Assembly: GCA_002449845.1 (NCBI GenBank)
Contig: DJXW01000019.1
Location: forward strand, 21,174-85,173
DNA: 64,000 nt
Origin: Prevotella sp. UBA6994
Lineage (GTDB): Bacteria > Bacteroidota > Bacteroidia > Bacteroidales > Bacteroidaceae
Direction of reading: 5' to 3'
Under the pieces are notes generated by a model, which was given only the letters and a program-made list of their open reading frames with translations, was not told where the DNA came from and ran no database searches. Shown here piece after piece: positions 1-64,000 of the stretch. The translations under genes and the position numbers were made by a program. How positions within the stretch are numbered: the stretch's first letter is position 1; every line of letters begins with the position of its first letter.

Positions 1-702
1 CTCGTAGGTGAAGGAGAGGGTGGAGGAGAGATGTGGCAATGCCACATCAAACAGAACCGTAGAAGGAGTATTGGATGAGGCATCTTGTGAGGGAGAACCA
101 AGGATAAGCACATGGTCGAGGAGCTGCTCCACATCGTGTACTTGGTGGGTGGATATGAGGATGGTTCGCTCGTCGGTCATGTTTGTGGCAATGGCTTTTC
201 TGAATTGTTTCTTCGATGGGATGTCAAGACCGTTGGTCGGTTCGTCCATCAAGAGATACTTGGTACCACATGCCAAGGCAAATGCCATGAGCAGTTTCTT
301 CTTTTGTCCCATAGAGAGTCGGTCGATGTGTATGTCTGAGGGAAGTTGAAATATATCCAAGCATTGTTGAAGCACCTCGTTGGAGAAGTTGGGATAGAAA
401 GGAGAGTACGTTTTTGTATATTCCGAGAGTGTCATGCTGGGTAGTTCAAATACCTCAGGAATAAGATATAGTTCTTGGAGGGTGTCAGAACTACGCTTGC
501 ATACGTCTGTTCCTTCCACCTCAACTTGACCCTGTTGTGATTTCAGCAATCCCATCGTTATATATAATAAGGTGGTCTTGCCCGAACCATTGGGACCTAA
601 CAAACCATAAGTCTTTCCAGGATGAATGGAAAGGCTGAGATGATTAAAAATATCATCTCCATGTTTGGTGTAACTAAATGTAATGTCTTGAATATTAATC
701 AT
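1..702 (-). CDS. ABC transporter ATP-binding protein (C-terminus runs off the window start)
   Basis: Own translation of the minus strand from ATG at 700-702: MINIQDITFSY...LLGPNGSGKTTLL (Walker A), LSMGQKKKL (ABC signature), LLMDEPTNGLD (Walker B). Absent from the ORF track because it is open at the window edge. Confidence 0.9.
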   Translation of the reverse strand, partial: MINIQDITFSYTKHGDDIFNHLSLSIHPGKTYGLLGPNGSGKTTLLYITMGLLKSQQGQVEVEGTDVCKRSSDTLQELYLIPEVFELPSMTLSEYTKTYSPFYPNFSNEVLQQCLDIFQLPSDIHIDRLSMGQKKKLLMAFALACGTKYLLMDEPTNGLDIPSKKQFRKAIATNMTDERTILISTHQVHDVEQLLDHVLILGSPSQDASSNTPSTVLFDVALPHLSSTLSFTYE

Positions 703-866
703 ATCGTATAAAATTTAGTGTCTTAGTTACTTAGAACACTGCAAATGTAATTATTGTTTGTCAATCAACCAAAAATCGCCTGTTTATTTATACAATATTA
801 ACACTGTCAATCTATCCTGTAACTTCTCAGTTCACCCCCAAGATCGATGATAACTGGGTGGTTGCA

Positions 867-908
867 CGAAAAATGCCCCTGCCAGACTCTCACGAGCCGT
901 GACAGGGG
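867..908 (-). terminator. Putative rho-independent terminator after the STN barrel gene
   Basis: Minus strand: CCCCTG..CAGGGG stem (876-881 / 903-908) followed by CATTTTT, about 100 nt downstream of the stop at 1012. Confidence 0.4.
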
Positions 909-1011
909 TGATGCATCGCTTTTATCTAACTAATTATATACTCATTTGACTCGAAATGTAGGGACGAGGTACGCAGCATCCTTTTTGTTACGTATCGCTG
1001 TCAAGGTTAGG

Positions 1012-4000
1012 TTAGTGTTTGCCCTGACGAGTCCAGTGGAATACCAAATGCAGCATGACGTAATGGGGTAGCGATCGATAGCACGTCACGGTGCGTCCCA
1101 TGGCGTTGATCACGTACTGAGTGTCCGACAGCTGGTGCAACAGGTCGAACGCTTCGAGACGGGCTATGAGCTTGCCATTGAGGAACGGTTGACTCAGCGA
1201 GGCATTGACAATGAAGTCGTTGGTGTTGAGTTCTGTGCTGCCGTAGCGGCGGCCATACATCGTGGCATCTGCAGCCAGCGTCAGGCCACCGATTTTCGTA
1301 CCCCAAAGGGCAGGTGTAGTGTAGGTGGCTTCTAGGCCGTAGTGATAGTCGAGGGCACGGAGCGTGGTGAAATCATACATCTTGCCATCGCTGTGGCGCC
1401 AGTTGATGTAGCCCACGGCGCGGATGTTCAATGTCTTCCGGTGAAAGCGGATGTTGCCGCCGCTGTTCAACGAGAGGGTGTTCACGGTGTTCACCTGACT
1501 CGCCGCCATACCTGCCAGCATGGCGTGGTCCTTGGCATGATTCCAGTCGATGCCCGCATCGGCGTGCCACGTCCAGTAGCGCTTCGTGCCGATGCTATGG
1601 TCGGTGCTGAAATTGGCGTGGGCGTCGTAGGCACCGCTGACGTTCATGGGCTTAAAGGTGCTGACGCCCGTGGCGGGGTCGTAGGCCAGCGACTGTGCGA
1701 TGTCACGATGATGATAGCTGAACGAGGTTGAGGCGTGGTACATGCCACCAGCCACTTCCTTGCCATCGTAGTAGCTAATGCTTAGGTTCGTCTGTGCAGA
1801 GGGCTTTAGGTCGGGGTTGCCCAACTTCACCACGAGCGGACGGCTGTCGTCGCGATAGCTGATGCGATTCAGTATTTCGGCTGCTGTCTGGCGGTAGCTG
1901 ATGCGGACCTGCAGGTCGCGACGTGAGTCTTTCCACACGTTGCGATAGCGGAAGGAAGGATTGGGGAAGATGGCCGTCTGACGCGCCAGTGTGTCGAGGC
2001 TGCCACGCCGGTAGCGCAGTCTGTAGAAGTGCATGGGCACTTGCAGCTCTAAGCGCCAGCGATCGTAGTTCACTTTCATGTGAGCTATGCTATGGGTATA
2101 ATGACCCGTTTTGTTCAGGCTGAACGTCATGTCGTTCTGCTGGGTCGTGGCACAGCTCTCATAAGAGTTGGCTGGGTCCAGGGTGGCTGCGATGGCATCG
2201 ATCTCAGAAGGAAGGAGCGGGTCGGCAGGTTCAACTTCCCCCGTGGGACCGACCGTGGAGGCTGGGTGGTAGAGGTTGTCGCGGCTGTGGATGCGCAGAT
2301 AGGCCATGAGGTCGGAGATGCCGAAGTGCAGGTTGTGCCCCAGTTCCTTGCCGAAGCCCAGACTGAGGAGGGCTGCAGCATTGCGTGAGTACAGGCTGTT
2401 GGCATTGCGTGTCTCCACATCCGCCGGAGCCGTTGTTACCTTGTTACTTTGATACTTTGTTACTTTGTCACCTTGGTACCCTGTTACTTTGTTACCTTGG
2501 TACTTTGTTACTTTGAAAACTTCTCCTTGTTCGCCTTCGTCGTTGCTGAGGTCCAAATGGGTGTAGAAGTCGAGGTGCTGGTTGCGCCGCCCTACCCTGA
2601 CGCTGCCCTGGGCATCGAGGCTGGCTGCCCACTTGGTGCCACGGCTGATGCCTACGGTGCGCTGAGCGATGCTGAGCGTGTCGGTGGTTTCCTGAAAGGC
2701 CGAATGCGTGGCACCGTTGCGGCGTGTGTGGTTGAAATCGGCTTCGATGTTCATGTAGGTCGGCAACTTCAGCGTCAGACTGTTATGCAGCGACCAGCGG
2801 CGGTTGCCCATCTTGCTGAACGACTCGGTGAAAGCCGTTGGCGTAAGGGTGCCCACAAACCGCTCCTGGTGCTGGTTCATGGTCTGTGCGTCGGTGGTAG
2901 AGGTGTACTCGCCGCGCAGCGTCTCCTTCAGTTTGTCGCCTTCAGAGTGGTAGCTGAGTTCCGAAGCCGCACTGCGCGTGGTGATGATGGAGCGAGGCAT
3001 ACGCGCCGGACTCCATTGCCCCGTCTGACCGGCATGCCGCGTCTCGTTCACGTTGTTTGCATTGGCAAGCACGGTGAGCCGCAGCTTGTCGGTGAAGCCC
3101 AGCAAGAAGCCGCGCCCCAGATAAGCCCTCTCGGAAGGAGCCCCCTCCCTACTGGGGAGGGTCGGGGTGGGGCTCGCCGCTGCTTCCACGTTGGCAATGT
3201 AGCCTTGGCTATATTCGTCCTTCAGATTTACATCCATCACGTAGCGGCGCGGCTCTACATCGTAGCCCAAGGCTTCGCTCTTGTCGGTCTGCTTCTCGTA
3301 TACCTTCAGGTTTTTCACGGTGTAGTAAGGCAGGTTCTCCATCAGCACCTTCTTGTTTCCGCCGAAGAACGAGCGCGAGCCCAGCAGCAGCTCGTCGACC
3401 TTGCGCCCGTTGACGAAGATCTCGCCCTGGTCGTTCAGCGTCACGCCGGGCAGCTGGCGGATGAGGTCGTCGAGCATGGAACCCTCGGGCAGCTGGAAGG
3501 CCGTGGCATCGTAGACGAGGGTGTCGCCGCGATAGTAGAACTTCACGCGGGTGGCCGTCACTACCACTTCGTCGAGGTTCAGGTTACGCGTCTTGCGCAT
3601 CTGCAGCGTTCCCAGGTCGATGTCTTCGGTTGCCTGCCGACCTATCGACACCCGTTTCCACACGTCGTCATAGCCTTTGAGCTGAGCACGGACGAGATAG
3701 TCGCGCCCGGTCCTGACCTTGGTTCCGAAGTGGGCCTTGGTGATGCGGTTATCGCCGTTGAGGAAATAGATGATCTGCAGCGAGTCGGCAATGACGACCG
3801 AGTCGGCTGTGAGCACCGACACCTTCGCCTTAGTGAGGGGGCGCTTCAGGAAGCTGTCCTCCACATCGCCTGAGAGGTCGACAGTCTGCACCTTCGGCAC
3901 TTGCCGCTTCTTCATCTGCACGGCGATGTGGCGACCGCGCACCTTCACCTTCACGGGCAGCCCACGGCAGAGGCGCTTCACGGCATCGGGAGCCGAAAGC

Positions 4001-4194
4001 CCAGTGACCTTGGCCGTGGTGTGCAACCGGTCGAGCCCGTCGGAGAGAATGTCGATGGTGTATTCCGGCTGGCTGCGGCCGATGGTCTGCAGGGCGTCGA
4101 GCAACGGCACCTCGCGAAAGGTCTGTGCCACAGCGCTGCCGAGCGGGAGCAGCGACACGGCGAGCAGGAGGAGGAGGATTCTTGGTTGCTTCAT
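1012..4194 (-). CDS. Outer-membrane beta-barrel protein with N-terminal STN-like signalling domain, carboxypeptidase-regulatory-like domain and plug-like region (TonB-dependent-transducer-like), copy 2
   Basis: The track ORF 1012..4578 is trimmed to the ATG at 4192-4194 (MKQPRILLLLLAVSLLPLGSAVAQ signal peptide). This ATG overlaps the upstream stop as ATGA. Motifs: STN-like LLDALQTIGRSQPEYTIDILSDGL...GLPVKVKVRGRHIAV, and plug-like VKFYYRGDTLVYDATAFQLPEGSMLDDLIRQLPGVTL. It is a paralog of 4191..7394. Confidence 0.85.
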   Translation of the reverse strand: MKQPRILLLLLAVSLLPLGSAVAQTFREVPLLDALQTIGRSQPEYTIDILSDGLDRLHTTAKVTGLSAPDAVKRLCRGLPVKVKVRGRHIAVQMKKRQVPKVQTVDLSGDVEDSFLKRPLTKAKVSVLTADSVVIADSLQIIYFLNGDNRITKAHFGTKVRTGRDYLVRAQLKGYDDVWKRVSIGRQATEDIDLGTLQMRKTRNLNLDEVVVTATRVKFYYRGDTLVYDATAFQLPEGSMLDDLIRQLPGVTLNDQGEIFVNGRKVDELLLGSRSFFGGNKKVLMENLPYYTVKNLKVYEKQTDKSEALGYDVEPRRYVMDVNLKDEYSQGYIANVEAAASPTPTLPSREGAPSERAYLGRGFLLGFTDKLRLTVLANANNVNETRHAGQTGQWSPARMPRSIITTRSAASELSYHSEGDKLKETLRGEYTSTTDAQTMNQHQERFVGTLTPTAFTESFSKMGNRRWSLHNSLTLKLPTYMNIEADFNHTRRNGATHSAFQETTDTLSIAQRTVGISRGTKWAASLDAQGSVRVGRRNQHLDFYTHLDLSNDEGEQGEVFKVTKYQGNKVTGYQGDKVTKYQSNKVTTAPADVETRNANSLYSRNAAALLSLGFGKELGHNLHFGISDLMAYLRIHSRDNLYHPASTVGPTGEVEPADPLLPSEIDAIAATLDPANSYESCATTQQNDMTFSLNKTGHYTHSIAHMKVNYDRWRLELQVPMHFYRLRYRRGSLDTLARQTAIFPNPSFRYRNVWKDSRRDLQVRISYRQTAAEILNRISYRDDSRPLVVKLGNPDLKPSAQTNLSISYYDGKEVAGGMYHASTSFSYHHRDIAQSLAYDPATGVSTFKPMNVSGAYDAHANFSTDHSIGTKRYWTWHADAGIDWNHAKDHAMLAGMAASQVNTVNTLSLNSGGNIRFHRKTLNIRAVGYINWRHSDGKMYDFTTLRALDYHYGLEATYTTPALWGTKIGGLTLAADATMYGRRYGSTELNTNDFIVNASLSQPFLNGKLIARLEAFDLLHQLSDTQYVINAMGRTVTCYRSLPHYVMLHLVFHWTRQGKH
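2431..2514 (-). repeat. In-frame 24-bp tandem repeat (about 3.5 copies) inside the barrel gene
   Basis: Minus strand reads aaagtaacaaagtaccaaggtaac / aaagtaacagggtaccaaggtgac / aaagtaacaaagtatcaaagtaac / aaggtaacaacg, giving KVTKYQGN KVTGYQGD KVTKYQSN KVTT. Confidence 0.9.
3138..3175. repeat. GC-rich hairpin mini-element (CCCTCCC..GGGAGGG, GAGCCCC..GGGGCTC) inserted in frame
   Basis: CCCTCCC 3143-3149 pairs with GGGAGGG 3155-3161, and GAGCCCC 3138-3144 pairs with GGGGCTC 3169-3175. It encodes ...SPTPTLPSREGAPSE..., a segment absent at the aligned position of the paralog (which has GGGTGD there). Confidence 0.75.
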
Positions 4195-7100
4195 TGCTTC
4201 TTCGGTTGTTTGTTCAGTCGGAACACCACGTGCAGCAGGGCGTAGCGGGGCATGACGTTGGTCCAGGTCTCGGTGCGTCCCTGGGCGTTGAGGGTTCGTG
4301 TGACGTTGCTGAGTTGGCCGAGCAGGTCGAAGCCATCGAACACGACGAGGAGTCGGCCCTTGAGGAAGGGGCGAGAGAGGCGTGCGTTCCACACCAGGTC
4401 GTTGGTGTTCAGCGCCTCGTCGGCATAGCCCGTGCGTGAGTAGAGGGTGAGGTCGGTCGAGAGGTCGAGCTTCCACGGCAGCTTCAGGATGGCGGCAAGT
4501 GAGGTGCGGCAGGTGAAGGCGCTGAAGTCCTGGAAGTCCGGTCGGTCGCTGCTGAGGCGTTCCCACACGGGTTGGCAAACGAGGTCGAAGTGGTGCTTGC
4601 CGATGTCGGCCTTGAACGAAGGCAACATCGAGATGGCGAGGCGTTTGACTTTAGAACGCTGCGGACCAGTCGACATCGCTGCATCACTGGCCGTCGTACC
4701 CACGAGGTCGACGCTCTGGCTGTGGGTGACGTGGAAGGGGAGGTCGAGATTCAGCTTCTTGGCCGAGTCGAGGGCGCAGTGGAAGGTGTAGCCGGCATCG
4801 GTGGTGTAGTTGCCGTTGACGTTCTCCGGCCGGTAGGTGCGTGCACCCGTCCGGACGTCGTAGGTGCAGCCCATCGCAATGGCATTGAAGGTGCGCATTT
4901 GGTGCCATTCCATGTAGTGATAGCCTCGCTTGAACCTATAGACGCCATTTACGCCGAAGTCGGGCGTGACAGACGGATGCAGACGGGTGTTACCCAGCCG
5001 GATGTTCATCGGGTCGGTGTCGTCGCGCAGGTCGATGCGTTGCTCCAGTGCGGGCAGCGCCTGACGAATGCCCATGGTCATTCCTATCTGGCCGTTCTTG
5101 AGGTCGAGGAAGGTGTTGTCGTCGAGGGTGATGCTGACGGCTGTGCGGCAGAGCGTGGTGTCGATGCTGCCGCGCTGGTAGTCGAGGTGCTGTTGGTGGA
5201 GGGTGATGTTGCCGTTGAGCAGCGTCCATATCTGGCCGTACCGGGCCTTGTTGAACTTATAGCCGAGGTTGATGTCGAGCCTGTGGCTGTTCTCGCGCAT
5301 GCGACTGTCGAAAGTGTTGGTGCTGTCCATCACCTGCTGGTAGTCGGTCACGGAGGGCTGTTCGTCGATGGCTGCAGACGAGCCTACCCCCTGCCCCTCC
5401 CCAAGGGAGGGGTGAAGGCGGTCGAGCAGGTAGAGCGACGAGCGGCGGTGGCGCCAGTTGTGGGTGAAGTAGTAGGTGGCGTGGATGGAGCGCCAGCCCT
5501 CGCCCAGCGGGATGTTGTAGCCTGCGGTGGCTTGGATGGTGCCGTTGCGGTCGGGGTGGTTGTCGGTGAAGTGGTGGAAGGAGGTGGAGGGGTGCTGTGA
5601 TACAGCACCATACTCGACCGACTGGCGGTTGAAGAGGTGCTCGTCGCGGTCGCTGTAGCTGACGGTGGCACCGAGGCGCAGGTTCTCGTTGGAGTGCGGA
5701 ATCTTCACCGTTGCTCCGGTGTTGAACGTGCCCTCCAGGGCATGTCCACGGCCGAGACCCTGCCGCAGAATGCGGTTGACGAGCGTGTCGCGCAGGTTGA
5801 CGCGTGAGGCCGTGGGACTGAACAGCTCGTCGAGCAACCGTCGGCTGACGTCGGCTACGGGCGCGTTGAAGGTGGCTGAGGCAAAGTCAGAGTTGTGATT
5901 GAAGTGGTGGTATTGCAGGTTGGGACTGATGTGCCAGCGCACGCTCTTGTGGTTGCGGTAGAAGTCATGATAGGAACTCAGCCGCAGGTCCTCGTTGCGG
6001 CTGTTGCTGAAGCTATGGTCGTAGAGATCGCCCGATGGCAGGTAGTTTTGGCGCACGGTGCGCGTCTCGCCTTCCGTCCGCTGGTGGTTGACCGAGGCAT
6101 CGCCGCGATACTCCCACCGCTTGTTGCGGTCGCTGACCCAGAAGCTGAGGTCGGCCCGCTCCGTGCGGCGCAGGGCATTGCCAGCCCGCTGCCAGTTGTC
6201 GCTCTCACCTGGTTGGCTGTCGTCGTCCAGGTTGTTGGCGTTGGCAACGATGGCCAGTCGCGAGAAGTCGCTGTGGCGCATAGCGAAAAGGCGGGCAAGG
6301 TAGCGGTCGCCAGTGCCGCCTCCCACTTCGGCATTGGCTATCCAGCCTATCATGTATTCTTTCTTCAGTCGCACGTCGATGACGTGGCGCTGGGTCTGTA
6401 GGTCCTTGATGCCGAGCCATTCGTTCTCGTCGGTCTGCTTGTCGTAGATGGCTATGTCCTTCACGGTGTAGGCAGGCAGGTTTTCGAGCATGAGCTTACG
6501 GTCCTTACTGAAGAACTGCTTGCCGTTGAGCAGCAGGTCGTCCACGAACTTGCCCTCGTGGTAGATGCGGCCGTCGCGCTTCAGCTCCACGCCCGGCAGC
6601 TGACTGATGAGGGCGTCGAGCATGGAGCCTTCGGCCAGAATGAAGGCATCGGCATTATAGATAATGGTGTCGCCCTTGTAGTAGAACTTCACACGGGAGG
6701 CCGTAACCGGCACTTCGGGCAGCATGGTCGAGACGGGAGCCAGATAGAGCGGAGGCAGCGACCGCTCGTGCTCGCGACGGCCTACGCGCTCCAGCTTGTA
6801 GTCGACGTAGGCCGTGCGGTGGCCCACGAAGCTGATGCGGAAGATGTACTTGGCGGGCAGGGCGGGCACCGTGAAACTGAATTCGCTGGTCTCCCACTCG
6901 TATACCTTCCCATCTTCACCACTGCCCCACCAGTGATGCTTGGCCACAACCTGCTGCAACACGGTGCTGTCGGCATCGAGCAGCTCGACGGTGGCACCGA
7001 TAAGCGGCTTGTGGGCGCGGATGTCCCGCACCTCACCGTTCAGCTTTAGTTTCCTGACCTCCCGCCGCTTGTCGTATTGCACGGTGATTCTCCGTCCGTT

Positions 7101-7394
7101 CACCTTCACTTTCACGGGCAATCCCTTACATAGACGCTTCACGGCTTCGGGAGCTGTAAGCCCTGTCACAGAGGCAGAAGTGGTCAGGTCTTGCAGCCCG
7201 TCCGATAAAATGTCGATGGTATAGGTCTTCTGCCCGTGACTGATGTTCTGTATGGCGTCGAGGAGGCTCACTTTCTGTTTTTTTCCTCCTTGTGGAAGGG
7301 ATGCTTTCGATTGCGCCCTCGTCAGCATGGGTGTGGCAGCTGGTAGGAGCGTAAGGAGTGAGACTATAATAATAAGGTGTATGATCTTTCTCAT
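4191..7394 (-). CDS. Outer-membrane beta-barrel protein with STN-like, carboxypeptidase-regulatory-like and plug-like domains, copy 1
   Basis: The track ORF 4191..7427 begins at a GTG. I prefer the ATG at 7392-7394 (MRKIIHLIIIVSLLTLLPAATPMLTRAQS). Motifs: STN-like LLDAIQNISHGQKTYTIDILSDGL...GLPVKVKVNGRRITV, CarbopepD_reg-like LNGEVRDIRAHKPLIGATVELLD, and plug-like VKFYYKGDTIIYNADAFILAEGSMLDALISQLPGVEL. Confidence 0.85.
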   Translation of the reverse strand: MRKIIHLIIIVSLLTLLPAATPMLTRAQSKASLPQGGKKQKVSLLDAIQNISHGQKTYTIDILSDGLQDLTTSASVTGLTAPEAVKRLCKGLPVKVKVNGRRITVQYDKRREVRKLKLNGEVRDIRAHKPLIGATVELLDADSTVLQQVVAKHHWWGSGEDGKVYEWETSEFSFTVPALPAKYIFRISFVGHRTAYVDYKLERVGRREHERSLPPLYLAPVSTMLPEVPVTASRVKFYYKGDTIIYNADAFILAEGSMLDALISQLPGVELKRDGRIYHEGKFVDDLLLNGKQFFSKDRKLMLENLPAYTVKDIAIYDKQTDENEWLGIKDLQTQRHVIDVRLKKEYMIGWIANAEVGGGTGDRYLARLFAMRHSDFSRLAIVANANNLDDDSQPGESDNWQRAGNALRRTERADLSFWVSDRNKRWEYRGDASVNHQRTEGETRTVRQNYLPSGDLYDHSFSNSRNEDLRLSSYHDFYRNHKSVRWHISPNLQYHHFNHNSDFASATFNAPVADVSRRLLDELFSPTASRVNLRDTLVNRILRQGLGRGHALEGTFNTGATVKIPHSNENLRLGATVSYSDRDEHLFNRQSVEYGAVSQHPSTSFHHFTDNHPDRNGTIQATAGYNIPLGEGWRSIHATYYFTHNWRHRRSSLYLLDRLHPSLGEGQGVGSSAAIDEQPSVTDYQQVMDSTNTFDSRMRENSHRLDINLGYKFNKARYGQIWTLLNGNITLHQQHLDYQRGSIDTTLCRTAVSITLDDNTFLDLKNGQIGMTMGIRQALPALEQRIDLRDDTDPMNIRLGNTRLHPSVTPDFGVNGVYRFKRGYHYMEWHQMRTFNAIAMGCTYDVRTGARTYRPENVNGNYTTDAGYTFHCALDSAKKLNLDLPFHVTHSQSVDLVGTTASDAAMSTGPQRSKVKRLAISMLPSFKADIGKHHFDLVCQPVWERLSSDRPDFQDFSAFTCRTSLAAILKLPWKLDLSTDLTLYSRTGYADEALNTNDLVWNARLSRPFLKGRLLVVFDGFDLLGQLSNVTRTLNAQGRTETWTNVMPRYALLHVVFRLNKQPKKQ
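5394..5412. repeat. GC hairpin CCCCTCCC-caa-GGGAGGGG inside the CDS, in frame
   Basis: Perfect 8-bp stem (5394-5401 / 5405-5412). It encodes part of HPSLGEGQGVGSS. Confidence 0.7.
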
Positions 7395-7423
7395 GACATC
7401 ATCAGTTGAAATATGGTTATCAC

Positions 7424-8014
7424 TCACCTCTCAGTGCTGTTTGCAGAGGGTTGCACCACGATGGTATCGCCCAGCAAACTCAAGCTCAACCCGTCGAAAG
7501 CATTCAGGCGCTCGAGGAAGTCGGCAAGCGGAGCATTGGGTTCCCATTTCATGATGAGTTTCAGACTACGGAGCGAATTGTCTCTGAAACTGACCGCCTT
7601 GCCGTAATGGACAGCAACTACGCCGAGGATGCTGTCGAGTGGCACATTGTCGAACGTCGTTGCCACTACTGTTGGCGAAGGAGCCACGTCGCTCTCGTGG
7701 ACGATGGTGTTGGCTGTAGGCGAGGAAACAGTGGTCTGTCGCGTTGCCCTCCATGCGGCAATAGCGATGCCTGTCAGAAAGAGCACACCCACGATGATGG
7801 CTGCTTTCCTGAAGATGGCTGTGGCAAACCATGTCTGCGAACGCCTGTTCGACATAAAAGAAGATGTAGAATTGGCGAATCGCTGCCACGCTGCTGTGGC
7901 ATCAAGGTCGCGGTCGAGTTCGTCCATCATGTCCTCCAACTGCTGGTCGGAATACTTCTCAGGGTGTTCCTGCATATCGAGAAACAGCCTCTTGTGGTCA
8001 TCATTAGGTATCAT
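7424..8014 (-). CDS. Anti-sigma factor (FecR-like, single TM, C-terminal DUF4974-like domain)
   Basis: TM segment AAIIVGVLFLTGIAIAAW. C-terminal FDNVPLDSILGVVAVHYGKAVSFRD...MKWEPNAPLADFLERLNAF. There is a 4-nt overlap with the sigma gene, and the gene lies directly upstream of the STN barrel genes. Confidence 0.8.
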   Translation of the reverse strand: MIPNDDHKRLFLDMQEHPEKYSDQQLEDMMDELDRDLDATAAWQRFANSTSSFMSNRRSQTWFATAIFRKAAIIVGVLFLTGIAIAAWRATRQTTVSSPTANTIVHESDVAPSPTVVATTFDNVPLDSILGVVAVHYGKAVSFRDNSLRSLKLIMKWEPNAPLADFLERLNAFDGLSLSLLGDTIVVQPSANSTER

Positions 8015-8529
8015 AGCATTTTCGGATTAAATTGTTTCTTGATTTCGTTGATTGCATGCGACAGATGTTTCCACACCGCTACGCGACTGATGCCTTCAGC
8101 CGAGGCTATCTCGCTGTAGCGGAGGCCGTGGGTGAAGCGCAGACTGAGGATACGTTGCTCCTGCTCCGACAGATGGCTTTCCGCAAACGCCATGATGTCG
8201 GTAATCAAATCGTCGTCGACATCATTATCAGCAGCAACTGTAAGATCGATGCCAGACAATCCAAGGGCTTGTCCGTTGTTGGCAACGCCTAACCACGGCT
8301 TACGCCTGAGCACCTTCAGACAGCGATTACGGACGCTTGTCAGCAGATAACGCTCACAAGCATCATCCTGCCAGTCGGCGGAGAGCGTAGTGTGGCCGCG
8401 CAGCAGGCTCTCGAAGATGTCGCTGATCACATCTTCACCAGCCTGCTCGTCGTAGAGTATCGTGCGAGCCACACGCTGCATCTTGCCGTAGTGCTGAAGG
8501 AACAGCTTCGCAAGTGTTTCTTGTTCCAT
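8011..8529 (-). CDS. ECF-type RNA polymerase sigma-70 factor
   Basis: 172 aa. Region 2-like DVISDIFESLL and region 4 HTH LSEQEQRILSLRFTHGLRYSEIASAEGISRVAVWKHLSHAINEIKK. Confidence 0.9.
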   Translation of the reverse strand: MEQETLAKLFLQHYGKMQRVARTILYDEQAGEDVISDIFESLLRGHTTLSADWQDDACERYLLTSVRNRCLKVLRRKPWLGVANNGQALGLSGIDLTVAADNDVDDDLITDIMAFAESHLSEQEQRILSLRFTHGLRYSEIASAEGISRVAVWKHLSHAINEIKKQFNPKML

Positions 8530-8845
8530 GTTCTTTTTTTGATAACTTTCTGCCTATATAACCCTACAGGTACCGAAAATGCTAACCCTTGCAAGGTTTT
8601 TTCTTTGCAAAAATATAAAAAAAGACAGATACTTTACAAACTTTAAACAATTCTTCGTATTTTATCCAAATACTCAGAATGTTATCATGGAATGATGAGT
8701 TGTCAGTTCCATTTGTGATTTTTCTGATTCGTTTTTTTCAAAAATAATCAATTATCCACTCAAAAATATTGTCCAATTCATTGATTCTTTATATTTTTGC
8801 AGAAAGAGAGACGAAGTTGGTCTTTTGTAAATATTAATAGAAAAG

Positions 8846-10264
8846 ATGAAGAAGAATTACCCAGTATTACTTTTGTCGTTGTTCGTGATGTTGGCAGTTT
8901 CCGTGAAGGCTTATTCTGCCGACAAGAAAGTGGCTTATCCAGGAGGAAAACACTGGCTTGTGCGTGTGTCGCTTGCCGACAAGAAAGGAACACCATACCG
9001 TTTGAGCAAGCCAGAACGGTTCTTGAGTGCGAGAGCCATTGAAAGACGCAAACGACAAGGAATCTCTGTAGATTCCACCGACCTGCCCATTACGCCGGCA
9101 TATATAGAACAAATCCGCAAGCAAGGTTTTGAAGTGGTTTGCCAAAGCAAGTGGAACAACACTGTATTGGTTAAAAATGTTTATGAAGATGGCTTAGAAA
9201 AACTGAAACAATTGCCATTCGTGAAAGACGCAAAGAATGTCTTTCATGCTCCCGACTCCTTTAACGTGCCAAAACGAAGTGAGTTAGAAAACATTCCATA
9301 CAAGCAAGACAGCGTGGAAAATAAGGAACACGGACTTGCCCACCGTCAGATAGACATGATGAATGGCATACGTTTGCACGAGGCAGGATTCCGTGGAAAG
9401 GGTATGTTGATAGCCATTCTCGATGGCGGCTTCATGAATGTGGACAGTATCCCTGCATTCACGACGGTGAACATCATCGGTACGAAAGACTTCTCTACTC
9501 CCAAGTCTTCAAATATCTATTCAGAATTAGACCACGGCACGATGGTACTTTCTACCATGGCAACCAATCTCCCACATATATATATAGGTACGGCTCCGGA
9601 GGCTTCCTATTTGTTGATACGGACAGAAGCTGGAGCAACGGAGAGCTTGGCAGAGGAAGATTTCTGGGCAGCTGGAGCTGAATATGCCGACTCTATGGGC
9701 GTGGACATCATCAATTCGTCATTGGGCTACACCACGTATGACGACAAGTCAACCAGTCATGTCTATGCTGACTTAGACGGAAACACGTCGTTTGTTTCTC
9801 GTACAGCTTCACGATTGGCAGCCAAGGGAATCGTCTTGACGAACAGTGCAGGCAATTCGGGTAGTGGCACTTGGAAGAAAATAGGTGTTCCAGCCGATGC
9901 GAGAGATATATTGGCGGTAGGAGCCATCACCAAGAACAAGGTCAATACAGTGTTTAGTTCTGTGGGACCATCGGCAGACGGTAGGGTGAAACCCGATATC
10001 ATGGCTATAGGCAATGCCTGTTGGCTCATCAAAGGTAACGGAAAGATAGGCACAGCCAACGGAACCTCATTCGCCTCGCCATTGGCTTGTGGGATGGTGG
10101 CTTGCTTATGGCAAGCCTTACCCAATAAGACCGCCTTCGAAATCATGGACTTGGTGCGTCGTTCGGCTCATCAATACCATCAGCCTGACAATATTTTCGG
10201 TTATGGAATACCCGACTTCTGGAAAGCATATCAAAACGGAGGACAAGGGATAGCTAATGAATGA
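8846..10264 (+). CDS. S8 family serine peptidase (subtilase) with signal peptide
   Basis: Catalytic triad contexts IAILDGGF (Asp), LDHGTMV (His) and NGTSFASPLACG (Ser). N-terminal signal MKKNYPVLLLSLFVMLAVSVKAYS. Confidence 0.9.
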   Translation: MKKNYPVLLLSLFVMLAVSVKAYSADKKVAYPGGKHWLVRVSLADKKGTPYRLSKPERFLSARAIERRKRQGISVDSTDLPITPAYIEQIRKQGFEVVCQSKWNNTVLVKNVYEDGLEKLKQLPFVKDAKNVFHAPDSFNVPKRSELENIPYKQDSVENKEHGLAHRQIDMMNGIRLHEAGFRGKGMLIAILDGGFMNVDSIPAFTTVNIIGTKDFSTPKSSNIYSELDHGTMVLSTMATNLPHIYIGTAPEASYLLIRTEAGATESLAEEDFWAAGAEYADSMGVDIINSSLGYTTYDDKSTSHVYADLDGNTSFVSRTASRLAAKGIVLTNSAGNSGSGTWKKIGVPADARDILAVGAITKNKVNTVFSSVGPSADGRVKPDIMAIGNACWLIKGNGKIGTANGTSFASPLACGMVACLWQALPNKTAFEIMDLVRRSAHQYHQPDNIFGYGIPDFWKAYQNGGQGIANE

Positions 10265-11591
10265 CTTGTTTTGGCATAGTGAGGAGAAGACTCATCGCTC
10301 AACCCTGACCTTGTATGAGTTGAATCAGTTGGTGAGAGAGACATTGCAGATAGAAATGCCTGATGAGTATTGGGTGGAGGCGGAACTGTCTGAGGTGCGT
10401 GAAGTGCGTGGACATTGTTATATGGAACTCATTCAGAAAGACCTTTTCAACCATACGCCCATTGCGCGCGCCTCTGCAAAATGCTGGAAAAACACGTGGA
10501 TGAAGATAGGTCCTAAGTTTGAGCACGTCACTCGTCAGCCTTTGCACGTTGGTCTTCAAGTTTTGCTCAAGGTACGTGCCGACTTTCACGAAGCATACGG
10601 TTTCTCTTGGATTATCTCAGATATTGACCCAACTTTCACGTTGGGAGACATGGCGAAGAAACGACAGGAAATCATTCGGCAACTCAAGGAAGAGGGTGTC
10701 TATGATTTGCAAAAAGAGTTGCAATTGCCCCTTTTCACTCAGCGCATAGCCGTCATTTCCAGTGAGAATGCGGCAGGATACGGCGACTTCTGCAACCAAT
10801 TGGCCAACAATGACGATAACTTGAAGTTTTATATACGTCTGTTTCCTGCCATCATGCAAGGAGAACAAGTAGAACAAAGCATTATCTCTGCGCTTAATCA
10901 AATCAATGAACGGTTAGACGATTTCGATGTGGTGGTAATCATCAGAGGTGGAGGTGCAACGGCTGATTTGTCAGGATTCGATACGTTAAGCTTGGCCGAA
11001 AACGTTGCCAATTTCCCATTGCCCATCATCACAGGTATCGGACACGAGCGTGATGAGAGCGTGTTGGATATGATTTCCCATACTCGCGTAAAGACTCCCA
11101 CCGCCGCCGCCAGTTTCTTGATAGAGCATTTATCGCACGTATATGAGAGGGTGGAGAACTGCAGGTCAGAGATTTCGCATCTGGTAAGCAGGAGGATGGA
11201 AGTGGAGAAGATGCGATTGGAGAAATTGGCTGAGAAGATTCCCGTGCTCTTCTCTTTGGTGAAATCCAGGCAAGAAATGTTTCTGGAGAAATGCAATAGT
11301 AGAATCATTTATGCGGTAAGAGAGATATTGACCACGCAAACATATCGTTTAGAGCAATTAAACATGAAGTTTGCGCCTCTCAAAGACCATGTTTTCACTC
11401 GCGAAAGACACCGTTTGGAATTGTTGTCTCATCGCATAGAGGCATTAGACCCTGCCCTGTTGCTCAAACGAGGATATAGTATCACGTTGCACAATGGCAA
11501 GTCGGTGCGCAATCCCGACGAACTATGCAATGGAGATGAGATAGAGACGAGAGTGGAGAAGGGAAAAGTGAAATCGGTAGTGATTAAATAA
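10257..11591 (+). CDS. xseA: Exodeoxyribonuclease VII large subunit
   Basis: 444 aa. OB-fold N-terminus (YWVEAELSEVREVRGHCYMELIQK), catalytic core IAVISSENAAGYGDF...IIRGGGATADL...TGIGHERD. It is followed by xseB. Confidence 0.95.
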   Translation: MNDLFWHSEEKTHRSTLTLYELNQLVRETLQIEMPDEYWVEAELSEVREVRGHCYMELIQKDLFNHTPIARASAKCWKNTWMKIGPKFEHVTRQPLHVGLQVLLKVRADFHEAYGFSWIISDIDPTFTLGDMAKKRQEIIRQLKEEGVYDLQKELQLPLFTQRIAVISSENAAGYGDFCNQLANNDDNLKFYIRLFPAIMQGEQVEQSIISALNQINERLDDFDVVVIIRGGGATADLSGFDTLSLAENVANFPLPIITGIGHERDESVLDMISHTRVKTPTAAASFLIEHLSHVYERVENCRSEISHLVSRRMEVEKMRLEKLAEKIPVLFSLVKSRQEMFLEKCNSRIIYAVREILTTQTYRLEQLNMKFAPLKDHVFTRERHRLELLSHRIEALDPALLLKRGYSITLHNGKSVRNPDELCNGDEIETRVEKGKVKSVVIK

Positions 11592-11644
11592 GGTGGTGAA
11601 AAGACCATCTACAATCAAGGAATTACAATCAAACAGAAGACAAT

Positions 11645-11839
11645 ATGAAAGAAGAAATCAAATACGAGGAAGCCGTAAGCCAGTTGGAAGACATTGTTCG
11701 TAAGATGGAAGACAATGAGTTGGACATCGACCAATTGGGCGAGCAGTTGAAGAAAGCACAGAAGTTGATAAAATTGTGTAAAGACCGCTTGACAAAAACC
11801 GACGAGGAAATCAAAAAGATACTCGAAGACAACAAATGA
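11645..11839 (+). CDS. xseB: Exodeoxyribonuclease VII small subunit
   Basis: 64 aa. YEEAVSQLEDIVRKMEDNELDIDQL is typical of XseB, and the gene is adjacent to xseA. Confidence 0.9.
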   Translation: MKEEIKYEEAVSQLEDIVRKMEDNELDIDQLGEQLKKAQKLIKLCKDRLTKTDEEIKKILEDNK

Positions 11840-11939
11840 CTTGTTTTCGACAATTTTAAGCCTAAAATATTGCAGATGAGCATATTTATTTGTAATTTTG
11901 CTCCCAAATTGAAAGGTTAAAAGATTAATAGCATTAATT

Positions 11940-12962
11940 ATGAAAAACTTAGATTGGGCAAACTTGTCATTCGGGTATATGCCAACAGACTACAACGTGC
12001 GTTGTTATTATCGTGACGGTAAGTGGGGCGAAATAGAAATTTGCTCCGACGAGTATTTGAAATTACACATGGCAGCCACTTGCCTGCACTATGGCCAAGA
12101 GGCATTTGAGGGACTGAAGGCTTATCGTTGCCCAGACGGCAAGGTACGCGTGTTCCGCATGGAAGAGAATGCTGCCCGTTTGCAAAGCACCTGTAGAGGC
12201 ATCATGATGCCAGAGGTTTCCACCGAGTTGTTTTGTGAGATGGTGAAGAAGGTGGTTCGCTTGAACCAAGAGTATATTCCCACTTACGAGAGTGGAGCCA
12301 CATTGTACATACGCCCATTGCTCATCGGTACGAGTGCCCAGGTAGGCGTTCATCCATCCAAGGAATATCTGTTCTTGATATTCGTTACACCCGTGGGACC
12401 ATACTTCAAGGGTGGCTTCGCTACCAATCCATACGTAATCATCCGTGATTATGACCGCTCTGCACCTCTCGGCACAGGTAAGTACAAGGTGGGCGGCAAC
12501 TATGCAGCATCTCTGTTTGCCAACAACCTCGCCCATGAGAAAGGATATGCTTGCGAATTCTACCTTGACGCAAAGGAAAAGAAATACATGGATGAGTGTG
12601 GCGCTGCCAATTTCTTCGGAATCAAGGACAATACATACGTTACTCCTGCCTCTACATCCATCTTGCCAAGTATCACCAATAAGAGCTTGATGCAATTGGC
12701 TGAAGACTACGGAATGAAAGTGGAACGCAGACAGATACCAGAAGAAGAGTTGGCTACCTTTGAGGAAGCTGGCGCTTGTGGAACTGCTGCCGTGATTTCT
12801 CCAATCTCTTATATTGACGACCTTGACACAGGTGTACGTTACACGTTCAGTGAAGACGGAAAGCCTGGTCCTATGTCAACCAAGCTCTATAATCATCTTC
12901 GTGCCATTCAGTATGGTGTGGAAGAAGACAAGCACGGTTGGACTACGGTAGTCATTGAATAG
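11940..12962 (+). CDS. ilvE: Branched-chain amino acid aminotransferase
   Basis: 340 aa. Class IV aminotransferase motifs: HYGQEAFEGLKAYR, YIRPLLIG, KVGGNYAASL, AGACGTAAV. A TAATTTTG box lies at 11893-11900. Confidence 0.9.
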   Translation: MKNLDWANLSFGYMPTDYNVRCYYRDGKWGEIEICSDEYLKLHMAATCLHYGQEAFEGLKAYRCPDGKVRVFRMEENAARLQSTCRGIMMPEVSTELFCEMVKKVVRLNQEYIPTYESGATLYIRPLLIGTSAQVGVHPSKEYLFLIFVTPVGPYFKGGFATNPYVIIRDYDRSAPLGTGKYKVGGNYAASLFANNLAHEKGYACEFYLDAKEKKYMDECGAANFFGIKDNTYVTPASTSILPSITNKSLMQLAEDYGMKVERRQIPEEELATFEEAGACGTAAVISPISYIDDLDTGVRYTFSEDGKPGPMSTKLYNHLRAIQYGVEEDKHGWTTVVIE

Positions 12963-12970
12963 AAAAAGTG

Positions 12971-13480
12971 ATGGTGGAAGTAAAGATAGAAGACCGTGTG
13001 CTGCGCCAAGCTGCTGAGCAAGGCATGGATGAGTTTGTAGGCGTATTTGTCTCTGCTATCAATGAGGCAATTGGCGGTGAACTCACTGCCGAGAATATGT
13101 CTCAACTGAACAGTGACCAGATTACCTTGTTGGGTTATCACATCTTACACGATGAGGTAATGGATGGAGGTTTCGTACAACTCATTCATAACGGCTACGG
13201 TCCTTTCTTCTTCCGCAATCCTTTTGCGAAGGCCATGCGTGCGTGGGGACTTCGCGACTTAGCAAAATTGATCAACAAGGCTAACGGTCTCTACAAGAAA
13301 TATCATGAGGAGATAGAGGCAGATTGCACCGACGAGGCATTTATGGCATTGTTTGAACGGTTTGGGGCTTTCGACGATTGCGATGATGACTTCGTGGAGA
13401 ATGAGGAAGAATGGACACAGATGATAGCCGACTATATTGACGAACACATTGACCGTTTTGCCACCGTGGTGGGAGAGTAA
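12971..13480 (+). CDS. DUF4375 / DMP19-like domain protein
   Basis: The motif LNSDQITLLGYHILHDEVMDGGFVQLIHNGYGPFF resembles the DMP19 C-terminal (DUF4375) signature as I recall it. Start set at the ATG at 12971 (the track uses the GTG at 12968). Confidence 0.6.
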   Translation: MVEVKIEDRVLRQAAEQGMDEFVGVFVSAINEAIGGELTAENMSQLNSDQITLLGYHILHDEVMDGGFVQLIHNGYGPFFFRNPFAKAMRAWGLRDLAKLINKANGLYKKYHEEIEADCTDEAFMALFERFGAFDDCDDDFVENEEEWTQMIADYIDEHIDRFATVVGE

Positions 13481-13548
13481 GGTTGTTGTCGTATTGGCGT
13501 TGTCAGTGAGCGTTGTTGGTCAAAAAATTATCAATCAATCACAAATCA

Positions 13549-14028
13549 GTGAATAAAGACGAGTTAGAACTCAGGAAAAAGAGTCCGATACAAATAAAAA
13601 ACAAGAAAGCCTCGTTAGAGTATTTCTTTGTTGAGACGTTCACCGCAGGTATTGTGCTTACGGGAACCGAAATCAAGTCTATCCGTGCGGGAAAGGCTTC
13701 GCTCGTGGATACGTATTGTTATATTGTCAACGGTGAGATATGGGTGAAGGGTATGAATATTTCGCCCTATTTCTATGGGTCATACGCTAACCACGAGGCC
13801 AAGCGAGATAGAAAATTGTTGCTCACCAAGCGTGAGATTCATAAGTTGCAGGAAGCCGACAAACAACCTGGATTTACCATTGTACCCATCTTGATTTTCA
13901 TAGACGATCATGGTCGTGCAAAGGTAGATATTGCATTGTGTAGGGGAAAGAAAGAATACGATAAGCGCCAGACCTTGAAGGAAAAGGAAGACAGACGCGA
14001 GATGGATAGAGCCATCAAACATTATTAG
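13549..14028 (+). CDS. smpB: SsrA-binding protein SmpB
   Basis: [43 protein letters not shown] is canonical SmpB. The start is uncertain: there is no ATG, GTG at 13549 fits homolog length, and the track uses TTG at 13513. Confidence 0.85.
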
Positions 14029-14029
14029 A

Positions 14030-16834
14030 ATGAGCATTCGGCAATTAGCAAGCAAAAAGATATTAATTCTCGATGGAGCAATGGGAACGATGATTCAGGG
14101 GTATGAACTCACTGAGTCTGACTTCTGGACAGAGTCCATTCGTGATTCTATGCCTTTGTTAAAGCAATCATCCTTGCAAATGCAAGGAAACAATGACGTC
14201 TTGAATTTGTCAAGACCCGACGTGATCATGGATATTCATCGGAAGTATCTGCGTGCGGGAGCCGACCTGATAGAGACGAATACATTCTCTTCTCAACGCA
14301 TTTCACAAGCCGACTATCACTTGGAAAACTATGCTCGTACCATTGCTCTTGAGGGTGCGAGGATTGCCAGACGTGCCGTTGACGAGTTTTCAACACCAGA
14401 CAAACCTCGCTTCGTGTTGGGCTCGGTAGGACCAACCAACAAGACGTGCTCCATGAGCCCTGACGTAAGCAATCCTTCCATGCGTGATTTAACGTATGAT
14501 ACTCTCTTTGATGCTTATTTTGAGCAGATGGATGCGTTGATTGAAGGTGGTGTTGATGCATTCTTGATAGAAACTATCTTTGATACACTCAATGCGAAGG
14601 TTGCCATTGACGCTGCCCTTCATGCCATGAAGAGCAGAGGAGTGGATTTGCCCATCATGCTAAGTGTGACGGTCAGCGACTTGGCTGGTCGTACCTTGAG
14701 CGGACAGACACTCGACGCATTCTTGGCAAGCGTGAGTGCTTACCCGATATTCTCTGTGGGCTTGAATTGTTCTTTCGGAGCCCAACAGATGAAACCTTAT
14801 TTGAAAGAACTATCTCAAAAAGCTCCATATTATATTTCTGCCTATCCCAATGCTGGATTGCCTAATTCGTTGGGCTTGTATGATGAAACGGCAGAAAGTA
14901 TGTCTCCTAAGATTCGTGAGTTTATTGACGAAGGCTTGGTGAATATTCTTGGCGGATGTTGCGGAACGACGGATGAGTTTATCCGTAAATATGCTGAAAT
15001 GGCAGAAGGTAAAACTCCTCGTCAACCACGTCCTTTCCCCCATACGATGCAACTTTCCGGATTGGAACAGTTGAACGTGACGGATGAAGTTCATTTTGTC
15101 AATGTGGGTGAACGTTGTAATGTGGCAGGTTCAAGGAAGTTTTTGCGACTCATCAAGGAGAAAAACTATGATGAGGCTATGTCGATTGCGCGCAAGCAAG
15201 TGGAAGATGGCGCATTGGTCATCGACATCAACATGGACGATGGCTTGTTAGATGCCAAGGCAGAGATGGTGAACTTCCTCAACTTGATAGCCGCAGAGCC
15301 AGACATCGCCAAGGTTCCCGTGATGATAGACTCATCTAAATGGGACGTGATTACGGCTGGCTTGAAATGCGTTCAAGGCAAATGTATCGTCAATTCCATT
15401 TCTTTGAAAGAGGGAGAGGATGTGTTTATCCAACACGCAAAGGATGTAAAGAGATATGGAGCGGCTGTAGTGGTGATGTGTTTTGACGAGATAGGACAAG
15501 CCACTACTTATGAACGAAGGATTGAGATTGCCCAACGTGCCTATCAAATATTGACTGAGCAGGTGGGGATGAATCCTTTAGATATTATCTTTGACCCCAA
15601 TGTTCTTGCCATTGCTACGGGAATGGAAGAACATGATAGTTATGCACTCGACTTCATACGAGCCACGTCGTGGATTAGGAAAAATCTGCCAGGTGCGCAT
15701 GTGAGTGGAGGAGTAAGCAATTTGTCATTCTCGTTTCGTGGAAACAACTACGTGCGTGAGGCCATGCATTCGGTATTCTTGTATCATGCCATTCAGCAAG
15801 GGATGGATTTCGGAATTGTGAATCCTGCAACGAAGGTCACATATTCCGACATTCCTGAAGATGAGCTGAGGGTGATAGAAGACGTGGTGCTCAACAGAAA
15901 GCGAGGTGCTGCCGATGAACTCATTGAATTGGCTAATAGGTTGTTGGCTGAGGAGATGAGTAGGAAGAACGGAGAGAATCCTGCCAATAAACCCTCTTCC
16001 GTTCATCAGCAGTCGTCATCTCAACAAGCTTGGAGAAACGAGAATGTAGATAAGCGTCTCTCTTATGCCTTGCGTAAGGGTATAGGTGATTATTTGGAAC
16101 AAGACATCAATGAGGCTTTGCAGTTATATCCCAAAGCGGTGAACATTATTGAAGGTCCGTTGATGGCTGGAATGAATGAAGTAGGCGAGTTGTTTGGTGC
16201 AGGGAAGATGTTCCTTCCCCAAGTGGTCAAGACAGCTCGTACGATGAAACAAGCCGTGGCTATCTTGCAGCCATATATTGAAAAGGAAAAGCAAGATGGC
16301 AATGGTTCAAAACGTGGAAAAGTGATTCTCGCCACCGTGAAAGGAGACGTTCACGACATCGGGAAGAATATCGTGGGCGTGGTGATGGCTTGCAACAATT
16401 ACGAGGTCATTGACTTGGGCGTGATGATTCCCGCTGAGCAAATCGTGAGGAAAGCCATTGAGGAAAAGGCAGATATGATTGGATTGAGCGGCTTGATAAC
16501 ACCGTCGCTTGAGGAAATGGTGAACGTGGCGAGGGAGATGAAGGCAGCAGGACTCGACATCCCCATCATGATTGGCGGAGCAACGACCAGTCAGATGCAC
16601 GTGGCTTTGAAGATTGCTCCCGTATATGGCGGTCCTGTGGTATGGATGAAAGACGCTTCTCAAAACGTGTTGGCAGCTTCCAGGCTGCTCAATGCGGAGG
16701 AAAAGGGAAAGTATGCGAGTGAGTTGGATGTGAAATACCAAGAGTTACGCGAGACATTTGGCAAGGAACAGGAAAAGTTGATGTCATTGGAAGAGGCGCG
16801 AAAGAAAAAGTTGGATTTATTTAGTGAAAAATGA
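14030..16834 (+). CDS. metH: Cobalamin-dependent methionine synthase (Hcy, pterin, cap and B12 domains; no AdoMet reactivation domain)
   Basis: 934 aa. GGCCGTT (Hcy zinc site), pterin-binding region, and the B12 motif [13 protein letters not shown] (DxHxxG). The protein ends soon after the B12 domain. Confidence 0.95.
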
Positions 16835-17451
16835 TTAGATGTATTTTATTTGATTTTGGTGGAGTCGTGGTTACGTTAGACCAGAATCAGGCAGTGAAAA
16901 GATTTAAGGAAATAGGACTTAAAGACGCAGAGAAAATGCTTGACCCTTATACGCAGATGGGCATTTTCGGCGAGTTGGAAGTGGGAGCTATATCAGCTGA
17001 GCAGTTTCGGGAGTCACTAAGCAAACAGGTGGGTCACGAATTGACGTTTCAGGAGTGCCGTTATGCTTGGACAGGTTATTGCAAGGAAGTTCCCCACAGA
17101 AATTTGGAGGCTTTACTGAAATTGAAAGAGGAAGGTTATCGTGTCATCTTGTTGTCTAACACCAATCCTTTCATGATGGATTGGGCGTTAAGTGATGACT
17201 TTGACGGTGAAGGACATTCTCTGGATTATTATTTTGACGAACTGTATTTAAGCTACCAGGTAAAGCTCATGAAGCCAAACGACTTATTCTATCGCCATGT
17301 GATGCGCAAGGAAAAGTTTTTCCCACAAGAGTGCCTGTTCGTTGACGATGGTCCACGCAATGTAGCGGCAGCAAGTCAAATCGGTATTCAGACCTTTTGC
17401 CCGAAAAACGGGGCTGACTGGACCAAAGAGATATATGATTATTTGAAATAA
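16831..17451 (+). CDS. HAD-superfamily hydrolase
   Basis: [10 protein letters not shown] (DxD/DxG motif I), LLSNTN (motif II), FVDDGPRNV (motif IV). ATGA overlap with metH. Confidence 0.85.
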
Positions 17452-17507
17452 AGACAGATGACGGGTGTTCCGTCGTTTGCCTTGAAGGAATATAAACACA
17501 CAAAACT

Positions 17508-18371
17508 ATGTTTAGGAAGAAAAGAAGATGGCATTGTCTGAAAGGACAGCCTATTACTGAACTGGACAAACAAGTGATGTATTGGGAAAACAAGGGTAAG
17601 TTGGTTCCCACTCGTGACTTGATAAAAACGCCTGAGCAAATTGAGGGAATCAAGAGAAGTGGCATTGTCAACACGGGCGTGCTTGACGAGGTTGCCAAAC
17701 AAATCCATGAGGGCATGAGTACATTGGAGATAGACCAGATTTGCTATGACTATTGTACCTCTCATGGTGCTACTCCCGCTTGCCTCAATTACGAGGGCTT
17801 CCCCAAGAGTGTATGTACAAGCATCAACGAAGTTGTTTGCCACGGCATTCCCAAGAAAGAAGACGTGTTGAAAGAGGGCGACATCATCAACGTTGATTTC
17901 ACCACCATCTTGGATGGCTATTATGCTGATGCTTCTCGTATGTTTATCATCGGTAAGACAACGCCCGAAAAGGAACAATTGGTACGTGTGGCAAAGGAAT
18001 GTTTGGAGATTGGAGCAGAGGCAGCCAAGCCCTTTGGCTTCGTGGGAGACATTGGCCATGCCATTCAGAAACATGCCGACAAGTATCATTATGGTATCGT
18101 ACGCGACCTCTGTGGTCATGGCGTGGGCTTGAAGTTTCACGAAGAGCCCGACGTGCTGCATTATGGCGGTCATCGTGGCACTGGAATGCTCTTGGTGCCT
18201 GGTATGGTGTTTACGATAGAACCTATGGTGAACATGGGTTCATGGAAAGTGTTTATTGATGAGGATGACGAATATGGTTGGGAAGTGATTTCCGAGGACG
18301 AACTTCCAAGTGCACAATGGGAGCATACGTTCTTGATGACTGAACATGGTGTGGAAATTCTCACGTATTGA
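17508..18371 (+). CDS. map: Type I methionine aminopeptidase
   Basis: VCHGIP, DIINVDFT..DGYYAD, GHGVG, TIEPM and the C-terminal QWEHT metal-ligand contexts. Confidence 0.93.
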   Translation: MFRKKRRWHCLKGQPITELDKQVMYWENKGKLVPTRDLIKTPEQIEGIKRSGIVNTGVLDEVAKQIHEGMSTLEIDQICYDYCTSHGATPACLNYEGFPKSVCTSINEVVCHGIPKKEDVLKEGDIINVDFTTILDGYYADASRMFIIGKTTPEKEQLVRVAKECLEIGAEAAKPFGFVGDIGHAIQKHADKYHYGIVRDLCGHGVGLKFHEEPDVLHYGGHRGTGMLLVPGMVFTIEPMVNMGSWKVFIDEDDEYGWEVISEDELPSAQWEHTFLMTEHGVEILTY

Positions 18372-18375
18372 TAAC

Positions 18376-19401
18376 ATGGAAGATATTTATATATTAGGTA
18401 TAGAGAGCAGTTGCGATGATACTTCTGCTGCCGTTTTACGCAATGGCGTGTTGTTAAGCAACGTTACCGCTTCTCAAGCCGTGCATGAGGCATACGGTGG
18501 TGTGGTTCCTGAATTGGCTTCAAGGGCACATCAGCAGAACGTTGTTCCCGTCGTTGACCAAGCTATCAAACGTGCTGGAATAGACAAACACCAATTGTCA
18601 GCCGTTGCCTTTACCCGTGGACCGGGTTTGATGGGCTCGTTGTTGGTTGGTGTTAGCTTTGCCAAGGGCTTTGCCCGTTCTTTGGGAATCCCACTGATAG
18701 ACGTAAATCACCTGCAAGGTCATGTAATGGCACATTTCATCAAGGAGTCTGATGATGACCAGAGTGCTCCACCGTTCCCTTTCCTTTGTTTGTTGGTAAG
18801 TGGGGGTAATTCTCAGATCGTCAAGGTAAATGCGTATAACGACATGCAGGTACTTGGACAGACTATAGATGATGCAGCTGGAGAAGCCATAGACAAATGT
18901 TCTAAAGTAATGGGATTGGGTTATCCTGGCGGACCTATCATAGATAAGTTGGCTCGTCAAGGCAATCCCAAGGCTTATCGCTTCGCCGAGCCACATATAC
19001 CTGGCTTGGATTATAGTTTCAGTGGTCTGAAGACCTCTTTCTTATACAGTCTTCGTGATTGGGTGAAGGATGATCCTGATTTCGTGGAGCATCATAAGGA
19101 AGACATAGCAGCCAGTTTAGAGTTTACCGTGGTAGATATTCTCATGAAGAAACTGAAACTGGCTGTCAAGGAAACGGGTATCAAGCATGTGGCTGTGGCA
19201 GGGGGCGTTTCTGCCAATACTGGCTTGCGCAACGCATTTCATGAGTATGCGAGGAAGTATCATAGGACGATTTACATTCCCAAGTTCAGTTATACCACCG
19301 ACAATGCTGCCATGATTGGCATTACGGGATATTATAAATACATGGACAACGACTTTTGTTCTATTGATAAGCCAGCATTCTCTAAAGTTACTTTTGAATA
19401 G
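18376..19401 (+). CDS. tsaD: tRNA N6-adenosine threonylcarbamoyltransferase
   Basis: ILGIESSCDDTSAAV, VVPELASRAHQ, HLQGH, GGVSAN. Start taken at the ATG at 18376 (MEDIYILGIESS) rather than the track start, which overlaps map. Confidence 0.93.
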   Translation: MEDIYILGIESSCDDTSAAVLRNGVLLSNVTASQAVHEAYGGVVPELASRAHQQNVVPVVDQAIKRAGIDKHQLSAVAFTRGPGLMGSLLVGVSFAKGFARSLGIPLIDVNHLQGHVMAHFIKESDDDQSAPPFPFLCLLVSGGNSQIVKVNAYNDMQVLGQTIDDAAGEAIDKCSKVMGLGYPGGPIIDKLARQGNPKAYRFAEPHIPGLDYSFSGLKTSFLYSLRDWVKDDPDFVEHHKEDIAASLEFTVVDILMKKLKLAVKETGIKHVAVAGGVSANTGLRNAFHEYARKYHRTIYIPKFSYTTDNAAMIGITGYYKYMDNDFCSIDKPAFSKVTFE

Positions 19402-19420
19402 AACGTTTGGTAACTATACA

Positions 19421-19460
19421 AAAAACCGATGGTTTCTATATGAGTGACCATCGGTTTCTT
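19421..19460. terminator. Bidirectional terminator hairpin between convergent tsaD and the PAP2 gene
   Basis: AAACCGATGGT (19423-19433) pairs with ACCATCGGTTT (19447-19457). It is A-rich upstream and T-rich downstream. A third ACCATCGGTT copy follows. Confidence 0.6.
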
Positions 19461-19527
19461 ATATGGTGACCATCGGTTCCTTGATATGGGAAAAACTGAG
19501 AACCTTATCAATAGGTCTTGCAAACCA

Positions 19528-21252
19528 CTAAAATGAAACGCTGAATGAAGCTCCTAAAATCCATGTACTCATGTGCTTTTTCTTGTTGAAGACGTATGGC
19601 TTTGTGCCATTTTCTATGACTGAGGCAAGGTTGGCTAAGTTGGGTATGGCGGTCAAGATAAATTCATTAGGGGCATATTCCAATGTGAAGTTCTTTTTGG
19701 TATAATCATAGTCGCAGAACAACTTCCAACAATAATTGCCATTGTATGCGTAAGTCAATGAAAGGCCTGTGCCAAACGACGTGGAGGTGTTGCCTTTGAC
19801 GGTGAGGTAATCCCAATCAATGTCATAGTTTTGGTCGGTAGCCTTGATGTCCTTGATAGAAAATTTCTCCACCTCACCGTTATGGATAGCTGCATAACAG
19901 TCTGCGTCTTTGATGTTTCCTTTGAATTGTGCACTGATTTCGAGCGCTTGCATGAAACTGTTTCCTACAAGGAGTTTTGTGCCGATGGCAAAGCGGTCTG
20001 TGATGGGAAAGTTGAAATACAAACCTGCACTCGCAACAAACTCTGTCAAGTGGTCGCTTTCAATAGAAAATTGGTTTTCGGTGATAACATCTTTAAGGGA
20101 TCCAGTTATCTCTTCTGTGTCATCTCCTTCAAACCCGATGTCGTCGCTATTTGCGTGATACTTGAAAAAGTCAAGGTATTCTTGTTCGTTCTGAATGAAT
20201 GAGTTCCAACTGTTAATAGGTGTGGATACAACACGAAGTCTGCCGCCAATACCAATATATTTGTTTAGGAAATAAGCACCTTCAGCTTGCACTGCCGTTG
20301 ACTTGCGGAAATGGAGGTTCATGTCTTCGGGATCTTCAAAAAGGAAATCTTCATCTTCCCCTTGATTCAATTCTGTGCTGAAATCAATGTTCTCGAATGA
20401 GAATCCAATACCCATAGAGATGTCGAAGAAAGAGGGATGGTCACGGTCAAGTTTGGGATAGTTGGTAAGGTTGCCTCGCAAGAGATGCTTGTCTTTATAG
20501 ATAAGGTCGCTGAGAGCATACGCCAACTCTCCCGATAGGATACCGATACCCGCACCGGAAAGAACATCGCTCACCCAGTGGCGGTTGTTCAGTACACGCA
20601 TTACACCGGTGGCTGTGGCTGAACCGAAACCTAACAATGAATACCAAGGCGACCGTGTCAAACCGTATTCCTTGTGTAAGATAGTTGCACCGGCAAATGC
20701 CGTTGCCGTATGGCCCGATGGCCATGAGTTGCGAGTACTTCCGTCTGGGCGCATCTCACTTGCCGTATATTTGATTCCATTCACGAAGGCTGCCATGAGT
20801 CCGTAGGTCAATCCTGATGAAACCAACAGGCGTTGCCAATCGGAACGACCTTCTACACCAGCCAGCTTCAGACCAACGGTCAAGGCAGGACCAAGGAATT
20901 GGGTGTAGTTGTCTATCTCTGTCTTAAACTCAGTCAGCAATCTGGTTTTCTGATGAATGTTATCATAGTTTTGTCTAAACGATTCTTTTTCACCTTTGGC
21001 AATGATACCAGCCACGAAGATAGGCACTCCAGCCCAAGTGATGTCGTCTAAAGGCTTGAACGAGGGTGCACTTGGTTGGTTGATTTTTTGCATCAACAAC
21101 TTCGACGGGGTGGGGGAGAAGTTGAAACTGGTGGTATCTGAAGTGTACATAGACGATAATTTTGTGTCTGGTACGTTCATGTGCCAATCTTCTGCAGACA
21201 GGTGTAGGGGAAAACTACAAAGTATGGCTAAGATAAAGACTATATTTCTCAT
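19528..21252 (-). CDS. PAP2-family phosphatase fused to a C-terminal beta-barrel-like domain
   Basis: PAP2 motifs KYTASEMRPDG, WPSGHTA, RVLNNRHWVSDV within hydrophobic helices. The C-terminal roughly 300 aa have alternating beta-strand character and end ...ILGASFSVSF (terminal aromatic residue). Confidence 0.8.
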   Translation of the reverse strand: MRNIVFILAILCSFPLHLSAEDWHMNVPDTKLSSMYTSDTTSFNFSPTPSKLLMQKINQPSAPSFKPLDDITWAGVPIFVAGIIAKGEKESFRQNYDNIHQKTRLLTEFKTEIDNYTQFLGPALTVGLKLAGVEGRSDWQRLLVSSGLTYGLMAAFVNGIKYTASEMRPDGSTRNSWPSGHTATAFAGATILHKEYGLTRSPWYSLLGFGSATATGVMRVLNNRHWVSDVLSGAGIGILSGELAYALSDLIYKDKHLLRGNLTNYPKLDRDHPSFFDISMGIGFSFENIDFSTELNQGEDEDFLFEDPEDMNLHFRKSTAVQAEGAYFLNKYIGIGGRLRVVSTPINSWNSFIQNEQEYLDFFKYHANSDDIGFEGDDTEEITGSLKDVITENQFSIESDHLTEFVASAGLYFNFPITDRFAIGTKLLVGNSFMQALEISAQFKGNIKDADCYAAIHNGEVEKFSIKDIKATDQNYDIDWDYLTVKGNTSTSFGTGLSLTYAYNGNYCWKLFCDYDYTKKNFTLEYAPNEFILTAIPNLANLASVIENGTKPYVFNKKKHMSTWILGASFSVSF

Positions 21253-21500
21253 GACTAAACAATGTGTTTGTTGAGCGTAAATATGATGTTTAATATGTAA
21301 ATGTTTTATATCTGCAAAATTAATGTTTTAAATTGAATTATGAGACTTATCATGCAAAAATTCTTGACTATTATTGTCAAAAAGTTATTTTTGTTAGGAA
21401 AAAATTGTATTTTTGCAAAAAATAATTTGATTCAATTCATCACATTACGGAAAAGTTAAGGTTCATACACGTTTTTCATAAGACAGTTGCTTTAGTTGCT

Positions 21501-22547
21501 TTGCTCCTTGCATCGTTGTCATTGTATGCTGGTAACGGCAAGGGCAATCTCATACGACAATTGGGCAATCTCATCGACACGCTTACCGTGCGCGGTATTG
21601 ATAAGCAATATATTCATGTGCCGGAAAAGCCTTGGCAAGTCATGTTGAAGGGCAATGCGAATGAAATGAATCTGGATGTTGAGTCTTTTTACCGAGGTGA
21701 AGGTCTTGATTACAGATGGGATTCCAAACTGGAAACGGGAACGAGTAAGTCTTTCGGAGCTTGGGTAGGATACCGTGGATATGGACTTGGCTATCAGTTC
21801 ACGATAGGAAGCGTCGAGGGAGCAAATTTCAACTTTGGTGTTGGTGGCAGTACTTACACAATCAGATTGAATGTCCGCCGTTTTAAAACCTCAGAGACTG
21901 ATATCCGATTCAGGGGGGCTATTACTGATGAAGAAACCCCAGACTTTGATGATAAGGTGAAGATGGAAATGGACGAGCCTATCTTTGTCAAATCTACCCT
22001 TTTGGAAGGATATTACATGTTTAACGGCAAGCATTTTTCCAATACTGCTGGTTATGACCAATCTACCATACAATTGCGTTCAGCAGGTTCTGTGATAGTT
22101 GGTGCATCTTGGTTTACTGCCGATATAGACTATGCAGCCAATATCAATACCCTTTTTGTGATGATGATGAATAATATCGGTCGCATTAAGGTCAACCAAT
22201 TGAACATCGGTGCTGGATATGCTTATAATTGGGTTCCAGCCAAGGGGTGGCTTGTCAATGCCATGTTTATGCCCTCCTTAGCTGCTGTTAACCGACTGAA
22301 AATGTGGAACTATGATATTAATCCTAATCTTGATAAGGATGAACCTTTGCTTGTGCCAAAGGACGTTACTGTAAGCCACAGCCGATTGAAGGTCAATCTT
22401 GCAGGATGGCTTACTCTCGTGTATAACCACAAGGATTGGTTTGCCACCCTCAAAGGCCAATGGAATCAGTTTACGTACAAACGCAATGATTCCAATGGTC
22501 AACTTTCCAATTGGTATGTGAATGTAGGAATCGGAAAGAGATTCTGA
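21501..22547 (+). CDS. Putative outer-membrane beta-barrel protein (DUF4421-like)
   Basis: 348 aa with alternating beta-strand pattern, ending GIGKRF. The family assignment is from memory and tentative. The start is uncertain (TTG), and the hydrophobic signal-like segment continues upstream in frame. Confidence 0.65.
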   Translation: MLLASLSLYAGNGKGNLIRQLGNLIDTLTVRGIDKQYIHVPEKPWQVMLKGNANEMNLDVESFYRGEGLDYRWDSKLETGTSKSFGAWVGYRGYGLGYQFTIGSVEGANFNFGVGGSTYTIRLNVRRFKTSETDIRFRGAITDEETPDFDDKVKMEMDEPIFVKSTLLEGYYMFNGKHFSNTAGYDQSTIQLRSAGSVIVGASWFTADIDYAANINTLFVMMMNNIGRIKVNQLNIGAGYAYNWVPAKGWLVNAMFMPSLAAVNRLKMWNYDINPNLDKDEPLLVPKDVTVSHSRLKVNLAGWLTLVYNHKDWFATLKGQWNQFTYKRNDSNGQLSNWYVNVGIGKRF

Positions 22548-22561
22548 TAGTCCTTGATGAC

Positions 22562-23176
22562 TTATTCCTTAGGCTCCTCGTCGATGGCTGCCATGAATTG
22601 CGAAATTTCATCGGGAGTCATGAACTGAGACAGTTGCTCTTCAATAAGTCCCGCACGACTGGTACCTTTGGCGCTCTTGATCATCTTGATGATGCTGATG
22701 ATGGTTTGTAAGATGCCTCCTGCACCCGCATTGTTGCTTCCACCAAGTCCGATACCCAACTTGCCCAGGATGTCGCCAATGTCGATAGATGGGGCAGATG
22801 CTTCCTGACTCTCGCTTTCCTCCTTTTGTCCGGTAGGAATGGGAATGGCAGAACCACCAAGGACAATCTTTTTCAAGATGTCTCCAATGTCAAAGCCTTC
22901 CATAGACGGAATATTGAAACCACTGTCTGTTTCGGCAGACGGTGAACCTTGATTCCTTCCGTTGGCAATGTCGTCCAGCTCGTCGCCAATGTCAAAAGGA
23001 TTGTTGCTTCCTCCTGCATTCGGGAAACTTGTTTGTGTACCGGATGGATTCACAGATGCTTGTGGCTGTTCTCCATCATTGTTGTCGTTGGCAATGGTTT
23101 TCTTGATGATGCTGCCTAAGATGGAACCATCACCAGAAGTTGCGCTTTTTAAGATTTCTTCTAATAGACTTCCCAT
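22562..23176 (-). CDS. Hypothetical low-complexity acidic protein
   Basis: 204 aa with no signal peptide. Repeated D-I-G-D-(E/I)-L motifs (FDIGDELDDI, FDIGDILKKI, IDIGDILGKL). No family recognised. Confidence 0.6.
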   Translation of the reverse strand: MGSLLEEILKSATSGDGSILGSIIKKTIANDNNDGEQPQASVNPSGTQTSFPNAGGSNNPFDIGDELDDIANGRNQGSPSAETDSGFNIPSMEGFDIGDILKKIVLGGSAIPIPTGQKEESESQEASAPSIDIGDILGKLGIGLGGSNNAGAGGILQTIISIIKMIKSAKGTSRAGLIEEQLSQFMTPDEISQFMAAIDEEPKE

Positions 23177-23343
23177 GATAATTGTTTAAAGTAGAACAAA
23201 ATGTATAATAATGTTACAAAAATAGGAATAATTTTTCAATAACAACTAAATCCCGTCAAAAAAATGTCGAAATCATTATAAAGGTTTGTACTTTTGCGAA
23301 AAAGTGATTATCTTTGTGCGTTTTTTGTGACAATACATAAAGT

Positions 23344-23814
23344 ATGGATAAACAGGCGAAGGAAGATGTAAGGCAAATACTTGCCGCATATCTTGAGACG
23401 AACAATCGTCGCAAGACCCCAGAACGTTTTGCCATACTCGATGCCGTGTATAGTATGCGAGGACATTTCACGTTGGATGAGTTGAGCGATTATCTCTTGG
23501 CTCATAACTTCCGCGTGAGCAGGGCAACGCTATACAGTACCATCAAATTGTTATACGAAGTGCGTCTCGTCATTCCCCATCACATGCAAGAGGGCACCAT
23601 GTATGAGGCGTGTTACAAGAATGGTGACCATATTCACCAGATTTGTACGGTATGTGGGAAGGTTACTGAGGTGAAATCGCCAGAGGTGATGGCAGTGTTA
23701 GACGAAATCAAGCTCAAGCGTTTTCGTAAGAATGCCTTTTCATTATATATATATGGTATATGCAGTTCTTGTCAGGCGAGGATAACTCGGTTGAAGGGAA
23801 AATCGAATAAATAA
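23344..23814 (+). CDS. Fur-family transcriptional regulator
   Basis: 156 aa. Winged-helix N-terminus, then HICTVCGKVTEV...ICSSC (two CxxC pairs). The subtype (Fur/Zur/PerR) cannot be assigned. Confidence 0.85.
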   Translation: MDKQAKEDVRQILAAYLETNNRRKTPERFAILDAVYSMRGHFTLDELSDYLLAHNFRVSRATLYSTIKLLYEVRLVIPHHMQEGTMYEACYKNGDHIHQICTVCGKVTEVKSPEVMAVLDEIKLKRFRKNAFSLYIYGICSSCQARITRLKGKSNK

Positions 23815-23839
23815 ACGGTTGTAACTTAACTTTGAATAA

Positions 23840-25114
23840 ATGAAAACAGGTAAAGTGGATGTCTTGCTGGGATTGCAGTGGGGCGATGAAGGTAAAGGAA
23901 AGGTTGTGGATGTACTGACACCTCATTACGATGTGGTAGCTCGATTCCAGGGTGGTCCCAATGCAGGACATACATTGGAGTTTGAAGGTCAGAAATATGT
24001 GTTGAGAAGTATTCCCTCTGGAATATTCCAAGGTGGAAAGGTGAATATCATTGGCAATGGAGTGGTACTGGCACCTGACCTTTTCATGGCGGAGGCTCGT
24101 GATTTGGAGAAAAGTGGCCACGACTTGCGTTCACGTCTGCACATATCCAAGAAGGCTCACTTGATAATGCCCACTCATCGGGTGTTGGATGCTGCCATTG
24201 AAGCATCAAAGGGTAAGAGTAAGGTGGGTACCACTGGAAAGGGTATCGGTCCTACATACACCGACAAGATAAGCCGCAACGGTTTGAGGGTAGGGGATAT
24301 CCTTGAAAACTTTGACGAAAAATATGCTGCGCATAAAGCTCGCCATCTTGCCATGTTGAAGTCTATGAACTATACTGATTTCGACATTACCGAGGTGGAG
24401 AAGACTTGGATGGAAGGCATTGAATACATGAAACAGTTCCCCATCGTTGACAGCGAGCATGAGGTGAATGGCTTGTTGCGTGAAGGTAAGAGCATTCTTT
24501 GTGAAGGTGCGCAAGGCACGATGCTCGATATAGACTTTGGCAGTTATCCATTCGTCACATCCTCCAATACCATCTGCGCAGGTGCTTGCACGGGATTGGG
24601 CATTGGTCCGAACCGTATCGGAGAGGTGTTTGGTATCATGAAGGCTTATTGCACACGCGTTGGCGCAGGTCCTTTCCCAACGGAATTGTTTGACGAGACA
24701 GGCAAACGCATTCGCGACTTAGGTCATGAGTATGGTGCCGTGACGGGTCGTGAACGTCGTTGTGGATGGATAGACCTTGTGGCTCTGCGCTATTCTATCA
24801 TGGTGAATGGTGTCACGCAATTGATTATGATGAAGAGTGATGTGCTGGATGGATTCGACACCATCAAGGCTTGCGTGGCTTACGAGCATCAGGGAGAACG
24901 CATCGACTATTTCCCATATAATATTGAGGAAGACATCAAACCTGTGTATGTGGAAATGCCTGGATGGAAGACCGATATGAGCAAGATGACAAGCGAGGAG
25001 CAATTCCCGAAGGCATTTAGTGACTATGTGAAATTCTTGGAAGAGCAATTGGAAACTCCTATCACGATTATCTCTATTGGCCCTGACAGGGAGCAGACAA
25101 TTATTAGAAAATAA
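23840..25114 (+). CDS. purA: Adenylosuccinate synthase
   Basis: LGLQWGDEGKGKVVD P-loop, GPNAGHT, TTGKGIGPTY, GTTGRERRCGW-type block (AVTGRERRCGW). Confidence 0.96.
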   Translation: MKTGKVDVLLGLQWGDEGKGKVVDVLTPHYDVVARFQGGPNAGHTLEFEGQKYVLRSIPSGIFQGGKVNIIGNGVVLAPDLFMAEARDLEKSGHDLRSRLHISKKAHLIMPTHRVLDAAIEASKGKSKVGTTGKGIGPTYTDKISRNGLRVGDILENFDEKYAAHKARHLAMLKSMNYTDFDITEVEKTWMEGIEYMKQFPIVDSEHEVNGLLREGKSILCEGAQGTMLDIDFGSYPFVTSSNTICAGACTGLGIGPNRIGEVFGIMKAYCTRVGAGPFPTELFDETGKRIRDLGHEYGAVTGRERRCGWIDLVALRYSIMVNGVTQLIMMKSDVLDGFDTIKACVAYEHQGERIDYFPYNIEEDIKPVYVEMPGWKTDMSKMTSEEQFPKAFSDYVKFLEEQLETPITIISIGPDREQTIIRK

Positions 25115-25122
25115 TCGGAGGG

Positions 25123-25180
25123 CTCGGAGTTCTCAGAGTTCTCAGAGTCCTCAGAGTTCTCGGAGTTCTCAGAGTTCTCC
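25123..25180. repeat. 9-bp tandem repeat (CTCRGAGTY, 6 full copies) filling the purA-hisS spacer
   Basis: ctcggagtt ctcagagtt ctcagagtc ctcagagtt ctcggagtt ctcagagtt, read directly from the sequence. Confidence 0.95.
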
Positions 25181-25203
25181 GAAAAATCAAAAAACAATAA
25201 ACA

Positions 25204-26568
25204 ATGGCAAATAAACCCAGTATTCCCAAAGGAACAAGAGATTTTTCGCCAATAGAAATGGCGAAACGCAATTATATTTTCGATACCATCAAGGAAGTGT
25301 ATGCTCTCTATGGCTTTGAACAGATAGAGACACCTGCCATGGAAACGCTGCATACGTTGATGGGCAAGTATGGAGAAGAGGGAGATAAACTGCTCTTCAA
25401 AGTACTTAATTCTGGTGATTACATCAGTAAGGTTACTGATGAGGAATTGCAAGGGCGCAATTCCTTGAAATTGGCTACCAAGTTGTGCGAGAAGGGTTTG
25501 AGATATGATCTCACCGTTCCCTTTGCACGTTATGTGGTGATGCACCGTGAAGAACTTCAATTGCCTTTCAAGCGTTACCAAATTCAACCCGTGTGGCGTG
25601 CTGATCGTCCGCAAAAAGGACGTTATCGTGAGTTTTACCAGTGCGACGCTGACGTAGTGGGAAGCGACTCGTTGCTTAACGAAGTGGAGTTGATGCAGAT
25701 CATCGACACCGTGTTCACTAAGTTTGGCATTCGTGTGCAGATCAAGATCAACAATCGTAAAATCCTCACGGGTATTGCTGAGGTGATAGGTGAGGCGGAT
25801 AAGATTGTGGATATTACGGTGGCGATTGACAAGTTGGATAAGATTGGCATTGACAACGTGAATGCCGAACTGAGTGCCAACGGTATCAGCGATGAGGCGA
25901 TTGCCAAACTTCAACCTATCATCTCATTGAGTGGAACCAACGACCAAAAGCTGGATACCATTGCAGAGGTGTTGGCTACATCTGAAATTGGATTGAAAGG
26001 TGTTGAGGAAATCCGTTTCATCTTGAATATGCTCAAGTCGGCTGGCTTGAACAATGAGATTCAATTAGACTTGACCTTGGCTCGTGGTTTGAACTATTAC
26101 ACTGGTGCTATCTTTGAGGTGAAGGCTCTTGACACGCCGATGGGTAGTATAACGGGAGGTGGCCGATATGACAACCTGACGGGCATCTTCGGAATGCCAG
26201 GTTTGAGCGGAGTGGGCTTTAGCTTTGGTGCAGACCGTATTTATGACGTGCTGAACGCATTGGATTTGTATCCGAAGGAGACCATCCACGCCACACAAGT
26301 GTTGTTTATCAACTTCGGTGAAAAGGAAACGGCATTCTGTATCCCCTTGATTGCGCAGTTGCGTAAGGCAGGCATCAGAACGGAAATCTATCCTGATGCC
26401 GTGAAGATGAAAAAACAAATGAGCTACGCCAATGCCAAGCAGATTCCTTTCGTGGTATTGGTGGGCGAGAATGAAATGAGCACTGGCAAAGTGACGTTGA
26501 AAAACATGTCAACGGGAGAACAGATGCAAGTGGGTGTTGATGAAATTATCGAACAGGTATCTAAATAA
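25204..26568 (+). CDS. hisS: Histidine--tRNA ligase
   Basis: [52 protein letters not shown]. Class II HisRS motifs. Confidence 0.96.
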
Positions 26569-26575
26569 CATCATC

Positions 26576-27565
26576 ATGAAAAAGATAAGTGCGTTTTTTG
26601 TCGTGACGTTATTTTGCATGTTGCTTACGTCATCAACAAAGCAAATCACCATATTCATCATTGGTGATTCTACTGCTGCGAATAAATCGAATTACAAGAC
26701 CAATCCTGAAAGGGGATGGGGTATGGTGTTGCAAGGGTTTTATGATGCACGTATTCTGGTGGATAATCATGCTGTCAACGGACAGTCATCAAAGAGTTTT
26801 ATCGATGATGGACGATGGAAGAAGGTGATTGACAAGGTAAAGCCAGGCGACTACGTGTTTATCCAATTTGGGCACAATGACGAGAAACCCAATCCCAAAC
26901 GTCATACAGACCCTGGCTCAACGTTCGATGATAATCTGCGGAAGTTCTGTCGTGAAACCATGGCAAAGGGTGGACATCCTGTGTTGTTCAATGCCGTGGT
27001 TCGTAGGAACTTCATGCGCAAGGTTGACTCAACGGTTGAGGATGAATCGTTGCGTAGCGTGAAATATGGCGATGAGGAAGTCAATAGCGACACGTTGATA
27101 GATACGCATGGGGCTTATCTCTTCCCACCTAAGTATATTGCCAAGGAGTTAGGTGTGCCTTTCGTTGATGCAAACCGTGTGACTCACGATATCGAACAGG
27201 GAATGGGCATTGAGGGTTCTCGTAAATTGCACATGTGGCTGAAGCCTGGAGAGGTAGAGAGCATTCCAGATGGACGCAAAGACAATACGCATTATAATAT
27301 ATATGGTGCAAGGGTGGTAGCGGAGGCTTTGGCTAAGGCAATCGCTCAGGAAGTTCCTGCCTTGAAAAAATATATCATCCATTATGATTACGTGGTATCT
27401 GAGAAGGGAAAAGGCAATTATCTCACGTTGCAAGATGCCGTGAATGCTGCTCCTATGGGCAAGAAAACCAAGATATTGATATTAGACGGCACATGGGAGA
27501 AACCAGTGATTCCACAAGGAAAGAAAATTCGATTCAAGACTTTCCCAGAGGCGAAGGTTAAATAG
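26576..27565 (+). CDS. SGNH/GDSL hydrolase (rhamnogalacturonan acetylesterase-like) with a short pectinesterase-like C-terminal tail
   Basis: Start at the ATG at 26576 (MKKISAFFVVTLFCMLL). Motifs: IFIIGDSTA (block I), GWG, QFGHNDE (block III), DNTHYN (block V). Confidence 0.85.
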   Translation: MKKISAFFVVTLFCMLLTSSTKQITIFIIGDSTAANKSNYKTNPERGWGMVLQGFYDARILVDNHAVNGQSSKSFIDDGRWKKVIDKVKPGDYVFIQFGHNDEKPNPKRHTDPGSTFDDNLRKFCRETMAKGGHPVLFNAVVRRNFMRKVDSTVEDESLRSVKYGDEEVNSDTLIDTHGAYLFPPKYIAKELGVPFVDANRVTHDIEQGMGIEGSRKLHMWLKPGEVESIPDGRKDNTHYNIYGARVVAEALAKAIAQEVPALKKYIIHYDYVVSEKGKGNYLTLQDAVNAAPMGKKTKILILDGTWEKPVIPQGKKIRFKTFPEAKVK

Positions 27566-27606
27566 ATTGAGAATTGAAGATTGATAATTGAAGATTGAAG
27601 ATTTGG
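27565..27606. repeat. Heptanucleotide tandem array (RATTGAN x6)
   Basis: gattgag aattgaa gattgat aattgaa gattgaa gatttgg, beginning at the last base of the esterase stop codon. Confidence 0.9.
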
Positions 27607-27669
27607 GAGTTAAAACAATAGGTTGATGATTCACGAAACGAACCTACTGCTTTAACTCCTAAATTTTTT
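27605..27669 (+). terminator. Rho-independent terminator
   Basis: GGGAGTTAAA..TAGGTT / AACCTA..TTTAACTCC long stem followed by TAAATTTTTT. Confidence 0.6.
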
Positions 27670-27858
27670 GTTACTATATCCCTACAACTTGTGGTTGATG
27701 CGAAAAAACTGATTAACGAAATTTTTATTTGAACTATATGTCAAATGCGTAATTTAAGTTAATGAATTATAAAATTTAGAGGTAAAATCTTTGATTTGTT
27801 TTAATTTGTGTAAATTTACAAAATAAATCCAACATGTTTTACCTAACAATATAACTTT

Positions 27859-29229
27859 ATGAAAAGAGTAGTTTTTTTTCTGATGTTCCTGAGTTTAGGA
27901 ATCATGGGTGCAAAGGCACAGAAGTATCACTATGACGTGAATCATGACGGTGGTGTGAATATCACCGATGTTATATTTGTGGTTAACAAAATACTTGGCA
28001 ACAAGAACCCTGATGACTTGAACAAGGGTGAGGCTGTTTCTCTTGGATTGCCCAGCGGTACGTTGTGGGCAACCTATAACGTAGGTGCCGACAAACCAGA
28101 AGGGTTTGGCGACCATTATGCTTTTGGAGAGACAGAGGTGAAAAATTATTTCGACTGGAATAATTATACTCATTGTGACGGTACTGAGGAAACATGCCAT
28201 CGTCTTGGCGACATCAGTGGAACACAATATGACGTGGCGCGGAAACAATGGGGTGGCAATTGGCGAATACCTACCATTAACGAATGGCAGGAACTGGTTA
28301 AGTATTGTACTTACGAATGGACTACTTATCAAGGCGTTGTGGGGGCGAAGTTGACAAGTGTCTTCAATAACAAAAGCATCTTCCTTCCTGCCGCTGGTGC
28401 TTCTTGGGAAGATGATATCTACGATGTCGGTAAAGATGGGGGCTATTATTCTTCTACACAATACACAAGAAATTTGAATCTAGCTTGGAACGTCTGGTCT
28501 TTTGCTGATGATATATACAGTGATATGCTCACCAAGATCGCCTACGGTAGGAGTGTCCGTCCCGTTGTAGGAATTGATCAGATCAATCACTATGATGTGA
28601 ACGATGATGGCGACGTGAACATCACCGATGCTATATTTTTGGTCAATAAAATACTTGGCAACAAAAATCCTGGCGAAAACTACTTGGCTGAAGCTGTTGA
28701 CCTAGGTCTGCCAAGTGGTACGAAATGGTCAAACTTCAATCTTGGTGCGACCAAGCCCGAACAGGCTGGTGATTATTATGCTTGGGGTGAGACGATGAAG
28801 AAAAACAAGTATTCACTAAACACGTATCAGCATTACCAAAATAGCAAATATGCGAATATCGGCTCTGACATTAGTGGTACACAATATGATGTGGTACGTG
28901 AGAAATTGGGCGGAAAATGGTGTATGCCCACAGTTGCTGACATTGAGGAATTGCTTGCTAATTGCAGTACTATGTGGACAACACTCAATGGTGTGTCTGG
29001 CATGAGGTTTACAAGCAATATAAACGGGAAAAGTATTTTCTTGCCTGCAGCTGGTAGGTATGTCGAGAGCAGTGTCAGCGATGGTGGCAATCGTGCTTAT
29101 TATTGGTCTTCTACTCGTGCCACAGAATATCAAAATGCTTCCTTCACATTGGATTTTAATTCAACTGGTGCTTTTGAGGACATCGAAGTAATTGTCTATG
29201 GGAAGCCCATCCGACCTGTATTGAAATAA
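27859..29229 (+). CDS. Secreted protein with two tandem [dockerin-like Ca-binding repeat + DUF1566/FISUMP-like] modules
   Basis: Signal peptide. YDVNHDGGVNITDVIFVVNKILGNKNP and YDVNDDGDVNITDAIFLVNKILGNKNP (dockerin type I-like). Each is followed by LGLPSGT.W...N.GA.KPE..GD.YA.GET...W.(I/M)PT...ELL, which resembles the Fibrobacter major paralogous / Lcl C-terminal domain. Confidence 0.8.
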   Translation: MKRVVFFLMFLSLGIMGAKAQKYHYDVNHDGGVNITDVIFVVNKILGNKNPDDLNKGEAVSLGLPSGTLWATYNVGADKPEGFGDHYAFGETEVKNYFDWNNYTHCDGTEETCHRLGDISGTQYDVARKQWGGNWRIPTINEWQELVKYCTYEWTTYQGVVGAKLTSVFNNKSIFLPAAGASWEDDIYDVGKDGGYYSSTQYTRNLNLAWNVWSFADDIYSDMLTKIAYGRSVRPVVGIDQINHYDVNDDGDVNITDAIFLVNKILGNKNPGENYLAEAVDLGLPSGTKWSNFNLGATKPEQAGDYYAWGETMKKNKYSLNTYQHYQNSKYANIGSDISGTQYDVVREKLGGKWCMPTVADIEELLANCSTMWTTLNGVSGMRFTSNINGKSIFLPAAGRYVESSVSDGGNRAYYWSSTRATEYQNASFTLDFNSTGAFEDIEVIVYGKPIRPVLK

Positions 29230-29254
29230 AGGAGGATGGAAAAAGAAGTGATGG

Positions 29255-29297
29255 GGATGCAAGAGTTACTGGTTTTTCCCCAATAACTCTTGCATCC
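29255..29297. terminator. 14-bp perfect-stem hairpin spanning the uvrB stop codon
   Basis: GGATGCAAGAGTTA (29255-29268) pairs with TAACTCTTGCATCC (29284-29297). The right arm encodes uvrB residues RMQEL, and the left arm contains the uvrB stop. Confidence 0.5.
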
Positions 29298-31311
29298 TTA
29301 CAATTTCATCACGATATTGTGCTGCTTGCAGGAAGTCGAGAGATTTGGCTGCTTGTTTCATCGACTCGGTAAGTTGTTCGATACGCTTTTCTATTTGTGC
29401 CTTACTCATTCTCTTCTCTATCGGGTCTGCGGCAATACCCACGTCCTTGCCATTGGCAACGTATGGACCATACGAGCGTTGCAACTCGCGTTGGTCAGGA
29501 GTGAGTTGGTCTTTTGAAGACATCAGCGTATTGTTGATGGCTTTCACTATCTGCTTGGGTGTGATGTGATGGTCTTCGTTGTATTTTAATTGGATAGAAC
29601 GTCGGCGATTGGTCTCGTCAATGGTTTTCTGCATACTTTCCGTAATGGTGTCTGCATACATGATAACCTTTCCATTCACGTTTCTTGCAGCTCTTCCCGC
29701 TGTCTGTGTCAAGCTGCGATGACTTCTTAGGAATCCCTCTTTGTCTGCGTCGAGAATGGCTACAAGTGACACCTCTGGTAAATCAAGTCCCTCTCGCAAA
29801 AGGTTTACACCCACCAATACGTTGAACTCACCCGAACGCAAGCCATTCATGATTTTCAATCTGTCAAGGGTAGCCACGTCACTATGTATGTAGTTGGCTC
29901 GAATGTCGTGATTCAACAAGTATTCGGTCAGTTCTTCTGCCATGCGCTTGGTTAGTGTAGTAACCAACACCCTTTCGTCATGATGAATCCTTGTAATAAT
30001 CTCATCCATCAAGTCGTCTATCTGGTTCTCGCTTGGGCGCACTTCTATTTCTGGGTCGAGTAGTCCTGTTGGTCTGATGAGTTGCTCAACCACCACTCCT
30101 TCCGATTCCATCAACTCATAATCTGCTGGTGTTGCAGATACGTAAATCACTTGGTTGATCATCTCGTGAAACTCCTCGAAGCGTAGAGGGCGGTTGTCAA
30201 AGGCGGCTGGCAGACGGAAACCATATTCCACAAGGTTTTGCTTGCGTGCTCGGTCGCCGCCAAACATGGCATTGAGTTGTGGAATGCTCACGTGGCTCTC
30301 GTCTATCACCATCAGATAATCCTTGGGGAAGAAGTCGAGCAGGCAATAGGGGCGTTGTCCAGGTTCACGTCCGTCGAAATAGCGTGAATAGTTCTCTATG
30401 CCCGAACAGTGTCCTAATTCCTTGATCATTTCCATGTCATATTCCACCCTTTCCTTGATACGCTGCGCCTTGATGGAATCACCAAGCTCATTGAAGAAGT
30501 CGATTTGCTTGACCAAATCATCTTGGATATTGCGGATAGCTATGTGAGTTTGTTCTGGCGAAGTGACAAACAAGTTGGCAGGGTAGATTTGGTATTCTTC
30601 AAATGACATCAGATGGTGTGAATCCAATGGGTCTATTTCCTCTATTTCGTCTATCTCGTCATCCCACCACGTCACACGTAGCGCATGGTCACTATACGCC
30701 ATGAAAATATCTACGTGATCGCCTTTCACACGAAAGTTTCCACGTTCCATTTCAATGTCGTTGCGTACATATAAGGCATCTATCAATTTCCGTAAGAAGA
30801 GATTGCGGTCTATCCTTTGTCCTTTCTTGATGGAAATCACACTGTTTTCCATTGCGGTAGGTCCTCCCATACCATAGATACACGATACGGAAGACACCAC
30901 CACGACATCTTGCCTGCCAGACAACAACGATGATACGGCAGAGAGTCGCAGCCTGTCAATGTCGTCATTGATGGCAAGGTCTTTCTCTATGTATGTATCG
31001 GTGGTGGGAAGGTAAGCTTCCGGTTGGTAATAGTCATAGTATGACACATAATACTCCACGGCATTGTTGGGGAAGAATCCCTTCATCTCCTCATACAACT
31101 GTGCCGCAAGCGTTTTGTTATGACTCAGAATGAGCGTTGGTTTCTTGATTCTCTCTATCACGTTGGCAATGGTAAAGGTCTTGCCCGACCCCGTTACGCC
31201 TAACAATACTTGTGCCTTGTCACCACGAAGAATACCCTCGGCGAGTTGTTGTATAGCCTCTGGTTGGTCGCCTGTTGGCTTATATTGAGAAGTAAGTTTA
31301 AAATCCATCAT
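29266..31311 (-). CDS. uvrB: Excinuclease ABC subunit B
   Basis: FKLTSQYKPTGDQPEAIQQL, GVTGSGKT, DESH, helicase motifs, and the C-terminal UVR domain. Start chosen at 31311 (MMDFKL), which matches homolog N-termini. The track start at 31356 adds 15 aa. Confidence 0.95.
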   Translation of the reverse strand: MMDFKLTSQYKPTGDQPEAIQQLAEGILRGDKAQVLLGVTGSGKTFTIANVIERIKKPTLILSHNKTLAAQLYEEMKGFFPNNAVEYYVSYYDYYQPEAYLPTTDTYIEKDLAINDDIDRLRLSAVSSLLSGRQDVVVVSSVSCIYGMGGPTAMENSVISIKKGQRIDRNLFLRKLIDALYVRNDIEMERGNFRVKGDHVDIFMAYSDHALRVTWWDDEIDEIEEIDPLDSHHLMSFEEYQIYPANLFVTSPEQTHIAIRNIQDDLVKQIDFFNELGDSIKAQRIKERVEYDMEMIKELGHCSGIENYSRYFDGREPGQRPYCLLDFFPKDYLMVIDESHVSIPQLNAMFGGDRARKQNLVEYGFRLPAAFDNRPLRFEEFHEMINQVIYVSATPADYELMESEGVVVEQLIRPTGLLDPEIEVRPSENQIDDLMDEIITRIHHDERVLVTTLTKRMAEELTEYLLNHDIRANYIHSDVATLDRLKIMNGLRSGEFNVLVGVNLLREGLDLPEVSLVAILDADKEGFLRSHRSLTQTAGRAARNVNGKVIMYADTITESMQKTIDETNRRRSIQLKYNEDHHITPKQIVKAINNTLMSSKDQLTPDQRELQRSYGPYVANGKDVGIAADPIEKRMSKAQIEKRIEQLTESMKQAAKSLDFLQAAQYRDEIVRMQELLGKNQ

Positions 31312-31465
31312 TTTGCAAAGATAGTCATTTTTACGATAACCAATCCTATTTTTCATGTAATAAACGTTATAAAACGGTCGTATTTTTCCAAAATTCTATT
31401 AAATGCTTTGCAAATCAGCGGAATATTGTGTAATTTTGCACGGCTTAGGCTTTAAGGATTGTAAT

Positions 31466-32293
31466 ATGAAAAAATCTCTTTCCATCGCAATATTGTTTGT
31501 ACTGTTGTTGTCTGGTTGTGCCAATGAGTTCAACAAGGTGTACAAATCGGATAATTATATGTACAAATACGAGTATGCTAAGGAATGTTATGCTCGTGGC
31601 AAATACTCCCGTTGTGCGCTTTTGTTGCAAGAGTTGGTAACGATGATGAAGGGTACCGATAATGCACAGGAATGTTTGTATATGCTGGGAATGTCAGAGT
31701 ATATGGCAAAAGACTATGAAACGGCGGCTGAGTATTTCAAGAAATACGCCACTTCTTATCCTCATGGCACTTATACCGAAACGGCACGGTATTATGTGGG
31801 CAGAAGTCTTTATATGAGTACACCAGAACCTCGCTTGGACCAAACGCCTACGATTGCCGCCATTACCGCTTACCAGACATTCCTGGATATGTATCCTGAT
31901 TCTGAGTTGAAGCCTATGGCACAGAAACACCTGTTCGAGTTGCAGGACAAACTGGTGCAGAAAGAATTGGCTTCAGCGCAGTTGTATTTCAACTTAGGTA
32001 CGTATTTCGGCAATTGCAATACCAATGGCGAGAGCAATTACCTTTCGTGCATCATCACAGCCGAGAATGCGTTGAAAGACTTCCCTTACTCTTCCTTGCG
32101 AGAAGACTTTGCCGTGCTGCTGATGAAGAGCAAGTTTGAACTTGCCCAAAACAGCGTGGAGTCGAAACGTTTGGAGCGTTATCAGGATGCTGAGGACGAA
32201 TGCTACGGATTCATCAACGAGTATCCCGATTCCAAATATAAGGAAACGGCTGAGAAGTTTATCGAACGTTGCAAGCAGTTCACGAAGGAGTGA
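31466..32293 (+). CDS. bamD: Outer membrane protein assembly factor BamD
   Basis: Lipoprotein signal MKKSLSIAILFVLLLSGC and TPR-like repeats (YEYAKECYARGKYSRCALLL..., YMAKDYETAAEYFKKY). A TAATTTTG box lies at about 31428-31435. Followed by rpoZ, as in other Bacteroidales. Confidence 0.85.
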   Translation: MKKSLSIAILFVLLLSGCANEFNKVYKSDNYMYKYEYAKECYARGKYSRCALLLQELVTMMKGTDNAQECLYMLGMSEYMAKDYETAAEYFKKYATSYPHGTYTETARYYVGRSLYMSTPEPRLDQTPTIAAITAYQTFLDMYPDSELKPMAQKHLFELQDKLVQKELASAQLYFNLGTYFGNCNTNGESNYLSCIITAENALKDFPYSSLREDFAVLLMKSKFELAQNSVESKRLERYQDAEDECYGFINEYPDSKYKETAEKFIERCKQFTKE

Positions 32294-32339
32294 ACAATAC
32301 TTTCCCTTTTTCTTCAGACAAAATATAAACCAAAAATAT

Positions 32340-32672
32340 ATGGACTATAAAAAATCAAAAGCATCTGTCAATACGGTAACACGCAACATCATGGATTTGT
32401 GTGAGGAGACTGGCAACATCTACGAGAGTGTAGCCATCATTGCAAAACGTGCCAACCAAATCTCAGTGGAAATCAAGCAAGACCTGACGAAGAAATTGGC
32501 TGAGTTTGCTTCATACAACGACTCTTTGGAAGAGGTGTTTGAAAACCGTGAACAGATAGAGATTTCTCGTTACTACGAGAAGTTGCCAAAACCAACATTG
32601 TTGGCAACAGAGGAGTTCGTTCAGGGTAATGTGTATTATCGCGACCCATCCAAGGAACAAGCTGATGCGTAA
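32340..32672 (+). CDS. rpoZ: DNA-directed RNA polymerase subunit omega (Bacteroidota type)
   Basis: MDYKKSK...NIYESVAIIAKRANQISVEIKQ...EVFENREQIEISRYYEKLPKPTLLATEEF. Start at the ATG at 32340 inside the longer track ORF. Confidence 0.8.
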   Translation: MDYKKSKASVNTVTRNIMDLCEETGNIYESVAIIAKRANQISVEIKQDLTKKLAEFASYNDSLEEVFENREQIEISRYYEKLPKPTLLATEEFVQGNVYYRDPSKEQADA

Positions 32673-32677
32673 TTGTT

Positions 32678-33133
32678 ATGTGGCAACGTAAACAAACAAT
32701 TTATCTTATCGCAGCACTGATATTCACGGTGCTGTGTCTTTGTTTCCCCATCCTCTCGGTAGAACCCAAGGGAATGGGAGTGAGTGCGGTATTATACAAC
32801 TTGATCTATATTGACGGTGACGGTGGCATCAGCTATGGCAAAGCGTTGCTCTTTGCCTTCTTGTTGGTTACTTGCCCATTGGCTTTGATGGCTGTTTTCT
32901 CGTTCAAGGATCGTAAACTCCAAGCCAAATTGTGTACATGGTGTATGATACTTCTTTTGGCGTGGTATGTTTACTTGGCTTTCTGCGTCATCAATGAGTT
33001 TATGGTGGCTGGTACGCCTCACTTCGAGTTTTCCGTTTGCTTCCCTCTTATCTCTGTTATCTTTTATTATATGGCAAGGAGAGGTATCATCGCAGATGAG
33101 AAACTGGTGAGGTCTATGGACAGAATCAGGTAA
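32678..33133 (+). CDS. DUF4293-like integral membrane protein
   Basis: 151 aa with four hydrophobic helices. The N-terminus WQRKQTIYLIAALIFTVLCLCFP resembles DUF4293 proteins that follow rpoZ in Bacteroidales (from memory). Confidence 0.7.
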   Translation: MWQRKQTIYLIAALIFTVLCLCFPILSVEPKGMGVSAVLYNLIYIDGDGGISYGKALLFAFLLVTCPLALMAVFSFKDRKLQAKLCTWCMILLLAWYVYLAFCVINEFMVAGTPHFEFSVCFPLISVIFYYMARRGIIADEKLVRSMDRIR

Positions 33134-33188
33134 GATATTAACAATATATATTTACACCCGCAACTTACGAAAGTTGAATATATTCATC

Positions 33189-33226
33189 AAAAAAGGCTGA
33201 TTGGAACAAACCAACCAGCCTTTTTC
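33189..33226. terminator. Bidirectional terminator
   Basis: AAAAAA-GGCTGATTGG-aacaaa-CCAACCAGCC-TTTTT between convergent genes. Confidence 0.65.
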
Positions 33227-33247
33227 TATGTCATTTGTTTTGTTGAA

Positions 33248-33943
33248 TTACAAACCTAATCCTTTCTTTACGGCAGCAGCACCTTTATCAACAGCTTCAC
33301 CAGCCTTTTCCTTGGCATTGTTTACAGCTTCGTTTGCCTTGTCAACAGTAGCAGCCTTGGCATTCTCTACAGTCTCGTTGGCTTTGTCAACAACTGCGTC
33401 TTTAGCATTCTCTACAGCTTCCTTTGCTCCATCAACAGCCTCAGCTGCTGCGTCTGTGGCAGCATCAACAGCCTTGTCAGCAGTAGTAGAAACCAAGCTT
33501 GATGCGTCAATACCCAAAGCCTTCAATGCGTCGTTTGCACCGATGAGCTTCTCTACAGACTCTGTTGGGATGTTGGCAATGTTGTCAACCAAACCACTCA
33601 CTACGGCATTCTTGCCAGCAAAAGCCTTAATGGCATCAGCATTGTCCTTCAAGAAGGTCTGAACCTTTGCCAAATACGTTTGTGCTATTTCAGGATTCTT
33701 GGCGATGTATTCAGCCACTTTTGCCTTAATCGTCTCAAGAGCACCTTGGAAAGCGGTGAGGTCTTTGTTCTGAAGCAAGCTGCCTAAGTTGCTTACCATC
33801 TCGTCAGCGGCGGTAGTAGCTTCTTCGGTCAGTACAGCGAGAGTGTCAACTTGTTCCTCTACGGGAGCAGCGGTCTTGTTACCAGTGCAGCTTGTGATAG
33901 TCATGGCTGCAGCTGCGATTGCCATCATGAAGATTTTTTTCAT
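33248..33943 (-). CDS. Ala/Lys/Glu-rich lipoprotein with LEA/apolipoprotein-like helical repeats
   Basis: Lipobox MTITSC. Repeats such as DKANETVENAKAATVDKANEAVNNAKEKAGEAVDKGAAAVKKG. Confidence 0.75.
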   Translation of the reverse strand: MKKIFMMAIAAAAMTITSCTGNKTAAPVEEQVDTLAVLTEEATTAADEMVSNLGSLLQNKDLTAFQGALETIKAKVAEYIAKNPEIAQTYLAKVQTFLKDNADAIKAFAGKNAVVSGLVDNIANIPTESVEKLIGANDALKALGIDASSLVSTTADKAVDAATDAAAEAVDGAKEAVENAKDAVVDKANETVENAKAATVDKANEAVNNAKEKAGEAVDKGAAAVKKGLGL

Positions 33944-34065
33944 AACTTTCTTTGATTTTAATTGTTAATAAATAATCTTTGTTTTGTAAAACATCGCAAA
34001 TATACGCTAATTTGATATTGGTTATCATTTTTGTTTGCAAGTTTTAACTAAAGAATGGTGAAAAA

Positions 34066-34733
34066 TTACTTCACGAACACTTTCTTTCCACGATGGATAT
34101 AGATACCTTTTGTCGTAGGCTTGTCTATGCGGACTCCTTGCAGGGTGTACCAGGCATCATCCTTCTCAGCCAGTGATTCGCTTTCAAGGTTGTTGATGTT
34201 TGTCACCTCATCCATGAATGCAGTCTTGGCACCTGACGGACTCGTGAGCGTTCCGTACAATTTGATGTTGGCAAAACCTATCTGTTTGGTGCTTCCCAGT
34301 GCATAGACATTGAAGGTGAGCTTGTGACCTTTCTTCGTGTCGCCTGGATTCACGCTATATGTATGGTGTATTGAGGTGTGGCATTGTTTCGTGTAGGACG
34401 AAGCTTTTCTGCAATCTTGTTGCCAGCCCAACTCACGTCGATATATCCACCGTCTGTTCCGATGCGTGTGGCAATAAACTCAATCTTGTTGATGGCAAGC
34501 TCATAACCGTTGATAGGTGTCACGCTGAATGACAGTTTGTTGTTGTCGTCTGCCACGGGATTGTTACCTACCGTTACGCCTATGCAAGTCTCACTCAGAT
34601 CGTTCAACGTTCTTATTCCACTATAGGTCAGTCCTGAGCCGATGGAAACGCTGGTGCTTACCTTTCCTGTCAAGTCATTTCCTACTATTGCCTTTTGCTT
34701 GTGGATTGATATGAAAACAGGAGGGAGCATCAC
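34066..34733 (-). pseudogene. Remnant of a T9SS-sorted surface protein gene (5' truncated, frameshifted)
   Basis: Two overlapping minus-strand ORFs (34350..34733 and 34066..34431) in different frames join into one sensible protein. There is no signal peptide. The C-terminus WYTLQGVRIDKPTTKGIYIHRGKKVFVK is a T9SS type A CTD-like tail. Confidence 0.7.
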
Positions 34734-34823
34734 TGCTACCTCCTGTATGTCCCCAGGGTGAATATAATCTAACTATTTTTATACAATAACTATATTATTG
34801 CCATTTCTAAAACCTTTCCCTTT

Positions 34824-35321
34824 CTATTTGAATACGTTTTGTTTGATGAGTTGCTGGATGTCGGAAGGCATTTCTTTCGTCTTGCAGCAATCCACGATGT
34901 ACTTCACCACCTTGTCGGGTAGGGTAGTTGCTTTCTTCCAAATGTCATGGCGATTCATCCAACGACCCTTGAATGTGTTCTTGTCTAACAGCACCATGTC
35001 TCCGTCTTTCACCGAACGTCCCATCTCCGTATATACACCATTCTTGAAGGTATATGTTCCATACTCGTGGGGCATTACTACCACTTTTCCTGTCTTGGTT
35101 AGGGCTAACTGTGCGCAAGCATATTCGCCATCGGCACCATAGTACTTAAACTGGCTGTAGCCACTCTCCTTACCACATACTGTTTTCTTTTCGCCCTCAA
35201 ATTGCATCGATTGCATCAACCATGCCCCATGCAGTTCCTTGTCTGCCACCTTGGTTGTTTGGGCTTCTACTTGCAGCGCACTCATGAGTACTACTGCCAT
35301 CACTAACATTACTCTTTTCAT
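34824..35321 (-). CDS. Secreted lipocalin-like (DUF4488-type) protein
   Basis: Signal peptide MKRVMLVMAVVLMSALQVEAQ. The block LHGAWLMQSMQFEG...YKYYGADGEYAC...GTYTFKNGVYTE resembles the periplasmic domain of the neighbouring regulator. Confidence 0.75.
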   Translation of the reverse strand: MKRVMLVMAVVLMSALQVEAQTTKVADKELHGAWLMQSMQFEGEKKTVCGKESGYSQFKYYGADGEYACAQLALTKTGKVVVMPHEYGTYTFKNGVYTEMGRSVKDGDMVLLDKNTFKGRWMNRHDIWKKATTLPDKVVKYIVDCCKTKEMPSDIQQLIKQNVFK

Positions 35322-35476
35322 AAGCTTTACGTTTTAAATAGATTTAACTTTGATGGAATCAGCTCCATGATGTCGGTTGCAAAGATAGGGATGATTTGCG
35401 CTGTATCCAAGAGTTTTCTTTTGCATTTCTTTTGCATTTGCAGATGCAAACAAATTGCAAAGTGCTCATATTGTGG

Positions 35477-36529
35477 TTAAACTCCGATGGAAAGGATGAA
35501 ATCGTCCCATTCCTTGGTGCTTCCCTTTCGCCCGAAAACTTTCTTGTATAATCTGCTGCGTACCGTACTGATGGTACTCGTGTCTCTTATCAGTACGTTG
35601 GCAATGTCCTTGGGTGGTATGTGTAGCTTGATGAGCAAACAGGTTTGGTATTCCAGTTCCGACATGTGGTGTAATCCTCTCAACTGACTTGTGAAGCCTG
35701 GATAAACCGTTTTGAGCATCTGCTCTACGTCAGTCCATTCTTCTTTTGTCAATGGCTGTCCGTTTGTAATGCGTTCATATAGGTTGTTATACTCGTCAGA
35801 GGCGAAAAATTGCTTTTCGTCTGCCATGATTGCTTGTTTGACGTGCTGCGAGCGTTTTTCGTGTTCTTCCTGTATCTGTTGCAGTTGTAGTCGTAATCGT
35901 TGTCTGCTTTTACGACTGGTTACAACATAGTGGATGGCTACCAATATGATGAGGCAAATAGCGTAGGTCAACCAATGGATCGTTTTCTGTTGTTGCCTTT
36001 CCTTGGCGGAGAGCACGTATGTCTGTGGAGTGTCGAGGCCAGCCTTTTTCATTTCGTCTGCAATGATGTAGCGCAATTCCTGCCCCCATTCAACGTCAAT
36101 GTCATTGGCACGTTTCCATGTGTACAGTACACCAATATGTTGGATGGTCATGGCTGTGTCTCCGGAGAGGGTAAGGGGATGTGGGTCGCCATCCTCAAAG
36201 TAAAGCATTTCGCCGCCACCTTTGTTAATCAATGTCGTTTGTATCATGGATGTGGGCATGATGACTAACCCCCTGTCTGTTGTCTTGAGTTTGCACTGGT
36301 AGTACATGCTGTCTTCGCCATAGATGCGGCAATAAGTATTTTTGTCTTTTAGGAAGTTGTCGTACACTTCACCAGCAGGATATTCTACCTTTTGCAATAA
36401 CCATGTACCTTGCAGGCAAAACTTCCGTTCTTTTCCCGTGTTCTTCATGCAACCCGATAACAGGAGAACCATGAAGCTTATCATGAATAGATTCTTCATC
36501 ATTCCAGTTTTTGAGGACAAAGGTATCAT
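35477..36529 (-). CDS. Membrane-anchored LuxR-type HTH regulator with N-terminal lipoprotein/lipocalin-like sensor domain
   Basis: Lipobox LLLSGC, lipocalin-like LQGTWLLQKVEYPAG...YCRIYGEDSMYYQC, TM WLTYAICLIILVAIHYVVT, and C-terminal HTH LSELEYQTCLLIKLHIPPKDIANVLIRDTSTISTVRSRLYKK. An alternative start lies at 36502. Confidence 0.8.
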   Translation of the reverse strand: MIPLSSKTGMMKNLFMISFMVLLLSGCMKNTGKERKFCLQGTWLLQKVEYPAGEVYDNFLKDKNTYCRIYGEDSMYYQCKLKTTDRGLVIMPTSMIQTTLINKGGGEMLYFEDGDPHPLTLSGDTAMTIQHIGVLYTWKRANDIDVEWGQELRYIIADEMKKAGLDTPQTYVLSAKERQQQKTIHWLTYAICLIILVAIHYVVTSRKSRQRLRLQLQQIQEEHEKRSQHVKQAIMADEKQFFASDEYNNLYERITNGQPLTKEEWTDVEQMLKTVYPGFTSQLRGLHHMSELEYQTCLLIKLHIPPKDIANVLIRDTSTISTVRSRLYKKVFGRKGSTKEWDDFILSIGV

Positions 36530-36650
36530 TTTTCAACAGAAAAGCCAAGTTTTGCGGTTTGCAATTTGTTTGCATTCACCTAATCTCTATCCATACTCCT
36601 TCTTCCCCGTCTATGGTTTCCACGATATTGTCATTCACCAAGTCAGCATA

Positions 36651-36720
36651 TCTCTTGTCTCTAGCTTCTTGCCTCTAGCTTCTTGCCTCTTGCTTCTTGC
36701 TTCTTATTATCTTGCTTCTA
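36651..36720. repeat. Heptanucleotide tandem array (CTTCTTG/CCTCTWG family, about 10 units)
   Basis: tctcttg tctctag cttcttg cctctag cttcttg cctcttg cttcttg cttctta ... Confidence 0.9.
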
Positions 36721-36752
36721 AATATGTCTTATAAATTCGCAATTTACCCCTT

Positions 36753-37086
36753 AAAATACGGGCATTTTTTCAACTGAGTTGGAACTCGGTCGAAAAAATG
36801 CCTGTATTTAGGTGGTTTGATAAACTATTCATTATCAGTCTTTTAGGAATTTTTGAGGTTTGTAATTTGAGTAAAAATTCATGTTTTTGCTTCAAAAAAG
36901 GCACTTTTTGGGCTTTCGTAACATATATAGTTAGCACTCGTAACATACATAGTTACGCTCATAACTCATATAGTTACGTGCGTAACATATTATGTTACGA
37001 TGAAAAACATGGTTTTTTGCCCGTTTTAACGCATTTTTCTGCTCTTACAATTCTATTTGGCAAGAAACTTCAAACATGTTTTTGTC
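36753..37086 (+). repeat. Noncoding repeat element, copy A (homologous to 51634-51946)
   Basis: Hand alignment to copy B. Shared parts are AAAATACGGGCATTTTTTCAA..GAGTT.GAACTC..AAAAATGC, TTCAAAAA.G..ACTTTTT, the GTAAC-N7-GTTAC palindrome array, TGAAAAACA, GCTCT..TTCT..GGCA..AAA.TTCAAACA..TTTTTGTC. ORFs are not conserved between copies. Confidence 0.85.
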
Positions 37087-37120
37087 GGAATAATTCTGAA
37101 TATATAATCGGCAAATCATA

Positions 37121-37176
37121 TCTCTTGCTTCATGCCTCCTGCTTCTTACCTCTTGCTTCTTACCTCTTGCTTCTCA
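37121..37176. repeat. Heptanucleotide tandem array (CTTCTTA/CCTCTTG family, 8 units) abutting the feoB stop codon
   Basis: tctcttg cttcatg cctcctg cttctta cctcttg cttctta cctcttg cttctca. Confidence 0.9.
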
Positions 37177-39726
37177 TCAATACCCCAACAACGAGCCGAT
37201 TTGGAAGACCGCTGCTGAAACTACCCAAGCAAGGAGGGTGGTATAGACGGCTGTGAAGGTAGCCCATTTCCATGAACCCGTTTCCCCCTTGATGGCTGCA
37301 ATGGTGGCAATGCAAGGGAAGTAGAGCAATACGAAGAGAAGGAAACAGAAGGCGGAGAGGGGAGTGATGCCATCTGCCATCATCTTCTTTCTGAGACTGG
37401 TGTATTTCGTATTGTCGTCACTGTATGAGTCGTCATCAGAAAAACTGTCATCGTCAGTATAGAGAACACCCAAGGTGGAAGCCACGATCTCCTTGGCACC
37501 GATACCAGAGATGAGACCCACGTCTAACTTCCAGTCGAATCCCTGCGGGCGGAACATGGGTTCTATTGCTTTTCCCAACTGTCCGATATAACTCTGTTCC
37601 TGTTGCTCCTGCGTGGATAGCTGGTCGTTGTGCGGGAAGTAACCCAATGCCCATACGATGATACTTGCCACAAGGATGATGCCTCCCATCTTCTTGAGGT
37701 ATTGCTTGCCTTTCTCCCACGTGTGGCGAAGCGTGGCTTTCCATGTGGGCAGACGATAGGGAGGAAGCTCCATGACAAAAGGCGTGTCTTCGCCCTTGAT
37801 GACAAACCGCGTGAAGATTCTGCTGACAATGACTGCCATGACGATACCGATAATATACAAGAGGAACATCACGTCTTGACGGTATTGCTTGGCGAAGAAT
37901 GTGCCGATAATCATGATGTAGATGGGCAGACGGGCGGAGCATGACATCATGGGCATGATGAGCATGGTAACGAGACGGGAGCGCCTGCTCTCGATGGTAC
38001 GTGTAGCCATGATGGCTGGCACGTTGCAGCCATATCCCATGATAAGGGGGATGAACGACTTGCCGTGCAGTCCCATCTTGTGCATGAGCTTATCCATGAT
38101 GAACGCCGCACGTGCCATGTAGCCGGAGTCTTCCATGAAGGAGATAAAGGCGTAAAGTATCAAAATCTGGGGCAGGAAGACAATCACAGCTCCCACACCA
38201 CCTATCACGCCGTTGACAAGCATCGCCTTGAGAGGTCCCTCTGGCATGGAGGCGCTCAGGAAGTTGCCTAACCACTCTACCCCTGCCTCTATCCAGTCCA
38301 TGGGATATTGACCGAGTGAGAATGTTACCTTAAACATCAGCCATATCAATGCCAAGAAGATGGGAAACCCTATGTAGCGGTTGGTGATAATCTTGTCCAA
38401 GATGTGAGTGGTCTTGTATGTGCCTTGGTTGTCTCCCTCTTCATATCCAGCCTCTTTCAATGCTCCACGGATGAAAGCGTACTTGGCATCCATGATGGCA
38501 GTCTCACTGTCGTCCTTGGTCTCCTTCATGATTTTCTTGGCAGCCTCATCGCGTACTGTAATGATTTGCTTGCCATTGGGGAGCGACTGCACCAATTGCT
38601 CCGTTTCCTTATCCATTTCAAGAAGTTTGATAGACAGGTAACGGGTGGAGTACTTATGTCTGATTTGTTCGTCGTTTTGCAATTCTTTCTTGATGCTCTC
38701 AATGCCCTCTTCCACGTACTTGCCGTGGTTGAGGTGGATGTGTCTGAACACGCTCTTGTTGGGACGGTTGCTGTGGGCGAAGTCTTCGCCATGATTGCCG
38801 CCGTGGTGGTTTTCATAGTTCTTGTGCCATTCCTGCAGGTCTTTTGCCACGTCGGGGTTGATGAATCCTTTGTCGTCGAGGAAGTCAACACCCTCGTAGA
38901 TGTTGATGATGATATGGAACAGCAAGTCCACGCCCCTTCCAGTCTTGAAAACGGTGGGTACCATGGGAACGCCGAAGAGCAATCCCAACGTGCCGATGTC
39001 GAACTTGTCGCCACGGTTCTCCACTTCGTCAAACATGTTGAGGGCACATACCACACGCAGGTTCATGTCAACCAGTTGGGTGGTGAGATAGAGGTTGCGT
39101 TCGAGGTTGCTGGCATCAATGACGTTGATGACAATATCAGGTGTTTTCTCAATGATTTGCTTGCGCACGTATAGCTCTTCGGGGGAATAGGCTGAGAGAG
39201 AATACGTACCAGGAAGGTCAACGAGATTGAAGCGGTAACCTTCAAATTCAGCAAAGCCCTCCTTGGCATCAACGGTAACGCCAGAGTAGTTGCCTACCCG
39301 TTCGTGCGCACCCGATGCGAAATTGAAGAGGGAGGTCTTTCCGCAATTGGGATTGCCGACAAGCGCCACGTTGATGATTCGGCGCTTGCGCATGGCAACG
39401 TCGTGCAACTGCTTTTCAGTGAGTGGTTGGTCATCGTTGTCGTCGGCGATGGTCAGGTCTTCGCTTTGCCTCTTTTCTTCAAGGCTCAACTTGCGTGCCT
39501 CTTCCTCTGAGATGATTTCAATCATCCCTGCCTCAGCCCTTCGGAGGCTCACCTCGTACCCCATGATTTTATATTTCACAGGGTCTTGGAGTGGAGCGTT
39601 GAGCAATACCTCCACCACCTTACCCTTGATGAAGCCCATTTCAACGATTCGTTTGCGGAATCCTCCATGTCCGAGCACCTTTACGATAACACCGCGCTCG
39701 CCTGTGTGTAAGTCTGAAAGTCTCAT
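37177..39726 (-). CDS. feoB: Ferrous iron transporter, FeoA-FeoB fusion
   Basis: N-terminal FeoA/SH3-like LSDLHTGERGVIVKVLG...GFIKGKVVEVL, G domain VALVGNPNCGKTSLFN and DLPGTYSL, and a polytopic membrane domain. Confidence 0.95.
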   Translation of the reverse strand: MRLSDLHTGERGVIVKVLGHGGFRKRIVEMGFIKGKVVEVLLNAPLQDPVKYKIMGYEVSLRRAEAGMIEIISEEEARKLSLEEKRQSEDLTIADDNDDQPLTEKQLHDVAMRKRRIINVALVGNPNCGKTSLFNFASGAHERVGNYSGVTVDAKEGFAEFEGYRFNLVDLPGTYSLSAYSPEELYVRKQIIEKTPDIVINVIDASNLERNLYLTTQLVDMNLRVVCALNMFDEVENRGDKFDIGTLGLLFGVPMVPTVFKTGRGVDLLFHIIINIYEGVDFLDDKGFINPDVAKDLQEWHKNYENHHGGNHGEDFAHSNRPNKSVFRHIHLNHGKYVEEGIESIKKELQNDEQIRHKYSTRYLSIKLLEMDKETEQLVQSLPNGKQIITVRDEAAKKIMKETKDDSETAIMDAKYAFIRGALKEAGYEEGDNQGTYKTTHILDKIITNRYIGFPIFLALIWLMFKVTFSLGQYPMDWIEAGVEWLGNFLSASMPEGPLKAMLVNGVIGGVGAVIVFLPQILILYAFISFMEDSGYMARAAFIMDKLMHKMGLHGKSFIPLIMGYGCNVPAIMATRTIESRRSRLVTMLIMPMMSCSARLPIYIMIIGTFFAKQYRQDVMFLLYIIGIVMAVIVSRIFTRFVIKGEDTPFVMELPPYRLPTWKATLRHTWEKGKQYLKKMGGIILVASIIVWALGYFPHNDQLSTQEQQEQSYIGQLGKAIEPMFRPQGFDWKLDVGLISGIGAKEIVASTLGVLYTDDDSFSDDDSYSDDNTKYTSLRKKMMADGITPLSAFCFLLFVLLYFPCIATIAAIKGETGSWKWATFTAVYTTLLAWVVSAAVFQIGSLLGY

Positions 39727-39812
39727 ATTACGTTCTTTTCTGCGAAATTACACATTTTTCCCCGTATTCGGGCTGCAAAAGGTGTTATATTTCACAAAAT
39801 ACCTAAAAATGG

Positions 39813-39946
39813 GGATGTTTTAGTGTTGAATGTTTAGTGTTGAGTGTTTAGTGTTGAATGTTGAGTGTTTAGTGTTGAATGTTTAGTGTTTAGTGTTGAG
39901 TGTTTAGTGTTGAGTGTTGAATGTTGAATGTTTAGTGTTGAGCGTT
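39813..39946. repeat. Heptanucleotide tandem array (KARTGTT, about 19 units) between feoAB and uvrA
   Basis: ggatgtt tagtgtt gaatgtt tagtgtt gagtgtt ... tagtgtt gagcgtt. The last two units encode the final uvrA residues (NAQH) and the stop codon. Confidence 0.95.
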
Positions 39947-42772
39947 TAGTTCTTCCTTCAAGAAACGAGGGGTGTAACCCTTATCAGATAGAGCTACCTC
40001 TTCTGGTGTGCCCTTGGAAAGAAGTGTACCACCGTTTCGTCCTCCCTCTGGTCCCATGTCGATGATGTAATCAGCCAGTTTGATGACATCTAAATTGTGC
40101 TCGATGATGACCACGGTGTTGCCCTTGTCAACCAGTCGCTGGAGTACAGCCATCAGGTTCTTGATGTCATCAAAGTGCAGTCCTGTGGTAGGTTCGTCAA
40201 GGATATAGAGCGTCTTGCCTGTGTCCTTCTTCGACAGTTCGGTGGCGAGCTTGACACGTTGGCTTTCGCCACCGCTCAGCGTGGTAGAGGGTTGTCCCAG
40301 TTTGATGTATCCCAATCCTACGTCTTGAATCGTCTTGATCTTATGCAAGATGTGAGGCACGTTCTCGAAAAACTCCACGGCTTGGTTGATGGTCATGTCA
40401 AGTACATCTGCAATCGACTTACCCTTAAACCTTACCTCCAAGGTCTCACGGTTGTAACGCTTGCCGTGACACACTTCGCATGGCACCATTACATCGGGAA
40501 GGAAATTCATCTCGATGGTCTTGTAGCCGTTGCCGCTACAACTCTCACACCTGCCTCCCTTTACGTTGAACGAGAATCGTCCAGGCTTGTAACCTCTAAT
40601 CTTGGCTTCGGGCAGGTTGACGAACATCGAGCGAATGTCGCTGAATACACCCGTGTATGTGGCTGGATTGGAACGGGGCGTTCTGCCCAACGGACTCTGG
40701 TCCACGTTGACCACCTTGTCTATATATTCTATGCCTTCGATGCTGTCGTAAGGCATGGGTTTCTTCAACGAACGATAGAACTTCTGTGAGAGAATGGGTT
40801 GTAGCGTTTCGTTCACCAATGTTGACTTACCAGAGCCGGAAACGCCCGTAACTACAATGAGCTTGCCTAACGGAAACTCTACGTCCACGTTTTTCAGGTT
40901 GTTTCCCCTGGCACCATGAATCCAGATAGACTTCCCATTGCCTTTGCGTCGTTCTTGAGGAACCTCTATCTTCTCTTTGCCATTGAGAAACCTTGCGGTC
41001 AGTGTGTTGATGTCGTTGTTCATGATGTCTTCAGGCTTTCCCTGAAACACAACCTCACCACCTTTTCTTCCAGCCCGTGGTCCGATATCAACGAGGTAAT
41101 CGGAATGAAGCATCATGTCTTTATCGTGCTCTACCACGATGACCGTGTTGCCCATGTCACGCAATTGCTTGAGTGAGGAGATGAGACGTTGGTTGTCGCG
41201 TTGGTGCAATCCGATGGATGGTTCGTCTAATATATACAGCACATTGACCAATTGGGAACCGATTTGCGTAGCCAATCGTATGCGTTGGCTCTCACCACCC
41301 GACAAACTGGCAGACTGGCGATTGAGGGTGAGATAGTCTAATCCCACCTCTAACAGGAACTCCACGCGAGAGCGCAATTCCTTGACAATCTCATGGGCAA
41401 TCTTCTGTTGCATGGGTTCCATGTGCTCCTCTACATGCATCAGCCAATCGCGAAGGTCAGTGATGTCGAGGTTGGCAACCTCAGAGATGTTCTTGTCCCA
41501 TATACGATAGGAGAGAGATTCTCTTTTCAACCTCGCCCCATGACATTCGGGACAGGTGCAGACAGCCAAGAATTGATCTGCCCATTTCTGCCCGGCAGAA
41601 GAATCGTCGTTGTCCATCACGTTGCGGAGATACTTGATCACTCCGTCGAAGGCAATGAAATAGTCGCTTGAGGTATGTACCAATTCCTTGTTGATACGCA
41701 CGTTCTCCAAGGAGCCATACAAAATCTCATCCATTGCCTCTTGGGGAATGTCCTTCACGGGAGTATGTAAGTCGCATTCGTACTTTTGGAGGATAGCGTC
41801 TATTTGCCAGAATATCATCTGGTTCTTGTATCTTCCCAAAGGGATGATGGCACCTTTGTGAATGCTTTGCTTGCTGTCAGGGATGACCTTCTCCATGTCT
41901 ATCTCATTGATGACACCCAATCCCTTGCATTTGGGACAAGCCCCTTCGGGAGAGTTGAACGAGAAGATGTTTGGGGCAGGCTCACCGTAGGAAAGACCAG
42001 TGATGGGATCCATGAGGCGTTTGGAGAAGTTGCGCACACTTTCCGTGTCCTTATCCATGATCATGATGATTCCATCACCTTGTTTCATTGCCACTTGAAC
42101 GCTTTTCTTCAGCCGCTCATCGTCCTTGCCTTGTACCTTTAACTTATCGATAACCACTTCGATGTTGTGGTTTTTGTAACGGTCAACCTTCATTCCCCTG
42201 GTAATCTCTACCACCTGTCCGTCAACACGCATATATAAGTAGCCTTTTCTGCGCATACTCTCGAAGAGCTCACGGTAATGTCCTTTGCGTTGCCTCACCA
42301 AAGGAGCGAGAATGAAGATGGGCTTGTCGATATAATGGGTGAGAATCATTTCCAATACCTGTTCCTCAGTGTATTTCACCATTTTCTCACCCGTCATGTA
42401 ACTGTAAGCCGTACCAGCACGTGCGTAGAGCAAGCGCAGATAGTCGTAGATTTCTGTCGTGGTGCCTACGGTGGAGCGTGGGTTTTTGTTGGTAGTCTTC
42501 TGCTCGATGCTGATGACAGGACTCAACCCCGTAATCTTATCCACGTCGGGTCGTTGCAATCCTCCTAAGAAGTTGCGGGCGTATGCAGAGAATGTCTCGA
42601 TGTATCTTCGTTGACCTTCGGCAAAGATGGTGTCGAAAGCCAATGATGACTTACCCGAACCAGATAGTCCGGTGATGACAGTCAGGGAATTGCGCGGAAT
42701 CTCTACGTCGATGTTCTTGAGGTTATGAACGCGTGCTCCCCAAACATTAATCTTCTCGTCTTCTCTTTGCAT
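39932..42772 (-). CDS. uvrA: Excinuclease ABC subunit A
   Basis: Start at the ATG at 42772 ([28 protein letters not shown]). Two ABC modules ([28 protein letters not shown] twice) and zinc modules (CPKCKG, CPECHG, CESCSG..CEVCHG). Confidence 0.95.
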
Positions 42773-42797
42773 GGTGGTTGGTGGTGAGGTCAGTATA

Positions 42798-43529
42798 TTA
42801 TGGAGTGGTAGTGTTGTTGTTTTCCTTCTCAATGAATCCACGCAAGAGGTTCACGTCAGTCTTGATGTTGAATTTTCTACCATCAGCCCCTCTTGCCTTC
42901 ACGAGGCAGAAATAAACACCATCTTTCACGGGCTTACCTTTATACGTGCCATCCCATTCGCCAGAAGGGTCGTGCCACTCATAGAGCTTCTGTCCCCAAC
43001 GATTGAAGATATAAGCATGAAACTCCACGATAGATTTGTACCCCTCCTTGGCGCGGTAGGTGTTGTTGTATTGGTCATTGTTGGGTGAGAATGCGTTAGG
43101 CATTTCCAGTTTGCTCTCGTAAATGGAAATGTTGAAAGGTAGAACTCCTGGGTTTTCAGACCAATATACCTTGTCGTATTTCACGGTATCCGTGCCGTTG
43201 ATGAAAGTAGCATAGAGCGTGATACGGTGAGCGCCAGCCGTAGTGAAGGTGTATTCCGTTTCTTCCTCATACCTGACAAGGTAAGGAGTGTCCTCTTGTC
43301 CTTCTGTATAGAAACGCCATTCGTATGTGGCATTGTAATCGCCCACGTTAGAAGGGTTAGCTGCAAAATGTCCAGTAACGGGCGCAGAGAATGAAGAACC
43401 CTCATCTGTTTTTTCAGCTGTCTCATCATAGGTGGCAGTAGGATTGACAGACGGAACTCCTTGTGCGTGAATGGCAATGCTTGTCAATATGAATACCAAA
43501 AGAGTATAGATATTATTTGCTTTCATCAT
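42798..43529 (-). CDS. Secreted protein with T9SS type B (gliding-motility-associated) C-terminal sorting domain
   Basis: Start at the ATG at 43529 (MMKANNIYTLLVFILTSIAIHAQG). C-terminus PNAFSPNNDQYNNTY...YIFNRWGQKLYEW..GEWDGTYKGKPVKDGVYFCLV. Confidence 0.8.
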   Translation of the reverse strand: MMKANNIYTLLVFILTSIAIHAQGVPSVNPTATYDETAEKTDEGSSFSAPVTGHFAANPSNVGDYNATYEWRFYTEGQEDTPYLVRYEEETEYTFTTAGAHRITLYATFINGTDTVKYDKVYWSENPGVLPFNISIYESKLEMPNAFSPNNDQYNNTYRAKEGYKSIVEFHAYIFNRWGQKLYEWHDPSGEWDGTYKGKPVKDGVYFCLVKARGADGRKFNIKTDVNLLRGFIEKENNNTTTP

Positions 43530-43618
43530 TATAAGTAGAATGGGGTTAGTTGATAAAACAAATCGCAAGATGAAAATACTTTCACTTGCGACTTGATTCT
43601 TTTTTTTACTTTCCTTTG

Positions 43619-43691
43619 TACACCCTTAGGGATTCGAACCCTAGACCCACTGATTAAGAGTCAGTTGCTCTACCAACTGAGCTAAGGGTGC
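43619..43691 (-). tRNA. tRNA-Lys (anticodon CTT)
   Basis: Reverse complement GCACCCTTAGCTCAGTTGGTAGAGCAACTGACTCTTAATCAGTGGGTCTAGGGTTCGAATCCCTAAGGGTGTA folds as a cloverleaf with anticodon loop CT-CTT-AA and T-loop GGTTCGAATCC. A TACCTTTG box lies upstream. Confidence 0.93.
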
Positions 43692-43803
43692 AGCAACCAT
43701 TTTTCTTTAGCGGTTGCAAAGGTATGAATTTATTTTTTCTCCACCAAATTTTTTCGCCAAATTTTTATCCAAGAGTGATGATTTGTTGCATAATTGCCCA
43801 AAA

Positions 43804-46800
43804 TCATTGTTCTAAGATGGAAAATTCAGCACCTGTAGCGAAGTCTTGACCATCTTGTGAACTCAAGGCATTGAATCTGAGATAGCGGGCTTTCACGGGT
43901 TGAGAGAAGAGAATTTTCTTCTCTTTCTTGTCGTTGGCAAACGTTCCTTGGCAAATAGGGTATCCCCATGTCTTACCATCGTTGCTCACTTGAATGCTGT
44001 ATTCCTTGATGTTTCCGTTGCTACTGTCTTGACGTGGAAGATACGCAAATCCTTTCAACATCTTCGTCGTTCCGCAATCAAAGTCCACCCAGTGGGGATA
44101 GTTGGCTACCGTTACGCTCCACATCGTATGCCAGTAGGTGTTGGGGTTTCCGTCCACCAAGTGTTCGGCATTGCCTTCGCCACTCTCTACGCTGGAGGCA
44201 AAAGATACAGTCACAGGGATATGGTCGATGCGTTCAAATTCCTTGCTGTTCACTATCCACTCACAGCCTTGCTCGTATGCCTTCACCGTACCGCCATTGC
44301 GCAGGTTAAACGTTCCTGTGTAACGTTGGGGTTTGGAAGAGCGTTTCTTGTTCTTGGCATTTGTCCCGTCATTGACAAGGAAATAAATGGGCTGATGATT
44401 TTCCTTCGTGGAAGAAATGGCAACGTTGCCTTCTGCGTCTCGCTCAATGATGAGTGGAGCTGGTCCTGCTGGTTGCACCATTGATGGCTTGTTGGTGGCT
44501 GGTCGGATGATGAAGGCAAAGGTGTGAGGCGTTGCCTTGACGCGGTCGTATTCTAACGGAGCACCTTGTCCGCAACTGTTTCCACCCAGACCTGTGATGG
44601 CGATGTCGAGATGAAGCGTGTTGTGATTGCTGATGGGCAGCTCATGCGGATGTTTGGCTTGAGCCAGTTCTTGCGCAGTCCAAGGCAGGATGGAGAACGA
44701 CATCTTGTCTTTGGGCATCAGCAATAAGCCCTTGCCTTGGTCGTTTGTCAACTGGCAGTAACGGGTGTCTTGGTGATTGCCCATGTCTTGTGGCTTGGGG
44801 AAGTTTTCAAACTCTTTCTCCACCTTATTATTATATATACGTATGAACTGACCGCTCTTTCTGTCGGGATAGTTGTCGATAGGACCACGACCGTAGTAGG
44901 TGAGGTTGTTCAACGACTTGGGCAAGCGGATGCTGTAACCCAACCGTGGCAATACCACCGTGGGATTGTTGGACGTGATGGCTGATTGTACCTCAATGGT
45001 TCCATCAGCATAAACGGTATAGATAATGTTGTTTTGGAAACAGAAGTCGTTTCCGTCTGCTTGTGATTGGGTGGTAAAGGCAAGGCTCACCGAACCGTCT
45101 TCGTTTACATGCTTGTTCCATGACAATACTTTCTGTTGCAGACGGTCCAGACCGTGCTGATACCACGATGTCTGTCCCCAGTTGTCGTTGTTGACGGGCG
45201 CACGGAAAGCATCGAGCAGTAATCCATCATGACCGTCAATCATTTCCTCATTGCCATATTGCAAACTGTATATAGTGCCTTTTTTCAAATCGAACGAAAC
45301 ATGGAATTGGTTTCCGTCAGACAAGTTGAGCAGGTCGTTTGTTGGCTCAGACAGTTGCAAGGTTCCTTTCATGGAGAGGGCAGGGCGTTGTTCAGCCTGT
45401 TTTACCATCAATTGTTCGTCTGCCTGTACGAACCCGCTCTTTGCCCAAGGTGTATCGTGTTTCTGCCTAAACTCAATGGTGAGGAAATACTCACGGTGGT
45501 CGAGAGCTTGGGGATTGAGACCATCTATGCTGACCGTCTTATGCTTGCGGGGTGCAATGCTTCCCACTTCAATCTTTCCTTCCTTGACCTTCTCGCCATC
45601 AGCTTCCAATGTGTAGAAACAATCGTAAGAACTCAAGTCGTCGGTATAGTAGTTCTTGTTGAAGATGTCGATGGTCCCAGTCTTCTCGTCGTTCCATTTA
45701 ATGCCAATGTTTTGGTACACTTTCTTCACCTCGTAATATTGTGGCTTAGGTTCCATATCGCCAAAGATGATTCCGTTCATCACAAACTCCCGATCATTCG
45801 GCGTGTCTCCGAAATCACCGCCGTAGGCCAAGTATTTGATGGTTGAATTACGATGGTTGATGGGGGAAGTTGTCGCTAATGGCGAGGATGAAGTTGCGAG
45901 GGAAGATGTACTTCCTTCCTTCGTCCTTTCGTTCTGACTTCCTCCATCGTAATTCCTCCTTCCTCCATAATTATAAAGGCTCTGGTCAATCCAGTCCCAG
46001 ATGGCTCCGCCACAGAAGAAGTTGGTAGATTCGATAGCCTCCCAATAGTCGATGAGGTTTCCTACTGCATTTCCCATGGAGTGAGCGTATTCCGAGATGT
46101 GGAAGGGATATTTGATGTTCATGTTGCCTTTCACAGCCGAACGCACCCAGTTCACGGATGGGTATTGGTTACTGCCCATGTCAACGATGTCGTTGTTGCG
46201 CTCATATTGCACGGGACGACTGGTGTCGAATGCCTTTACCGCAGCGTAGGATGCCTTGAAGTTGTCGCCAGGACCAGCCTCGTTTCCTAAACTCCAGATG
46301 GCAATACAGGGGTCGTTCACACGTGAGTGTGCCAACTCCATCATCCTGGCGATGTGTGCGGGTCTCCATTCTATCGGGTGGGAGAGAGAAGCCTCACCGT
46401 AGTAGTATTCATGACTTTCCAAGTTTGCCTCAGCCTCTAACCAAATACCGTATTTGTTGCAGAGGTAATAGAAATATGGGTCGTAAGAGTAATGCGAGGT
46501 ACGCACGTGGTTGATATTGGCTCGTTTCATCATCATCACTTCCTCGCGCATCTGCTCACGGGTAATGGCGTGACCAGTGGCAGGGTTCGTTTCGTGGCGG
46601 TTTACACCTTTCAACTTCAATGGCTTCCCGTTGATGAGGAAATACCTGCCTGCCAATCCAAACTCGTCTTCAGAAGCAGGCACGTCCTTGATTTCCACTG
46701 TGCGGAAACCTACTTGTGTGGAAACTACTTCCTTCACGCGACCTTTCTTGTCTTTGAGCTTGGCTACGAGCACGTAAAGGTTGGGTTCCTCGCTGGTCCA

Positions 46801-47880
46801 TGTCTTGACGTTGTTGACGGTGATAGATGCCGTTCCGATGCAAGTGGTGTTGGGAGCCATTCCACGGTCAGAGCCCGTATCCTTTTCTGTCATGATTTGG
46901 CAATCTACGAGTTCGTTGTCATCAGCATAGAGTTTGTTGGCGTATAATTCATATTCTACCTTATATCCCTTGACTGTTTTGGTGCTTAGGTTCTCCAAGG
47001 TGGTTTCTATCTTCATGTTACCATCCGCTTGCGCATGAACCACGAGGTCTTGGATGTGTACCTTCGGTGTGGCATAAACGTTCACCGAACGGAAGATACC
47101 TGGCAGACGGAACATATCTTGTGCTTCGAGGAACGAACCGTCGGAATTGCGATATACTTCCACGCTGATGGAATTGTCGCCTATGTGTGCAAAGCGGGTG
47201 ATGTCGAAACGTGCCGCATCACGGGAGTTCTTGGAAAATCCCACATATTGTCCGTTCACCCACAGGTAGAAGAATGAATCCACACCGTCAAACTCCACGA
47301 ACAATTCTTCTCCCTTCCACGTCTTGGGAATGGTGAAGGTTCGACGATAAGAGCCCACCTCATTGCGGTATTTGTATGTGGTCCAGTTGGTGGGAGGGGT
47401 GCGCATCACGCCTTCTCGCCAATCGTCTTTCTTCACTTGGTGGTAGAAGATGACGGGTTGGTTCACGTAGATAGGTGTGCCGTATTTTTGGCTACCGTCT
47501 TGCTGTATGCCTATGATGTTCCAGTTGGAGGGGACGATGACATCGTCCCAGACGGAACAGTCGAAGGTTGGGAGATAGAAGTCTTTAGGGCGCTCGTCGG
47601 GGGTCTTGGCGAAATGGAATTTCCATGTGCCGTTGAGACTCATGCGATGCGAGCTGTACTCTGGCAATACGTGGCGAGCCTCTTCTACGTTAGCGAACGA
47701 GGCAAACCATGCACGGGGTTGCAGCTTATTGTAACCCAACAGCATGGGCGATTGCCATTCTTCTCCCGTGGGAGCCTTGTCGTTACCATATTGAAAACCT
47801 TCCAGAGGTTTATTGTCGGCATGAGCGACAAGAGTGAAGCACCACAATAAGGATGCTATGAATAGTTTGGTCTTTGTCAT
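43804..47880 (-). CDS. GH2 beta-galactosidase with C-terminal F5/8 type C (discoidin) domain
   Basis: Signal peptide. IAIWSLGNEAG (acid/base), HISEYAHSMGN (nucleophile), GGAIWDWIDQSL, AYGGDFGDTPND. C-terminal AEHLVDGNPNTYWHTMW is discoidin-like. Confidence 0.93.
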   Translation of the reverse strand: MTKTKLFIASLLWCFTLVAHADNKPLEGFQYGNDKAPTGEEWQSPMLLGYNKLQPRAWFASFANVEEARHVLPEYSSHRMSLNGTWKFHFAKTPDERPKDFYLPTFDCSVWDDVIVPSNWNIIGIQQDGSQKYGTPIYVNQPVIFYHQVKKDDWREGVMRTPPTNWTTYKYRNEVGSYRRTFTIPKTWKGEELFVEFDGVDSFFYLWVNGQYVGFSKNSRDAARFDITRFAHIGDNSISVEVYRNSDGSFLEAQDMFRLPGIFRSVNVYATPKVHIQDLVVHAQADGNMKIETTLENLSTKTVKGYKVEYELYANKLYADDNELVDCQIMTEKDTGSDRGMAPNTTCIGTASITVNNVKTWTSEEPNLYVLVAKLKDKKGRVKEVVSTQVGFRTVEIKDVPASEDEFGLAGRYFLINGKPLKLKGVNRHETNPATGHAITREQMREEVMMMKRANINHVRTSHYSYDPYFYYLCNKYGIWLEAEANLESHEYYYGEASLSHPIEWRPAHIARMMELAHSRVNDPCIAIWSLGNEAGPGDNFKASYAAVKAFDTSRPVQYERNNDIVDMGSNQYPSVNWVRSAVKGNMNIKYPFHISEYAHSMGNAVGNLIDYWEAIESTNFFCGGAIWDWIDQSLYNYGGRRNYDGGSQNERTKEGSTSSLATSSSPLATTSPINHRNSTIKYLAYGGDFGDTPNDREFVMNGIIFGDMEPKPQYYEVKKVYQNIGIKWNDEKTGTIDIFNKNYYTDDLSSYDCFYTLEADGEKVKEGKIEVGSIAPRKHKTVSIDGLNPQALDHREYFLTIEFRQKHDTPWAKSGFVQADEQLMVKQAEQRPALSMKGTLQLSEPTNDLLNLSDGNQFHVSFDLKKGTIYSLQYGNEEMIDGHDGLLLDAFRAPVNNDNWGQTSWYQHGLDRLQQKVLSWNKHVNEDGSVSLAFTTQSQADGNDFCFQNNIIYTVYADGTIEVQSAITSNNPTVVLPRLGYSIRLPKSLNNLTYYGRGPIDNYPDRKSGQFIRIYNNKVEKEFENFPKPQDMGNHQDTRYCQLTNDQGKGLLLMPKDKMSFSILPWTAQELAQAKHPHELPISNHNTLHLDIAITGLGGNSCGQGAPLEYDRVKATPHTFAFIIRPATNKPSMVQPAGPAPLIIERDAEGNVAISSTKENHQPIYFLVNDGTNAKNKKRSSKPQRYTGTFNLRNGGTVKAYEQGCEWIVNSKEFERIDHIPVTVSFASSVESGEGNAEHLVDGNPNTYWHTMWSVTVANYPHWVDFDCGTTKMLKGFAYLPRQDSSNGNIKEYSIQVSNDGKTWGYPICQGTFANDKKEKKILFSQPVKARYLRFNALSSQDGQDFATGAEFSILEQ
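45845..45955. repeat. 111-bp palindromic repeat element inserted in frame in the GH2 gene
   Basis: Perfect 12-bp terminal inverted repeats GAATTACGATGG (45845-45856) and CCATCGTAATTC (45944-45955). Central hairpin GGAAG-atgta-CTTCC. Blocks are shared with 48451-48630. Confidence 0.85.
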
Positions 47881-48113
47881 GTGTATCTGAGGTTAGTGTT
47901 TTTTATTTCAATTTTGTTTCATGAAATCACCATTGTTGGATGAGTTTCAATTAACATGGCAAAGGTAAACAATATATTTCGTTTTTCAAAATGATATGTA
48001 GGTTTTATTTCAATTTTAAGGATAGGCTTGCAACACGCAAACCTATCCCCTACAACTGACAAAAGCTATAATTACGTATCAGGGACATAACTATTGCCAT
48101 TATGATTAGTGGT

Positions 48114-48869
48114 TTAGTTTTCTGCTAACTGTTTTTTCCATTTATAATATCCGGCAATGGCGATGATGACATAAAGCCCATAGAGTGAAGCCTTGAACGG
48201 AATGTCTTTGTAGAAATACAACACGCACGTTACTACATCAACGACAATCCAGATAAGCCATTGCTCCAAATACTTACGCGCCAACGCCCAAATGCCCACC
48301 ATGCTCAATGCCGTGGTAAAGCTGTCGGCGATGGGTACGCGTGAGTCGGTGTAAGTAACCAATAACCACCAGATGGTTGCCCAAATGGCAAGTGTGCCTA
48401 TCGTCCACGGTAAGATATACTTTCGCTCAAAGTGAGTGCATTTGAAGGATGAATTAGGATGGTCGATGGTTGAAGTTGTCGCTGAAGGCGAGGGTTGATG
48501 TTCGATGGTTGAATTACGATGTTCGATGGTTGAATTTGGAAGTGTTTCGCTTGTCAGCGAGGACGAAGTTGTGAGGGAAGATGTACTTCCATCCTGCGGC
48601 TCAGCCGCACCCCTTCCTCCTTCGTAATTCTTCCTTCCTCCTTCAAAAAACTTCCACATGATGAAGCCATAGAAGGACATTCCGAGATAGTAGAACTCCA
48701 TGCCGCAGTCGGCATAGAGTCCTTTTTGGTAACAGAGTACGATTCCCAAGGATTCCATCAGGATTCCCACCAACCACAACCAGATGCTTGCCTTGTATTC
48801 CAGGATGATATAGACAAGTCCTAAGACTGTGGTGGTGATGTCAAGCCAATATTCTCGTAGAAAGTCCAT
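48114..48869 (-). CDS. pnuT: PnuC-family transporter, thiamine-type (PnuT-like), carrying a repeat-encoded loop insertion
   Basis: PnuC-like TM pattern (GLVYIILEYKASIWLWLVGIL..., WIVVDVVTCVLYFYKD). It lies downstream of a TPP-riboswitch-controlled TonB-dependent receptor. Confidence 0.8.
   Translation of the reverse strand: MDFLREYWLDITTTVLGLVYIILEYKASIWLWLVGILMESLGIVLCYQKGLYADCGMEFYYLGMSFYGFIMWKFFEGGRKNYEGGRGAAEPQDGSTSSLTTSSSLTSETLPNSTIEHRNSTIEHQPSPSATTSTIDHPNSSFKCTHFERKYILPWTIGTLAIWATIWWLLVTYTDSRVPIADSFTTALSMVGIWALARKYLEQWLIWIVVDVVTCVLYFYKDIPFKASLYGLYVIIAIAGYYKWKKQLAEN
48451..48630. repeat. 180-bp copy of the same palindromic element, in frame in pnuT
   Basis: Ends GAATTAGGATGG / CCTTCGTAATTC (10 of 12 complementary). 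Shared blocks GAAGTTGTCGCTGAAGGCGAGG and GAAGTTGTGAGGGAAGATGTACTTCC. The internal 21-bp unit gttcgatggttgaattacgat is repeated. Confidence 0.85.
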
Positions 48870-48880
48870 TGTTTGTTATC

Positions 48881-51310
48881 TTAGAATCTTAGCGTCAGAC
48901 TACTCATACATGTGAAGCCTGACATGGGGATAAATCCTATCTGGTAATAGCGGTTGTCGTTGGTGTGACCATAGCTCTCGGCAATGGCTGAGTACACCCA
49001 ACCGCTGGCAGCGTAGCGTCGGCTGAAGATGTTGTTGAAGTTCATCCCTACCGTTATCTCCTTGATGCCCAGTGCCTTCTTCACCTTCGATGTATAACTG
49101 AGGTTGAGGTTTGAGGTGCTGTAGCAAGGTAATGAGCGGTCAGCATTCTCCGTGTTGTCAAGGTATTGGCGGCTCACGTAGTTGGTGTGCCATACGGCTT
49201 GCCAACCTTGGTAATGCAGGTTGATGAATCCGTTGATAATCACAGAGGGCGAGAATGCAAGAGTAGAGTTGTCATAATGGAACTCACGCAGCTCGTCTCC
49301 GTTGCCGTCGCAATGATATTTGGCTGCATCGGTATTGCCTTCCCAGTCGTCCCAGTCTTCTACGAACTCATGAAAATCCTTGATTTTGTTTTTGCTCAAT
49401 GTGGCATTTCCTTCGATGGTGAGCCAACGGGTGATGTTCCAGCCAGCCGTCAACTCTATACCCATGCGGTAAGACTTGTCGATGTTGGTAGTCAACTTTT
49501 CACCGATGTCGCTCACGGCTCCGGTCTGCACGAATTGGTCTTTGTAATTCATGTAATAGAGGTTGGCGCCAACCCTGAAAGCAGAGCTCTCAAACTGGTA
49601 ACCTGCCTCGAAGTCGAGCAGTTGCTCTGCCTTGGGAGCGGGATAGTTGCTGTTGTCGGTGAAGTTGTTGCGTTCTGGCTCACGATGGCTCCATGCTACC
49701 GAACCATAGACCAGGTGGTTGCCCGAACGATAGCTGATACCAGCCTTGGGATTGAAGAAATCGTATTTCTTGTCGATGTTTAGGAATTGCTTGCTGTAAG
49801 TGCCATCGTTGTTGTCTTTAAACTTGTCGTTGTAGCCATCGGTCTTATATCCCACGTGGCGATATTGCACGTCGCCAAACATGCTCAAGTGGCTGTTGAT
49901 ATAATAGGTGGCTTTGAGGAAAGCAGAACCGTCCAACTTCTTCGCATCTGAATCGTAATACTGATAGTCGCCGTTGGCAAGCAGGTACTTGCTCAATGCT
50001 GCGTTCGATACGTATGTGAGGTAACCGAAATGGTTGCCTGAGAAATTCTGCAAAGACAATCCGCCGATGATATCCCATGCGTCTTTTTTGTAATTGATGT
50101 TCCAAATCAGTCCGTAGGTATCTTGTTTCAGACCTTTCTTTCGCACGAAGTCGCTTTTCTTCACCGTTGAACCGTCGGGAGCAGTATAGTTGCTCAGTCC
50201 AAACTTCTTCAACTTATTGTCGTATCTGAACTCATTGTAATATCCATAGCCGTGTGTGTAGTGCAGAGATGCGGTGGTTGACCAATAGGGGTTGATGTCC
50301 CAGACAGCAGAGAGAATGTTACGGTTCTGCCAGAAATTGTCAGTGGCTTTGTCCCAATAATTACCATCGCTCATCTTGTATCGGTTGGCAATGTAGTTGC
50401 CGTTGGCATCTTTGGCGGGGTTGCCGTCGTTGTCGTAAGCCATTGTCTCATAGAGGGTGTTGTATTTGCCAAATCCCGCATTGTACAGGTCTTTATAGGT
50501 CTTGATGCCTGTCTTTGCCCCGTATGTACCATCCATGAGCGACAGGTCGTTGTCGCCTGCGGTAACACCGTTCCATGCCTGTCCCGTTCTCTCGAAATTA
50601 CCGAAGTGCTTGTAACGAATGGTGAGTTTGTTGTTTACGAAACTCAATCCTCCGTAATACGAACCCGAGCGACCTTTGGTACCGTGGATGAACCCGTCGG
50701 TGTTGGTCTCGTGGTACGCTCCGTCTAAAATCCAGTGATTGCCAAACAATCCCGTGGAGAAAGCTCCTCCGAGGTTATAGGTGTTGAACGAACCGTATGA
50801 GCCAGACAACTCACCCCATGCCTCGTCGGTTGGTGCTTTAGATGTCAGTGAGAGGGCTCCGCCAAATGCTCCGTCACCGTTGGTAGATGTTCCCACGCCA
50901 CGTTGAATCTGTACGCTACCCAACAATGAGCCATAACTGTTCATGTTTGCCCAGAACACACATTGGTCTTCGGGCGAGTTGAGAGGCACACCGTCTAACG
51001 TGACGTTGATGCGTGAGTCGCCGGCACCACGAATACGCATATACGTGGTACCCGTTCCTAATCCGTTCTCACTCCATGCCAAGATGCCTGGAGTCTGTGA
51101 GAAGAGGAATGGCAGTTCCTTACCCGTCTTTGAGAATGCGTCTAATTCCTTTTTCTTGATGTTGGCAATGGCAAACGGCGCGTCTTTCTGCGCACGCACA
51201 CCCTTTACCACCACCTCCTGCAATTGTTCCAATCGCAGGGAGTCAACTTCTTGAGCCGTGGCAATTGTGGATAATCCCACTGCGATACAAGTTAAAAATG
51301 TTTTTTTCAT
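48881..51310 (-). CDS. TonB-dependent receptor (thiamine-associated, OMthi-like)
   Basis: Signal peptide, plug (TYMRIRGAGDSRINVTLDGVPLNSPEDQ), long barrel, and C-terminal ...SSLTLRF. A TPP riboswitch lies in the leader. Confidence 0.9.
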   Translation of the reverse strand: MKKTFLTCIAVGLSTIATAQEVDSLRLEQLQEVVVKGVRAQKDAPFAIANIKKKELDAFSKTGKELPFLFSQTPGILAWSENGLGTGTTYMRIRGAGDSRINVTLDGVPLNSPEDQCVFWANMNSYGSLLGSVQIQRGVGTSTNGDGAFGGALSLTSKAPTDEAWGELSGSYGSFNTYNLGGAFSTGLFGNHWILDGAYHETNTDGFIHGTKGRSGSYYGGLSFVNNKLTIRYKHFGNFERTGQAWNGVTAGDNDLSLMDGTYGAKTGIKTYKDLYNAGFGKYNTLYETMAYDNDGNPAKDANGNYIANRYKMSDGNYWDKATDNFWQNRNILSAVWDINPYWSTTASLHYTHGYGYYNEFRYDNKLKKFGLSNYTAPDGSTVKKSDFVRKKGLKQDTYGLIWNINYKKDAWDIIGGLSLQNFSGNHFGYLTYVSNAALSKYLLANGDYQYYDSDAKKLDGSAFLKATYYINSHLSMFGDVQYRHVGYKTDGYNDKFKDNNDGTYSKQFLNIDKKYDFFNPKAGISYRSGNHLVYGSVAWSHREPERNNFTDNSNYPAPKAEQLLDFEAGYQFESSAFRVGANLYYMNYKDQFVQTGAVSDIGEKLTTNIDKSYRMGIELTAGWNITRWLTIEGNATLSKNKIKDFHEFVEDWDDWEGNTDAAKYHCDGNGDELREFHYDNSTLAFSPSVIINGFINLHYQGWQAVWHTNYVSRQYLDNTENADRSLPCYSTSNLNLSYTSKVKKALGIKEITVGMNFNNIFSRRYAASGWVYSAIAESYGHTNDNRYYQIGFIPMSGFTCMSSLTLRF

Positions 51311-51379
51311 GAAACCTTATTTTATAAGATTCGCAAGATGGCTTGCGAAAACTAATGATACAATAAGGGGGAGAGAAAG

Positions 51380-51465
51380 AATAAATTCCTACGCAGGCAT
51401 TACCCTGTTCAGGTTTGAGGGTCTAATCTCAGCCCGCCAACAAGCGAGCACCCCTTAACTTACCG
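51380..51465 (-). promoter_or_regulatory. TPP (THI-box) riboswitch
   Basis: Minus strand: GGGGTGCTCGCTTGTTGGCGGGCTGAGATTAGACCCTCAAACCTGAACAGGGTAATGCCTGCGTAGGAA. It carries the conserved CUGAGA, ACCUGA, UAAUGCC and GCGUAGGAA blocks. The downstream hairpin TTCGCAAG-ccat-CTTGCGAA (51330-51349) is a possible expression platform. Confidence 0.88.
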
Positions 51466-51480
51466 TTTGTAAGTCGGGTG

Positions 51481-51488
51481 CAAAGTTA
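51481..51488 (-). promoter_or_regulatory. Candidate Bacteroides-type -7 promoter box (TAACTTTG) for the thiamine operon
   Basis: The reverse complement of caaagtta matches TAnnTTTG and lies just upstream of the riboswitch. Confidence 0.4.
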
Positions 51489-51633
51489 CTACCTTTTTTT
51501 GAAATGTACAAGAAATCTTAAAAAAACATGTATATATTACCTGAAGGAATGTTGGGAAAGAGGGGATTTCTTGTTGTCATGATGACGAATGCCTTTCTTC
51601 TGTTTTGTCTTGAAATTTCTGAATTTAGGTGCC

Positions 51634-51946
51634 AAAATACGGGCATTTTTTCAATCGAGTTAGAACTCAGTAGGAAAAATGCTCATTTTTCAGAGTTTTC
51701 ACATGTCGTTAAGAATCAACGACTTACGGTTTTGTGGTGCGCATTGGTGTTTCAAAAAGAGTACTTTTTTATCGCAAAAAGCATGATTTTGGGCATTCAT
51801 AACATATATAGTTAGCACCCGTAACATATATAGTTACGGTCATAACGATACATGTTGGCGTGAAAAACACCATATTTTGACCCTCTCAACTCATTTTTTG
51901 GCTCTCCCATTTCTGGAAGGCACAAAAATTCAAACAACTTTTTGTC
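51634..51946 (+). repeat. Noncoding repeat element, copy B (homologous to 36753-37086)
   Basis: See copy A. Hairpin at 51642-51682 and palindrome array at 51799-51857. Confidence 0.85.
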
Positions 51947-52175
51947 ATGGATATTTACTGCTTCTATCTTCTCCCAATCCTTCTTTGTTGGCAAATTAGT
52001 CAACAGCCCATACCGTTAAATACTGCGTTATGATTTTTTAACAAAAAAGTTAGGTTTTCATTCAAGCATGATTTTTTAACTTCATACATCTTTTCTTTCA
52101 TTTCATCCATGATTTTTGCGATTTTCATGTTTTTGGGGCAGAAAGAGAAATTTGCGGGATTCGGGTTTTATTTTA

Positions 52176-52183
52176 TAAATTTG
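52176..52183 (+). promoter_or_regulatory. Candidate -7 promoter box (TAAATTTG) for the 52260 gene cluster
   Basis: Matches TAnnTTTG, 77 bp upstream of the ATG at 52260. Confidence 0.35.
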
Positions 52184-52259
52184 CGGTCATCAATATATGA
52201 TATTTATCTAAAGAGAATGTATTTTTATTCTTAACTAATAATTCTAAAACCAAACAATT

Positions 52260-53186
52260 ATGAAGAAAATGACCTTAATCTTGGCGAGCCTCATGATGGC
52301 AGCCTTGAGTGCAAATGCACAAATCAGTAAAGTACTCCTTCAACACCAAGGAAATGTGACGATGTTTGAACCAGAAGACATTCAAAAAGCAATTGATGCT
52401 GCTCAAAATGGAGATTCTATTTTTCTTAATAAAGGAACCTTTCCTGGATTTACTATAACCAAACAGATTTCTGTGATTGGAGCAGGCGAATCCAATACGA
52501 GAGTTTCATCACAAATAATTATAGATATTCCTAACAAACCGACATTGTCAGCTCGTATGTTAGATGGTATCGGTCGTAGTAGTGGTGGTGGAACCGTAAT
52601 TGTAAATAAAGCTGTAAATAATCTAATAATCAGAAAGTGTTCTTTATATAGATTTGAATTCAACGATTTTGTTGATGATGTCTCTATAGATAGATGCACT
52701 GTATCCCGTATCATGTTGTCAGAAAAAGTAATCGGACTTACTATTAACAACTCTATATTGGAATTTATCTACGGTACTGCGAATAAGGATACTTCTGTAA
52801 AGTGTATAAATTGTCATTTAACCACTGCACCTCCCACTCAATCTTCTTCATCTACGGTAGTAACATTTGTTAATTGTATTGTATATAATGCTGCCACTTA
52901 CCATTATTCTAATAAATGTCAATACTTAAATTGTTCTGTTCACAGTATGTTATGGGGTATATATAATGATGAGTGTAATGTCGATTATAGCAAGATCAAA
53001 GATTATACTGCTAATGAATTGGATTTCTATAAATATTATGGTACTGATGGTACAATAATAGGAATAGAAGGAGGACAATCCCCCTATACTTTGGTCACTA
53101 CAGCCCCTAAAGTAACAGAAAAAGACATTAAAGTCTCTACTGACATGAAGAAATTAAACGTGAACATCAAGGTTACTCCTAATTAA
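52260..53186 (+). CDS. Secreted protein, probable right-handed beta-helix fold
   Basis: Signal peptide MKKMTLILASLMMAALSANAQ. IQKAIDAAQNGDSIFLNKGTF is typical of beta-helix N-termini. Periodic (I/V)xNC(x) strands follow (IRKCSLY, IDRCTVS, INNSILE, CINCHLT, FVNCIVY, YLNCSVH). Confidence 0.7.
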   Translation: MKKMTLILASLMMAALSANAQISKVLLQHQGNVTMFEPEDIQKAIDAAQNGDSIFLNKGTFPGFTITKQISVIGAGESNTRVSSQIIIDIPNKPTLSARMLDGIGRSSGGGTVIVNKAVNNLIIRKCSLYRFEFNDFVDDVSIDRCTVSRIMLSEKVIGLTINNSILEFIYGTANKDTSVKCINCHLTTAPPTQSSSSTVVTFVNCIVYNAATYHYSNKCQYLNCSVHSMLWGIYNDECNVDYSKIKDYTANELDFYKYYGTDGTIIGIEGGQSPYTLVTTAPKVTEKDIKVSTDMKKLNVNIKVTPN

Positions 53187-53198
53187 AAATCTATTATT

Positions 53199-54278
53199 AT
53201 GTACAAAAGAGTTTTAAATCTCATAATGCTCATTTGTATGGCATTATTTGCGCAAGCGCAAAACGAAGTAGGTACCATTACCGAATATCAATATTGGATT
53301 GATGACAATTCTGACCAAAAGGTATCGAAATTCACTTCAAGCAATAATTTTTCTTTAAACCTGAATATCACCAATCTGGATTGTGGCTTGCACTATTTTA
53401 ATTTCCGTGCACGTAACAGTCTTGGTGAATGGGGTGAGTTGACAAGACTGATGTTCTACAAGTCGGAAGTGAATGCTCCCGAGGAAGATGCTACGATTAC
53501 AGAATATGAGTATTGGCTTGATGACAACTATGCCCAGCACAAGACCGTCGCTGCCACGAATAACAACTTCGTTGCTTCCATCCCTATCAATAGATTGGGA
53601 GAAGGTGTACATTATTTCAATTTCCGTGCCAAGAATTCCTATGGGCTATGGAGCGAATTGTTGAGAGTGATGTTCATGGCTCCAGCACCATCGGGTGATG
53701 ATGGAGAAGAGTTGCTGATAGTATCCACTAATGATGGATATGTGACGTATTGTTCCGAAAATGGACTTGACCTGAGCAACTTTGAGGCATATATCATTTC
53801 TCAATATGATGGTGATATTGTATATCTCTCGCGCATACAAAATGCACCTGCCAATACGGGTTTGATTATCAGGGCTGAAGCAGGTAGCTATGACATTCCT
53901 ATCACTGCTGATCGTGGTTATGTGACAAACATGCTAAAAGGTGTGAACACGGAAACTACCATTGAACCCACCGAAGGTTCCTTGACAAACTTCTTGTTGG
54001 CAAAAGGCAGTAATGGTGTAGGATTCTATCGTGTAAAAGAGGCTGGTAAGTTAGCTGCACATAAAGCTTATCTTCAATTGCCCACATCCTTGTTGGAAAA
54101 TGGCGCAAAGTATTTCCAATTGCGATTTGACGATGGCACGACTGGCATGAGTGGCGTTATGGTTTCAGATGATGAAGAAACAAAGCCTTATTATGACTTG
54201 CAGGGTCGTCGATTTGATAACAAGCCTTTAATGCGTGGTATTTATGTACGTAATGGTAAGAAGGTAGTAGTTAAATAA
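53199..54278 (+). CDS. T9SS-sorted protein with two Y_Y_Y-like Ig repeats
   Basis: Signal peptide. Two roughly 85-aa repeats (ITEYQYWIDDN...GLHYFNFRARNSLGEWGEL and ITEYEYWLDDN...GVHYFNFRAKNSYGLWSEL). C-terminal YYDLQGRRFDNKPLMRGIYVRNGKKVVVK is T9SS type A CTD-like. Confidence 0.8.
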   Translation: MYKRVLNLIMLICMALFAQAQNEVGTITEYQYWIDDNSDQKVSKFTSSNNFSLNLNITNLDCGLHYFNFRARNSLGEWGELTRLMFYKSEVNAPEEDATITEYEYWLDDNYAQHKTVAATNNNFVASIPINRLGEGVHYFNFRAKNSYGLWSELLRVMFMAPAPSGDDGEELLIVSTNDGYVTYCSENGLDLSNFEAYIISQYDGDIVYLSRIQNAPANTGLIIRAEAGSYDIPITADRGYVTNMLKGVNTETTIEPTEGSLTNFLLAKGSNGVGFYRVKEAGKLAAHKAYLQLPTSLLENGAKYFQLRFDDGTTGMSGVMVSDDEETKPYYDLQGRRFDNKPLMRGIYVRNGKKVVVK

Positions 54279-54302
54279 TAAACATTTAAACAAACCCTTA
54301 TC

Positions 54303-54494
54303 ATGGAAAAAAGGAAATATGACTATCCACAAGTTGTGGTGATTGATATGGAAAGTAATGAACTAATGAAAGATTTCATTAATTTTTCATTAGACGAAGT
54401 GATACCAGGTCCACCTGTAAACCCTAATCCCGATGATGGTGTAGGTACAGATGACGCACTCGTTAAAGGCTATAGTGTGTGGGATGAGGAATAA
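54303..54494 (+). CDS. Small acidic hypothetical protein (63 aa, no signal peptide)
   Basis: ORF with tight spacing in the cluster. Sequence MEKRKYDYPQVVVIDMESNELMKDF...PGPPVNPNPDDGVGTDDALVKGYSVWDEE. No family recognised. Confidence 0.5.
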   Translation: MEKRKYDYPQVVVIDMESNELMKDFINFSLDEVIPGPPVNPNPDDGVGTDDALVKGYSVWDEE

Positions 54495-54516
54495 TTGAAA
54501 GTGATTTGTATAATCT

Positions 54517-54547
54517 GGAATTGGCATTTAAATAGAATGCCAATTCC
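54517..54547 (+). other. Perfect 11-bp stem-loop after the small ORF
   Basis: GGAATTGGCAT-ttaaataga-ATGCCAATTCC, with no clear U tract. Confidence 0.6.
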
Positions 54548-54562
54548 TTAATAAAAAGAAAT

Positions 54563-55504
54563 ATGAATATGAAAAAGAAATTATTATTAGGACTTCCATG
54601 TGTGATAATTGTATTATTGGTATGTGGCTGTGGTACTAAAAAGTGGGGAATAACGTCTGCTGGTGAAAACTTATCTGCATTGACAAAAGTCACCGATAGC
54701 GAAGAAGATTGTTTTACTCCATTTGGTGGAGATAATGGAAAAGATTTGTTTTTTTCTGTAAGTGAAGGGAGTTTTTACAGCAATATATATAAAAAGGATA
54801 ATCCCTTTTCTGGGTCAATGAATCAAAAAACAAGTGGAAAGAATGAAAATACTTCACCCACTTATTGTGATTCTATAGATAAGATTGCTTTTAGTGGGAA
54901 GTTAGAAGGCGCTGGTTTAAAAGATATTTATATGATGAATAATACCCAAGGTAAAGCACTTTCTCAAGTAACAAATACCCCTGATGCAGATGAAGATTAT
55001 CCTTGTTTTAGTCCAGATGGGAAATTTCTCGTTTATGAAAAAAGACCAGAAAACTTAAGGGAAACTGGTAGTGAGATATGGCTGAGAAATATAGAGTCTG
55101 GAGAAAACATTATGCTTGGAAAAGGAAGAATGCCCTCTTTCTCACCAGATGGTAAAAGTATAGTTTTCGTGAAATATACAGCAGATGCTTCATATACTTG
55201 TCTATGGATAATGGGAATAGATGGAGATAACCAGATACAAGTAACAGACGCAAAGTTTGGCAAGGTCGGCCATCCTCGTATTAGTCCTGATGGAAAAAGG
55301 ATTGTTTTCGATTGTATCAAAAAGAAACAAAAGAAAGATTACGATTTGTATATAATTGATAAAGATGGAAATAATCTAACCCAACTCACAATTAATAAAT
55401 CGTATGACGGACAACCATATTGGACGAAAGATGGAAATATTTATTTCACATCAGATCGTGGAGGAAAAATTGGCCATTATCAAATATGGAGATTTAAACC
55501 TTAG
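54563..55504 (+). CDS. TolB-like beta-propeller lipoprotein (PD40 repeats)
   Basis: Lipobox LLVCGC. Repeated PD40 motifs: YPCFSPDGKFLVY, MPSFSPDGKSIVF, HPRISPDGKRIVF, QPYWTKDGNIYFTSDRGG. Confidence 0.85.
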   Translation: MNMKKKLLLGLPCVIIVLLVCGCGTKKWGITSAGENLSALTKVTDSEEDCFTPFGGDNGKDLFFSVSEGSFYSNIYKKDNPFSGSMNQKTSGKNENTSPTYCDSIDKIAFSGKLEGAGLKDIYMMNNTQGKALSQVTNTPDADEDYPCFSPDGKFLVYEKRPENLRETGSEIWLRNIESGENIMLGKGRMPSFSPDGKSIVFVKYTADASYTCLWIMGIDGDNQIQVTDAKFGKVGHPRISPDGKRIVFDCIKKKQKKDYDLYIIDKDGNNLTQLTINKSYDGQPYWTKDGNIYFTSDRGGKIGHYQIWRFKP

Positions 55505-55517
55505 TAGAAGGTAGATA

Positions 55518-56537
55518 ATGAAGAACTGTTACTTTTTAGTTTTAATTGCATTTTCGTTATTTTCTTGTAATATTGGCAAAACTAATCAAGAGAATGATAA
55601 GATGACAATGACAAATAAGGAATGGAATCCGCAGTCAGAGAGCAGCAAGATGTTGATGGAAATCTATGGTCTGCCTGCGGATTCCGTTAAGCTATTGGAG
55701 GAGGCTGCGAAGACACGGTATAGCTATTCCATCTATGACATGATAGACGATGAGGGAAATTTGGTATGGAAATATTCCGAAGATGACCCTTTCAAAACGG
55801 GAAATCTTAATTGTAGGGGTATCATGTTGACTGATACCATGATGTATCGTTTGGTAAATGATATGGTTCGCTTGCGTGATTATTATGAGGGGGATATGAA
55901 GGCGATGTATGACTGGCTGTGGCACGAGGAAATGATGAAGGAAATAGATACTTACTTAAAGACAACATATCCAAAGAAAAAGAAATTTGATTTTGGCGAT
56001 TATGAGCAGGTCATCTATGCGATGATCAATTATGTGTCTCCTTTGGCGGATGGTTATGATTATATGATGGGGGAAAATGCAGAAGTGTGTTATCATGCAA
56101 AATGCTTATTGCTTATCGAGGAATACAAGGAGGCAGTAAGACATTGTACTCATTCTCCAGAAGTAGCAAAGGCATACATGGAGGACTATCGCTTGTGGAT
56201 GGATGTCACTGAAGAACTGGTTAAACCAGACACTTCGGAGGGGCTTGGTACTTCATGGTATATGGCTTCATATATTAGCAGGGGGCAAATGGTTGATTTT
56301 AGATTGGAGTTTCTAAGAGATGAGACGTCGAAACTTTGGGAGGAGTCTGTATCTGATGATGATAATTTGATAATGGGGCAGTTTAAGTTTGACAATAAAC
56401 ATTCTGCTTTGTCAAAATGGTACAATATGCGAAATGCAGTGAAAGGAATGAAAGACTGCGTGTGGTATTCTAATACGACGAACAGTATTGTGAAAGAGTA
56501 TATGCGAAAAGAGAGTGAATTGATGCCAATGGTTTAA
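55518..56537 (+). CDS. Hypothetical lipoprotein
   Basis: Lipobox AFSLFSC. 339 aa, helical and rich in W/Y/M. No family recognised. Confidence 0.7.
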   Translation: MKNCYFLVLIAFSLFSCNIGKTNQENDKMTMTNKEWNPQSESSKMLMEIYGLPADSVKLLEEAAKTRYSYSIYDMIDDEGNLVWKYSEDDPFKTGNLNCRGIMLTDTMMYRLVNDMVRLRDYYEGDMKAMYDWLWHEEMMKEIDTYLKTTYPKKKKFDFGDYEQVIYAMINYVSPLADGYDYMMGENAEVCYHAKCLLLIEEYKEAVRHCTHSPEVAKAYMEDYRLWMDVTEELVKPDTSEGLGTSWYMASYISRGQMVDFRLEFLRDETSKLWEESVSDDDNLIMGQFKFDNKHSALSKWYNMRNAVKGMKDCVWYSNTTNSIVKEYMRKESELMPMV

Positions 56538-56591
56538 CCTCTGATGTGATATTATTTTCATGACAATTAATAAAAAATTCAAATTTTTTCG

Positions 56592-56599
56592 TAAATTTG
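56592..56599 (+). promoter_or_regulatory. Candidate -7 promoter box (TAAATTTG) for the kinase/regulator pair
   Basis: Matches TAnnTTTG, 21 bp upstream of the ATG at 56620. Confidence 0.35.
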
Positions 56600-56619
56600 C
56601 AAATCGCAAATAAATACTT

Positions 56620-58626
56620 ATGAAACAGATATTGGTAAAGGCTTTATTGGTGTTAGGTGTCGTGAGCGTTTTATTCTCTTGTAGTCAAGAGAAAGGGAAA
56701 TCACGTTTCAAAGCGGAATATGAGAGAGTGAGCGAGGCTGTGAGACAACAGAAACCAGAGGCAAGGGCATTGGTGGACTCTGCCTTGATGGCAGCGAAAG
56801 ACAGTATGACCTACTACTACTATTATTTTCTTTTGGGGTCGTTGTATATGTTGAATGCACCCGACTCTCTCTTGCCTTGTGCCGACCGTATCTTTCAGTT
56901 TGTCAAACGACAGGAACCATCGCCACATGTGAATGGAATTGCTGCCGGTGCGTATAACCTAAGAGCCAGCTACTACTATCTGTATCGTCAAAATACCGAG
57001 CAGATGCTGAAAGACAACATGGAGGCTTATCGTCTGTTTATGATAAGCGACCAGATTAATAATGCACCGGACATGTGCGCCAATATAGGGGATGTGTACA
57101 GGCAAGTGAACCAATTGCCTGATGCTGCCGCATGGTTTCGGAGAGCGTTGATATTGGCAGACTCCATCAACTTACCTAAGCGGAGGAGAAGCACGTATTA
57201 CATGGGATTGGGCGTGATTTATCAGATGCTGGAAGACTACAAACTCTCTGAGGAATATTTTGCCAAGACGAAAGAAAGCTATGACAGTATGCAAGTGAAC
57301 ATGAAGTTGACGTTTCTCAACAACTATGGCAACCTGCAATACTACAAGAAAGACTACGTAAAGGCTTTGGCGGTGTTTCAGGAAATGGACAGCGTCATTG
57401 GAGCCTACAACCTGCGAGGTGGTTTTGAGGACTATCTGTGTAGGTTGAATTTGTCTGATGTGTTACAGAACTTAGGGAGAACCAGCGAGTCGCTTACATG
57501 TCTGGCTCCAGCGGATAGTTTCTTCCGTGCCAAGCAGGTGAACGATGCGGTGTATTATGCCAATACCATTCGTATAGCTAATGCGCTGCAAAAAAATGAC
57601 TTGAAGACGGCGGGAAACATCATTGCTACGGAGCCCAAGAATCTGACATCTGACGAGAACATGCTCGACATACGTAACCGCTACTTGCATGCCTATTACC
57701 TAAAGGTGAATAACATACCATTGGCAAACTACTATGAACGACAGCGTCAAATACGCAGAGATTCCATAGACGAAAAGCAGGAGCACATGCGCGCAAAAGA
57801 CATCGTGTCGAGACTGACCATTGACACGCTTACCCTACACAACCAATTGCGGATGGAGGAGAAAAATGCCGTGATAGAACGCAACTGGTTGGTGTCTGCC
57901 ATCGTGGTGAGTGTCGTTCTGTTTATAGCATTGGTAATGCTTATCTGGATTCTGTATCTGAGAAAGAGAAATGCCGACAAGCAACAGGAAATCATGAATC
58001 TGAAAATGACCAACATGAAGAATGTCATTACTCCGCACTTCACGTTTAACGTGCTGAAACATGCCATGACCTTCGAAGACGTACATGATGCAGAGAATAG
58101 CATAAGAGGGGTCATTAGGCTCATGCACGCTCAGGTGGACATAGCCAAGCAGATGCTTGTGACATTAGACAAAGAGATGGAATTTACGCAAGAATACGTG
58201 TCATTGGCTAAATCTACGATAGGGGAAAACTTCACCTTTTATGTGGAGGTACCGAGCAAGAAAGACATGGACACCCGTATGGTGCCTTCTACCTTTATCC
58301 AAATATTGGTGGAGAATGCCATCAAGCATGGACTGAAAGGACTGGATAGAGAGAAGGAACTCAACGTCAAGATATCAGTGAACGACAGCCAAACCATCAT
58401 AGAGGTGACTGACAACGGACGAGGGTTTGACATACGTGACCAGTCTGACCAGTACAAGAATGCCAGTACGGGAACGGGGTTGCGCGTGATACAAAACACG
58501 ATTGACTATTACAACAAGAAAAATCATGGTGGAATGGCATTCGATATCGTGAATATCAAAGATAAGGAGGGCAAGGTTTGTGGATGTCAGACTACCCTTG
58601 TCATTCCTGCTATCATTAAATCTTAA
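56620..58626 (+). CDS. TPR-containing LytS/YehU-type sensor histidine kinase
   Basis: Signal/lipobox-like N-terminus, TPR-like repeats, TM WLVSAIVVSVVLFIALVMLIWILYL, His_kinase motif ITPHFTFNVLKH, and an HATPase region (ILVENAIKHG, DNGRGF, GTGLRV). Confidence 0.88.
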   Translation: MKQILVKALLVLGVVSVLFSCSQEKGKSRFKAEYERVSEAVRQQKPEARALVDSALMAAKDSMTYYYYYFLLGSLYMLNAPDSLLPCADRIFQFVKRQEPSPHVNGIAAGAYNLRASYYYLYRQNTEQMLKDNMEAYRLFMISDQINNAPDMCANIGDVYRQVNQLPDAAAWFRRALILADSINLPKRRRSTYYMGLGVIYQMLEDYKLSEEYFAKTKESYDSMQVNMKLTFLNNYGNLQYYKKDYVKALAVFQEMDSVIGAYNLRGGFEDYLCRLNLSDVLQNLGRTSESLTCLAPADSFFRAKQVNDAVYYANTIRIANALQKNDLKTAGNIIATEPKNLTSDENMLDIRNRYLHAYYLKVNNIPLANYYERQRQIRRDSIDEKQEHMRAKDIVSRLTIDTLTLHNQLRMEEKNAVIERNWLVSAIVVSVVLFIALVMLIWILYLRKRNADKQQEIMNLKMTNMKNVITPHFTFNVLKHAMTFEDVHDAENSIRGVIRLMHAQVDIAKQMLVTLDKEMEFTQEYVSLAKSTIGENFTFYVEVPSKKDMDTRMVPSTFIQILVENAIKHGLKGLDREKELNVKISVNDSQTIIEVTDNGRGFDIRDQSDQYKNASTGTGLRVIQNTIDYYNKKNHGGMAFDIVNIKDKEGKVCGCQTTLVIPAIIKS

Positions 58627-58644
58627 ACAATTGAAAGGAAAATA

Positions 58645-59406
58645 ATGATTAATACTGTTATTATAGAAGACGACGACAACGACTTGAAAGAATTGGTGAA
58701 GAGTCTGTCGCAATATCCGCAAATCAAAATCGTAAGCACTTGTAACAGTGGGGAGAAAGGGCTTGCTGCCATGACCAAGTTCGACCCCGACTTGCTGTTT
58801 CTTGACATTGAGATGCCGGGAATGTCGGGTATGGAGTTCTTGGAAAACTTGGGCGCAAATATCTTCAACAAATGTCGTGTGGTCATTTACACGGCTTTTG
58901 CCCATTATGCCGTGGAGTCTTTTCGCAGACATGCGTTCGATTACCTCACTAAACCTATCGACAACCAAGAACTTGATGAAATCATTCGCAGAGTAGAAAG
59001 CTCGTTGGATAATCCCATTGGAGGTGAGGAAGGAAGCGTTGCCCGTGCGGAGAAAGAACTCATACTGCTTTTTGAAGGGAATGAGTTGATGGTGCTGAGG
59101 TTACGTGATATTGCTTACTTTCAATACGACGGCAAGGAGAGAGTGTGGACTGCTTACTTCGCAAATCATTCGGATGACAAAGCAATAGATTGCTGTAACT
59201 TGAAACATACGGTATTGGCATCAGACATCTTGCGATTGTCAACGCAGTTCGTACAGGTACACAGAAAGTATATCGTGAATATCTTTTACATCAAGTCGGT
59301 GAGAAACGGTGTCTGCTCATTCTATCCTCCCTTTGAAAATATAGAGGGTATTAACGTGAGCTATAAGTATCGAAGACGATTATTGGAGCAGTTTGCGAAT
59401 ATATGA
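58645..59406 (+). CDS. LytTR-family response regulator
   Basis: REC domain (IIEDDDND...DLLFLDIEMPGMSG...VIYTAF) and a C-terminal LytTR domain (FVQVHRKYIVNIFYIKSV). Confidence 0.9.
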   Translation: MINTVIIEDDDNDLKELVKSLSQYPQIKIVSTCNSGEKGLAAMTKFDPDLLFLDIEMPGMSGMEFLENLGANIFNKCRVVIYTAFAHYAVESFRRHAFDYLTKPIDNQELDEIIRRVESSLDNPIGGEEGSVARAEKELILLFEGNELMVLRLRDIAYFQYDGKERVWTAYFANHSDDKAIDCCNLKHTVLASDILRLSTQFVQVHRKYIVNIFYIKSVRNGVCSFYPPFENIEGINVSYKYRRRLLEQFANI

Positions 59407-59407
59407 T

Positions 59408-59484
59408 AGAAGCAAGAAGCAGGAAGCAGGAAGCAAGAGATTAGAGGTGAGGGGTGAGGGGTGAGAGGTGAGGAGTGAGTGGTG
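59408..59484. repeat. Heptanucleotide tandem array (AGAAGCA family switching to AGGGGTG family, 11 units)
   Basis: agaagca agaagca ggaagca ggaagca agagatt agaggtg aggggtg aggggtg agaggtg aggagtg agtggtg. The first family is the reverse complement of the arrays at 36651 and 37121. Confidence 0.95.
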
Positions 59485-59490
59485 AGATAT

Positions 59491-59528
59491 AAAAAAACGA
59501 GGGCATTGTTCTTGCCCTCGTCTTTTTT
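59491..59528. terminator. Bidirectional rho-independent terminator
   Basis: AAAAAAA-CGAGGGCA-ttgttct-TGCCCTCG-TCTTTTTT between the convergent regulator gene and lpxA. Confidence 0.75.
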
Positions 59529-59542
59529 ATGAAATGAGCCAA

Positions 59543-60325
59543 TTACATCTTTCCGATGATTCCGGCATGGGTGGAATTGATGAAATTGACGATGTTGCGA
59601 ATCTCTATACTATCAGGTACCTGGTCATTGATTTGCAGTATAGCATCAAAAAGACTGTTCTGTCCATTGAAAACCAAGCGATAGGCATTGGCAATATGCT
59701 TCTGTACCTTCTCGCTGATACCGTAAGAGGTCATCATGGTACAGTTGATTCCACTGAAACGCACGGGTTTTCCTCCAGCGATGATGTATGGAGGAACATC
59801 CTTGGAGAATGTCGTTCCAGCCTGAATCATGGCACCTTCACCAACACGAGTCTTGGCATTCTCGATAACGCTTGAAGAGAAGATTACTCCATTGGCAATC
59901 TCACAATCGCCCGCAATCTTCGTACCGTAACCAAACACGCAATGGTCGGCAACCTTTGTGTCATGACTGATGTGAGCACCCTCCATGAGGAAGTTGTCAT
60001 TGCCGATGACCGTTTGGCAACCTCTGTTGGTAGCCCTGTTGATGACTACATTCTCACGGATGATGTTATTATCGCCAATAATGAGTTCACTCTTCTCACC
60101 ACGAAACTTGAAGTCTTGTGGCAAAGCACCCAATACCGAACCTTGATGAATCTTGTTGTGCGCTCCCATGCGAGTACCGTTCAGGATGCTCACGAATGGG
60201 AATATGATGCAATTGTCTCCAATGACTACATCATCTTCGATATAGACGAAAGGAAAGATCTTGCAGTTGTTGCCGATTCTCGCTTTAGGAGAAATCTCAG
60301 CTCTTGGACTTATTTCGCTTGCCAT
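59543..60325 (-). CDS. lpxA: Acyl-ACP--UDP-N-acetylglucosamine O-acyltransferase
   Basis: 260 aa. Left-handed beta-helix hexapeptide repeats (IGNNCKIFPFVYIEDDVVIGDNCIIFPF...), then the LpxA-type helical C-terminus (GINCTMMTSYGISEKVQKHIANAYRLVF). Confidence 0.85.
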   Translation of the reverse strand: MASEISPRAEISPKARIGNNCKIFPFVYIEDDVVIGDNCIIFPFVSILNGTRMGAHNKIHQGSVLGALPQDFKFRGEKSELIIGDNNIIRENVVINRATNRGCQTVIGNDNFLMEGAHISHDTKVADHCVFGYGTKIAGDCEIANGVIFSSSVIENAKTRVGEGAMIQAGTTFSKDVPPYIIAGGKPVRFSGINCTMMTSYGISEKVQKHIANAYRLVFNGQNSLFDAILQINDQVPDSIEIRNIVNFINSTHAGIIGKM

Positions 60326-60342
60326 AATATACAGAATTTAAT

Positions 60343-61728
60343 TTATTTTGCTCCTCCACCGAGTGCTTGATAAAGGTTCACTACGGCTTGCATCTTATAG
60401 AAATCATCAGAAACCTTAGAGATTTCAGCATTGAGAAGGTTCGACTGAGCGGAGATAATCTCCAGATATGTCGTTGAGTTCAAGCCGTATGATGCTTTCG
60501 TGTCAATCACGTTTTGGCGTAGTACGGCGATTTGCTTTTCTTCAATCTTACTCTTTTCTTCACTGGAATTGTATTGTACCAAAGCGTTAGACACTTCGTT
60601 GCCAGCCTTGAGAATCGTGTTTTGCCACGTGTTGTAAGCTTTTTCGTATTGCATCTTAGCCACTTTCAATCCAGCTACAATCTGACCATGTTGGAAAATG
60701 GGTTGTACAAGACTTCCCACGGCAGAAAGAAGAATCTTACCGGGATTTACCAAACCATTGTTATTGGTAAATGCACCTGTTCCAGAGATGGTGATGTTGG
60801 GATAGAAACGAGAACGTGCCACATTGATGTCGTAGAAACACTGAGCCAAGGACAGTTCTGCTGCATGAACATCGGCACGATTGTTCAGTAACTGAATACC
60901 TACACCCGTACTGAACTTAGTAGGCAACTGTTGGTTTTCCAGTTTTCCACGTTCAATGGCGTGAGCAGGTTCACCCATCAACAAGGTAAGTGAATTCTCC
61001 ATTTCCCTGATCTGGCGTTTCAAGTCCACCGCATTGGCTTGTACGGAGAGGTGGCTTGCCTCTGCGCTCTGCACAGCCGTAGAACGGTAACCAATACGAG
61101 TGTCTTTCAACAACTTCATACGTTCCCACGTCTGTTTGGTCAGTTCAGACATCTCGTCGATGATTTCCACCTGACGGTCAAGCATCAGCAATGTATAATA
61201 TAGGTTGGCTACACCTGAGATGATATTGGCTTGTACTACGGTTTGGTAATCCTTGGTAGCCAACAACTGCATCTGAACACTACGCTTAGAGTTGAGGAGA
61301 TTGCCAAACAAATCCACGTTCCATGATGCGGATATAGGCAACGTATAAGCCTTGGTAGCCTTACCTCCATCGAAAGAGGAGAGGGTTCCCTGTGGTGAAA
61401 CAGCAACAGAAGGAAGGAATGCTAACTTAGCCACCTTCAGTTGTTCCTCAACCATCTTCACGTTCAGGGCAGCATTGAGCAAGTCGGCATTGTTGTTTAA
61501 TGCCTTCTCGATGAATCCTTGCAAGTAAGGGTCAGTAAACACCTCTCTCCACGGTAAGTTTCCAAATGAAGTAGTGTCGTTCACCTGTAGCGTATCAGTA
61601 AGTGAAACGGGGTCGCGATATAAACCTTCCGTGTTTACGTCTGGACGCTCATATTTTCCGTAAAGGCTTTTGCAGCTACTGAAAGCCACAGCAGCAAAGC
61701 CTAAGATGATAATATTGATTTTCTTCAT
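60343..61728 (-). CDS. Efflux transporter outer-membrane factor lipoprotein (NodT/TolC family)
   Basis: Lipobox AFSSC, two OEP repeats, and the C-terminal LYQALGGG motif. Confidence 0.9.
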   Translation of the reverse strand: MKKINIIILGFAAVAFSSCKSLYGKYERPDVNTEGLYRDPVSLTDTLQVNDTTSFGNLPWREVFTDPYLQGFIEKALNNNADLLNAALNVKMVEEQLKVAKLAFLPSVAVSPQGTLSSFDGGKATKAYTLPISASWNVDLFGNLLNSKRSVQMQLLATKDYQTVVQANIISGVANLYYTLLMLDRQVEIIDEMSELTKQTWERMKLLKDTRIGYRSTAVQSAEASHLSVQANAVDLKRQIREMENSLTLLMGEPAHAIERGKLENQQLPTKFSTGVGIQLLNNRADVHAAELSLAQCFYDINVARSRFYPNITISGTGAFTNNNGLVNPGKILLSAVGSLVQPIFQHGQIVAGLKVAKMQYEKAYNTWQNTILKAGNEVSNALVQYNSSEEKSKIEEKQIAVLRQNVIDTKASYGLNSTTYLEIISAQSNLLNAEISKVSDDFYKMQAVVNLYQALGGGAK

Positions 61729-61730
61729 GA

Positions 61731-64000
61731 TTATACCTCCACTTTATATTCAACAGGAGCACCGTGTGCATATTGTTCCAATTCGGCTTCCACCTCGTCA
61801 TTGACCTCGTCTTCAAACTTCATCGGACTGATCTTCTCTTGCAATGACTGGAAGATGACAAACAAGGCAGGAACGACGAATACCTGCAACAGTGTACCGA
61901 TAAGCATACCGCCCACGGCAGCAGCTCCCAATGTCTGGTTACCGTTTTTACCTACTCCGCTTGCAAACATCATTGGCAGCAAACCAATAACCATAGCAAG
62001 AGAAGTCATCAAGATAGGACGCAAACGTGCTGCGGCTCCCAATACGGCTGACCATGAGATAGCCATACCAAGTTGGCGGCGTTCCAATGCGAACTGTACA
62101 ATCAAGATGGCGTTCTTTGCCAACAGACCAATCAACATGATCAATGAAATCTGCATGTAGATGTCGTTGGAGTGACCGAACATCATGGTGAACAAGAATG
62201 CACCAGCCAAACCGAAAGGCACGGAAAGCACTACTGCCAAAGGCAAGATGTAAGACTCGTATTGAGCCGACAAGATGAGGTAAATGAACAAGAAGCAAAG
62301 CAAGAAGATGATAGCTGTAGAATTGCTTGATGCAGCCTCGCTTCGAGTCAGACCAGAGTAATCGTATGTGTAACCCGTTGGCAGATAGTCGGCAGCTACT
62401 TCCTGACAAGCCTTGATAGCCTCACCAGTAGAATAACCGTCGGCAACAGTAGCCGTCACGTTAATACTTGTAAACAGGTTGAAACGGTTGATGTTGGATG
62501 GACCATAGACACGCTCCAATGAACAGAACTCATTGATAGGCGACATTCCGTTAGGAGTGCGCACATACACGCTGTTGAGTGATTCCGGAGTCATACGTGT
62601 CTCGGGCGAACCTTGAACCATCACACGGTAGAGCTTACCGTAAGCGTTGAAGTTGGAAGCGTAAAGACCGCCATAGTAACCCTGCAAGGTAGTAAGTACG
62701 GTAGAGGGTGAAATGCCACTCTGCTTACACTTAGCCACGTCAACGTGTACCATGTACTGAGGATAGTTCGGGTTGTAAGAGGTCATAGCCATCTGAATCT
62801 CCGGACGTTTGTTCAGTTCTGCCAGATATTGCTGTACCACTTCAAAGAACTTATCCAATGAACCACCAGTACGATCTTGCATCACGAGCGAAACACCACT
62901 GTTGGCAGAGAAACCAGGAATCATTGGAGGAGCAAATGCCAATATCTTAGCATCTTTAATATGTGCTGTCTTGAGATAAATCTGTGCCAACACACCCTGT
63001 GCATCATACGGATTCAGGAAGAAACGATAGATGCCATCACCTTGCCACAAACCGGAGAGCTTCCACCAGAAACCTTTCTGACGTTCAGAGAATGGCTTCA
63101 GCTTGATGATAAACGTAGCCTGGTCACTACCAGCACCAGCGATGAAGTTGTAACCCTGTATCTGCTCACGGCTCTGAATGGCTGGATCGGCAGCCAAGAT
63201 AGAGTCCACTTGGTCGATAACCTTCGTGGTACGAGCCACTGAAGTTGCTGGAGGCATTGAAATAGTACAGAACAACGTACCCGTATCTTCATCGGGAACC
63301 AATCCTGTCTTTGTGGTTGACATGGTAATACCCAAAGCGGCAATACCGAGAACCACGGCGATTCCGATGGCGACAGGTTTGCGTACCAACTTCTCAACGA
63401 CATTTTTGTACTTGCCCAACACCTTGTCGTATGCTACGTTAAATGAGGTGTGGAATCTGTCGATACGAGACATCTTCACTTCTTTCCCATCTTTATCATG
63501 AGGCTTGAGGAAAATGGCACAAAGGGCAGGAGACAAGGTCAAGGCGTTCAAAGCCGAGATAAAGATACTCACAGCCATCGTCACACCAAACTCACGGTAG
63601 AACGTACCACTCGTACCACCGATAAACGACACGGGGATAAACACGGAAGCCATCACCAAGGTAATGGAGATAATAGCTCCAGAGATTTCGTTCATCGCAT
63701 CGATACTTGCCGTTAGCGAACTCTTGTAACCTTGGTCAAGCTTGGCGTGTACGGCTTCCACCACCACAATGGCATCATCCACCACAATGGCAATAGCCAA
63801 CAGCAAGGCTGAAAGCGTCAATAGGTTGATGGAGAAACCAAATACCTTCAAGAAGAAGAATGTACCAATCAACGAAACAGGAACTGCAATCAGCGGAATG
63901 AGCGTAGAACGGAAGTCTTGCAGGAAGATGTAAACCACCAAGAATACCAACAAAAGGGTCATCAACAACGTAAACACCACTTCCTCGATAGATGCGTAGA
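61731..64000 (-). CDS. RND efflux permease (AcrB/MexB family), N-terminus beyond the window end
   Basis: IAIVVDDAIVVVE, GTSGTFYREF, and 12-TM-type C-terminal half LSVPFGLAGAF...LIGLLAKNAILIV. The frame stays open to base 64000. Confidence 0.93.
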   Translation of the reverse strand, partial: YASIEEVVFTLLMTLLLVFLVVYIFLQDFRSTLIPLIAVPVSLIGTFFFLKVFGFSINLLTLSALLLAIAIVVDDAIVVVEAVHAKLDQGYKSSLTASIDAMNEISGAIISITLVMASVFIPVSFIGGTSGTFYREFGVTMAVSIFISALNALTLSPALCAIFLKPHDKDGKEVKMSRIDRFHTSFNVAYDKVLGKYKNVVEKLVRKPVAIGIAVVLGIAALGITMSTTKTGLVPDEDTGTLFCTISMPPATSVARTTKVIDQVDSILAADPAIQSREQIQGYNFIAGAGSDQATFIIKLKPFSERQKGFWWKLSGLWQGDGIYRFFLNPYDAQGVLAQIYLKTAHIKDAKILAFAPPMIPGFSANSGVSLVMQDRTGGSLDKFFEVVQQYLAELNKRPEIQMAMTSYNPNYPQYMVHVDVAKCKQSGISPSTVLTTLQGYYGGLYASNFNAYGKLYRVMVQGSPETRMTPESLNSVYVRTPNGMSPINEFCSLERVYGPSNINRFNLFTSINVTATVADGYSTGEAIKACQEVAADYLPTGYTYDYSGLTRSEAASSNSTAIIFLLCFLFIYLILSAQYESYILPLAVVLSVPFGLAGAFLFTMMFGHSNDIYMQISLIMLIGLLAKNAILIVQFALERRQLGMAISWSAVLGAAARLRPILMTSLAMVIGLLPMMFASGVGKNGNQTLGAAAVGGMLIGTLLQVFVVPALFVIFQSLQEKISPMKFEDEVNDEVEAELEQYAHGAPVEYKVEV

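Follow-up and report, generated by a model that had tools for sequence, protein, structure and literature searches.

What is a long run of near-identical heptanucleotides doing between uvrA and feoAB in a Prevotella genome, and does either gene depend on it? The locus lies on contig DJXW01000019.1 of Prevotella sp. UBA6994, of which one stretch of 64,000 nt (hereafter, the window) was analyzed. In Haemophilus and Neisseria, phase-variable contingency loci carry SSRs within promoters or coding frames. An inspection of the letters of the window (the original prediction) proposed that slippage would alter the spacing of the feoAB promoter and the C-terminus of UvrA, a model under which the array would be a contingency locus that switches expression. 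Heptameric SSRs are over-represented in many bacteria, for which polymerase slippage has been proposed (Mrazek et al. 2007, as relayed in PMC4692102). A literature search for heptamer arrays in Prevotella found no paper.

Anatomy of the array and the end of uvrA

Both genes are read from the minus strand, on which the uvrA-feoAB junction (Table 1) holds 18 clean AACAYTM heptamers, reported by TRF with a period of 7, 18.4 copies and a score of 160. The units run AACGCTC AACACTA AACATTC AACATTC AACACTC AACACTA AACACTC AACACTA AACACTA (1-9) and AACATTC AACACTA AACACTC AACATTC AACACTA AACACTC AACACTA AACATTC AACACTA (10-18), with GAAGAACTA before unit 1 and AAA, then CATCCCC, after unit 18. The near-perfect heptamer array that had been predicted is therefore present, as 18 clean units and one degenerate unit: the 19th unit of the earlier count (39813-39820) already overlaps the conserved motif upstream of feoAB. 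The feoAB ATG lies 86 nt away from the 39813 edge, a distance that grows to 94 nt when only clean units are counted.

Table 1. Positions of the genes, arrays and upstream elements within the window
Feature	Position	Strand	Remarks
uvrA	39932..42841	-	Pfam UvrA_inter and UvrA_DNA-bind
Heptamer array	39821..39946	-	18 units AACACTA, AACACTC, AACATTC, AACGCTC; single G
feoAB upstream motif CATCCCCATTTTTAGGTATTTTG	39795..39817	-	family consensus CATCAYCATTTnTAGGTATTTT; begins 3 nt past the last clean unit
-7-like box TAATTTCG	39743..39750	-	position of the TAnnTTTG-type box in related loci; 16 nt before ATG
feoAB (FeoA-FeoB fusion)	37177..39726	-	Pfam
AGAAGCA/AGAGGTA-type array	37122..37174	-	starts 2 nt past the feoAB TGA
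Second AGAAGCA-type array	36652..36705	-	about 420 nt beyond the first; also ends with AAGAGATATG
AGATTGA/GAATTGA array	27564..27603	+	begins inside the TAG stop of ORF 26540..27565
AGAAGCA x4.4 array	59408..59438	+	starts 1 nt past the TGA of ORF 58645..59406
GGTGAGG x5.9 array	59443..59487	+	ends 9 nt before the terminator hairpin 59497-59521
Period-9 array CTCAGAGTT x6.3, non-coding	25123..25179	+	8 nt past the stop of ORF 23840..25114

Across 137 nt of the array region the base composition is A 66, C 45, T 25 and G 1, and the array RNA is predicted by folding to be wholly unpaired. No terminator-like site (hairpin plus U-run) was found on the minus strand at 39727-39960. An Rfam scan of the window returned solely tRNA and a TPP riboswitch, both away from the array, an Rfam scan of the feoAB-downstream region of the conspecific locus L082 gave no match, and no similarity was found between the array region and deposited phage genomes. 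A plus-strand ORF that ends in the array (39290..39823) was dismissed as spurious, being antisense to the FeoA domain and stopping at the array's first TAG.

The 3' end of uvrA reads CTA AAC GCT CAA CAC TAA, and the last five UvrA codons (LNAQH) together with the TAA stop (39934-39932, in unit 2) are encoded by the array, in agreement with the original prediction. The further claim that slippage alters the UvrA C-terminus survives in part: the tail does differ among strains, reading ..ELNAQH where the first unit is AACGCTC and ..ELNIQH where it is AACATTC, but the change is confined to residue 2 (A or I), and the frame closes inside the first two units in every allele. TAA codons formed at the CTA-AAC unit junctions are present in all three frames, whose open stretches reach at most 13, 20 and 41 codons; because these codons recur in each frame, slippage would never lengthen UvrA by much.

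Length variation among conspecific assemblies

Conspecific loci were taken from protein-database entries labeled 'MAG: Prevotella sp.' from ruminant gut samples with FeoAB 99-100% identical, and the flanks of five of these loci aligned to the window at about 97% DNA identity. Eight alleles were recognized, with 7, 11, 14, 14', 15, 15', 18 and 23 full units, all counted in short-read assemblies, one contig of which (L478) breaks inside the array. The 18-unit allele is that of the window and L081, and the 7-unit allele, about 49 nt long, is carried by ten assemblies (L082-L091); the others come from L093 (11 units), L476 and L477 (14), L481 (14'), L475 (15), L479 and L480 (15'), and L092 and L094 (23).

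The alleles differ throughout by whole 7-nt units, and variability of copy number between strains, another element of the original prediction, is thereby established among conspecific assemblies. The window allele equals that of L479 plus a 21-nt (3-unit) block, and L092 contains a 21-nt higher-order block, AACACTA AACACTC AACTCTA, repeated four times; such whole-unit and block differences point to length change by replication slippage. All eight alleles begin with AAC directly after GAAGAACTA, and none is array-free. The window allele is identical in the independent record L081 (6757/6757 nt), and the ten independent assemblies that share one FeoAB allele have 7 units each.

Origin of the array

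Below the 99-100% set, the FeoAB clusters in the protein database stand at 92% and 85% identity, and among species-representative genomes the best match is 77% identical, the top matches all being Prevotellaceae. The array is absent from both the 92% and the 85% relatives. In the former (L095), UvrA ends in ..ELGL and is followed by a 41-nt spacer, GCTATCAAACCAACATCAAAACCCAAAAATCACGTTCTTTT, and then the motif ATCCCCATTTTTAGG / ATCCCCATTTTTAGGTATTTTG; in the latter (L216-L219), UvrA ends in ..EELHL and 17 nt separate it from the motif CATCATCATTTGTAGG / CATCATCATTTGTAGGTATTTTG. UvrA ends among relatives are ..EELHL, ..ELGL or ..ELEL.

These comparisons place the gain of the array recently, in this Prevotella lineage. 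Because the 92% and 85% relatives show array-free ends, the array would have arisen within this species by replacing the last two uvrA codons, the stop and a spacer of 17-41 nt. The spacer of the 92% relative is A/C-rich and weakly 7-periodic, with the proto-repeat ATCAAACCAACATCAAAACCC, and a spacer of this sort is a plausible seed of the array.

The conserved module upstream of feoAB

In most Prevotellaceae feoAB loci, the motif CATCAYCATTTnTAGGTATTTT is followed about 45 nt on by a TAnnTTTG-type box (TACTTTTG, TAACTTTG, TAATTTTG and similar) that lies 16-35 nt 5' of the ATG. The -7 promoter consensus of Bacteroidetes is TAnnTTTG, and in the window TAATTTCG at 39743-39750 is probably the feoAB promoter. 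Motif and box are kept regardless of the upstream gene, whose stop in several other species is merely 0-20 nt from the motif, and across the eight array alleles the module is essentially unchanged, one base distinguishing the window from the other strains.

On the 5' side of the array there is only uvrA coding sequence. Judged from this arrangement, the array is not part of the conserved module ahead of feoAB and lacks a promoter partner 5' of it, and its copy number cannot alter the spacing of promoter elements, because only uvrA coding sequence lies on that side. The proposal that the array fills much of the feoAB promoter does not hold, as the array stops where the Prevotellaceae-wide conserved module starts. 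In a contingency locus the repeat would lie between promoter elements or in frame, switching expression; here both predicted elements are downstream, and the array is not to be read as a regulatory switch of feoAB.

Other arrays in the window and across Prevotellaceae

The window yields six period-7 TRF rows (score of at least 40) versus 1 in total from 100 dinucleotide-preserving shuffles (0.01 per window), in four unit families (AACAYTM, AGAAGCA/AGAGGYA, GGTGAGG and AGATTGA). The five gene-boundary heptamer arrays in at least three families that had been noted at the outset are thus all found, together with a sixth at 59443-59487 and a fourth family. The array directly downstream of feoAB varies from about 7.5 to 14 units in conspecifics, always starting with AGAAGCA directly after TGATG and always ending with AAGAGATATG, and the second AGAAGCA-type array is also of strain-variable length. 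The array at 27564 runs straight into a terminator-like hairpin and U-run (about 27593-27670; z = -4.9); its copy number is the same in L093, as expected where the slippage rate increases with length, 5.7 units being short. The period-9 array ends 24 nt before the next ATG and occupies the same kind of site as the heptamer arrays. Replication strand was considered as a cause of array orientation and rejected, since neighbors in the window on the same gene strand show opposite G/C skew.

In the window and 80 related loci (1.47 Mb), TRF detected 38 period-7 arrays, just four of which overlap coding sequence. Among the intergenic arrays of period 7, 8 or 10 with both flanks available, 16 of 35 lie within 5 nt of the adjacent stop versus 9% under random placement within the same intergenic gaps; a further three reach 13-21 nt into the gene end, and most of the others are the second of a two-array set. 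The sense strand of the stop-anchored arrays is G-rich and C-poor in 16 of 19, and the unit usually contains TGA, TAA or TAG. At convergent gene pairs in L011 and L003, inverted arrays each abut the stop of their own gene, and inverted pairs of other unit families follow stops in L011, L032, L040, L050 and L003. The array at 17632 of L056 fills a whole 99-nt intercistronic gap, from 5 nt past the stop to 3 nt before the ATG. By their positions, the arrays appear to lie wall to wall between functional elements, a layout that recurs at 27564, at 59408 with 59443, and in L056, L011 and L003. In L056, a (TAACTCA)13 array, one base from TAACTGA, ends 3 nt before a start codon.

The KARTGTT/AACAYTM family in metagenomes and phages

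Unit families recur at unrelated loci and in unrelated genomes: the window contains AGAAGCA three times, and KARTGTT is shared by the window, L056 and many metagenomes. A metagenome scan for at least 4 AACAYTM units returned at least 120 loci, in contigs of 23-68% GC. Among the matches listed, arrays that abut long ORFs have KARTGTT as the sense strand in 73 unique cases and AACAYTM in 11, a ratio inflated by the stop-rich KARTGTT strand, which closes any frame, spurious ones included; counted by hand for ORFs of at least 150 aa only, again among the matches listed, the figures are roughly 45 versus 5. Because KARTGTT is the sense strand in most cases, the uvrA array represents the minority orientation of the family. 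Many of the proteins at KARTGTT arrays, among the matches listed, have the array-encoded ends ..EC, ..NVEC or ..LNVEC. In viral contigs, the family gave at least 120 matches versus 57, 27 and 50 for three composition-matched permuted heptamers. This viral excess and the recurrence over a wide GC range hint that the unit sequence itself is favored, rather than arising from random seeds.

In human-gut phage contigs, elements consisting of a stop, (KARTGTT)n, a conserved core of 37-38 nt and (AACAYTM)m lie between many genes and are predicted to fold into long, perfectly paired hairpins from which an A/C-rich tail extends unpaired. The metagenome and viral matches listed contain 41 inverted pairs, with the G/T-rich arm first in all and the reverse order in none, and a core of 37-38 nt, GAATTAGGCTAGCGCCnTTGAGTCCGTTAGGC(T)AATTC, is common to many of the pairs. 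One such element (L300) folds at -58.6 kcal/mol (z = -13.4), with a long unpaired (AACAUUC)n tail remaining. Whereas the hairpin element comprises both arms and a loop or core, at uvrA the A/C-rich array stands alone: neither the core, at up to 3 mismatches, nor a G/T-rich arm is present in the window, and the Prevotellaceae loci L001-L095 have no exact match to the core. The retention of many such arrays as long intergenic hairpins in some gut phage genomes suggests that relatives of the array can be useful. Array-flanked segments of about 1.1 kb in phage contigs were also considered as copies of one mobile element, a reading that was rejected, the segments being different, orthologous phage genes; a PHROGs search gave one weak tail-protein match only.

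Comparison with known repeat systems

The uvrA-feoAB array is best read as a heptanucleotide SSR/VNTR of the kind known from Xanthomonas, Nostoc, Beggiatoaceae and some Bacteroidetes: its tandem 7-nt units exceed chance expectation, strains differ by whole units, and it sits at a gene end, overlapping the stop. The GGGAATC arrays of Xanthomonas and the GGGGA(C/T)T arrays of Nostoc show a strong preference for sites next to or across stop codons, with the coding strand G-rich; they differ from one close relative to another, and no function was found for them (PMC4692102). The Prevotella arrays share with them the 7-nt unit, the non-coding bias, the position at or over the stop of the upstream gene, variability of both length and sequence, the occurrence of inverted pairs, and the lack of a gene-function theme or demonstrated role. 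They differ in having units devoid of a G-tract or G4, in the coexistence of several unrelated families and in their rumen Prevotella host, and the uvrA array, with its A/C-rich sense strand, departs from the bias to a G-rich coding strand.

The resemblance to the STRR heptamers of heterocystous cyanobacteria, to which the original prediction had pointed, extends to behavior and stops at the definition. The STRR units that Mazel and colleagues reportedly described in 1990 are CCCCA(A/G)T, TT(G/T)GTCA and CAACAGT. STRR consist of 7-bp units capable of intergenic hairpin formation, with no known role (PMC2670836). Like the arrays described here, STRR are intergenic tandem 7-bp units, with several families per genome and sometimes hairpin-forming inverted sets; transcript stability or translational coupling has been proposed for them. 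The unit AACAYTM and the Prevotella host differ in sequence and in phylum from the units reported for STRR, and since STRR are defined by cyanobacterial sequences, the uvrA array resembles that class without being a member.

A precedent in the phylum answers the earlier remark that no equivalent described in Bacteroidales was known: Beggiatoaceae, Cyanobacteria and five Bacteroidetes, among them Paludibacter (Bacteroidales), carry TAACTGA arrays whose lengths differ between strains by multiples of 7 nt and which are missing from the corresponding locus of close relatives (PMC4679880). The uvrA array is likewise an intergenic heptamer array of a Bacteroidetes genome that changes in 7-nt increments and is absent from the same locus of close relatives, although its unit is AACAYTM and, unlike the Beggiatoaceae TAACTGA arrays, which lie in forward orientation just 5' of starts, it is stop-anchored and ends about 90 nt before a start. 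With contingency loci it shares slipped-strand change of unit number at a gene boundary; it differs in that it does not lie between promoter elements, cannot shift a functional frame and has housekeeping rather than surface-antigen neighbors. MIRU-VNTR of mycobacteria have units of 40-100 bp with small ORFs for translational coupling. They too are intergenic tandem repeats over the upstream stop, strain-polymorphic and usable for typing, whereas the unit of the uvrA array is 7 nt.

Explanations for the array

We consider it fairly probable that the array is a slippage-driven heptanucleotide VNTR in an unconstrained spacer between uvrA and the feoAB module. It would fill the DNA between two selective walls, namely the last UvrA residue that matters and the first base of the feoAB module, with whole units or unit blocks gained and lost via slipped-strand mispairing in replication. 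Repeated expansion, contraction and boundary deletion would erode the unique flanks until selection halts them, which would account for the flush stops, the last-codon overlap and the bias to the stop-carrying orientation. Such an array would be neutral, tolerated because the TAAs in all frames end UvrA early, no promoter partner lies upstream and neither gene needs it. Simple duplication alone leaves the flush stop anchoring unexplained, and it is the erosion step, which we infer, that supplies a selective account of it, units with stop codons eroding harmlessly into gene ends. Several observations sit less easily with a VNTR of this kind: the unit family occurs in contigs of widely differing GC content and is enriched over permuted heptamers in viral contigs, gut phage genomes retain many such arrays as intergenic hairpins, array loss is seen in none of the eight alleles, and the copy numbers come from short-read assemblies, with L478 breaking in the array.

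Two alternatives would give the array a function at the RNA level. Rut sites are C-rich, G-poor, unstructured stretches of about 70-80 nt, and the array, as 126 nt of C-rich RNA directly 3' of the stop (45 C versus 1 G in 137 nt) that is predicted to be unpaired, has the composition of such a site; it might load Rho, so that uvrA transcripts would terminate ahead of the feoAB promoter, which is iron-regulated, and the two genes, which no intrinsic terminator separates, would be insulated from each other. Copy number would then need only to exceed a minimum length, and all eight alleles have at least 7 units, although the 7-unit allele, at just about 49 nt, is shorter than a rut site. Sister species do without the array, having a spacer of only 17-41 nt, and most stop-anchored arrays, like 73 of 84 metagenome matches listed, have a G-rich, C-poor sense strand; since a G-rich sense strand cannot be a sense-strand rut, any role in Rho loading would be a by-product peculiar to the minority-orientation uvrA array, and we regard this reading as unlikely. 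The array could instead be a decayed or half copy of a (KARTGTT)n-loop-(AACAYTM)m element, REP/MITE-like or stabilizing or processing transcripts just after stop codons, of which the 3' A/C-rich arm alone was left or acquired. The 41 inverted pairs listed, with their constant arm order and often common core, the L300 fold with its unpaired tail and the inverted pairs of other families after stops in five Prevotellaceae loci all speak for such elements. At uvrA, however, neither the G/T-rich arm nor the core is found in the window, the eight alleles all start directly after GAAGAACTA, and the A/C-rich proto-repeat of the sister spacer allows growth in place, which together make descent from a hairpin decidedly unlikely.

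Three further explanations carry little weight. Tandem binding sites for an S1/Csp-type RNA binder or a nucleoid protein, tuning translation, stability or DNA structure, would fit the recurrence of unit families at unrelated loci and genomes and their excess over permuted controls in viral contigs, and S1/Csp-type RNA binders have been proposed for TAACTGA repeats (PMC4679880). Yet at least four unrelated unit families coexist in one 64-kb window, copy number is not conserved, close relatives lack the array, no candidate binder was found and the adjacent genes are functionally unrelated, so that we rate binding sites very improbable. The contingency locus of the original prediction has strain-variable copy number, the position of the array 5' of feoAB and the well-known SSR promoter switches of other bacteria on its side; its probability is nevertheless very small indeed, given that motif and -7-like box, which among all alleles show a single base difference, are both situated 3' of the array, that no second promoter element lies in the uvrA coding sequence 5' of it, that sister species have the same promoter module without an array, that only residue 2 of the UvrA tail changes, and that the ten assemblies with one FeoAB allele all have 7 units, unlike rapid on/off flipping. 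Short-read assemblers do collapse or break repeats, and L478 ends in the array, but an origin of the array or its length variation in assembly has next to no probability: the window allele was recovered identically in L081, 10 assemblies carry the 7-unit allele, the 23-, 15'- and 14-unit alleles were each seen twice, the heterogeneous unit order anchors assembly, and the unit patterns of the alleles are internally consistent.

Implications

A broader possibility, to which we give about the same low probability as to Rho loading, is that stop-anchored heptamer arrays are orientation-specific 3'-end elements distributed across phyla and phages. Their full form would be a long hairpin, always with the stop-rich G/T strand as the 5' arm, that spread or was selected as a transcript-end, processing or recombination module, and what stands at uvrA would be a solitary 3' arm whose G-free tail may contribute to Rho loading or transcript insulation. 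Were the hairpin-element reading true, phages and bacteria would have a widespread, uncharacterised element in common.

For Prevotella itself, the consequences are practical as well as biological. With eight alleles at one locus among genomes of about 97% identity, these arrays distinguish strains of rumen and gut Prevotella at high resolution, and they are a likely source of contig breaks. Annotation pipelines should expect a uvrA C-terminus that is repeat-encoded and strain-variable. Prevotellaceae join Xanthomonas, cyanobacteria and Beggiatoaceae as carriers of stop-anchored heptamer arrays.

Heptamer arrays in a related locus and in gut phages

Two heptamer arrays lie in a single related Prevotellaceae genome (L056). 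The (TAACTCA)13 array, with a unit that differs by 1 base from the TAACTGA repeats known from Beggiatoaceae and Bacteroidetes, occupies the entire 99-nt intercistronic spacer and ends 3 nt from the next ATG. The FeoAB C-terminus (..GRLIV*) falls inside the second, which consists of 18 GTTGAGT/GTTTAGT units and may be an expansion of the native 3' end, represented by TTGGTTATATAA in the related locus L003.

A hairpin element with KARTGTT/AACAYTM arms was also observed in human-gut phage contigs, with many intergenic copies. Its order is stop codon, (KARTGTT)n, core GAATTAGGCTAGCGCCnTTGAGTCCGTTAGGC(T)AATTC and (AACAYTM)m, and the G/T-rich arm came first in all inverted pairs found (41/41). Besides the copies tabulated for four of these contigs, about 25 further loci carry the element (IMG/VR 3300045988_*). 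The fold of the copy in L300 has an energy of -58.6 kcal/mol (z = -13.4), and 45% of L300 matched GenBank MT835636, at 95.5%.

Coordinates of features in the window and in related or phage loci
Feature	Sequence	Position	Strand	Remark
Conserved feoAB upstream motif, CATCAYCATTTnTAGGTATTTT	window	39795-39817	minus	
TAnnTTTG-type -7 box	window	39743-39750	minus	
Palindromic 19-mers, CGTAACATAATATGTTACG-like	window	36916-36999		n=4, spacing 21 bp
Segment holding the 19-mers	window	36705-37122		~420 nt
MITE-like insertion	L082	about 13055-13478		~420 nt
tRNA gene	window	43619-43691	minus	Rfam match at gathering threshold
TPP riboswitch	window	51368-51465	minus	Rfam match at gathering threshold
CTTCCTC-type period-7 and period-21 repeats	window	45938-45966; 48612-48655		within two ORFs
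Period-8/24 repeat, TTGTTACT x10	window	2433-2515		inside large minus-strand ORF 1012..4194
22-bp-period array	window	19431-19489		
22-bp-period arrays, examples	L003; L009; L024; L077	15270-15453; 12620-12745; 9278-9416; 1564-1672		28 more found
(TAACTCA)13 array	L056	17632-17721		
GTTGAGT/GTTTAGT array	L056	12523-12647		
Phage hairpin element	L300	2532-2680		
Phage hairpin element	L287	1777-1900; 10649-10773		
Phage hairpin element	L259	11979-12104		
Phage hairpin element	L274	1761-1892		

Other repeats and RNA genes

Tandem arrays with a 22-bp period are frequent in Prevotellaceae (n=32 in 1.47 Mb) and almost always intergenic (31/32); their unit sequence is different in every array, they are not anchored to stop codons, and they are a class distinct from the heptamer arrays. 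The CTTCCTC-type repeats, both segments of which share near-identical flanks (gaggacgaagttgtgagggaagatgtacttcc), are coding and fall outside the stop-anchored array class, and the period-8/24 repeat is presumably a coding repeat of 8 residues. The TPP riboswitch lies upstream of a TonB-dependent receptor/NMN-transporter gene pair.

Regions flanking feoAB

A 6757-nt contig from another public assembly (L081; NCBI GCA_001684375.1, AUXO015100112.1) is 100% identical to window 36920-43675 and therefore represents the same strain.

Downstream of feoAB, direct AGAAGCA-type arrays, both ending in AAGAGATATG, stand on either side of the segment with the palindromic 19-mers. At the equivalent position in the sister species (L095), GTAAA-N9-TTTAC palindromes adjoin a (TTGTTAA)4 array. 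The palindrome set resembles a tandem array of operators for a putative dimeric regulator. Beside the second AGAAGCA array, one strain group (the conspecific assemblies L082-L091) carries the MITE-like insertion, which is absent from the window; it has terminal inverted repeats of 21 nt, internal inverted arms of 63 nt and an ATTCATA-type heptamer run, and the L082 copy gave no match in an Rfam search.

Upstream of feoAB, the conserved motif precedes the -7 box by ~45 nt, often with an inverted repeat (TTGCAA..TTGCAA) between them. Both occur at equivalent positions in L001, L002, L006, L007, L009, L010, L013, L023, L047, L095 and L216-L220, in an arrangement independent of the identity of the upstream gene. 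The motif region is a candidate target of an iron-responsive regulator.

Follow-up and report, generated by a model that had tools for sequence, protein, structure and literature searches.

Is the palindromic segment that lies in frame inside a GH2 beta-galactosidase gene of Prevotella a piece of repeat DNA that entered a coding region, or is it a loop that grew where it stands? We analyzed the segment within a 64-kb stretch of DNA (the whole of which is referred to here as the window), together with its relatives elsewhere. We conclude that it is probably a copy of a dispersed noncoding palindromic repeat family of rumen Prevotella and related genomes, a counterpart by behavior of the Rickettsia palindromic elements (RPEs). 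From the distribution of the copies, we infer that the family is selfish and mobile.

A palindromic element in the GH2 beta-galactosidase gene

The locus is found on contig JAFRUF010000005.1 of GCA_017441865.1. The product of the host gene has the domains GH2 N, catalytic, LacZ_4, Bgal_small_N and F5/8 type C. Its NEAG and SEYAH blocks, which we take from E. coli LacZ to be the site of the catalytic glutamates, are invariant in the 36 orthologs compared. The features of the locus are as follows.

43804..47880, minus strand: GH2 beta-galactosidase gene (host gene 1), 1358 aa, open reading frame intact
45835..45966, minus strand: element copy 1, 132 nt (44 codons; ends ± ~4 nt), in frame in the GH2 gene
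45937..45966, minus strand: 5′ arm of copy 1, in coding sense GGAGGAA GGAGGAA TTACGAT GGAGGAA GT; purine-rich, 7-nt period, containing the 12-nt repeat at 45944-45955
45901..45915, minus strand: central palindrome of copy 1, GGAAG-TACAT-CTTCC, around a GTAC invariant in 9 of 9 aligned copies
45873..45885, minus strand: small hairpin H3 of copy 1, TCGC-CATTA-GCGA; H3 is found in 8 of 9 family members
45835..45870, minus strand: 3′ arm of copy 1, in coding sense ACTTCCCCCATCAACCATCGTAATTCAACCATCAAA; pyrimidine-rich, 7-nt period, containing the 12-nt repeat at 45845-45856

A sequence-only reading of this locus had described a perfect 12-bp inverted repeat, and both of its arms are where that reading put them: GAATTACGATGG lies at 45845-45856, and its exact complement, CCATCGTAATTC, at 45944-45955. 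The central hairpin, given there as GGAAG-atgta-CTTCC, is present at 45901-45915. The unit of 111 bp that had been proposed is too narrow, being merely the outer span of the 12-bp repeat; ends set by empty-site orthologs and by other family members give an element of 132 nt. At ≤1 mismatch, the 12-mer has five matches in the window, all within two elements, against a chance expectation of 0.40, and none of 100 shuffles gave five. As single-stranded DNA, copy 1 folds more stably than 200 of 200 shuffles (z = −3.4).

Copy 1 stands where an ancestral 6-codon loop, TKDGxR, was, between WDWIDQSLYNY and YLAYGGDFG. It substitutes for those 18 nt, with no target duplicated and a net gain of 38 codons. 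Empty sites, which the sequence-only reading had suggested looking for, are the rule: the short loop YNY-TKDGxR-YLAYGGDFG, without an insert, is found in 109 of 120 GH2 orthologs. Loop length among orthologs ranges from 5 to 49 residues, and in other species the same loop is occupied by unrelated heptamer or octamer arrays. The coding strand of copy 1 had been described as stop-free; the GH2 frame is indeed the only open one of the six and encodes the peptide GGRRNYDGGSQNERTKEGSTSSLATSSSPLATTSPINHRNSTIK.

A second copy in pnuT

A homologous in-frame copy had been proposed in pnuT at 48451-48630. The homology and the frame held, with 112 of 129 aligned bases identical to copy 1 and several indels; the coordinates did not, and the copy extends over 48441-48644.

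48114..48869, minus strand: PnuC-family transporter gene (host gene 2), 251 aa, Pfam NMN_transporter
48441..48644, minus strand: element copy 2, 204 nt (68 codons), in frame in pnuT, in the loop past the third transmembrane helix
48595..48609, minus strand: small hairpin H1 of copy 2, TGCGGC-TGA-GCCGCA
48576..48590, minus strand: central palindrome of copy 2, GGAAG-TACAT-CTTCC

Because it comes after a TonB-dependent receptor gene and a TPP riboswitch, the PnuC-family gene fits the thiamine transporter PnuT. The 3′ half of copy 2 (H3 hairpin and arm) is present twice, and positions 48497-48536 hold a perfect 21-nt tandem repeat. Its fold as single-stranded DNA has z = −4.7, and none of 200 shuffles was as stable. 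Hairpin H1 has been lost from the GH2 copy in the window (15 nt, in frame) and is kept in the GH2 copy of a 98% identical strain. Syntenic relatives have pnuT products of 204 to 217 aa with no detectable element.

Copies in a third gene and in intergenic DNA

We searched for further copies with a profile made solely from the GH2 and pnuT copies. Matches were found on L025 (ERZ28654344 scaffold_898, a rumen contig) and L022 (Ga0310694_10055580, a metagenome contig).

L025, 10351-10500: in-frame copy in a SpoU/TrmH methylase gene (host gene 3, unrelated), profile E = 4.5e-26
L025, 9858-9984: intergenic copy, profile E = 1e-19
L025, 9311-9433: intergenic copy, profile E = 2.7e-8
L022, 777-917: solo intergenic copy, profile E = 2e-18
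L022: tandem array of half-elements (4 × 77 nt), matched at the array end, profile E = 2.2e-19

On L025, the in-frame copy and an upstream intergenic copy are identical at 107 of 109 positions, inverted, and ~350 nt apart. Two copies lie in the 64-kb window and three within 1.2 kb of L025, with two sites in L022. Intergenic copies were seen in both orientations, and of the ~8 separate sites located, 3 are intragenic and in frame. There was no third copy in the window, and none in ~350 kb of related DNA outside L022 and L025.

Pattern scans were also run. An 18-nt core had 13 matches in 185,579 species-representative genomes, all in unrelated taxa and at chance level, and a 26-nt arm pattern matched one contig in metagenomes; since both patterns are too specific, and other family members differ there, these scans say nothing for or against abundance. 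A peptide search was not exhaustive: it recovered one extra host gene (SpoU/TrmH) but failed to return even the GH2 proteins. When 5.8 billion proteins were searched with a peptide profile of four sequences, which is short, low in complexity and underpowered, there was no match at E ≤ 10. The pnuT peptide had no matches in a representative protein library, as expected given that inserts are hidden inside 50% identity clusters. Viral contig scans and plasmid and phage BLAST searches gave chance matches or none. Neither a transposase nor a parent insertion sequence was seen at the loci read.

Shared anatomy of the family

Family members are ~130 to 220 nt long and share one plan. Two roughly complementary arms of imperfect 7-nt units, one purine-rich and one pyrimidine-rich, enclose the GC hairpin H1, a GTAC-centered palindrome, and the second GC hairpin, H3. 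The arms measure 19 to 26 nt, are 77 to 84% complementary, and serve as imperfect terminal inverted repeats in all copies; in most arms, lag 7 gives the highest autocorrelation. The internal hairpins (TGCGC..GCGCA and TCGCC..GGCGA) are of REP-like size, and GTAG stands ahead of the arm in some copies only (e.g., in L022 and L005). A per-copy hairpin table revealed compensatory changes in H1 (TGCGGC/GCCGCA versus TGCGC/GCGCA), in H3 (TCGCC/GGCGA versus TCGCT/AGCGA) and in the center (GAAGTACTTC versus GATGTACATC). An RNAalifold consensus of the nine-copy alignment paired an arm with the center and was discarded as not meaningful. Where junctions were read, no direct repeat was found beside the GH2, pnuT, SpoU or intergenic copies, with ends fuzzy enough to leave short target-site duplications possible.

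Reading frame and position in the host proteins

The GH2, PnuT and SpoU/TrmH copies share one element frame and one orientation, no other being free of stops, and intergenic copies have stops in every frame. The inserted peptides, of 44 to 70 residues, are rich in S, T, G and N, and those of the three hosts have in common GGR(R/K)NY(D/E)GGS...KEGSTSS.... They are probably disordered. All three inserts sit between conserved blocks, where the residue count in solved homologs is far lower: 9 in B. thetaiotaomicron beta-galactosidase (3dec/3bga), 8 in T. thermophilus TrmH (1v2x), and 36 in PnuC (4qtn) versus 90 in the query. These comparisons suggest that the protein fold can accommodate an insert at these points, which lie at loops variable in length. 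The GH2 catalytic domain was modeled with AlphaFold2, but at a mean pLDDT of 44.6 the model was too poor for surface exposure to be read from it. We infer that the peptide is a tolerated passenger and not a functional domain.

Strain variation

Divergence between strains was 2.4 times higher in the elements than in the host genes (Fisher p = 7e-4). In two strains compared, the sole internal indels were of 15 nt and fell within elements; the 3′ end of pnuT also differed by 6 nt. Blocks of 15, 18 and 21 nt distinguish the pnuT copies of different strains. All strain variants seen differ by 15, 18, 21 or 42 nt and are in frame, in look-ups of exact proteins that are blind to frameshifted alleles.

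At the same GH2 site, a sister palindrome differs between L042 and L028, whose genes are 97% identical, by three additional GAAGAAT units on the left and three ATTCTTC units on the right in L042, and its fold energy is −28.7 kcal/mol in L042 versus −6.6 kcal/mol in L028. A remnant is wholly gone in some strains of a sister lineage (P0127). Two proposals were dropped at shuffle p = 0.18 to 0.95: decayed remnants in the pnuT loops of L005 and L028 and in the GH2 loop of L028, and target homology in the ancestral TKDGTR loop (microhomology of AAGGATGGTACA with the element center). A suspected remnant in L041 had a shuffle p of 0.077. Elsewhere in the window, at 2433-2515, an outer-membrane barrel gene carries an in-frame octamer array.

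Alternative explanations

The segment might be an ordinary lineage-specific low-complexity loop, grown in place by replication slippage and template switching, with the likeness between GH2 and pnuT due to local gene conversion and no dispersed family behind it. The window copies are just 2.6 kb apart on the same strand, in adjacent genes, with no other copy in 64 kb, arms do lengthen in place between strains, half-elements do amplify in tandem, and unrelated heptamer or octamer arrays fill the same GH2 loop in other species. However, two other contigs carry full-length homologs with the same module order, within an unrelated gene and between genes, in both orientations, and none of these outside copies was part of the profile that detected them. 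Nor are the window copies a recent conversion tract, given the 112 of 129 aligned bases that they share and their several indels. The sequence-only reading had itself named the outcome that would favor such a loop, namely, that all orthologs are filled and that there are no further copies; most orthologs are empty, and further copies exist. We consider growth in place unlikely. It is more improbable still that the segment is a functional module selected for itself, acting as a phase-variation switch, as a regulatory element through mRNA or DNA structure, or, on nutrient-acquisition proteins, as an adaptive surface peptide. Hairpins kept via compensatory changes would agree with a function, but the elements outpace their host genes in divergence, the peptides are of low complexity and vary in length by strain, and a remnant has been lost from some sister-lineage strains. 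The window hosts, GH2 and PnuT, serve nutrient uptake, and the outer-membrane barrel gene has its octamer array, whereas host gene 3 encodes an RNA methylase that is cytoplasmic. Units of 7 nt are able to shift the reading frame, yet the arms are imperfect repeats and poor slippers, and every variant seen by exact-protein look-up, blind as it is to frameshifted alleles, was in frame.

A sequencing or assembly artifact, or a pseudogene, has next to no probability. Several contigs gave the very same 1358-aa product, among them one independent Logan assembly that was read, and at least 24 ENA and NCBI contigs had a 98% identical form that also carries the insert; the open reading frame is intact, and the catalytic blocks are invariant. 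A phase-variable simple-sequence contingency locus calls for a perfect non-triplet array, and the arms are imperfect heptamers. An intein and an intron were considered and rejected. A low-complexity peptide of 44 to 70 residues would be far too short for an intein. Rfam gave no family match on L022 or L026 (E ≤ 1), or for the element in the window (gathering score).

Comparison with known repeat systems

The literature searched yielded RPEs, intragenic REP and ERIC sequences, and intergenic BrickBuilt elements; in line with the earlier claim, we found no equivalent described for Prevotella or Bacteroidota. RPEs form families RPE-1 to RPE-10 (Ogata et al. 2000, as summarized in PMC10969869), and R. 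conorii is reported to carry 44 RPE insertions. The RPE-like behavior that had been suggested for the Prevotella element is supported by its in-frame copies in three unrelated hosts and its intergenic copies. Both systems consist of hairpin-forming repeats of ~100 to 150 bp that occur between genes and within unrelated housekeeping or metabolic genes. In both, intragenic copies are in frame at fold-compatible points and add a peptide without breaking the open reading frame, with no known transposase and no clear target-site duplication. The likeness is one of behavior, and none in sequence would be expected: RPEs belong to Alphaproteobacteria, and since the host here is Prevotella, of the Bacteroidota, the element is an RPE analog and not a member. 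Unlike RPEs, it has arms with 7-nt periodicity whose length changes by whole units, half-elements that amplify in tandem, a low-complexity peptide rich in S, T, G and N, and intergenic copies without an open frame.

REP/BIME sequences are GTAG- and CGTC-tagged palindromes (PMC3733652). The Prevotella family resembles them in its small GC-rich hairpins and, in some copies (L022 and L005), in a GTAG adjoining the arm; REPs are likewise dispersed in both orientations, combine into larger structures, and are in some cases inside genes (PMC3733652). In contrast to the 20- to 40-nt REP hairpin, however, the Prevotella unit is a composite of 130 to 220 nt, its GTAG tag is inconsistent across copies, and its arms are AT/purine-rich heptamer arrays. 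REP/BIME sequences are associated with the REP-associated tyrosine transposase (RAYT). BrickBuilt elements of Porphyromonas, from the same phylum, are also small and non-autonomous, with inverted ends and an internal tandem repeat of variable copy number, but they are reported to be strictly intergenic, without in-frame copies, have a repeat unit of 23 nt, and carry terminal inverted repeats that resemble known P. gingivalis insertion sequences. Intragenic ERIC and other MITE in-frame fusions (PMC10969869) share the occasional in-frame copy of an otherwise intergenic palindromic repeat. Those cases are sporadic and come from Proteobacteria and other groups, whereas the Prevotella family has 3 of ~8 sites in frame and uses the same permissive loops repeatedly.

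Proposed mechanism and significance

New copies of the dispersed family would be made at the DNA level, by copying for which the hairpin or arm structure is required. Template switching or recombination between arms, often over a short range, would be the most probable routes, and not classical cut-and-paste transposition. Arms may grow by slippage of units, with the change then copied onto the opposite arm. Known copies cluster locally, which could reflect local duplication or gene conversion instead of genome-wide mobility.

For 25 years, in-frame intragenic palindromic repeats have been viewed for the most part as an oddity of Rickettsia, a genus both obligately intracellular and difficult to manipulate. 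To our knowledge, how such repeats enter genes and what they do to proteins are still open questions. Prevotella is abundant and often culturable, with thousands of strain-level metagenomic assemblies, and an independent RPE-like system there would make these questions testable; between strains, single sites have already been seen to be gained, to decay and to be lost, to change length by whole units, and to grow symmetrically in their arms. The inserts lengthen and diversify carbohydrate-active enzymes and transporters in rumen catalogs and can mislead ortholog clustering and structure prediction. We also raise, as a speculation, the possibility that palindromes in rumen Prevotella are built and spread by a general process independent of transposases, in which arrays of 7- to 9-nt non-triplet units and complementary arms expand symmetrically, gain hairpin modules and are copied near and far, repeatedly giving in-frame inserts in permissive loops (GH2, PnuT, TrmH and the outer-membrane barrel). 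If this were true, palindrome building would be a hitherto unrecognized way in which mutation varies the length of proteins, and perhaps gives rise to phase variation, in a genus that dominates gut and rumen.

Host genes and the GH2 copy

The hosts of the two copies in the window and their neighboring features are as follows.

43619-43691, minus strand: tRNA gene (Rfam, 72.5 bits), directly downstream of the GH2 gene
43804-47880, minus strand: GH2 beta-galactosidase gene, 1358 aa
48114-48869, minus strand: PnuC-family transporter gene, 251 aa, 230 nt upstream of the GH2 gene
48881-51310: TonB-dependent receptor gene, ahead of the PnuC-family transporter gene
51368-51465, minus strand: TPP riboswitch (Rfam RF00059, 60.4 bits), upstream of the TonB-dependent receptor and PnuC-family genes

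The name pnuT, given to the transporter gene in the sequence-only reading, fits the upstream TPP riboswitch and TonB-dependent receptor gene, which together with the PnuC-family gene support a thiamine-uptake operon. Judged from its NEAG and SEYAH blocks, which we take from E. coli LacZ to be the sites of the catalytic glutamates and which are unchanged across 36 orthologues, the GH2 gene with its insert looks functional.

The GH2 segment had been described as a 111-bp unit bounded by a 12-nt inverted repeat. The repeat (45845-45856 and 45944-45955) and the central hairpin lie exactly where they had been placed; 111 bp, however, is only the span of the repeats. Aligned at the DNA level with an orthologue whose site is empty (L007), the element lies at approximately 45835-45966, where 132 nt (44 codons) stand in place of 18 nt. 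Allowing up to one mismatch, the 12-mer has 5 matches in the window versus 0.40 expected, all within the two elements. In single-strand folding, both segments were more stable than 200 of 200 shuffles (z = -3.4 and -4.7). The coding frame is stop-free as claimed, the host frame being the only open one among the six, and the proposed homology of the pnuT copy is borne out by 112 identical bases among 129 aligned, with several indels.

Copies outside the window

Further copies exist in a third host, a SpoU/TrmH methylase, and between genes on two other contigs, L025 and L022. A first peptide profile search found no relatives. A phmmer query concatenated from the four peptide variants retrieved P0125, a SpoU/TrmH methylase of 220 aa with EDGRKNYEGGSNASQYISNKEGSTSSFNPSHSPTGETLQPSTINHPTS, along with the pnuT protein in four strain versions; low-complexity candidates saturated this search, which missed the GH2 proteins themselves and hence gives a lower bound only. 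A nucleotide profile made solely from the GH2 and pnuT copies then identified three elements within 1.2 kb of L025, the contig encoding P0125, and a solo copy on the metagenome contig L022, the one contig found by a metagenome scan with the arm pattern.

L025, 10346-10495: in-frame copy in the SpoU/TrmH gene (E = 4.5e-26)
L025, 9858-9995: intergenic copy, lying between the stop codon of SufE and the start codon of SpoU (E = 1e-19)
L025, upstream of SufE: intergenic copy (E = 2.7e-8)
L022: solo intergenic copy (E = 2e-18)
L022, 3389-3703: intergenic tandem array of four 77-78-nt units, 93-98% identical

The SpoU-adjacent intergenic copy on L025 is inverted relative to the in-frame copy and identical to it at 107 of 109 positions, which indicates, by sequence comparison, a recent copying event between the two. 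This pair brackets the SpoU/TrmH start codon and first 115 codons; were the two to recombine, the 5′ part of the gene would invert. Each tandem unit on L022 consists of an element arm and the hairpin TCGCC-ATA-GGCGA (H3), and the array is followed, at the contig end, by the element center and the beginning of the opposite arm. No additional copies turned up in the window or the remaining loci retrieved (some redundancy included, about 350 kb in total). A scan of genome representatives with an 18-nt core returned chance matches only; it says little about abundance, because the later copies differ from the core and the pattern was too narrow.

Anatomy of the element

Placed in a common orientation, nine copies can be aligned over their whole length as five modules.

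Module 1: purine-rich arm with 7-nt periodicity
Module 2: hairpin H1, TGCGGC/GCCGCA or TGCGC/GCGCA
Module 3: palindrome about an invariant GTAC, GAAGTACTTC, GATGTACATC, or the offset form GGAAG-TACAT-CTTCC
Module 4: hairpin H3, TCGCC/GGCGA or TCGCT/AGCGA
Module 5: pyrimidine-rich arm

Lag-7 autocorrelation was the maximum in most arms (0.45-0.78). Stems differ among copies by changes on both sides, indicating that their symmetry is maintained or regenerated. Since the whole element is a palindrome, only the order of H1 and H3 reveals its orientation. Intergenic copies occur in both orientations and have stops in all frames; intragenic copies occur in one orientation only. No Rfam family matches the element.

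In all three hosts, the insert lies between conserved blocks where solved homologues are much shorter. The GH2 site has 9 residues in the B. thetaiotaomicron beta-galactosidase (3dec, 3bga), the SpoU/TrmH site has 8 in T. thermophilus TrmH (1v2x), and the pnuT site, after the third transmembrane helix, has 36 in PnuC (4qtn) versus 90 in the query.

Empty sites, remnants, and strain differences

The close relatives are named Prevotella sp. at source and come from ruminant gut metagenomes. A loop conserved throughout the genus had been named as the ordinary explanation of the GH2 segment, and most orthologues have a short loop instead: from WDWIDQ to YGGDFG, 109 of 120 have 26 residues with the loop TKDGxR, versus 64 in the window. 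A syntenic relative (L005, 79% identical) has only a 45-nt remnant at the GH2 site, GTAGGAAGGAGGAATTTTGAAGGAGGAAGT-ACATCATCCATCAAA (nhmmer E = 2.7e-4), and one strain of its lineage lacks even that, reading NNKIK there. In a third syntenic lineage, most strains have a comparable mini-version, EERKNSEGGNTSIK. Accordingly, the GH2 insertion is probably older than these lineages, with later decay or loss in some. In pnuT of the syntenic relatives (204-217 aa), nothing detectably related to the element was found.

The GH2 copy of a 98% identical strain (L004) has 15 nt more than that of the window, a GCGGC-AAA-GCCGC hairpin also present in the pnuT copy; the GH2 copy in the window has thus arisen by deletion. 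Between the two strains, 22 of 340 sites differ in the elements versus 124 of 4493 in the rest of the host genes, a 2.4-fold higher divergence (Fisher p = 7e-4). Internal indels were 15-nt ones only, all within elements; at the 3′ end, the two pnuT genes differ by a further 6 nt. Among strains, the pnuT copy varies in length in blocks of 15, 18, and 21 nt.

Short-period repeats

Other Prevotella-like lineages have different inserts in the GH2 loop.

L027, 11843-11947, and L030, 2267-2383: heptamer arrays CACCCAA, read as SPNTQH repeats
L040: octamer array AGGAGTTC
L042, 11870-11986, versus L028, 11870-11944: small palindrome in two strains of one species

The L042 and L028 genes are 97% identical at the nucleotide level, and the palindrome is their only indel: L042 exceeds L028 by three GAAGAAT units in the left arm and three ATTCTTC units in the right arm, in frame, and fold energy changes from -6.6 (L028) to -28.7 kcal/mol (L042). 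Slippage in one arm alone hardly explains this symmetric growth, which suggests that one arm was copied from the other or that a longer copy replaced the palindrome. We conclude that the GH2 loop is a site where short-period repeats recurrently land or grow.

Intergenic arrays with 7- to 9-nt periods are numerous in the window itself, and an octamer array lies within a gene.

39819-39950, 36652-36705, 37122-37174, 59408-59487, 27564-27603, and 25123-25179: intergenic arrays of 7-nt units (AGTGTTG x18, CTCTTGC, AGAAGCA, GGTGAGG, AGATTGA) or 9-nt units (CTCAGAGTT)
1012-4578, minus strand: ORF of an outer-membrane beta-barrel gene, its true start probably the MKQPRILLL methionine
2433-2515: octamer array TTGTTACT, about 10 copies, in frame in the beta-barrel gene

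The intergenic arrays often begin directly after a stop codon or precede a terminator; they resemble the heptamer arms of the element. The octamer array, a further non-triplet repeat tolerated within a gene, encodes KVTKYQGN-KVTGYQGD-KVTKYQSN-KVTT. Another dispersed repeat, about 360 nt long (36725-37086 and 51606-51946; 70-82% identity between copies), comprises a hairpin of 27 nt and four tandem units of 21 nt with GTAAC...GTTAC in each. Direct CTCTTGC heptamer arrays flank the first copy on both sides, and the TPP riboswitch follows closely downstream of the second copy. There are signs of a genome group prone to short-period repeats; a mechanism shared with the element is only a possibility.

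A probable dispersed palindromic repeat family

With in-frame loop inserts in unrelated hosts and dispersed intergenic copies, the proposed likeness to Rickettsia palindromic elements (RPEs) stands, and membership of the GH2 and pnuT segments in a dispersed, non-autonomous palindromic repeat family is the best-supported reading. Growth in situ with local gene conversion is less well supported. So is a functional module under selection, or a phase switch: the fast divergence and in-frame indels are the pattern expected if selection only keeps the frame. An artefact is likewise less well supported, and an assembly artefact, raised in the sequence-only reading, is ruled out because independent Logan, ENA, and NCBI assemblies yielded gene calls for this very GH2 protein and for a version 98% identical to it that carries the insert too.

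For a dispersed family, the intragenic survivors would be copies that landed in the single open frame within tolerant loops. Copying may depend on hairpins or recombination rather than on classical transposition; this fits better because no target-site duplication is recognizable, ancestral codons are replaced, copies cluster locally, a near-identical inverted pair is present on L025, and half-elements amplify in tandem.

The literature describes RPEs and intragenic REP and ERIC elements, and BrickBuilt of Porphyromonas gingivalis is reported as strictly intergenic. In the literature searched, we came across no description of a palindromic element lying in frame in Prevotella or other Bacteroidota, which is not proof that none exists. 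RPEs are the behavioral counterpart of the Prevotella element, which differs from them in its unit-expanding organization. It combines RPE-like behavior in a new phylum with a distinct heptamer-armed, modular architecture.

Follow-up and report, generated by a model that had tools for sequence, protein, structure and literature searches.

An in-frame palindromic repeat in a putative thiamine transporter gene and the adjoining beta-galactosidase gene of Prevotella

Why should a small membrane transporter carry, in the loop between two of its hydrophobic helices, a long peptide that recurs in the unrelated beta-galactosidase encoded by the adjoining gene? We addressed this question in a window of 64,000 nt from Prevotella sp. 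UBA6994 (GCA_002449845.1, contig DJXW01000019.1, positions 21,174–85,173 of the forward strand), to which all coordinates below refer. The transporter gene (48114–48869, minus strand) encodes 251 aa and matches TIGR01528 and the Pfam family PF04973 (7.5e-51), the latter in two stretches, one on either side of an insert. Similarly, the PnuC structure 4QTN aligns to residues 5–73 and 164–247, with the insert falling between the two blocks. The position of the insert, between TM3 (...YGFIMWKF) and TM4, agrees with the first-pass annotation, in which the insert was described as interrupting the central loop of a PnuC-family transporter. Upstream of the transporter gene, in the same operon, lies a gene for a TonB-dependent outer-membrane receptor (OMthi-like; 48881–51310, minus strand), recognized by the Plug and TonB_dep_Rec_b-barrel domains of its orthologues. 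The operon, of a type described in Bacteroidetes (PMC5613172), is preceded by a TPP riboswitch (51368–51465, minus strand; Rfam RF00059, 60.4 bits, above the gathering score), the only Rfam match in the window apart from one tRNA. The riboswitch supports thiamine as the transported substrate, and the host gene is, as judged from PF04973 and from the riboswitch and receptor context, pnuT.

The PnuT insert had been regarded as a second, expanded copy of an element residing in the GH2 beta-galactosidase gene next to pnuT (43804–47880, minus strand; 1358 aa; Pfam GH2 domains), and this is what we found. The GH2 copy, as delimited by blastn to the PnuT copy and by an alignment of five copies, spans 45835–45966 (minus strand; 132 nt, 44 codons, GGRRNYDGGSQNERTKEGSTSSLATSSSPLATTSPINHRNSTI(K)). 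Positions 48501–48641 of the PnuT insert align to it with 76.8% identity over 142 nt (blastn, E 8e-23), so that a significant nucleotide alignment between the two segments does exist, and a second alignment pairs 48440–48517 with 45834–45911 (68.6%). An 18-mer core and a 26-nt end motif have exactly two matches each in the window, while shuffled sequences would be expected to yield 0.04 and 0.00. The two copies are 2.6 kb from each other, in neighbouring genes of one strand, and, as the first-pass annotation had it, both are translated in the same frame of these minus-strand genes. In the beta-galactosidase, all solved LacZ-type GH2 structures align up to about residue 640 of the query and resume beyond the insert, with a loop of 5–8 residues at this place. 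The 44-residue loop of the Prevotella enzyme lies near the active-site barrel.

The limits first proposed for the PnuT copy, 48451–48630 (180 bp, 60 codons), turned out to enclose the cores of the inverted repeats, while the homology extends over 48441–48641 (minus strand), i.e., 201 nt or 67 codons (77–143 of pnuT), with the peptide GGRKNYEGGRGAAEPQDGSTSSLTTSSSLTSETLPNSTIEHRNSTIEHQPSPSATTSTIDHPNSSFK; that the lengths are multiples of three holds for the revised limits as well. These limits rest on blastn to the GH2 copy, the five-copy alignment, the predicted fold and the split PF04973 match. The end motifs and common blocks quoted earlier are all in place: GAATTAGGATGG at 48451–48462, CCTTCGTAATTC at 48619–48630, GAGGGAAGATGTACTTCC at 48573–48590 and GCGGC-tca-GCCGC at 48596–48608. 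When the insert is excised at 48441–48641, about 3 residues are left between WKF and THF, compared with about 12 in homologues; either the native loop would have been lost or the limits are imprecise. Inspection revealed a convincing target-site duplication at neither junction; no empty-site GH2 orthologue was obtained, and the ends given here are provisional.

Read along the coding strand, the element (termini GGAGGAAGGAGGAATTACGATGG / CCATCGTAATTCAACCATC) consists of a purine-rich arm that holds the core of the inverted repeat, GGAATTACGA, the hairpin GCGGC-nnn-GCCGC, the central hairpin GGAAG-tacat-CTTCC, a small hairpin TCGC-loop-GCGA and a pyrimidine-rich arm containing TCGTAATTC, and this basic unit measures about 147 nt (range 132–147 nt). 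In the PnuT copy, the gene-sense 5' arm (48612–48641, minus strand; GGAGGAAGGAAGAATTACGAAGGAGGAAGG) is defined by the inverted repeats, with the core GAATTACGA, and by the 26-nt motif common to the GH2 copy; it has a 7-nt period, with 4.7 copies at 48612–48644 (Tandem Repeats Finder). It is followed by the GCGGC-tca-GCCGC hairpin (48596–48608, minus strand). This hairpin is present as claimed; it is not, however, an extra feature of the PnuT copy. In a sister Prevotella MAG (L007), the GH2 copy carries GCGGCaaaGCCGC, which is the same hairpin, and the GH2 copy in the window has a 15-nt deletion spanning it; on this comparison, the hairpin is ancestral to the element rather than an addition in PnuT. 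The conserved core GAGGGAAGATGTACTTCC (48573–48590, minus strand; two matches in the window), with its central hairpin GGAAG-atgta-CTTCC, forms together with the flank GAAGTTGyGAGGG a 27-nt block in which the alignment of the two window copies has a single mismatch.

The PnuT copy is longer than the GH2 copy mainly because about 60 nt of its 3' module are duplicated and, additionally, because of a 21-nt tandem repeat. The second copy of the 3' module (48441–48500, minus strand), recognized as a direct repeat and by the second blastn alignment, comprises the small TCGC-loop-GCGA hairpin and a terminal inverted repeat arm ending in ...CCTAATTCATCCTTCAAA; positions 48441–48478 and 48501–48538 are 84% identical at a spacing of 60 nt. 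The tandem repeat of GATGTTCGATGGTTGAATTAC (48497–48536, minus strand; Tandem Repeats Finder) lies within the first 3' arm and encodes NSTIEHR-NSTIEH. The first-pass annotation was right about this repeat and too generous with its number, about three copies, as there are 1.9 exact copies and one degenerate copy; one unit is absent from L006 and P0003. The ends of the PnuT copy form terminal inverted repeats of 26 nt (77% complementary), which extend 6 nt (TTTGAA / TTCAAA) beyond the portion common to the GH2 copy, and those of the GH2 copy form an inverted repeat of 19 nt (45838–45856 / 45944–45962; 84% complementary). Both copies are predicted to fold strongly, with −59.4 kcal/mol (z −3.96) for PnuT and −42.1 kcal/mol (z −4.45) for GH2, and in neither case did any of 200 shuffles fold as well.

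The insert is far from universal among PnuT orthologues. Most of the 120 PnuT homologues listed are 195–210 aa long, have a short loop and lack it, and among these homologues the full insert occurs only in those with at least 90% identity. In close relatives the insert persists, modified by in-frame indels; farther relatives retain decayed remnants, such as that in the L033 PnuT, which is still detected by blastn (E 6e-9) despite the loss of about 34 residues. In the GH2 protein of L029 and L030 (80.5% identical), only VGRRNFEGGS..TSSI is left, 34 of the 48 insert residues having been lost in L029. No empty-site GH2 gene was obtained beside the more distant PnuT homologues, where the neighbourhoods in L031, L032, L036 and L037 lack a GH2 gene. 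An assembly artefact could be ruled out, since at least four independent assemblies carry the insert, including the NCBI MAG GCA_017441865.1, ENA ERZ12289766, JGI Ga0310691 and JGI 3300002641. Judged by these comparisons, the insert is real and old. More generally, the PnuT loop varies in length in many Prevotella lineages.

The agreement in frame between the two copies requires little explanation. In each of the three copies tested, only one of the six frames is free of stops, and the copies share frame and orientation because insertions into working genes would otherwise have been lost. Of the two causes considered in the first-pass annotation, selection against frame disruption is thus borne out, only one frame being open, and there is no need to assume that insertion was biased towards a frame. 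Nonsynonymous and synonymous codon differences stand at 12:7 in the inserts and at 30:89 in the remainder (Fisher p = 0.002); every internal indel falls within an insert and has a length divisible by three. Both host ORFs are intact, and the flanks of the inserts are under purifying selection. By this codon comparison, the insert shows relaxed constraint.

The 67-residue peptide has a mean hydropathy of −1.09 and contains 24 Ser/Thr residues. In the AlphaFold2 (AF2) model of PnuT, residues 76–144 have a pLDDT of 30–36 and no secondary structure, in a model that is poor as a whole (mean pLDDT 53). The peptide, hydrophilic and rich in Gly, Arg, Ser and Thr, is probably disordered; as part of the TM3–TM4 loop it would face the cytoplasm, and it may be neutral for transport. 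No Pfam family covers it. An intein or another self-splicing element was rejected, as the insert is too small and lacks the catalytic motifs. Proteins of Bacteroidetes are O-glycosylated at the motif D-(S/T)-(A/I/L/V/M/T); this motif is absent from the insert peptides, and a role as an O-glycosylation site was likewise rejected. At the RNA level, the TCGC-GCGA hairpin stems are kept while their loops differ (cauua, ugacaa and cuuca), and RNAalifold found no useful compensatory covariation among six copies (covariation term +0.81).

The copy census proposed in the first-pass annotation did not reveal the element outside pnuT and the GH2 gene in any scan. Blastn showed no third copy in the 64-kb window, and related Prevotella loci totalling about 140 kb contained no further one. 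Among 185,579 species-representative genomes, the exact sequence GAGGGAAGATGTACTTCC, a pattern that misses the ACGTC variant of PnuT orthologues, had 5 chance matches, none of them in Prevotella and none accompanied by TCGTAATTC. In JGI metagenome contigs, GGAAGTACRTCTTCCCTC had 21 matches, of which only one (L017) was real, and this was a PnuT orthologue again. Three scans of IMG/VR, with the core and with both arms, returned chance matches only; all these genome, metagenome and viral scans used exact 17–18-mers, which diverged copies could escape. The unit had no blastn match in plasmid and phage collections. Searches at the peptide level were equally empty, and are weak nulls in that each also missed the known carriers: a profile built from five insert peptides found nothing at E ≤ 1, the 49-aa unit peptide yielded no candidate with shared words, and the 67-aa peptide had no phmmer hit among 1.84 billion representatives. 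Finally, the 64-kb window contained neither an insertion sequence nor a transposase whose ends match those of the element. The known insertion sites are therefore only two, and the element may be neither mobile nor multi-copy.

We think it probable, with some reserve, that the insert is an old, decaying, non-autonomous palindromic insertion of the MITE kind or of the kind of the Rickettsia palindromic elements (RPEs), translated as a tolerated loop. Its origin would have been by transposition: the element would have inserted into the segment of pnuT encoding the TM3–TM4 loop, where the ribosome would read through it. The PnuT and GH2 inserts belong to one sequence family. The palindrome itself dictates what the peptide is composed of: the purine-rich arm is read as Gly, Arg, Glu and Lys and its pyrimidine-rich complement as Ser, Thr and Pro, both of which fit a surface loop. 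Decay after insertion would have been nearly neutral, through slippage between short internal repeats, with selection on the host genes admitting only indels of multiples of three. Changes of this kind are the loss of 15 nt from each of the two window copies and of 102 nt from the GH2 copy in a different lineage; in PnuT, a 21-nt unit was duplicated in tandem and some 60 nt of the 3' module were doubled.

Could the two copies have arisen without any transposition machinery? The segment could have originated once, either in pnuT or in the beta-galactosidase gene, e.g., by a strand-switch or snap-back replication error that made a quasi-palindrome in a loop tolerant of expansion, and template switching or ectopic repair could then have placed one copy in the other gene, at a distance of 2.6 kb. 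We regard this as possible, though unlikely. It would account for the presence of only two sites in adjacent genes on the same strand, and it fits with the empty outcome of every census, with the failure to find a target-site duplication or a cognate insertion sequence, with the variable length of the PnuT loop across many Prevotella lineages, and with the 6 nt by which the PnuT inverted repeat exceeds the part shared with GH2. However, both copies have the same discrete ends and no flanking homology, and their terminal inverted repeats and three internal hairpins are as in MITEs and RPEs. Moreover, local hopping of a transposable element predicts the same neighbourhood pattern, and the census, limited to exact 17–18-mers or failing on low-complexity peptides, could have missed diverged copies.

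A functional role of the insert appears improbable. As an exapted module, its peptide could be a flexible linker in the cytoplasm, a segment for regulation or interaction, or a site of modification, or its mRNA hairpin could tune the translation or stability of the operon. Such a role would explain the long retention in two genes and several lineages, the strong fold, the small-hairpin stems kept despite differing loops, and the 27-nt core with its one difference between paralogous copies that are only about 77% identical overall. Against it stand the raised nonsynonymous:synonymous ratio and the frequent large indels (34 of 48 residues in the L029 GH2, about 34 in the L033 PnuT); the majority of PnuT homologues and every solved GH2 homologue function without the insert, compensatory base-pair changes were not seen, and no Pfam family covers the segment. 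That there was no insertion at all, i.e., that the PnuT clade has an ancestral long loop, which resembles the GH2 segment only through low-complexity composition, is hardly credible: both peptides are Ser/Thr/Gly-rich and low-complexity segments can look alike, but the similarity is at the nucleotide level (E 8e-23), exact 18- and 26-nt motifs are absent from shuffles, the terminal inverted repeats are common to both copies, and homologues without the segment exist.

If only two copies exist, the decaying palindromic insertion that we favour is a curiosity of local genome evolution. It would exemplify the conversion of non-coding repeat DNA into new protein, here a 67-residue transporter loop and a 44-residue beta-galactosidase loop. 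In-frame palindromic repeats in working genes are documented mainly for Rickettsia, and a case in Prevotella would untie the phenomenon from reductive intracellular genomes. In practice, such inserts split domain matches and can accompany faulty gene calls. The PnuT insert divides the Pfam hit in two, and in the PnuT orthologue of GCA_017441865.1 the gene call starts at an internal Met. We can further speculate that Prevotella, and perhaps other Bacteroidota, host an undescribed family of coding-compatible palindromic mobile elements, a counterpart of RPEs in free-living bacteria of gut and rumen; the make-up of the arms would ensure that one frame invariably gives a harmless, disordered Gly/Arg/Ser/Thr peptide, which would let the element spread into loops of essential proteins, and the copies seen here would then be remnants of a larger family, mostly diverged or unsampled, a proposal that we consider rather doubtful.

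How does the element compare with known systems? The loop expansions of PnuT in other Prevotella occupy the same TM3–TM4 position, are hydrophilic and Ser/Thr/Gln-rich, and are tolerated by the transporter in the same way; they differ in being simple direct tandem repeats that have no inverted termini and no paralogous counterpart in another gene. Extragenic palindromes of the REP/BIME type (20–40 nt) were ruled out, as the element is 132–201 nt long and lies inside coding sequence. In Porphyromonas gingivalis, each genome has 19 copies of the BrickBuilt MITE, all of them between genes, and BrickBuilt carries promoter activity (PMC4596501). Compared by description, it resembles the present element in belonging to Bacteroidales, in its small inverted-repeat ends and in its copy-variable internal tandem (23 nt there, 21 and 7 nt here), and differs from it in that the present element is intragenic, translated and limited to two sites.

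With MITEs in general, the element shares its small size (132–201 nt versus 50–800 bp), the lack of a transposase inside, the terminal inverted repeats and the strong hairpin fold. In contrast, MITEs occur in multiple copies, usually flanked by target-site duplications and in many cases accompanied by a partner insertion sequence, and here none of the three could be demonstrated; nor were dispersed copies or a presence/absence polymorphism, the marks of MITE mobility, observed beyond the two adjacent sites. Bacterial MITEs are about 90% intergenic (PMC11602168), and ORF-compatible copies of intragenic ERIC-type MITEs occasionally fuse in frame with host genes (Delihas 2007, as cited in PMC10969869).

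The closest counterparts are RPEs (Ogata et al. 2000, in the account of PMC10969869), which are inserted in frame in unrelated Rickettsia genes and fall into ten families; a single Rickettsia conorii genome carries 44 copies. The comparison concerns architecture and described features. The present element differs in having two sites in neighbouring genes instead of many copies per genome, and in residing in a free-living gut/rumen member of the Bacteroidota (Prevotella) instead of an obligate intracellular alphaproteobacterium. In other respects the likeness is close: in both systems, a palindromic repeat of about 150 bp interrupts unrelated housekeeping or metabolic genes without breaking their frame, adds an extra peptide at a tolerated position, and survives only in frame-compatible copies. 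In Prevotella, this takes the form of a unit of 132–147 nt with one open frame, found in unrelated, intact host genes at loop positions compatible with the fold.

The segments carried by the PnuT gene and by the adjacent GH2 (beta-galactosidase) gene are homologous, and chance is excluded as the source of their similarity. When the PnuT segment was searched with blastn against the whole window, the GH2 segment was the sole notable match: 48501-48641 aligned with 45835-45966 at 76.8% identity over 142 nt (E 8e-23), and a second alignment, of 48440-48517 with 45834-45911 (68.6%), revealed an internal duplication in the PnuT copy. Moreover, the 64-kb window contains exactly two occurrences of an 18-nt core and exactly two of a 26-nt end motif, compared with 0.04 and 0.00 expected from dinucleotide shuffles. 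The motifs quoted in the first-pass annotation were all found in place: GAATTAGGATGG at 48451-48462, CCTTCGTAATTC at 48619-48630, GAGGGAAGATGTACTTCC at 48573-48590 and the GCGGC-tca-GCCGC hairpin at 48596-48608. Its main interpretation, a second and longer copy of the GH2 element, which it would have given up had the two segments shown no significant alignment, is supported, with boundaries, hairpin and repeat count corrected. The limits it gave, 48451-48630, mark the span between the two inverted-repeat cores; homology with the GH2 copy extends the insert to 48441-48641 (201 nt, 67 codons).

The host gene is a 251-residue PnuC-family reading frame at 48114-48869 on the reverse strand (PF04973, 7.5e-51 in two stretches; TIGR01528). 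A TonB-dependent receptor gene (48881-51310) lies ahead of it, and a TPP riboswitch (RF00059, 60.4 bits; 51368-51465, reverse strand) precedes the receptor and PnuT operon. At the gathering threshold, Rfam matched nothing in the window except this riboswitch and a tRNA gene just downstream of the GH2 gene (43619-43691, reverse strand). The order of riboswitch, OMthi and pnuT has been described for Bacteroidetes (PMC5613172), and the matching context justifies the PnuT label. The PnuC structure 4QTN aligned to residues 5-73 and 164-247, so that the insert falls between TM3 and TM4, in the gap between these blocks. Alternate loops of the PnuT sequence differ in Lys and Arg content: the side that includes the TM3-TM4 loop and the C-terminus has at least 10 such residues and the opposite side 5, which by the positive-inside rule would make the TM3-TM4 loop cytoplasmic.

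An alignment of five copies, all read in gene sense, showed the fullest unit to be the one in GH2 of a sister genome, Prevotella sp. MAG GCA_017441865.1 (locus L007), with 147 nt encoding GGRRNYDGGSNAAKPQDERTKEGSTSSLATSSSPLATTSTVNHLNSTIK. In the same orientation it opens with a purine-rich arm (GGAGGAAGGAGGAATTACGA...), followed by a GCGGC-aaa-GCCGC hairpin, a spacer, a central hairpin GGAAG-tacat-CTTCC and a TCGC-loop-GCGA hairpin, and closes with a pyrimidine-rich arm (...CCATCtTAATTCAACCATC) complementary to the purine-rich one. Terminal inverted repeats span 19 nt (84% complementarity) in the window GH2 copy and 26 nt (77%) in the PnuT copy, and the computed folds of the transcribed strands reach -42.1 kcal/mol (z -4.45) and -59.4 kcal/mol (z -3.96), respectively, with 0 of 200 shuffles as good in either case. 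A 15-nt stretch with the GCGGC hairpin has been lost from the window GH2 copy; thus, this hairpin, at first taken for an extra of PnuT, is ancestral. A different 15 nt, the GRRKE codons of the related loci L006, L007 and L017, is missing from the window PnuT copy. The PnuT copy is nevertheless the longer, because its 3' module is doubled (direct repeat 48441-48478 / 48501-48538, 84%, 60-nt spacing) and its first 3' arm contains a 21-nt tandem at 48497-48536, which had been recognized before but amounts to 1.9 copies rather than about three. On the coding strand, the purine-rich arm (48612-48644) repeats AGGAAGG with a period of 7 nt, 4.7 copies in all, and is expanded by an extra GGRKKDGG in some orthologues (L017 345-400; P0002). 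It is full of Shine-Dalgarno-like GGAGG. Shine-Dalgarno pairing is little used in Bacteroidota, and such coding sequence may be harmless there for that reason.

No third insertion site was found in any collection scanned. The 64-kb window contained only the PnuT and GH2 copies, and orthologous copies alone were found in some 140 kb of related Prevotella loci, with 8-10 kb past the window ends included. The exact core in GTDB species representatives and three patterns in IMG/VR gave chance matches only, plasmid and phage collections gave no match, and the degenerate core had one real match in JGI metagenomes, the PnuT orthologue L017. Peptide searches also gave no match, but say little since they missed the known carriers too. 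As the DNA scans used exact 17-18-mers, which a family diverged like these copies outside the core could escape, the census speaks against an abundant family of recent origin, and is compatible with an old or low-copy one. The empty census, and the presence of just two sites on the same strand 2.6 kb apart, would also suit a single local copying event from one neighbouring gene to the other through template switching, with no transposition system. This is possible but rather unlikely, given that both copies share discrete ends and that their composite architecture of inverted repeats and hairpins fits an element better. We therefore favor, with some reserve, an old, non-autonomous palindromic element inserted into two genes. 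Such an element would have entered pnuT and GH2, maybe by a local hop; its copies would survive as the loop encoded by their single open frame does no harm, and would decay via slippage between the element's own short repeats.

Six-frame translation of the window GH2, window PnuT and L007 GH2 copies left exactly one of six frames stop-free in each, so that persistence in a needed gene requires that one orientation and frame. Purifying selection against frame-disrupting insertions, one of two earlier proposals for the shared frame, is thus sufficient, and the other, a frame-aware insertion bias, is not required. The palindrome also dictates peptide composition: Gly, Arg, Glu and Lys from the purine-rich arm, and Ser, Thr and Pro from its complement. 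Ser or Thr make up 24 of the 67 residues of the PnuT insert, whose mean hydropathy is -1.09. The AF2 model of PnuT was poor overall (pLDDT 53) and worst at residues 76-144 (pLDDT 30-36, no secondary structure), a faint hint that the insert may be a disordered loop.

Between the window and L007, the inserts of both genes differ by 12 nonsynonymous and 7 synonymous-only codons, versus 30 and 89 in the remainder (Fisher's exact p = 0.002). All internal gaps lie within inserts (15, 15, 21 and 102 nt), each a multiple of three. Purifying selection acts on the host genes, while the insert drifts, limited only by frame. Exaptation of the insert is improbable in view of this relaxed constraint and of the large deletions in other lineages. 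No compensatory changes in the element fold were found with RNAalifold. A 27-nt core (GAAGTTGyGAGGGAAGATGTACTTCC plus flank; 48573-48599 / 45889-45915) has one mismatch between the paralogous copies, compared with about 70% identity outside it, which could reflect gene conversion between neighbouring copies or structural constraint. In this core, the PnuT copies of L006, L007 and L017 read ACGTC, and the window PnuT copy reads ACATC, the same as GH2.

Most of the 120 top-ranked PnuT homologues, which are all of Prevotella type, have 195-210 residues and a loop of about 12 at the insert position, so the insert is not universal in PnuT orthologues, an outcome that would have counted against the first-pass annotation. 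In these and the related loci, the full element occurs in PnuT only of the closest relatives (at least 90% identity; P0001-P0004, L006, L007, L017, L048), each with its own in-frame indels. A homologue with 68% identity (P0005 / L033) has a shortened remnant, FFNGRKAKEGTTSTIDTSSSQTETTSTVAAQSSSFKC, which still matches the unit in DNA alignment (E 6e-9), so the PnuT copy is older than the split of that lineage. In GH2, all solved LacZ-type structures aligned to query residue 635-641 and resumed past the insert; they have 5-8 residues there versus about 45 in the window protein, and a normal-length loop remains without 45835-45966. An ancestral loop in place of an insertion is excluded. The syntenic GH2 of L029/L030 (80.5% identical) has lost 102 nt in all through deletions between short direct repeats and keeps only the element ends, VGRRNFEGGS-TSSI; the GH2 copy therefore predates that split. 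A comparable age of the PnuT and GH2 copies is in keeping with their 77% identity.

Other features of these loci were also seen. In L029, whose GH2 has only the remnant, a 15-nt stretch of the PnuT loop (10240-10306) recurs in inverted form 37 nt away with 93% complementarity (TTCAAGGAGTTCAGA / TCTGAACTCCATGAA); this may be what is left, after strong decay, of the same palindromic insert or of a different one. The orthologous PnuT of L007 (9809-10588) is called publicly from an internal Met (195 aa), and its full-length reading frame is intact. In the Prevotella locus L032 (GCA_017428055.1), where PnuT has no insert, the operon encoding the TonB receptor and PnuT has a reverse-transcriptase gene (6005-7318; PF00078, 437 aa) immediately upstream. 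The TM3-TM4 loop varies greatly in length across Prevotella lineages (alignment columns ~95-185), with unrelated tandem or low-complexity expansions in P0012, P0015, P0016, P0025, P0034, P0054, P0059, P0088, P0091, P0098 and P0111, such as QGSKVQGSRVQGSR..., repeated SSSQVSEAQSSVAE and NTQNTQNSQNTQ. Judged from these sequences, the loop looks like a general hot spot where inserted sequence is tolerated.

Among known systems, REP/BIME identity was rejected, as these are short and extragenic. BrickBuilt, a Bacteroidales MITE, likewise combines inverted ends with an internal minisatellite, but is strictly intergenic with 19 copies per genome (PMC4596501), unlike the intragenic two-site element described here, which we do not file as a proven MITE, as no convincing target-site duplication was recognized at either junction and no partner insertion sequence with matching ends was seen in the window. 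In behaviour it resembles Rickettsia palindromic elements (RPEs), which are palindromic, about 150 bp long, and translated in frame within unrelated genes (PMC10969869). It agrees in size, inverted repeats, open frame, in-frame insertion and loop position, and departs in copy number, with two sites only in the collections scanned; genome-wide discovery of a dispersed family would raise the significance of the finding. Taken together, this is an in-frame palindromic insert resembling RPEs, from a phylum new to such elements, and its known copy number is very low.
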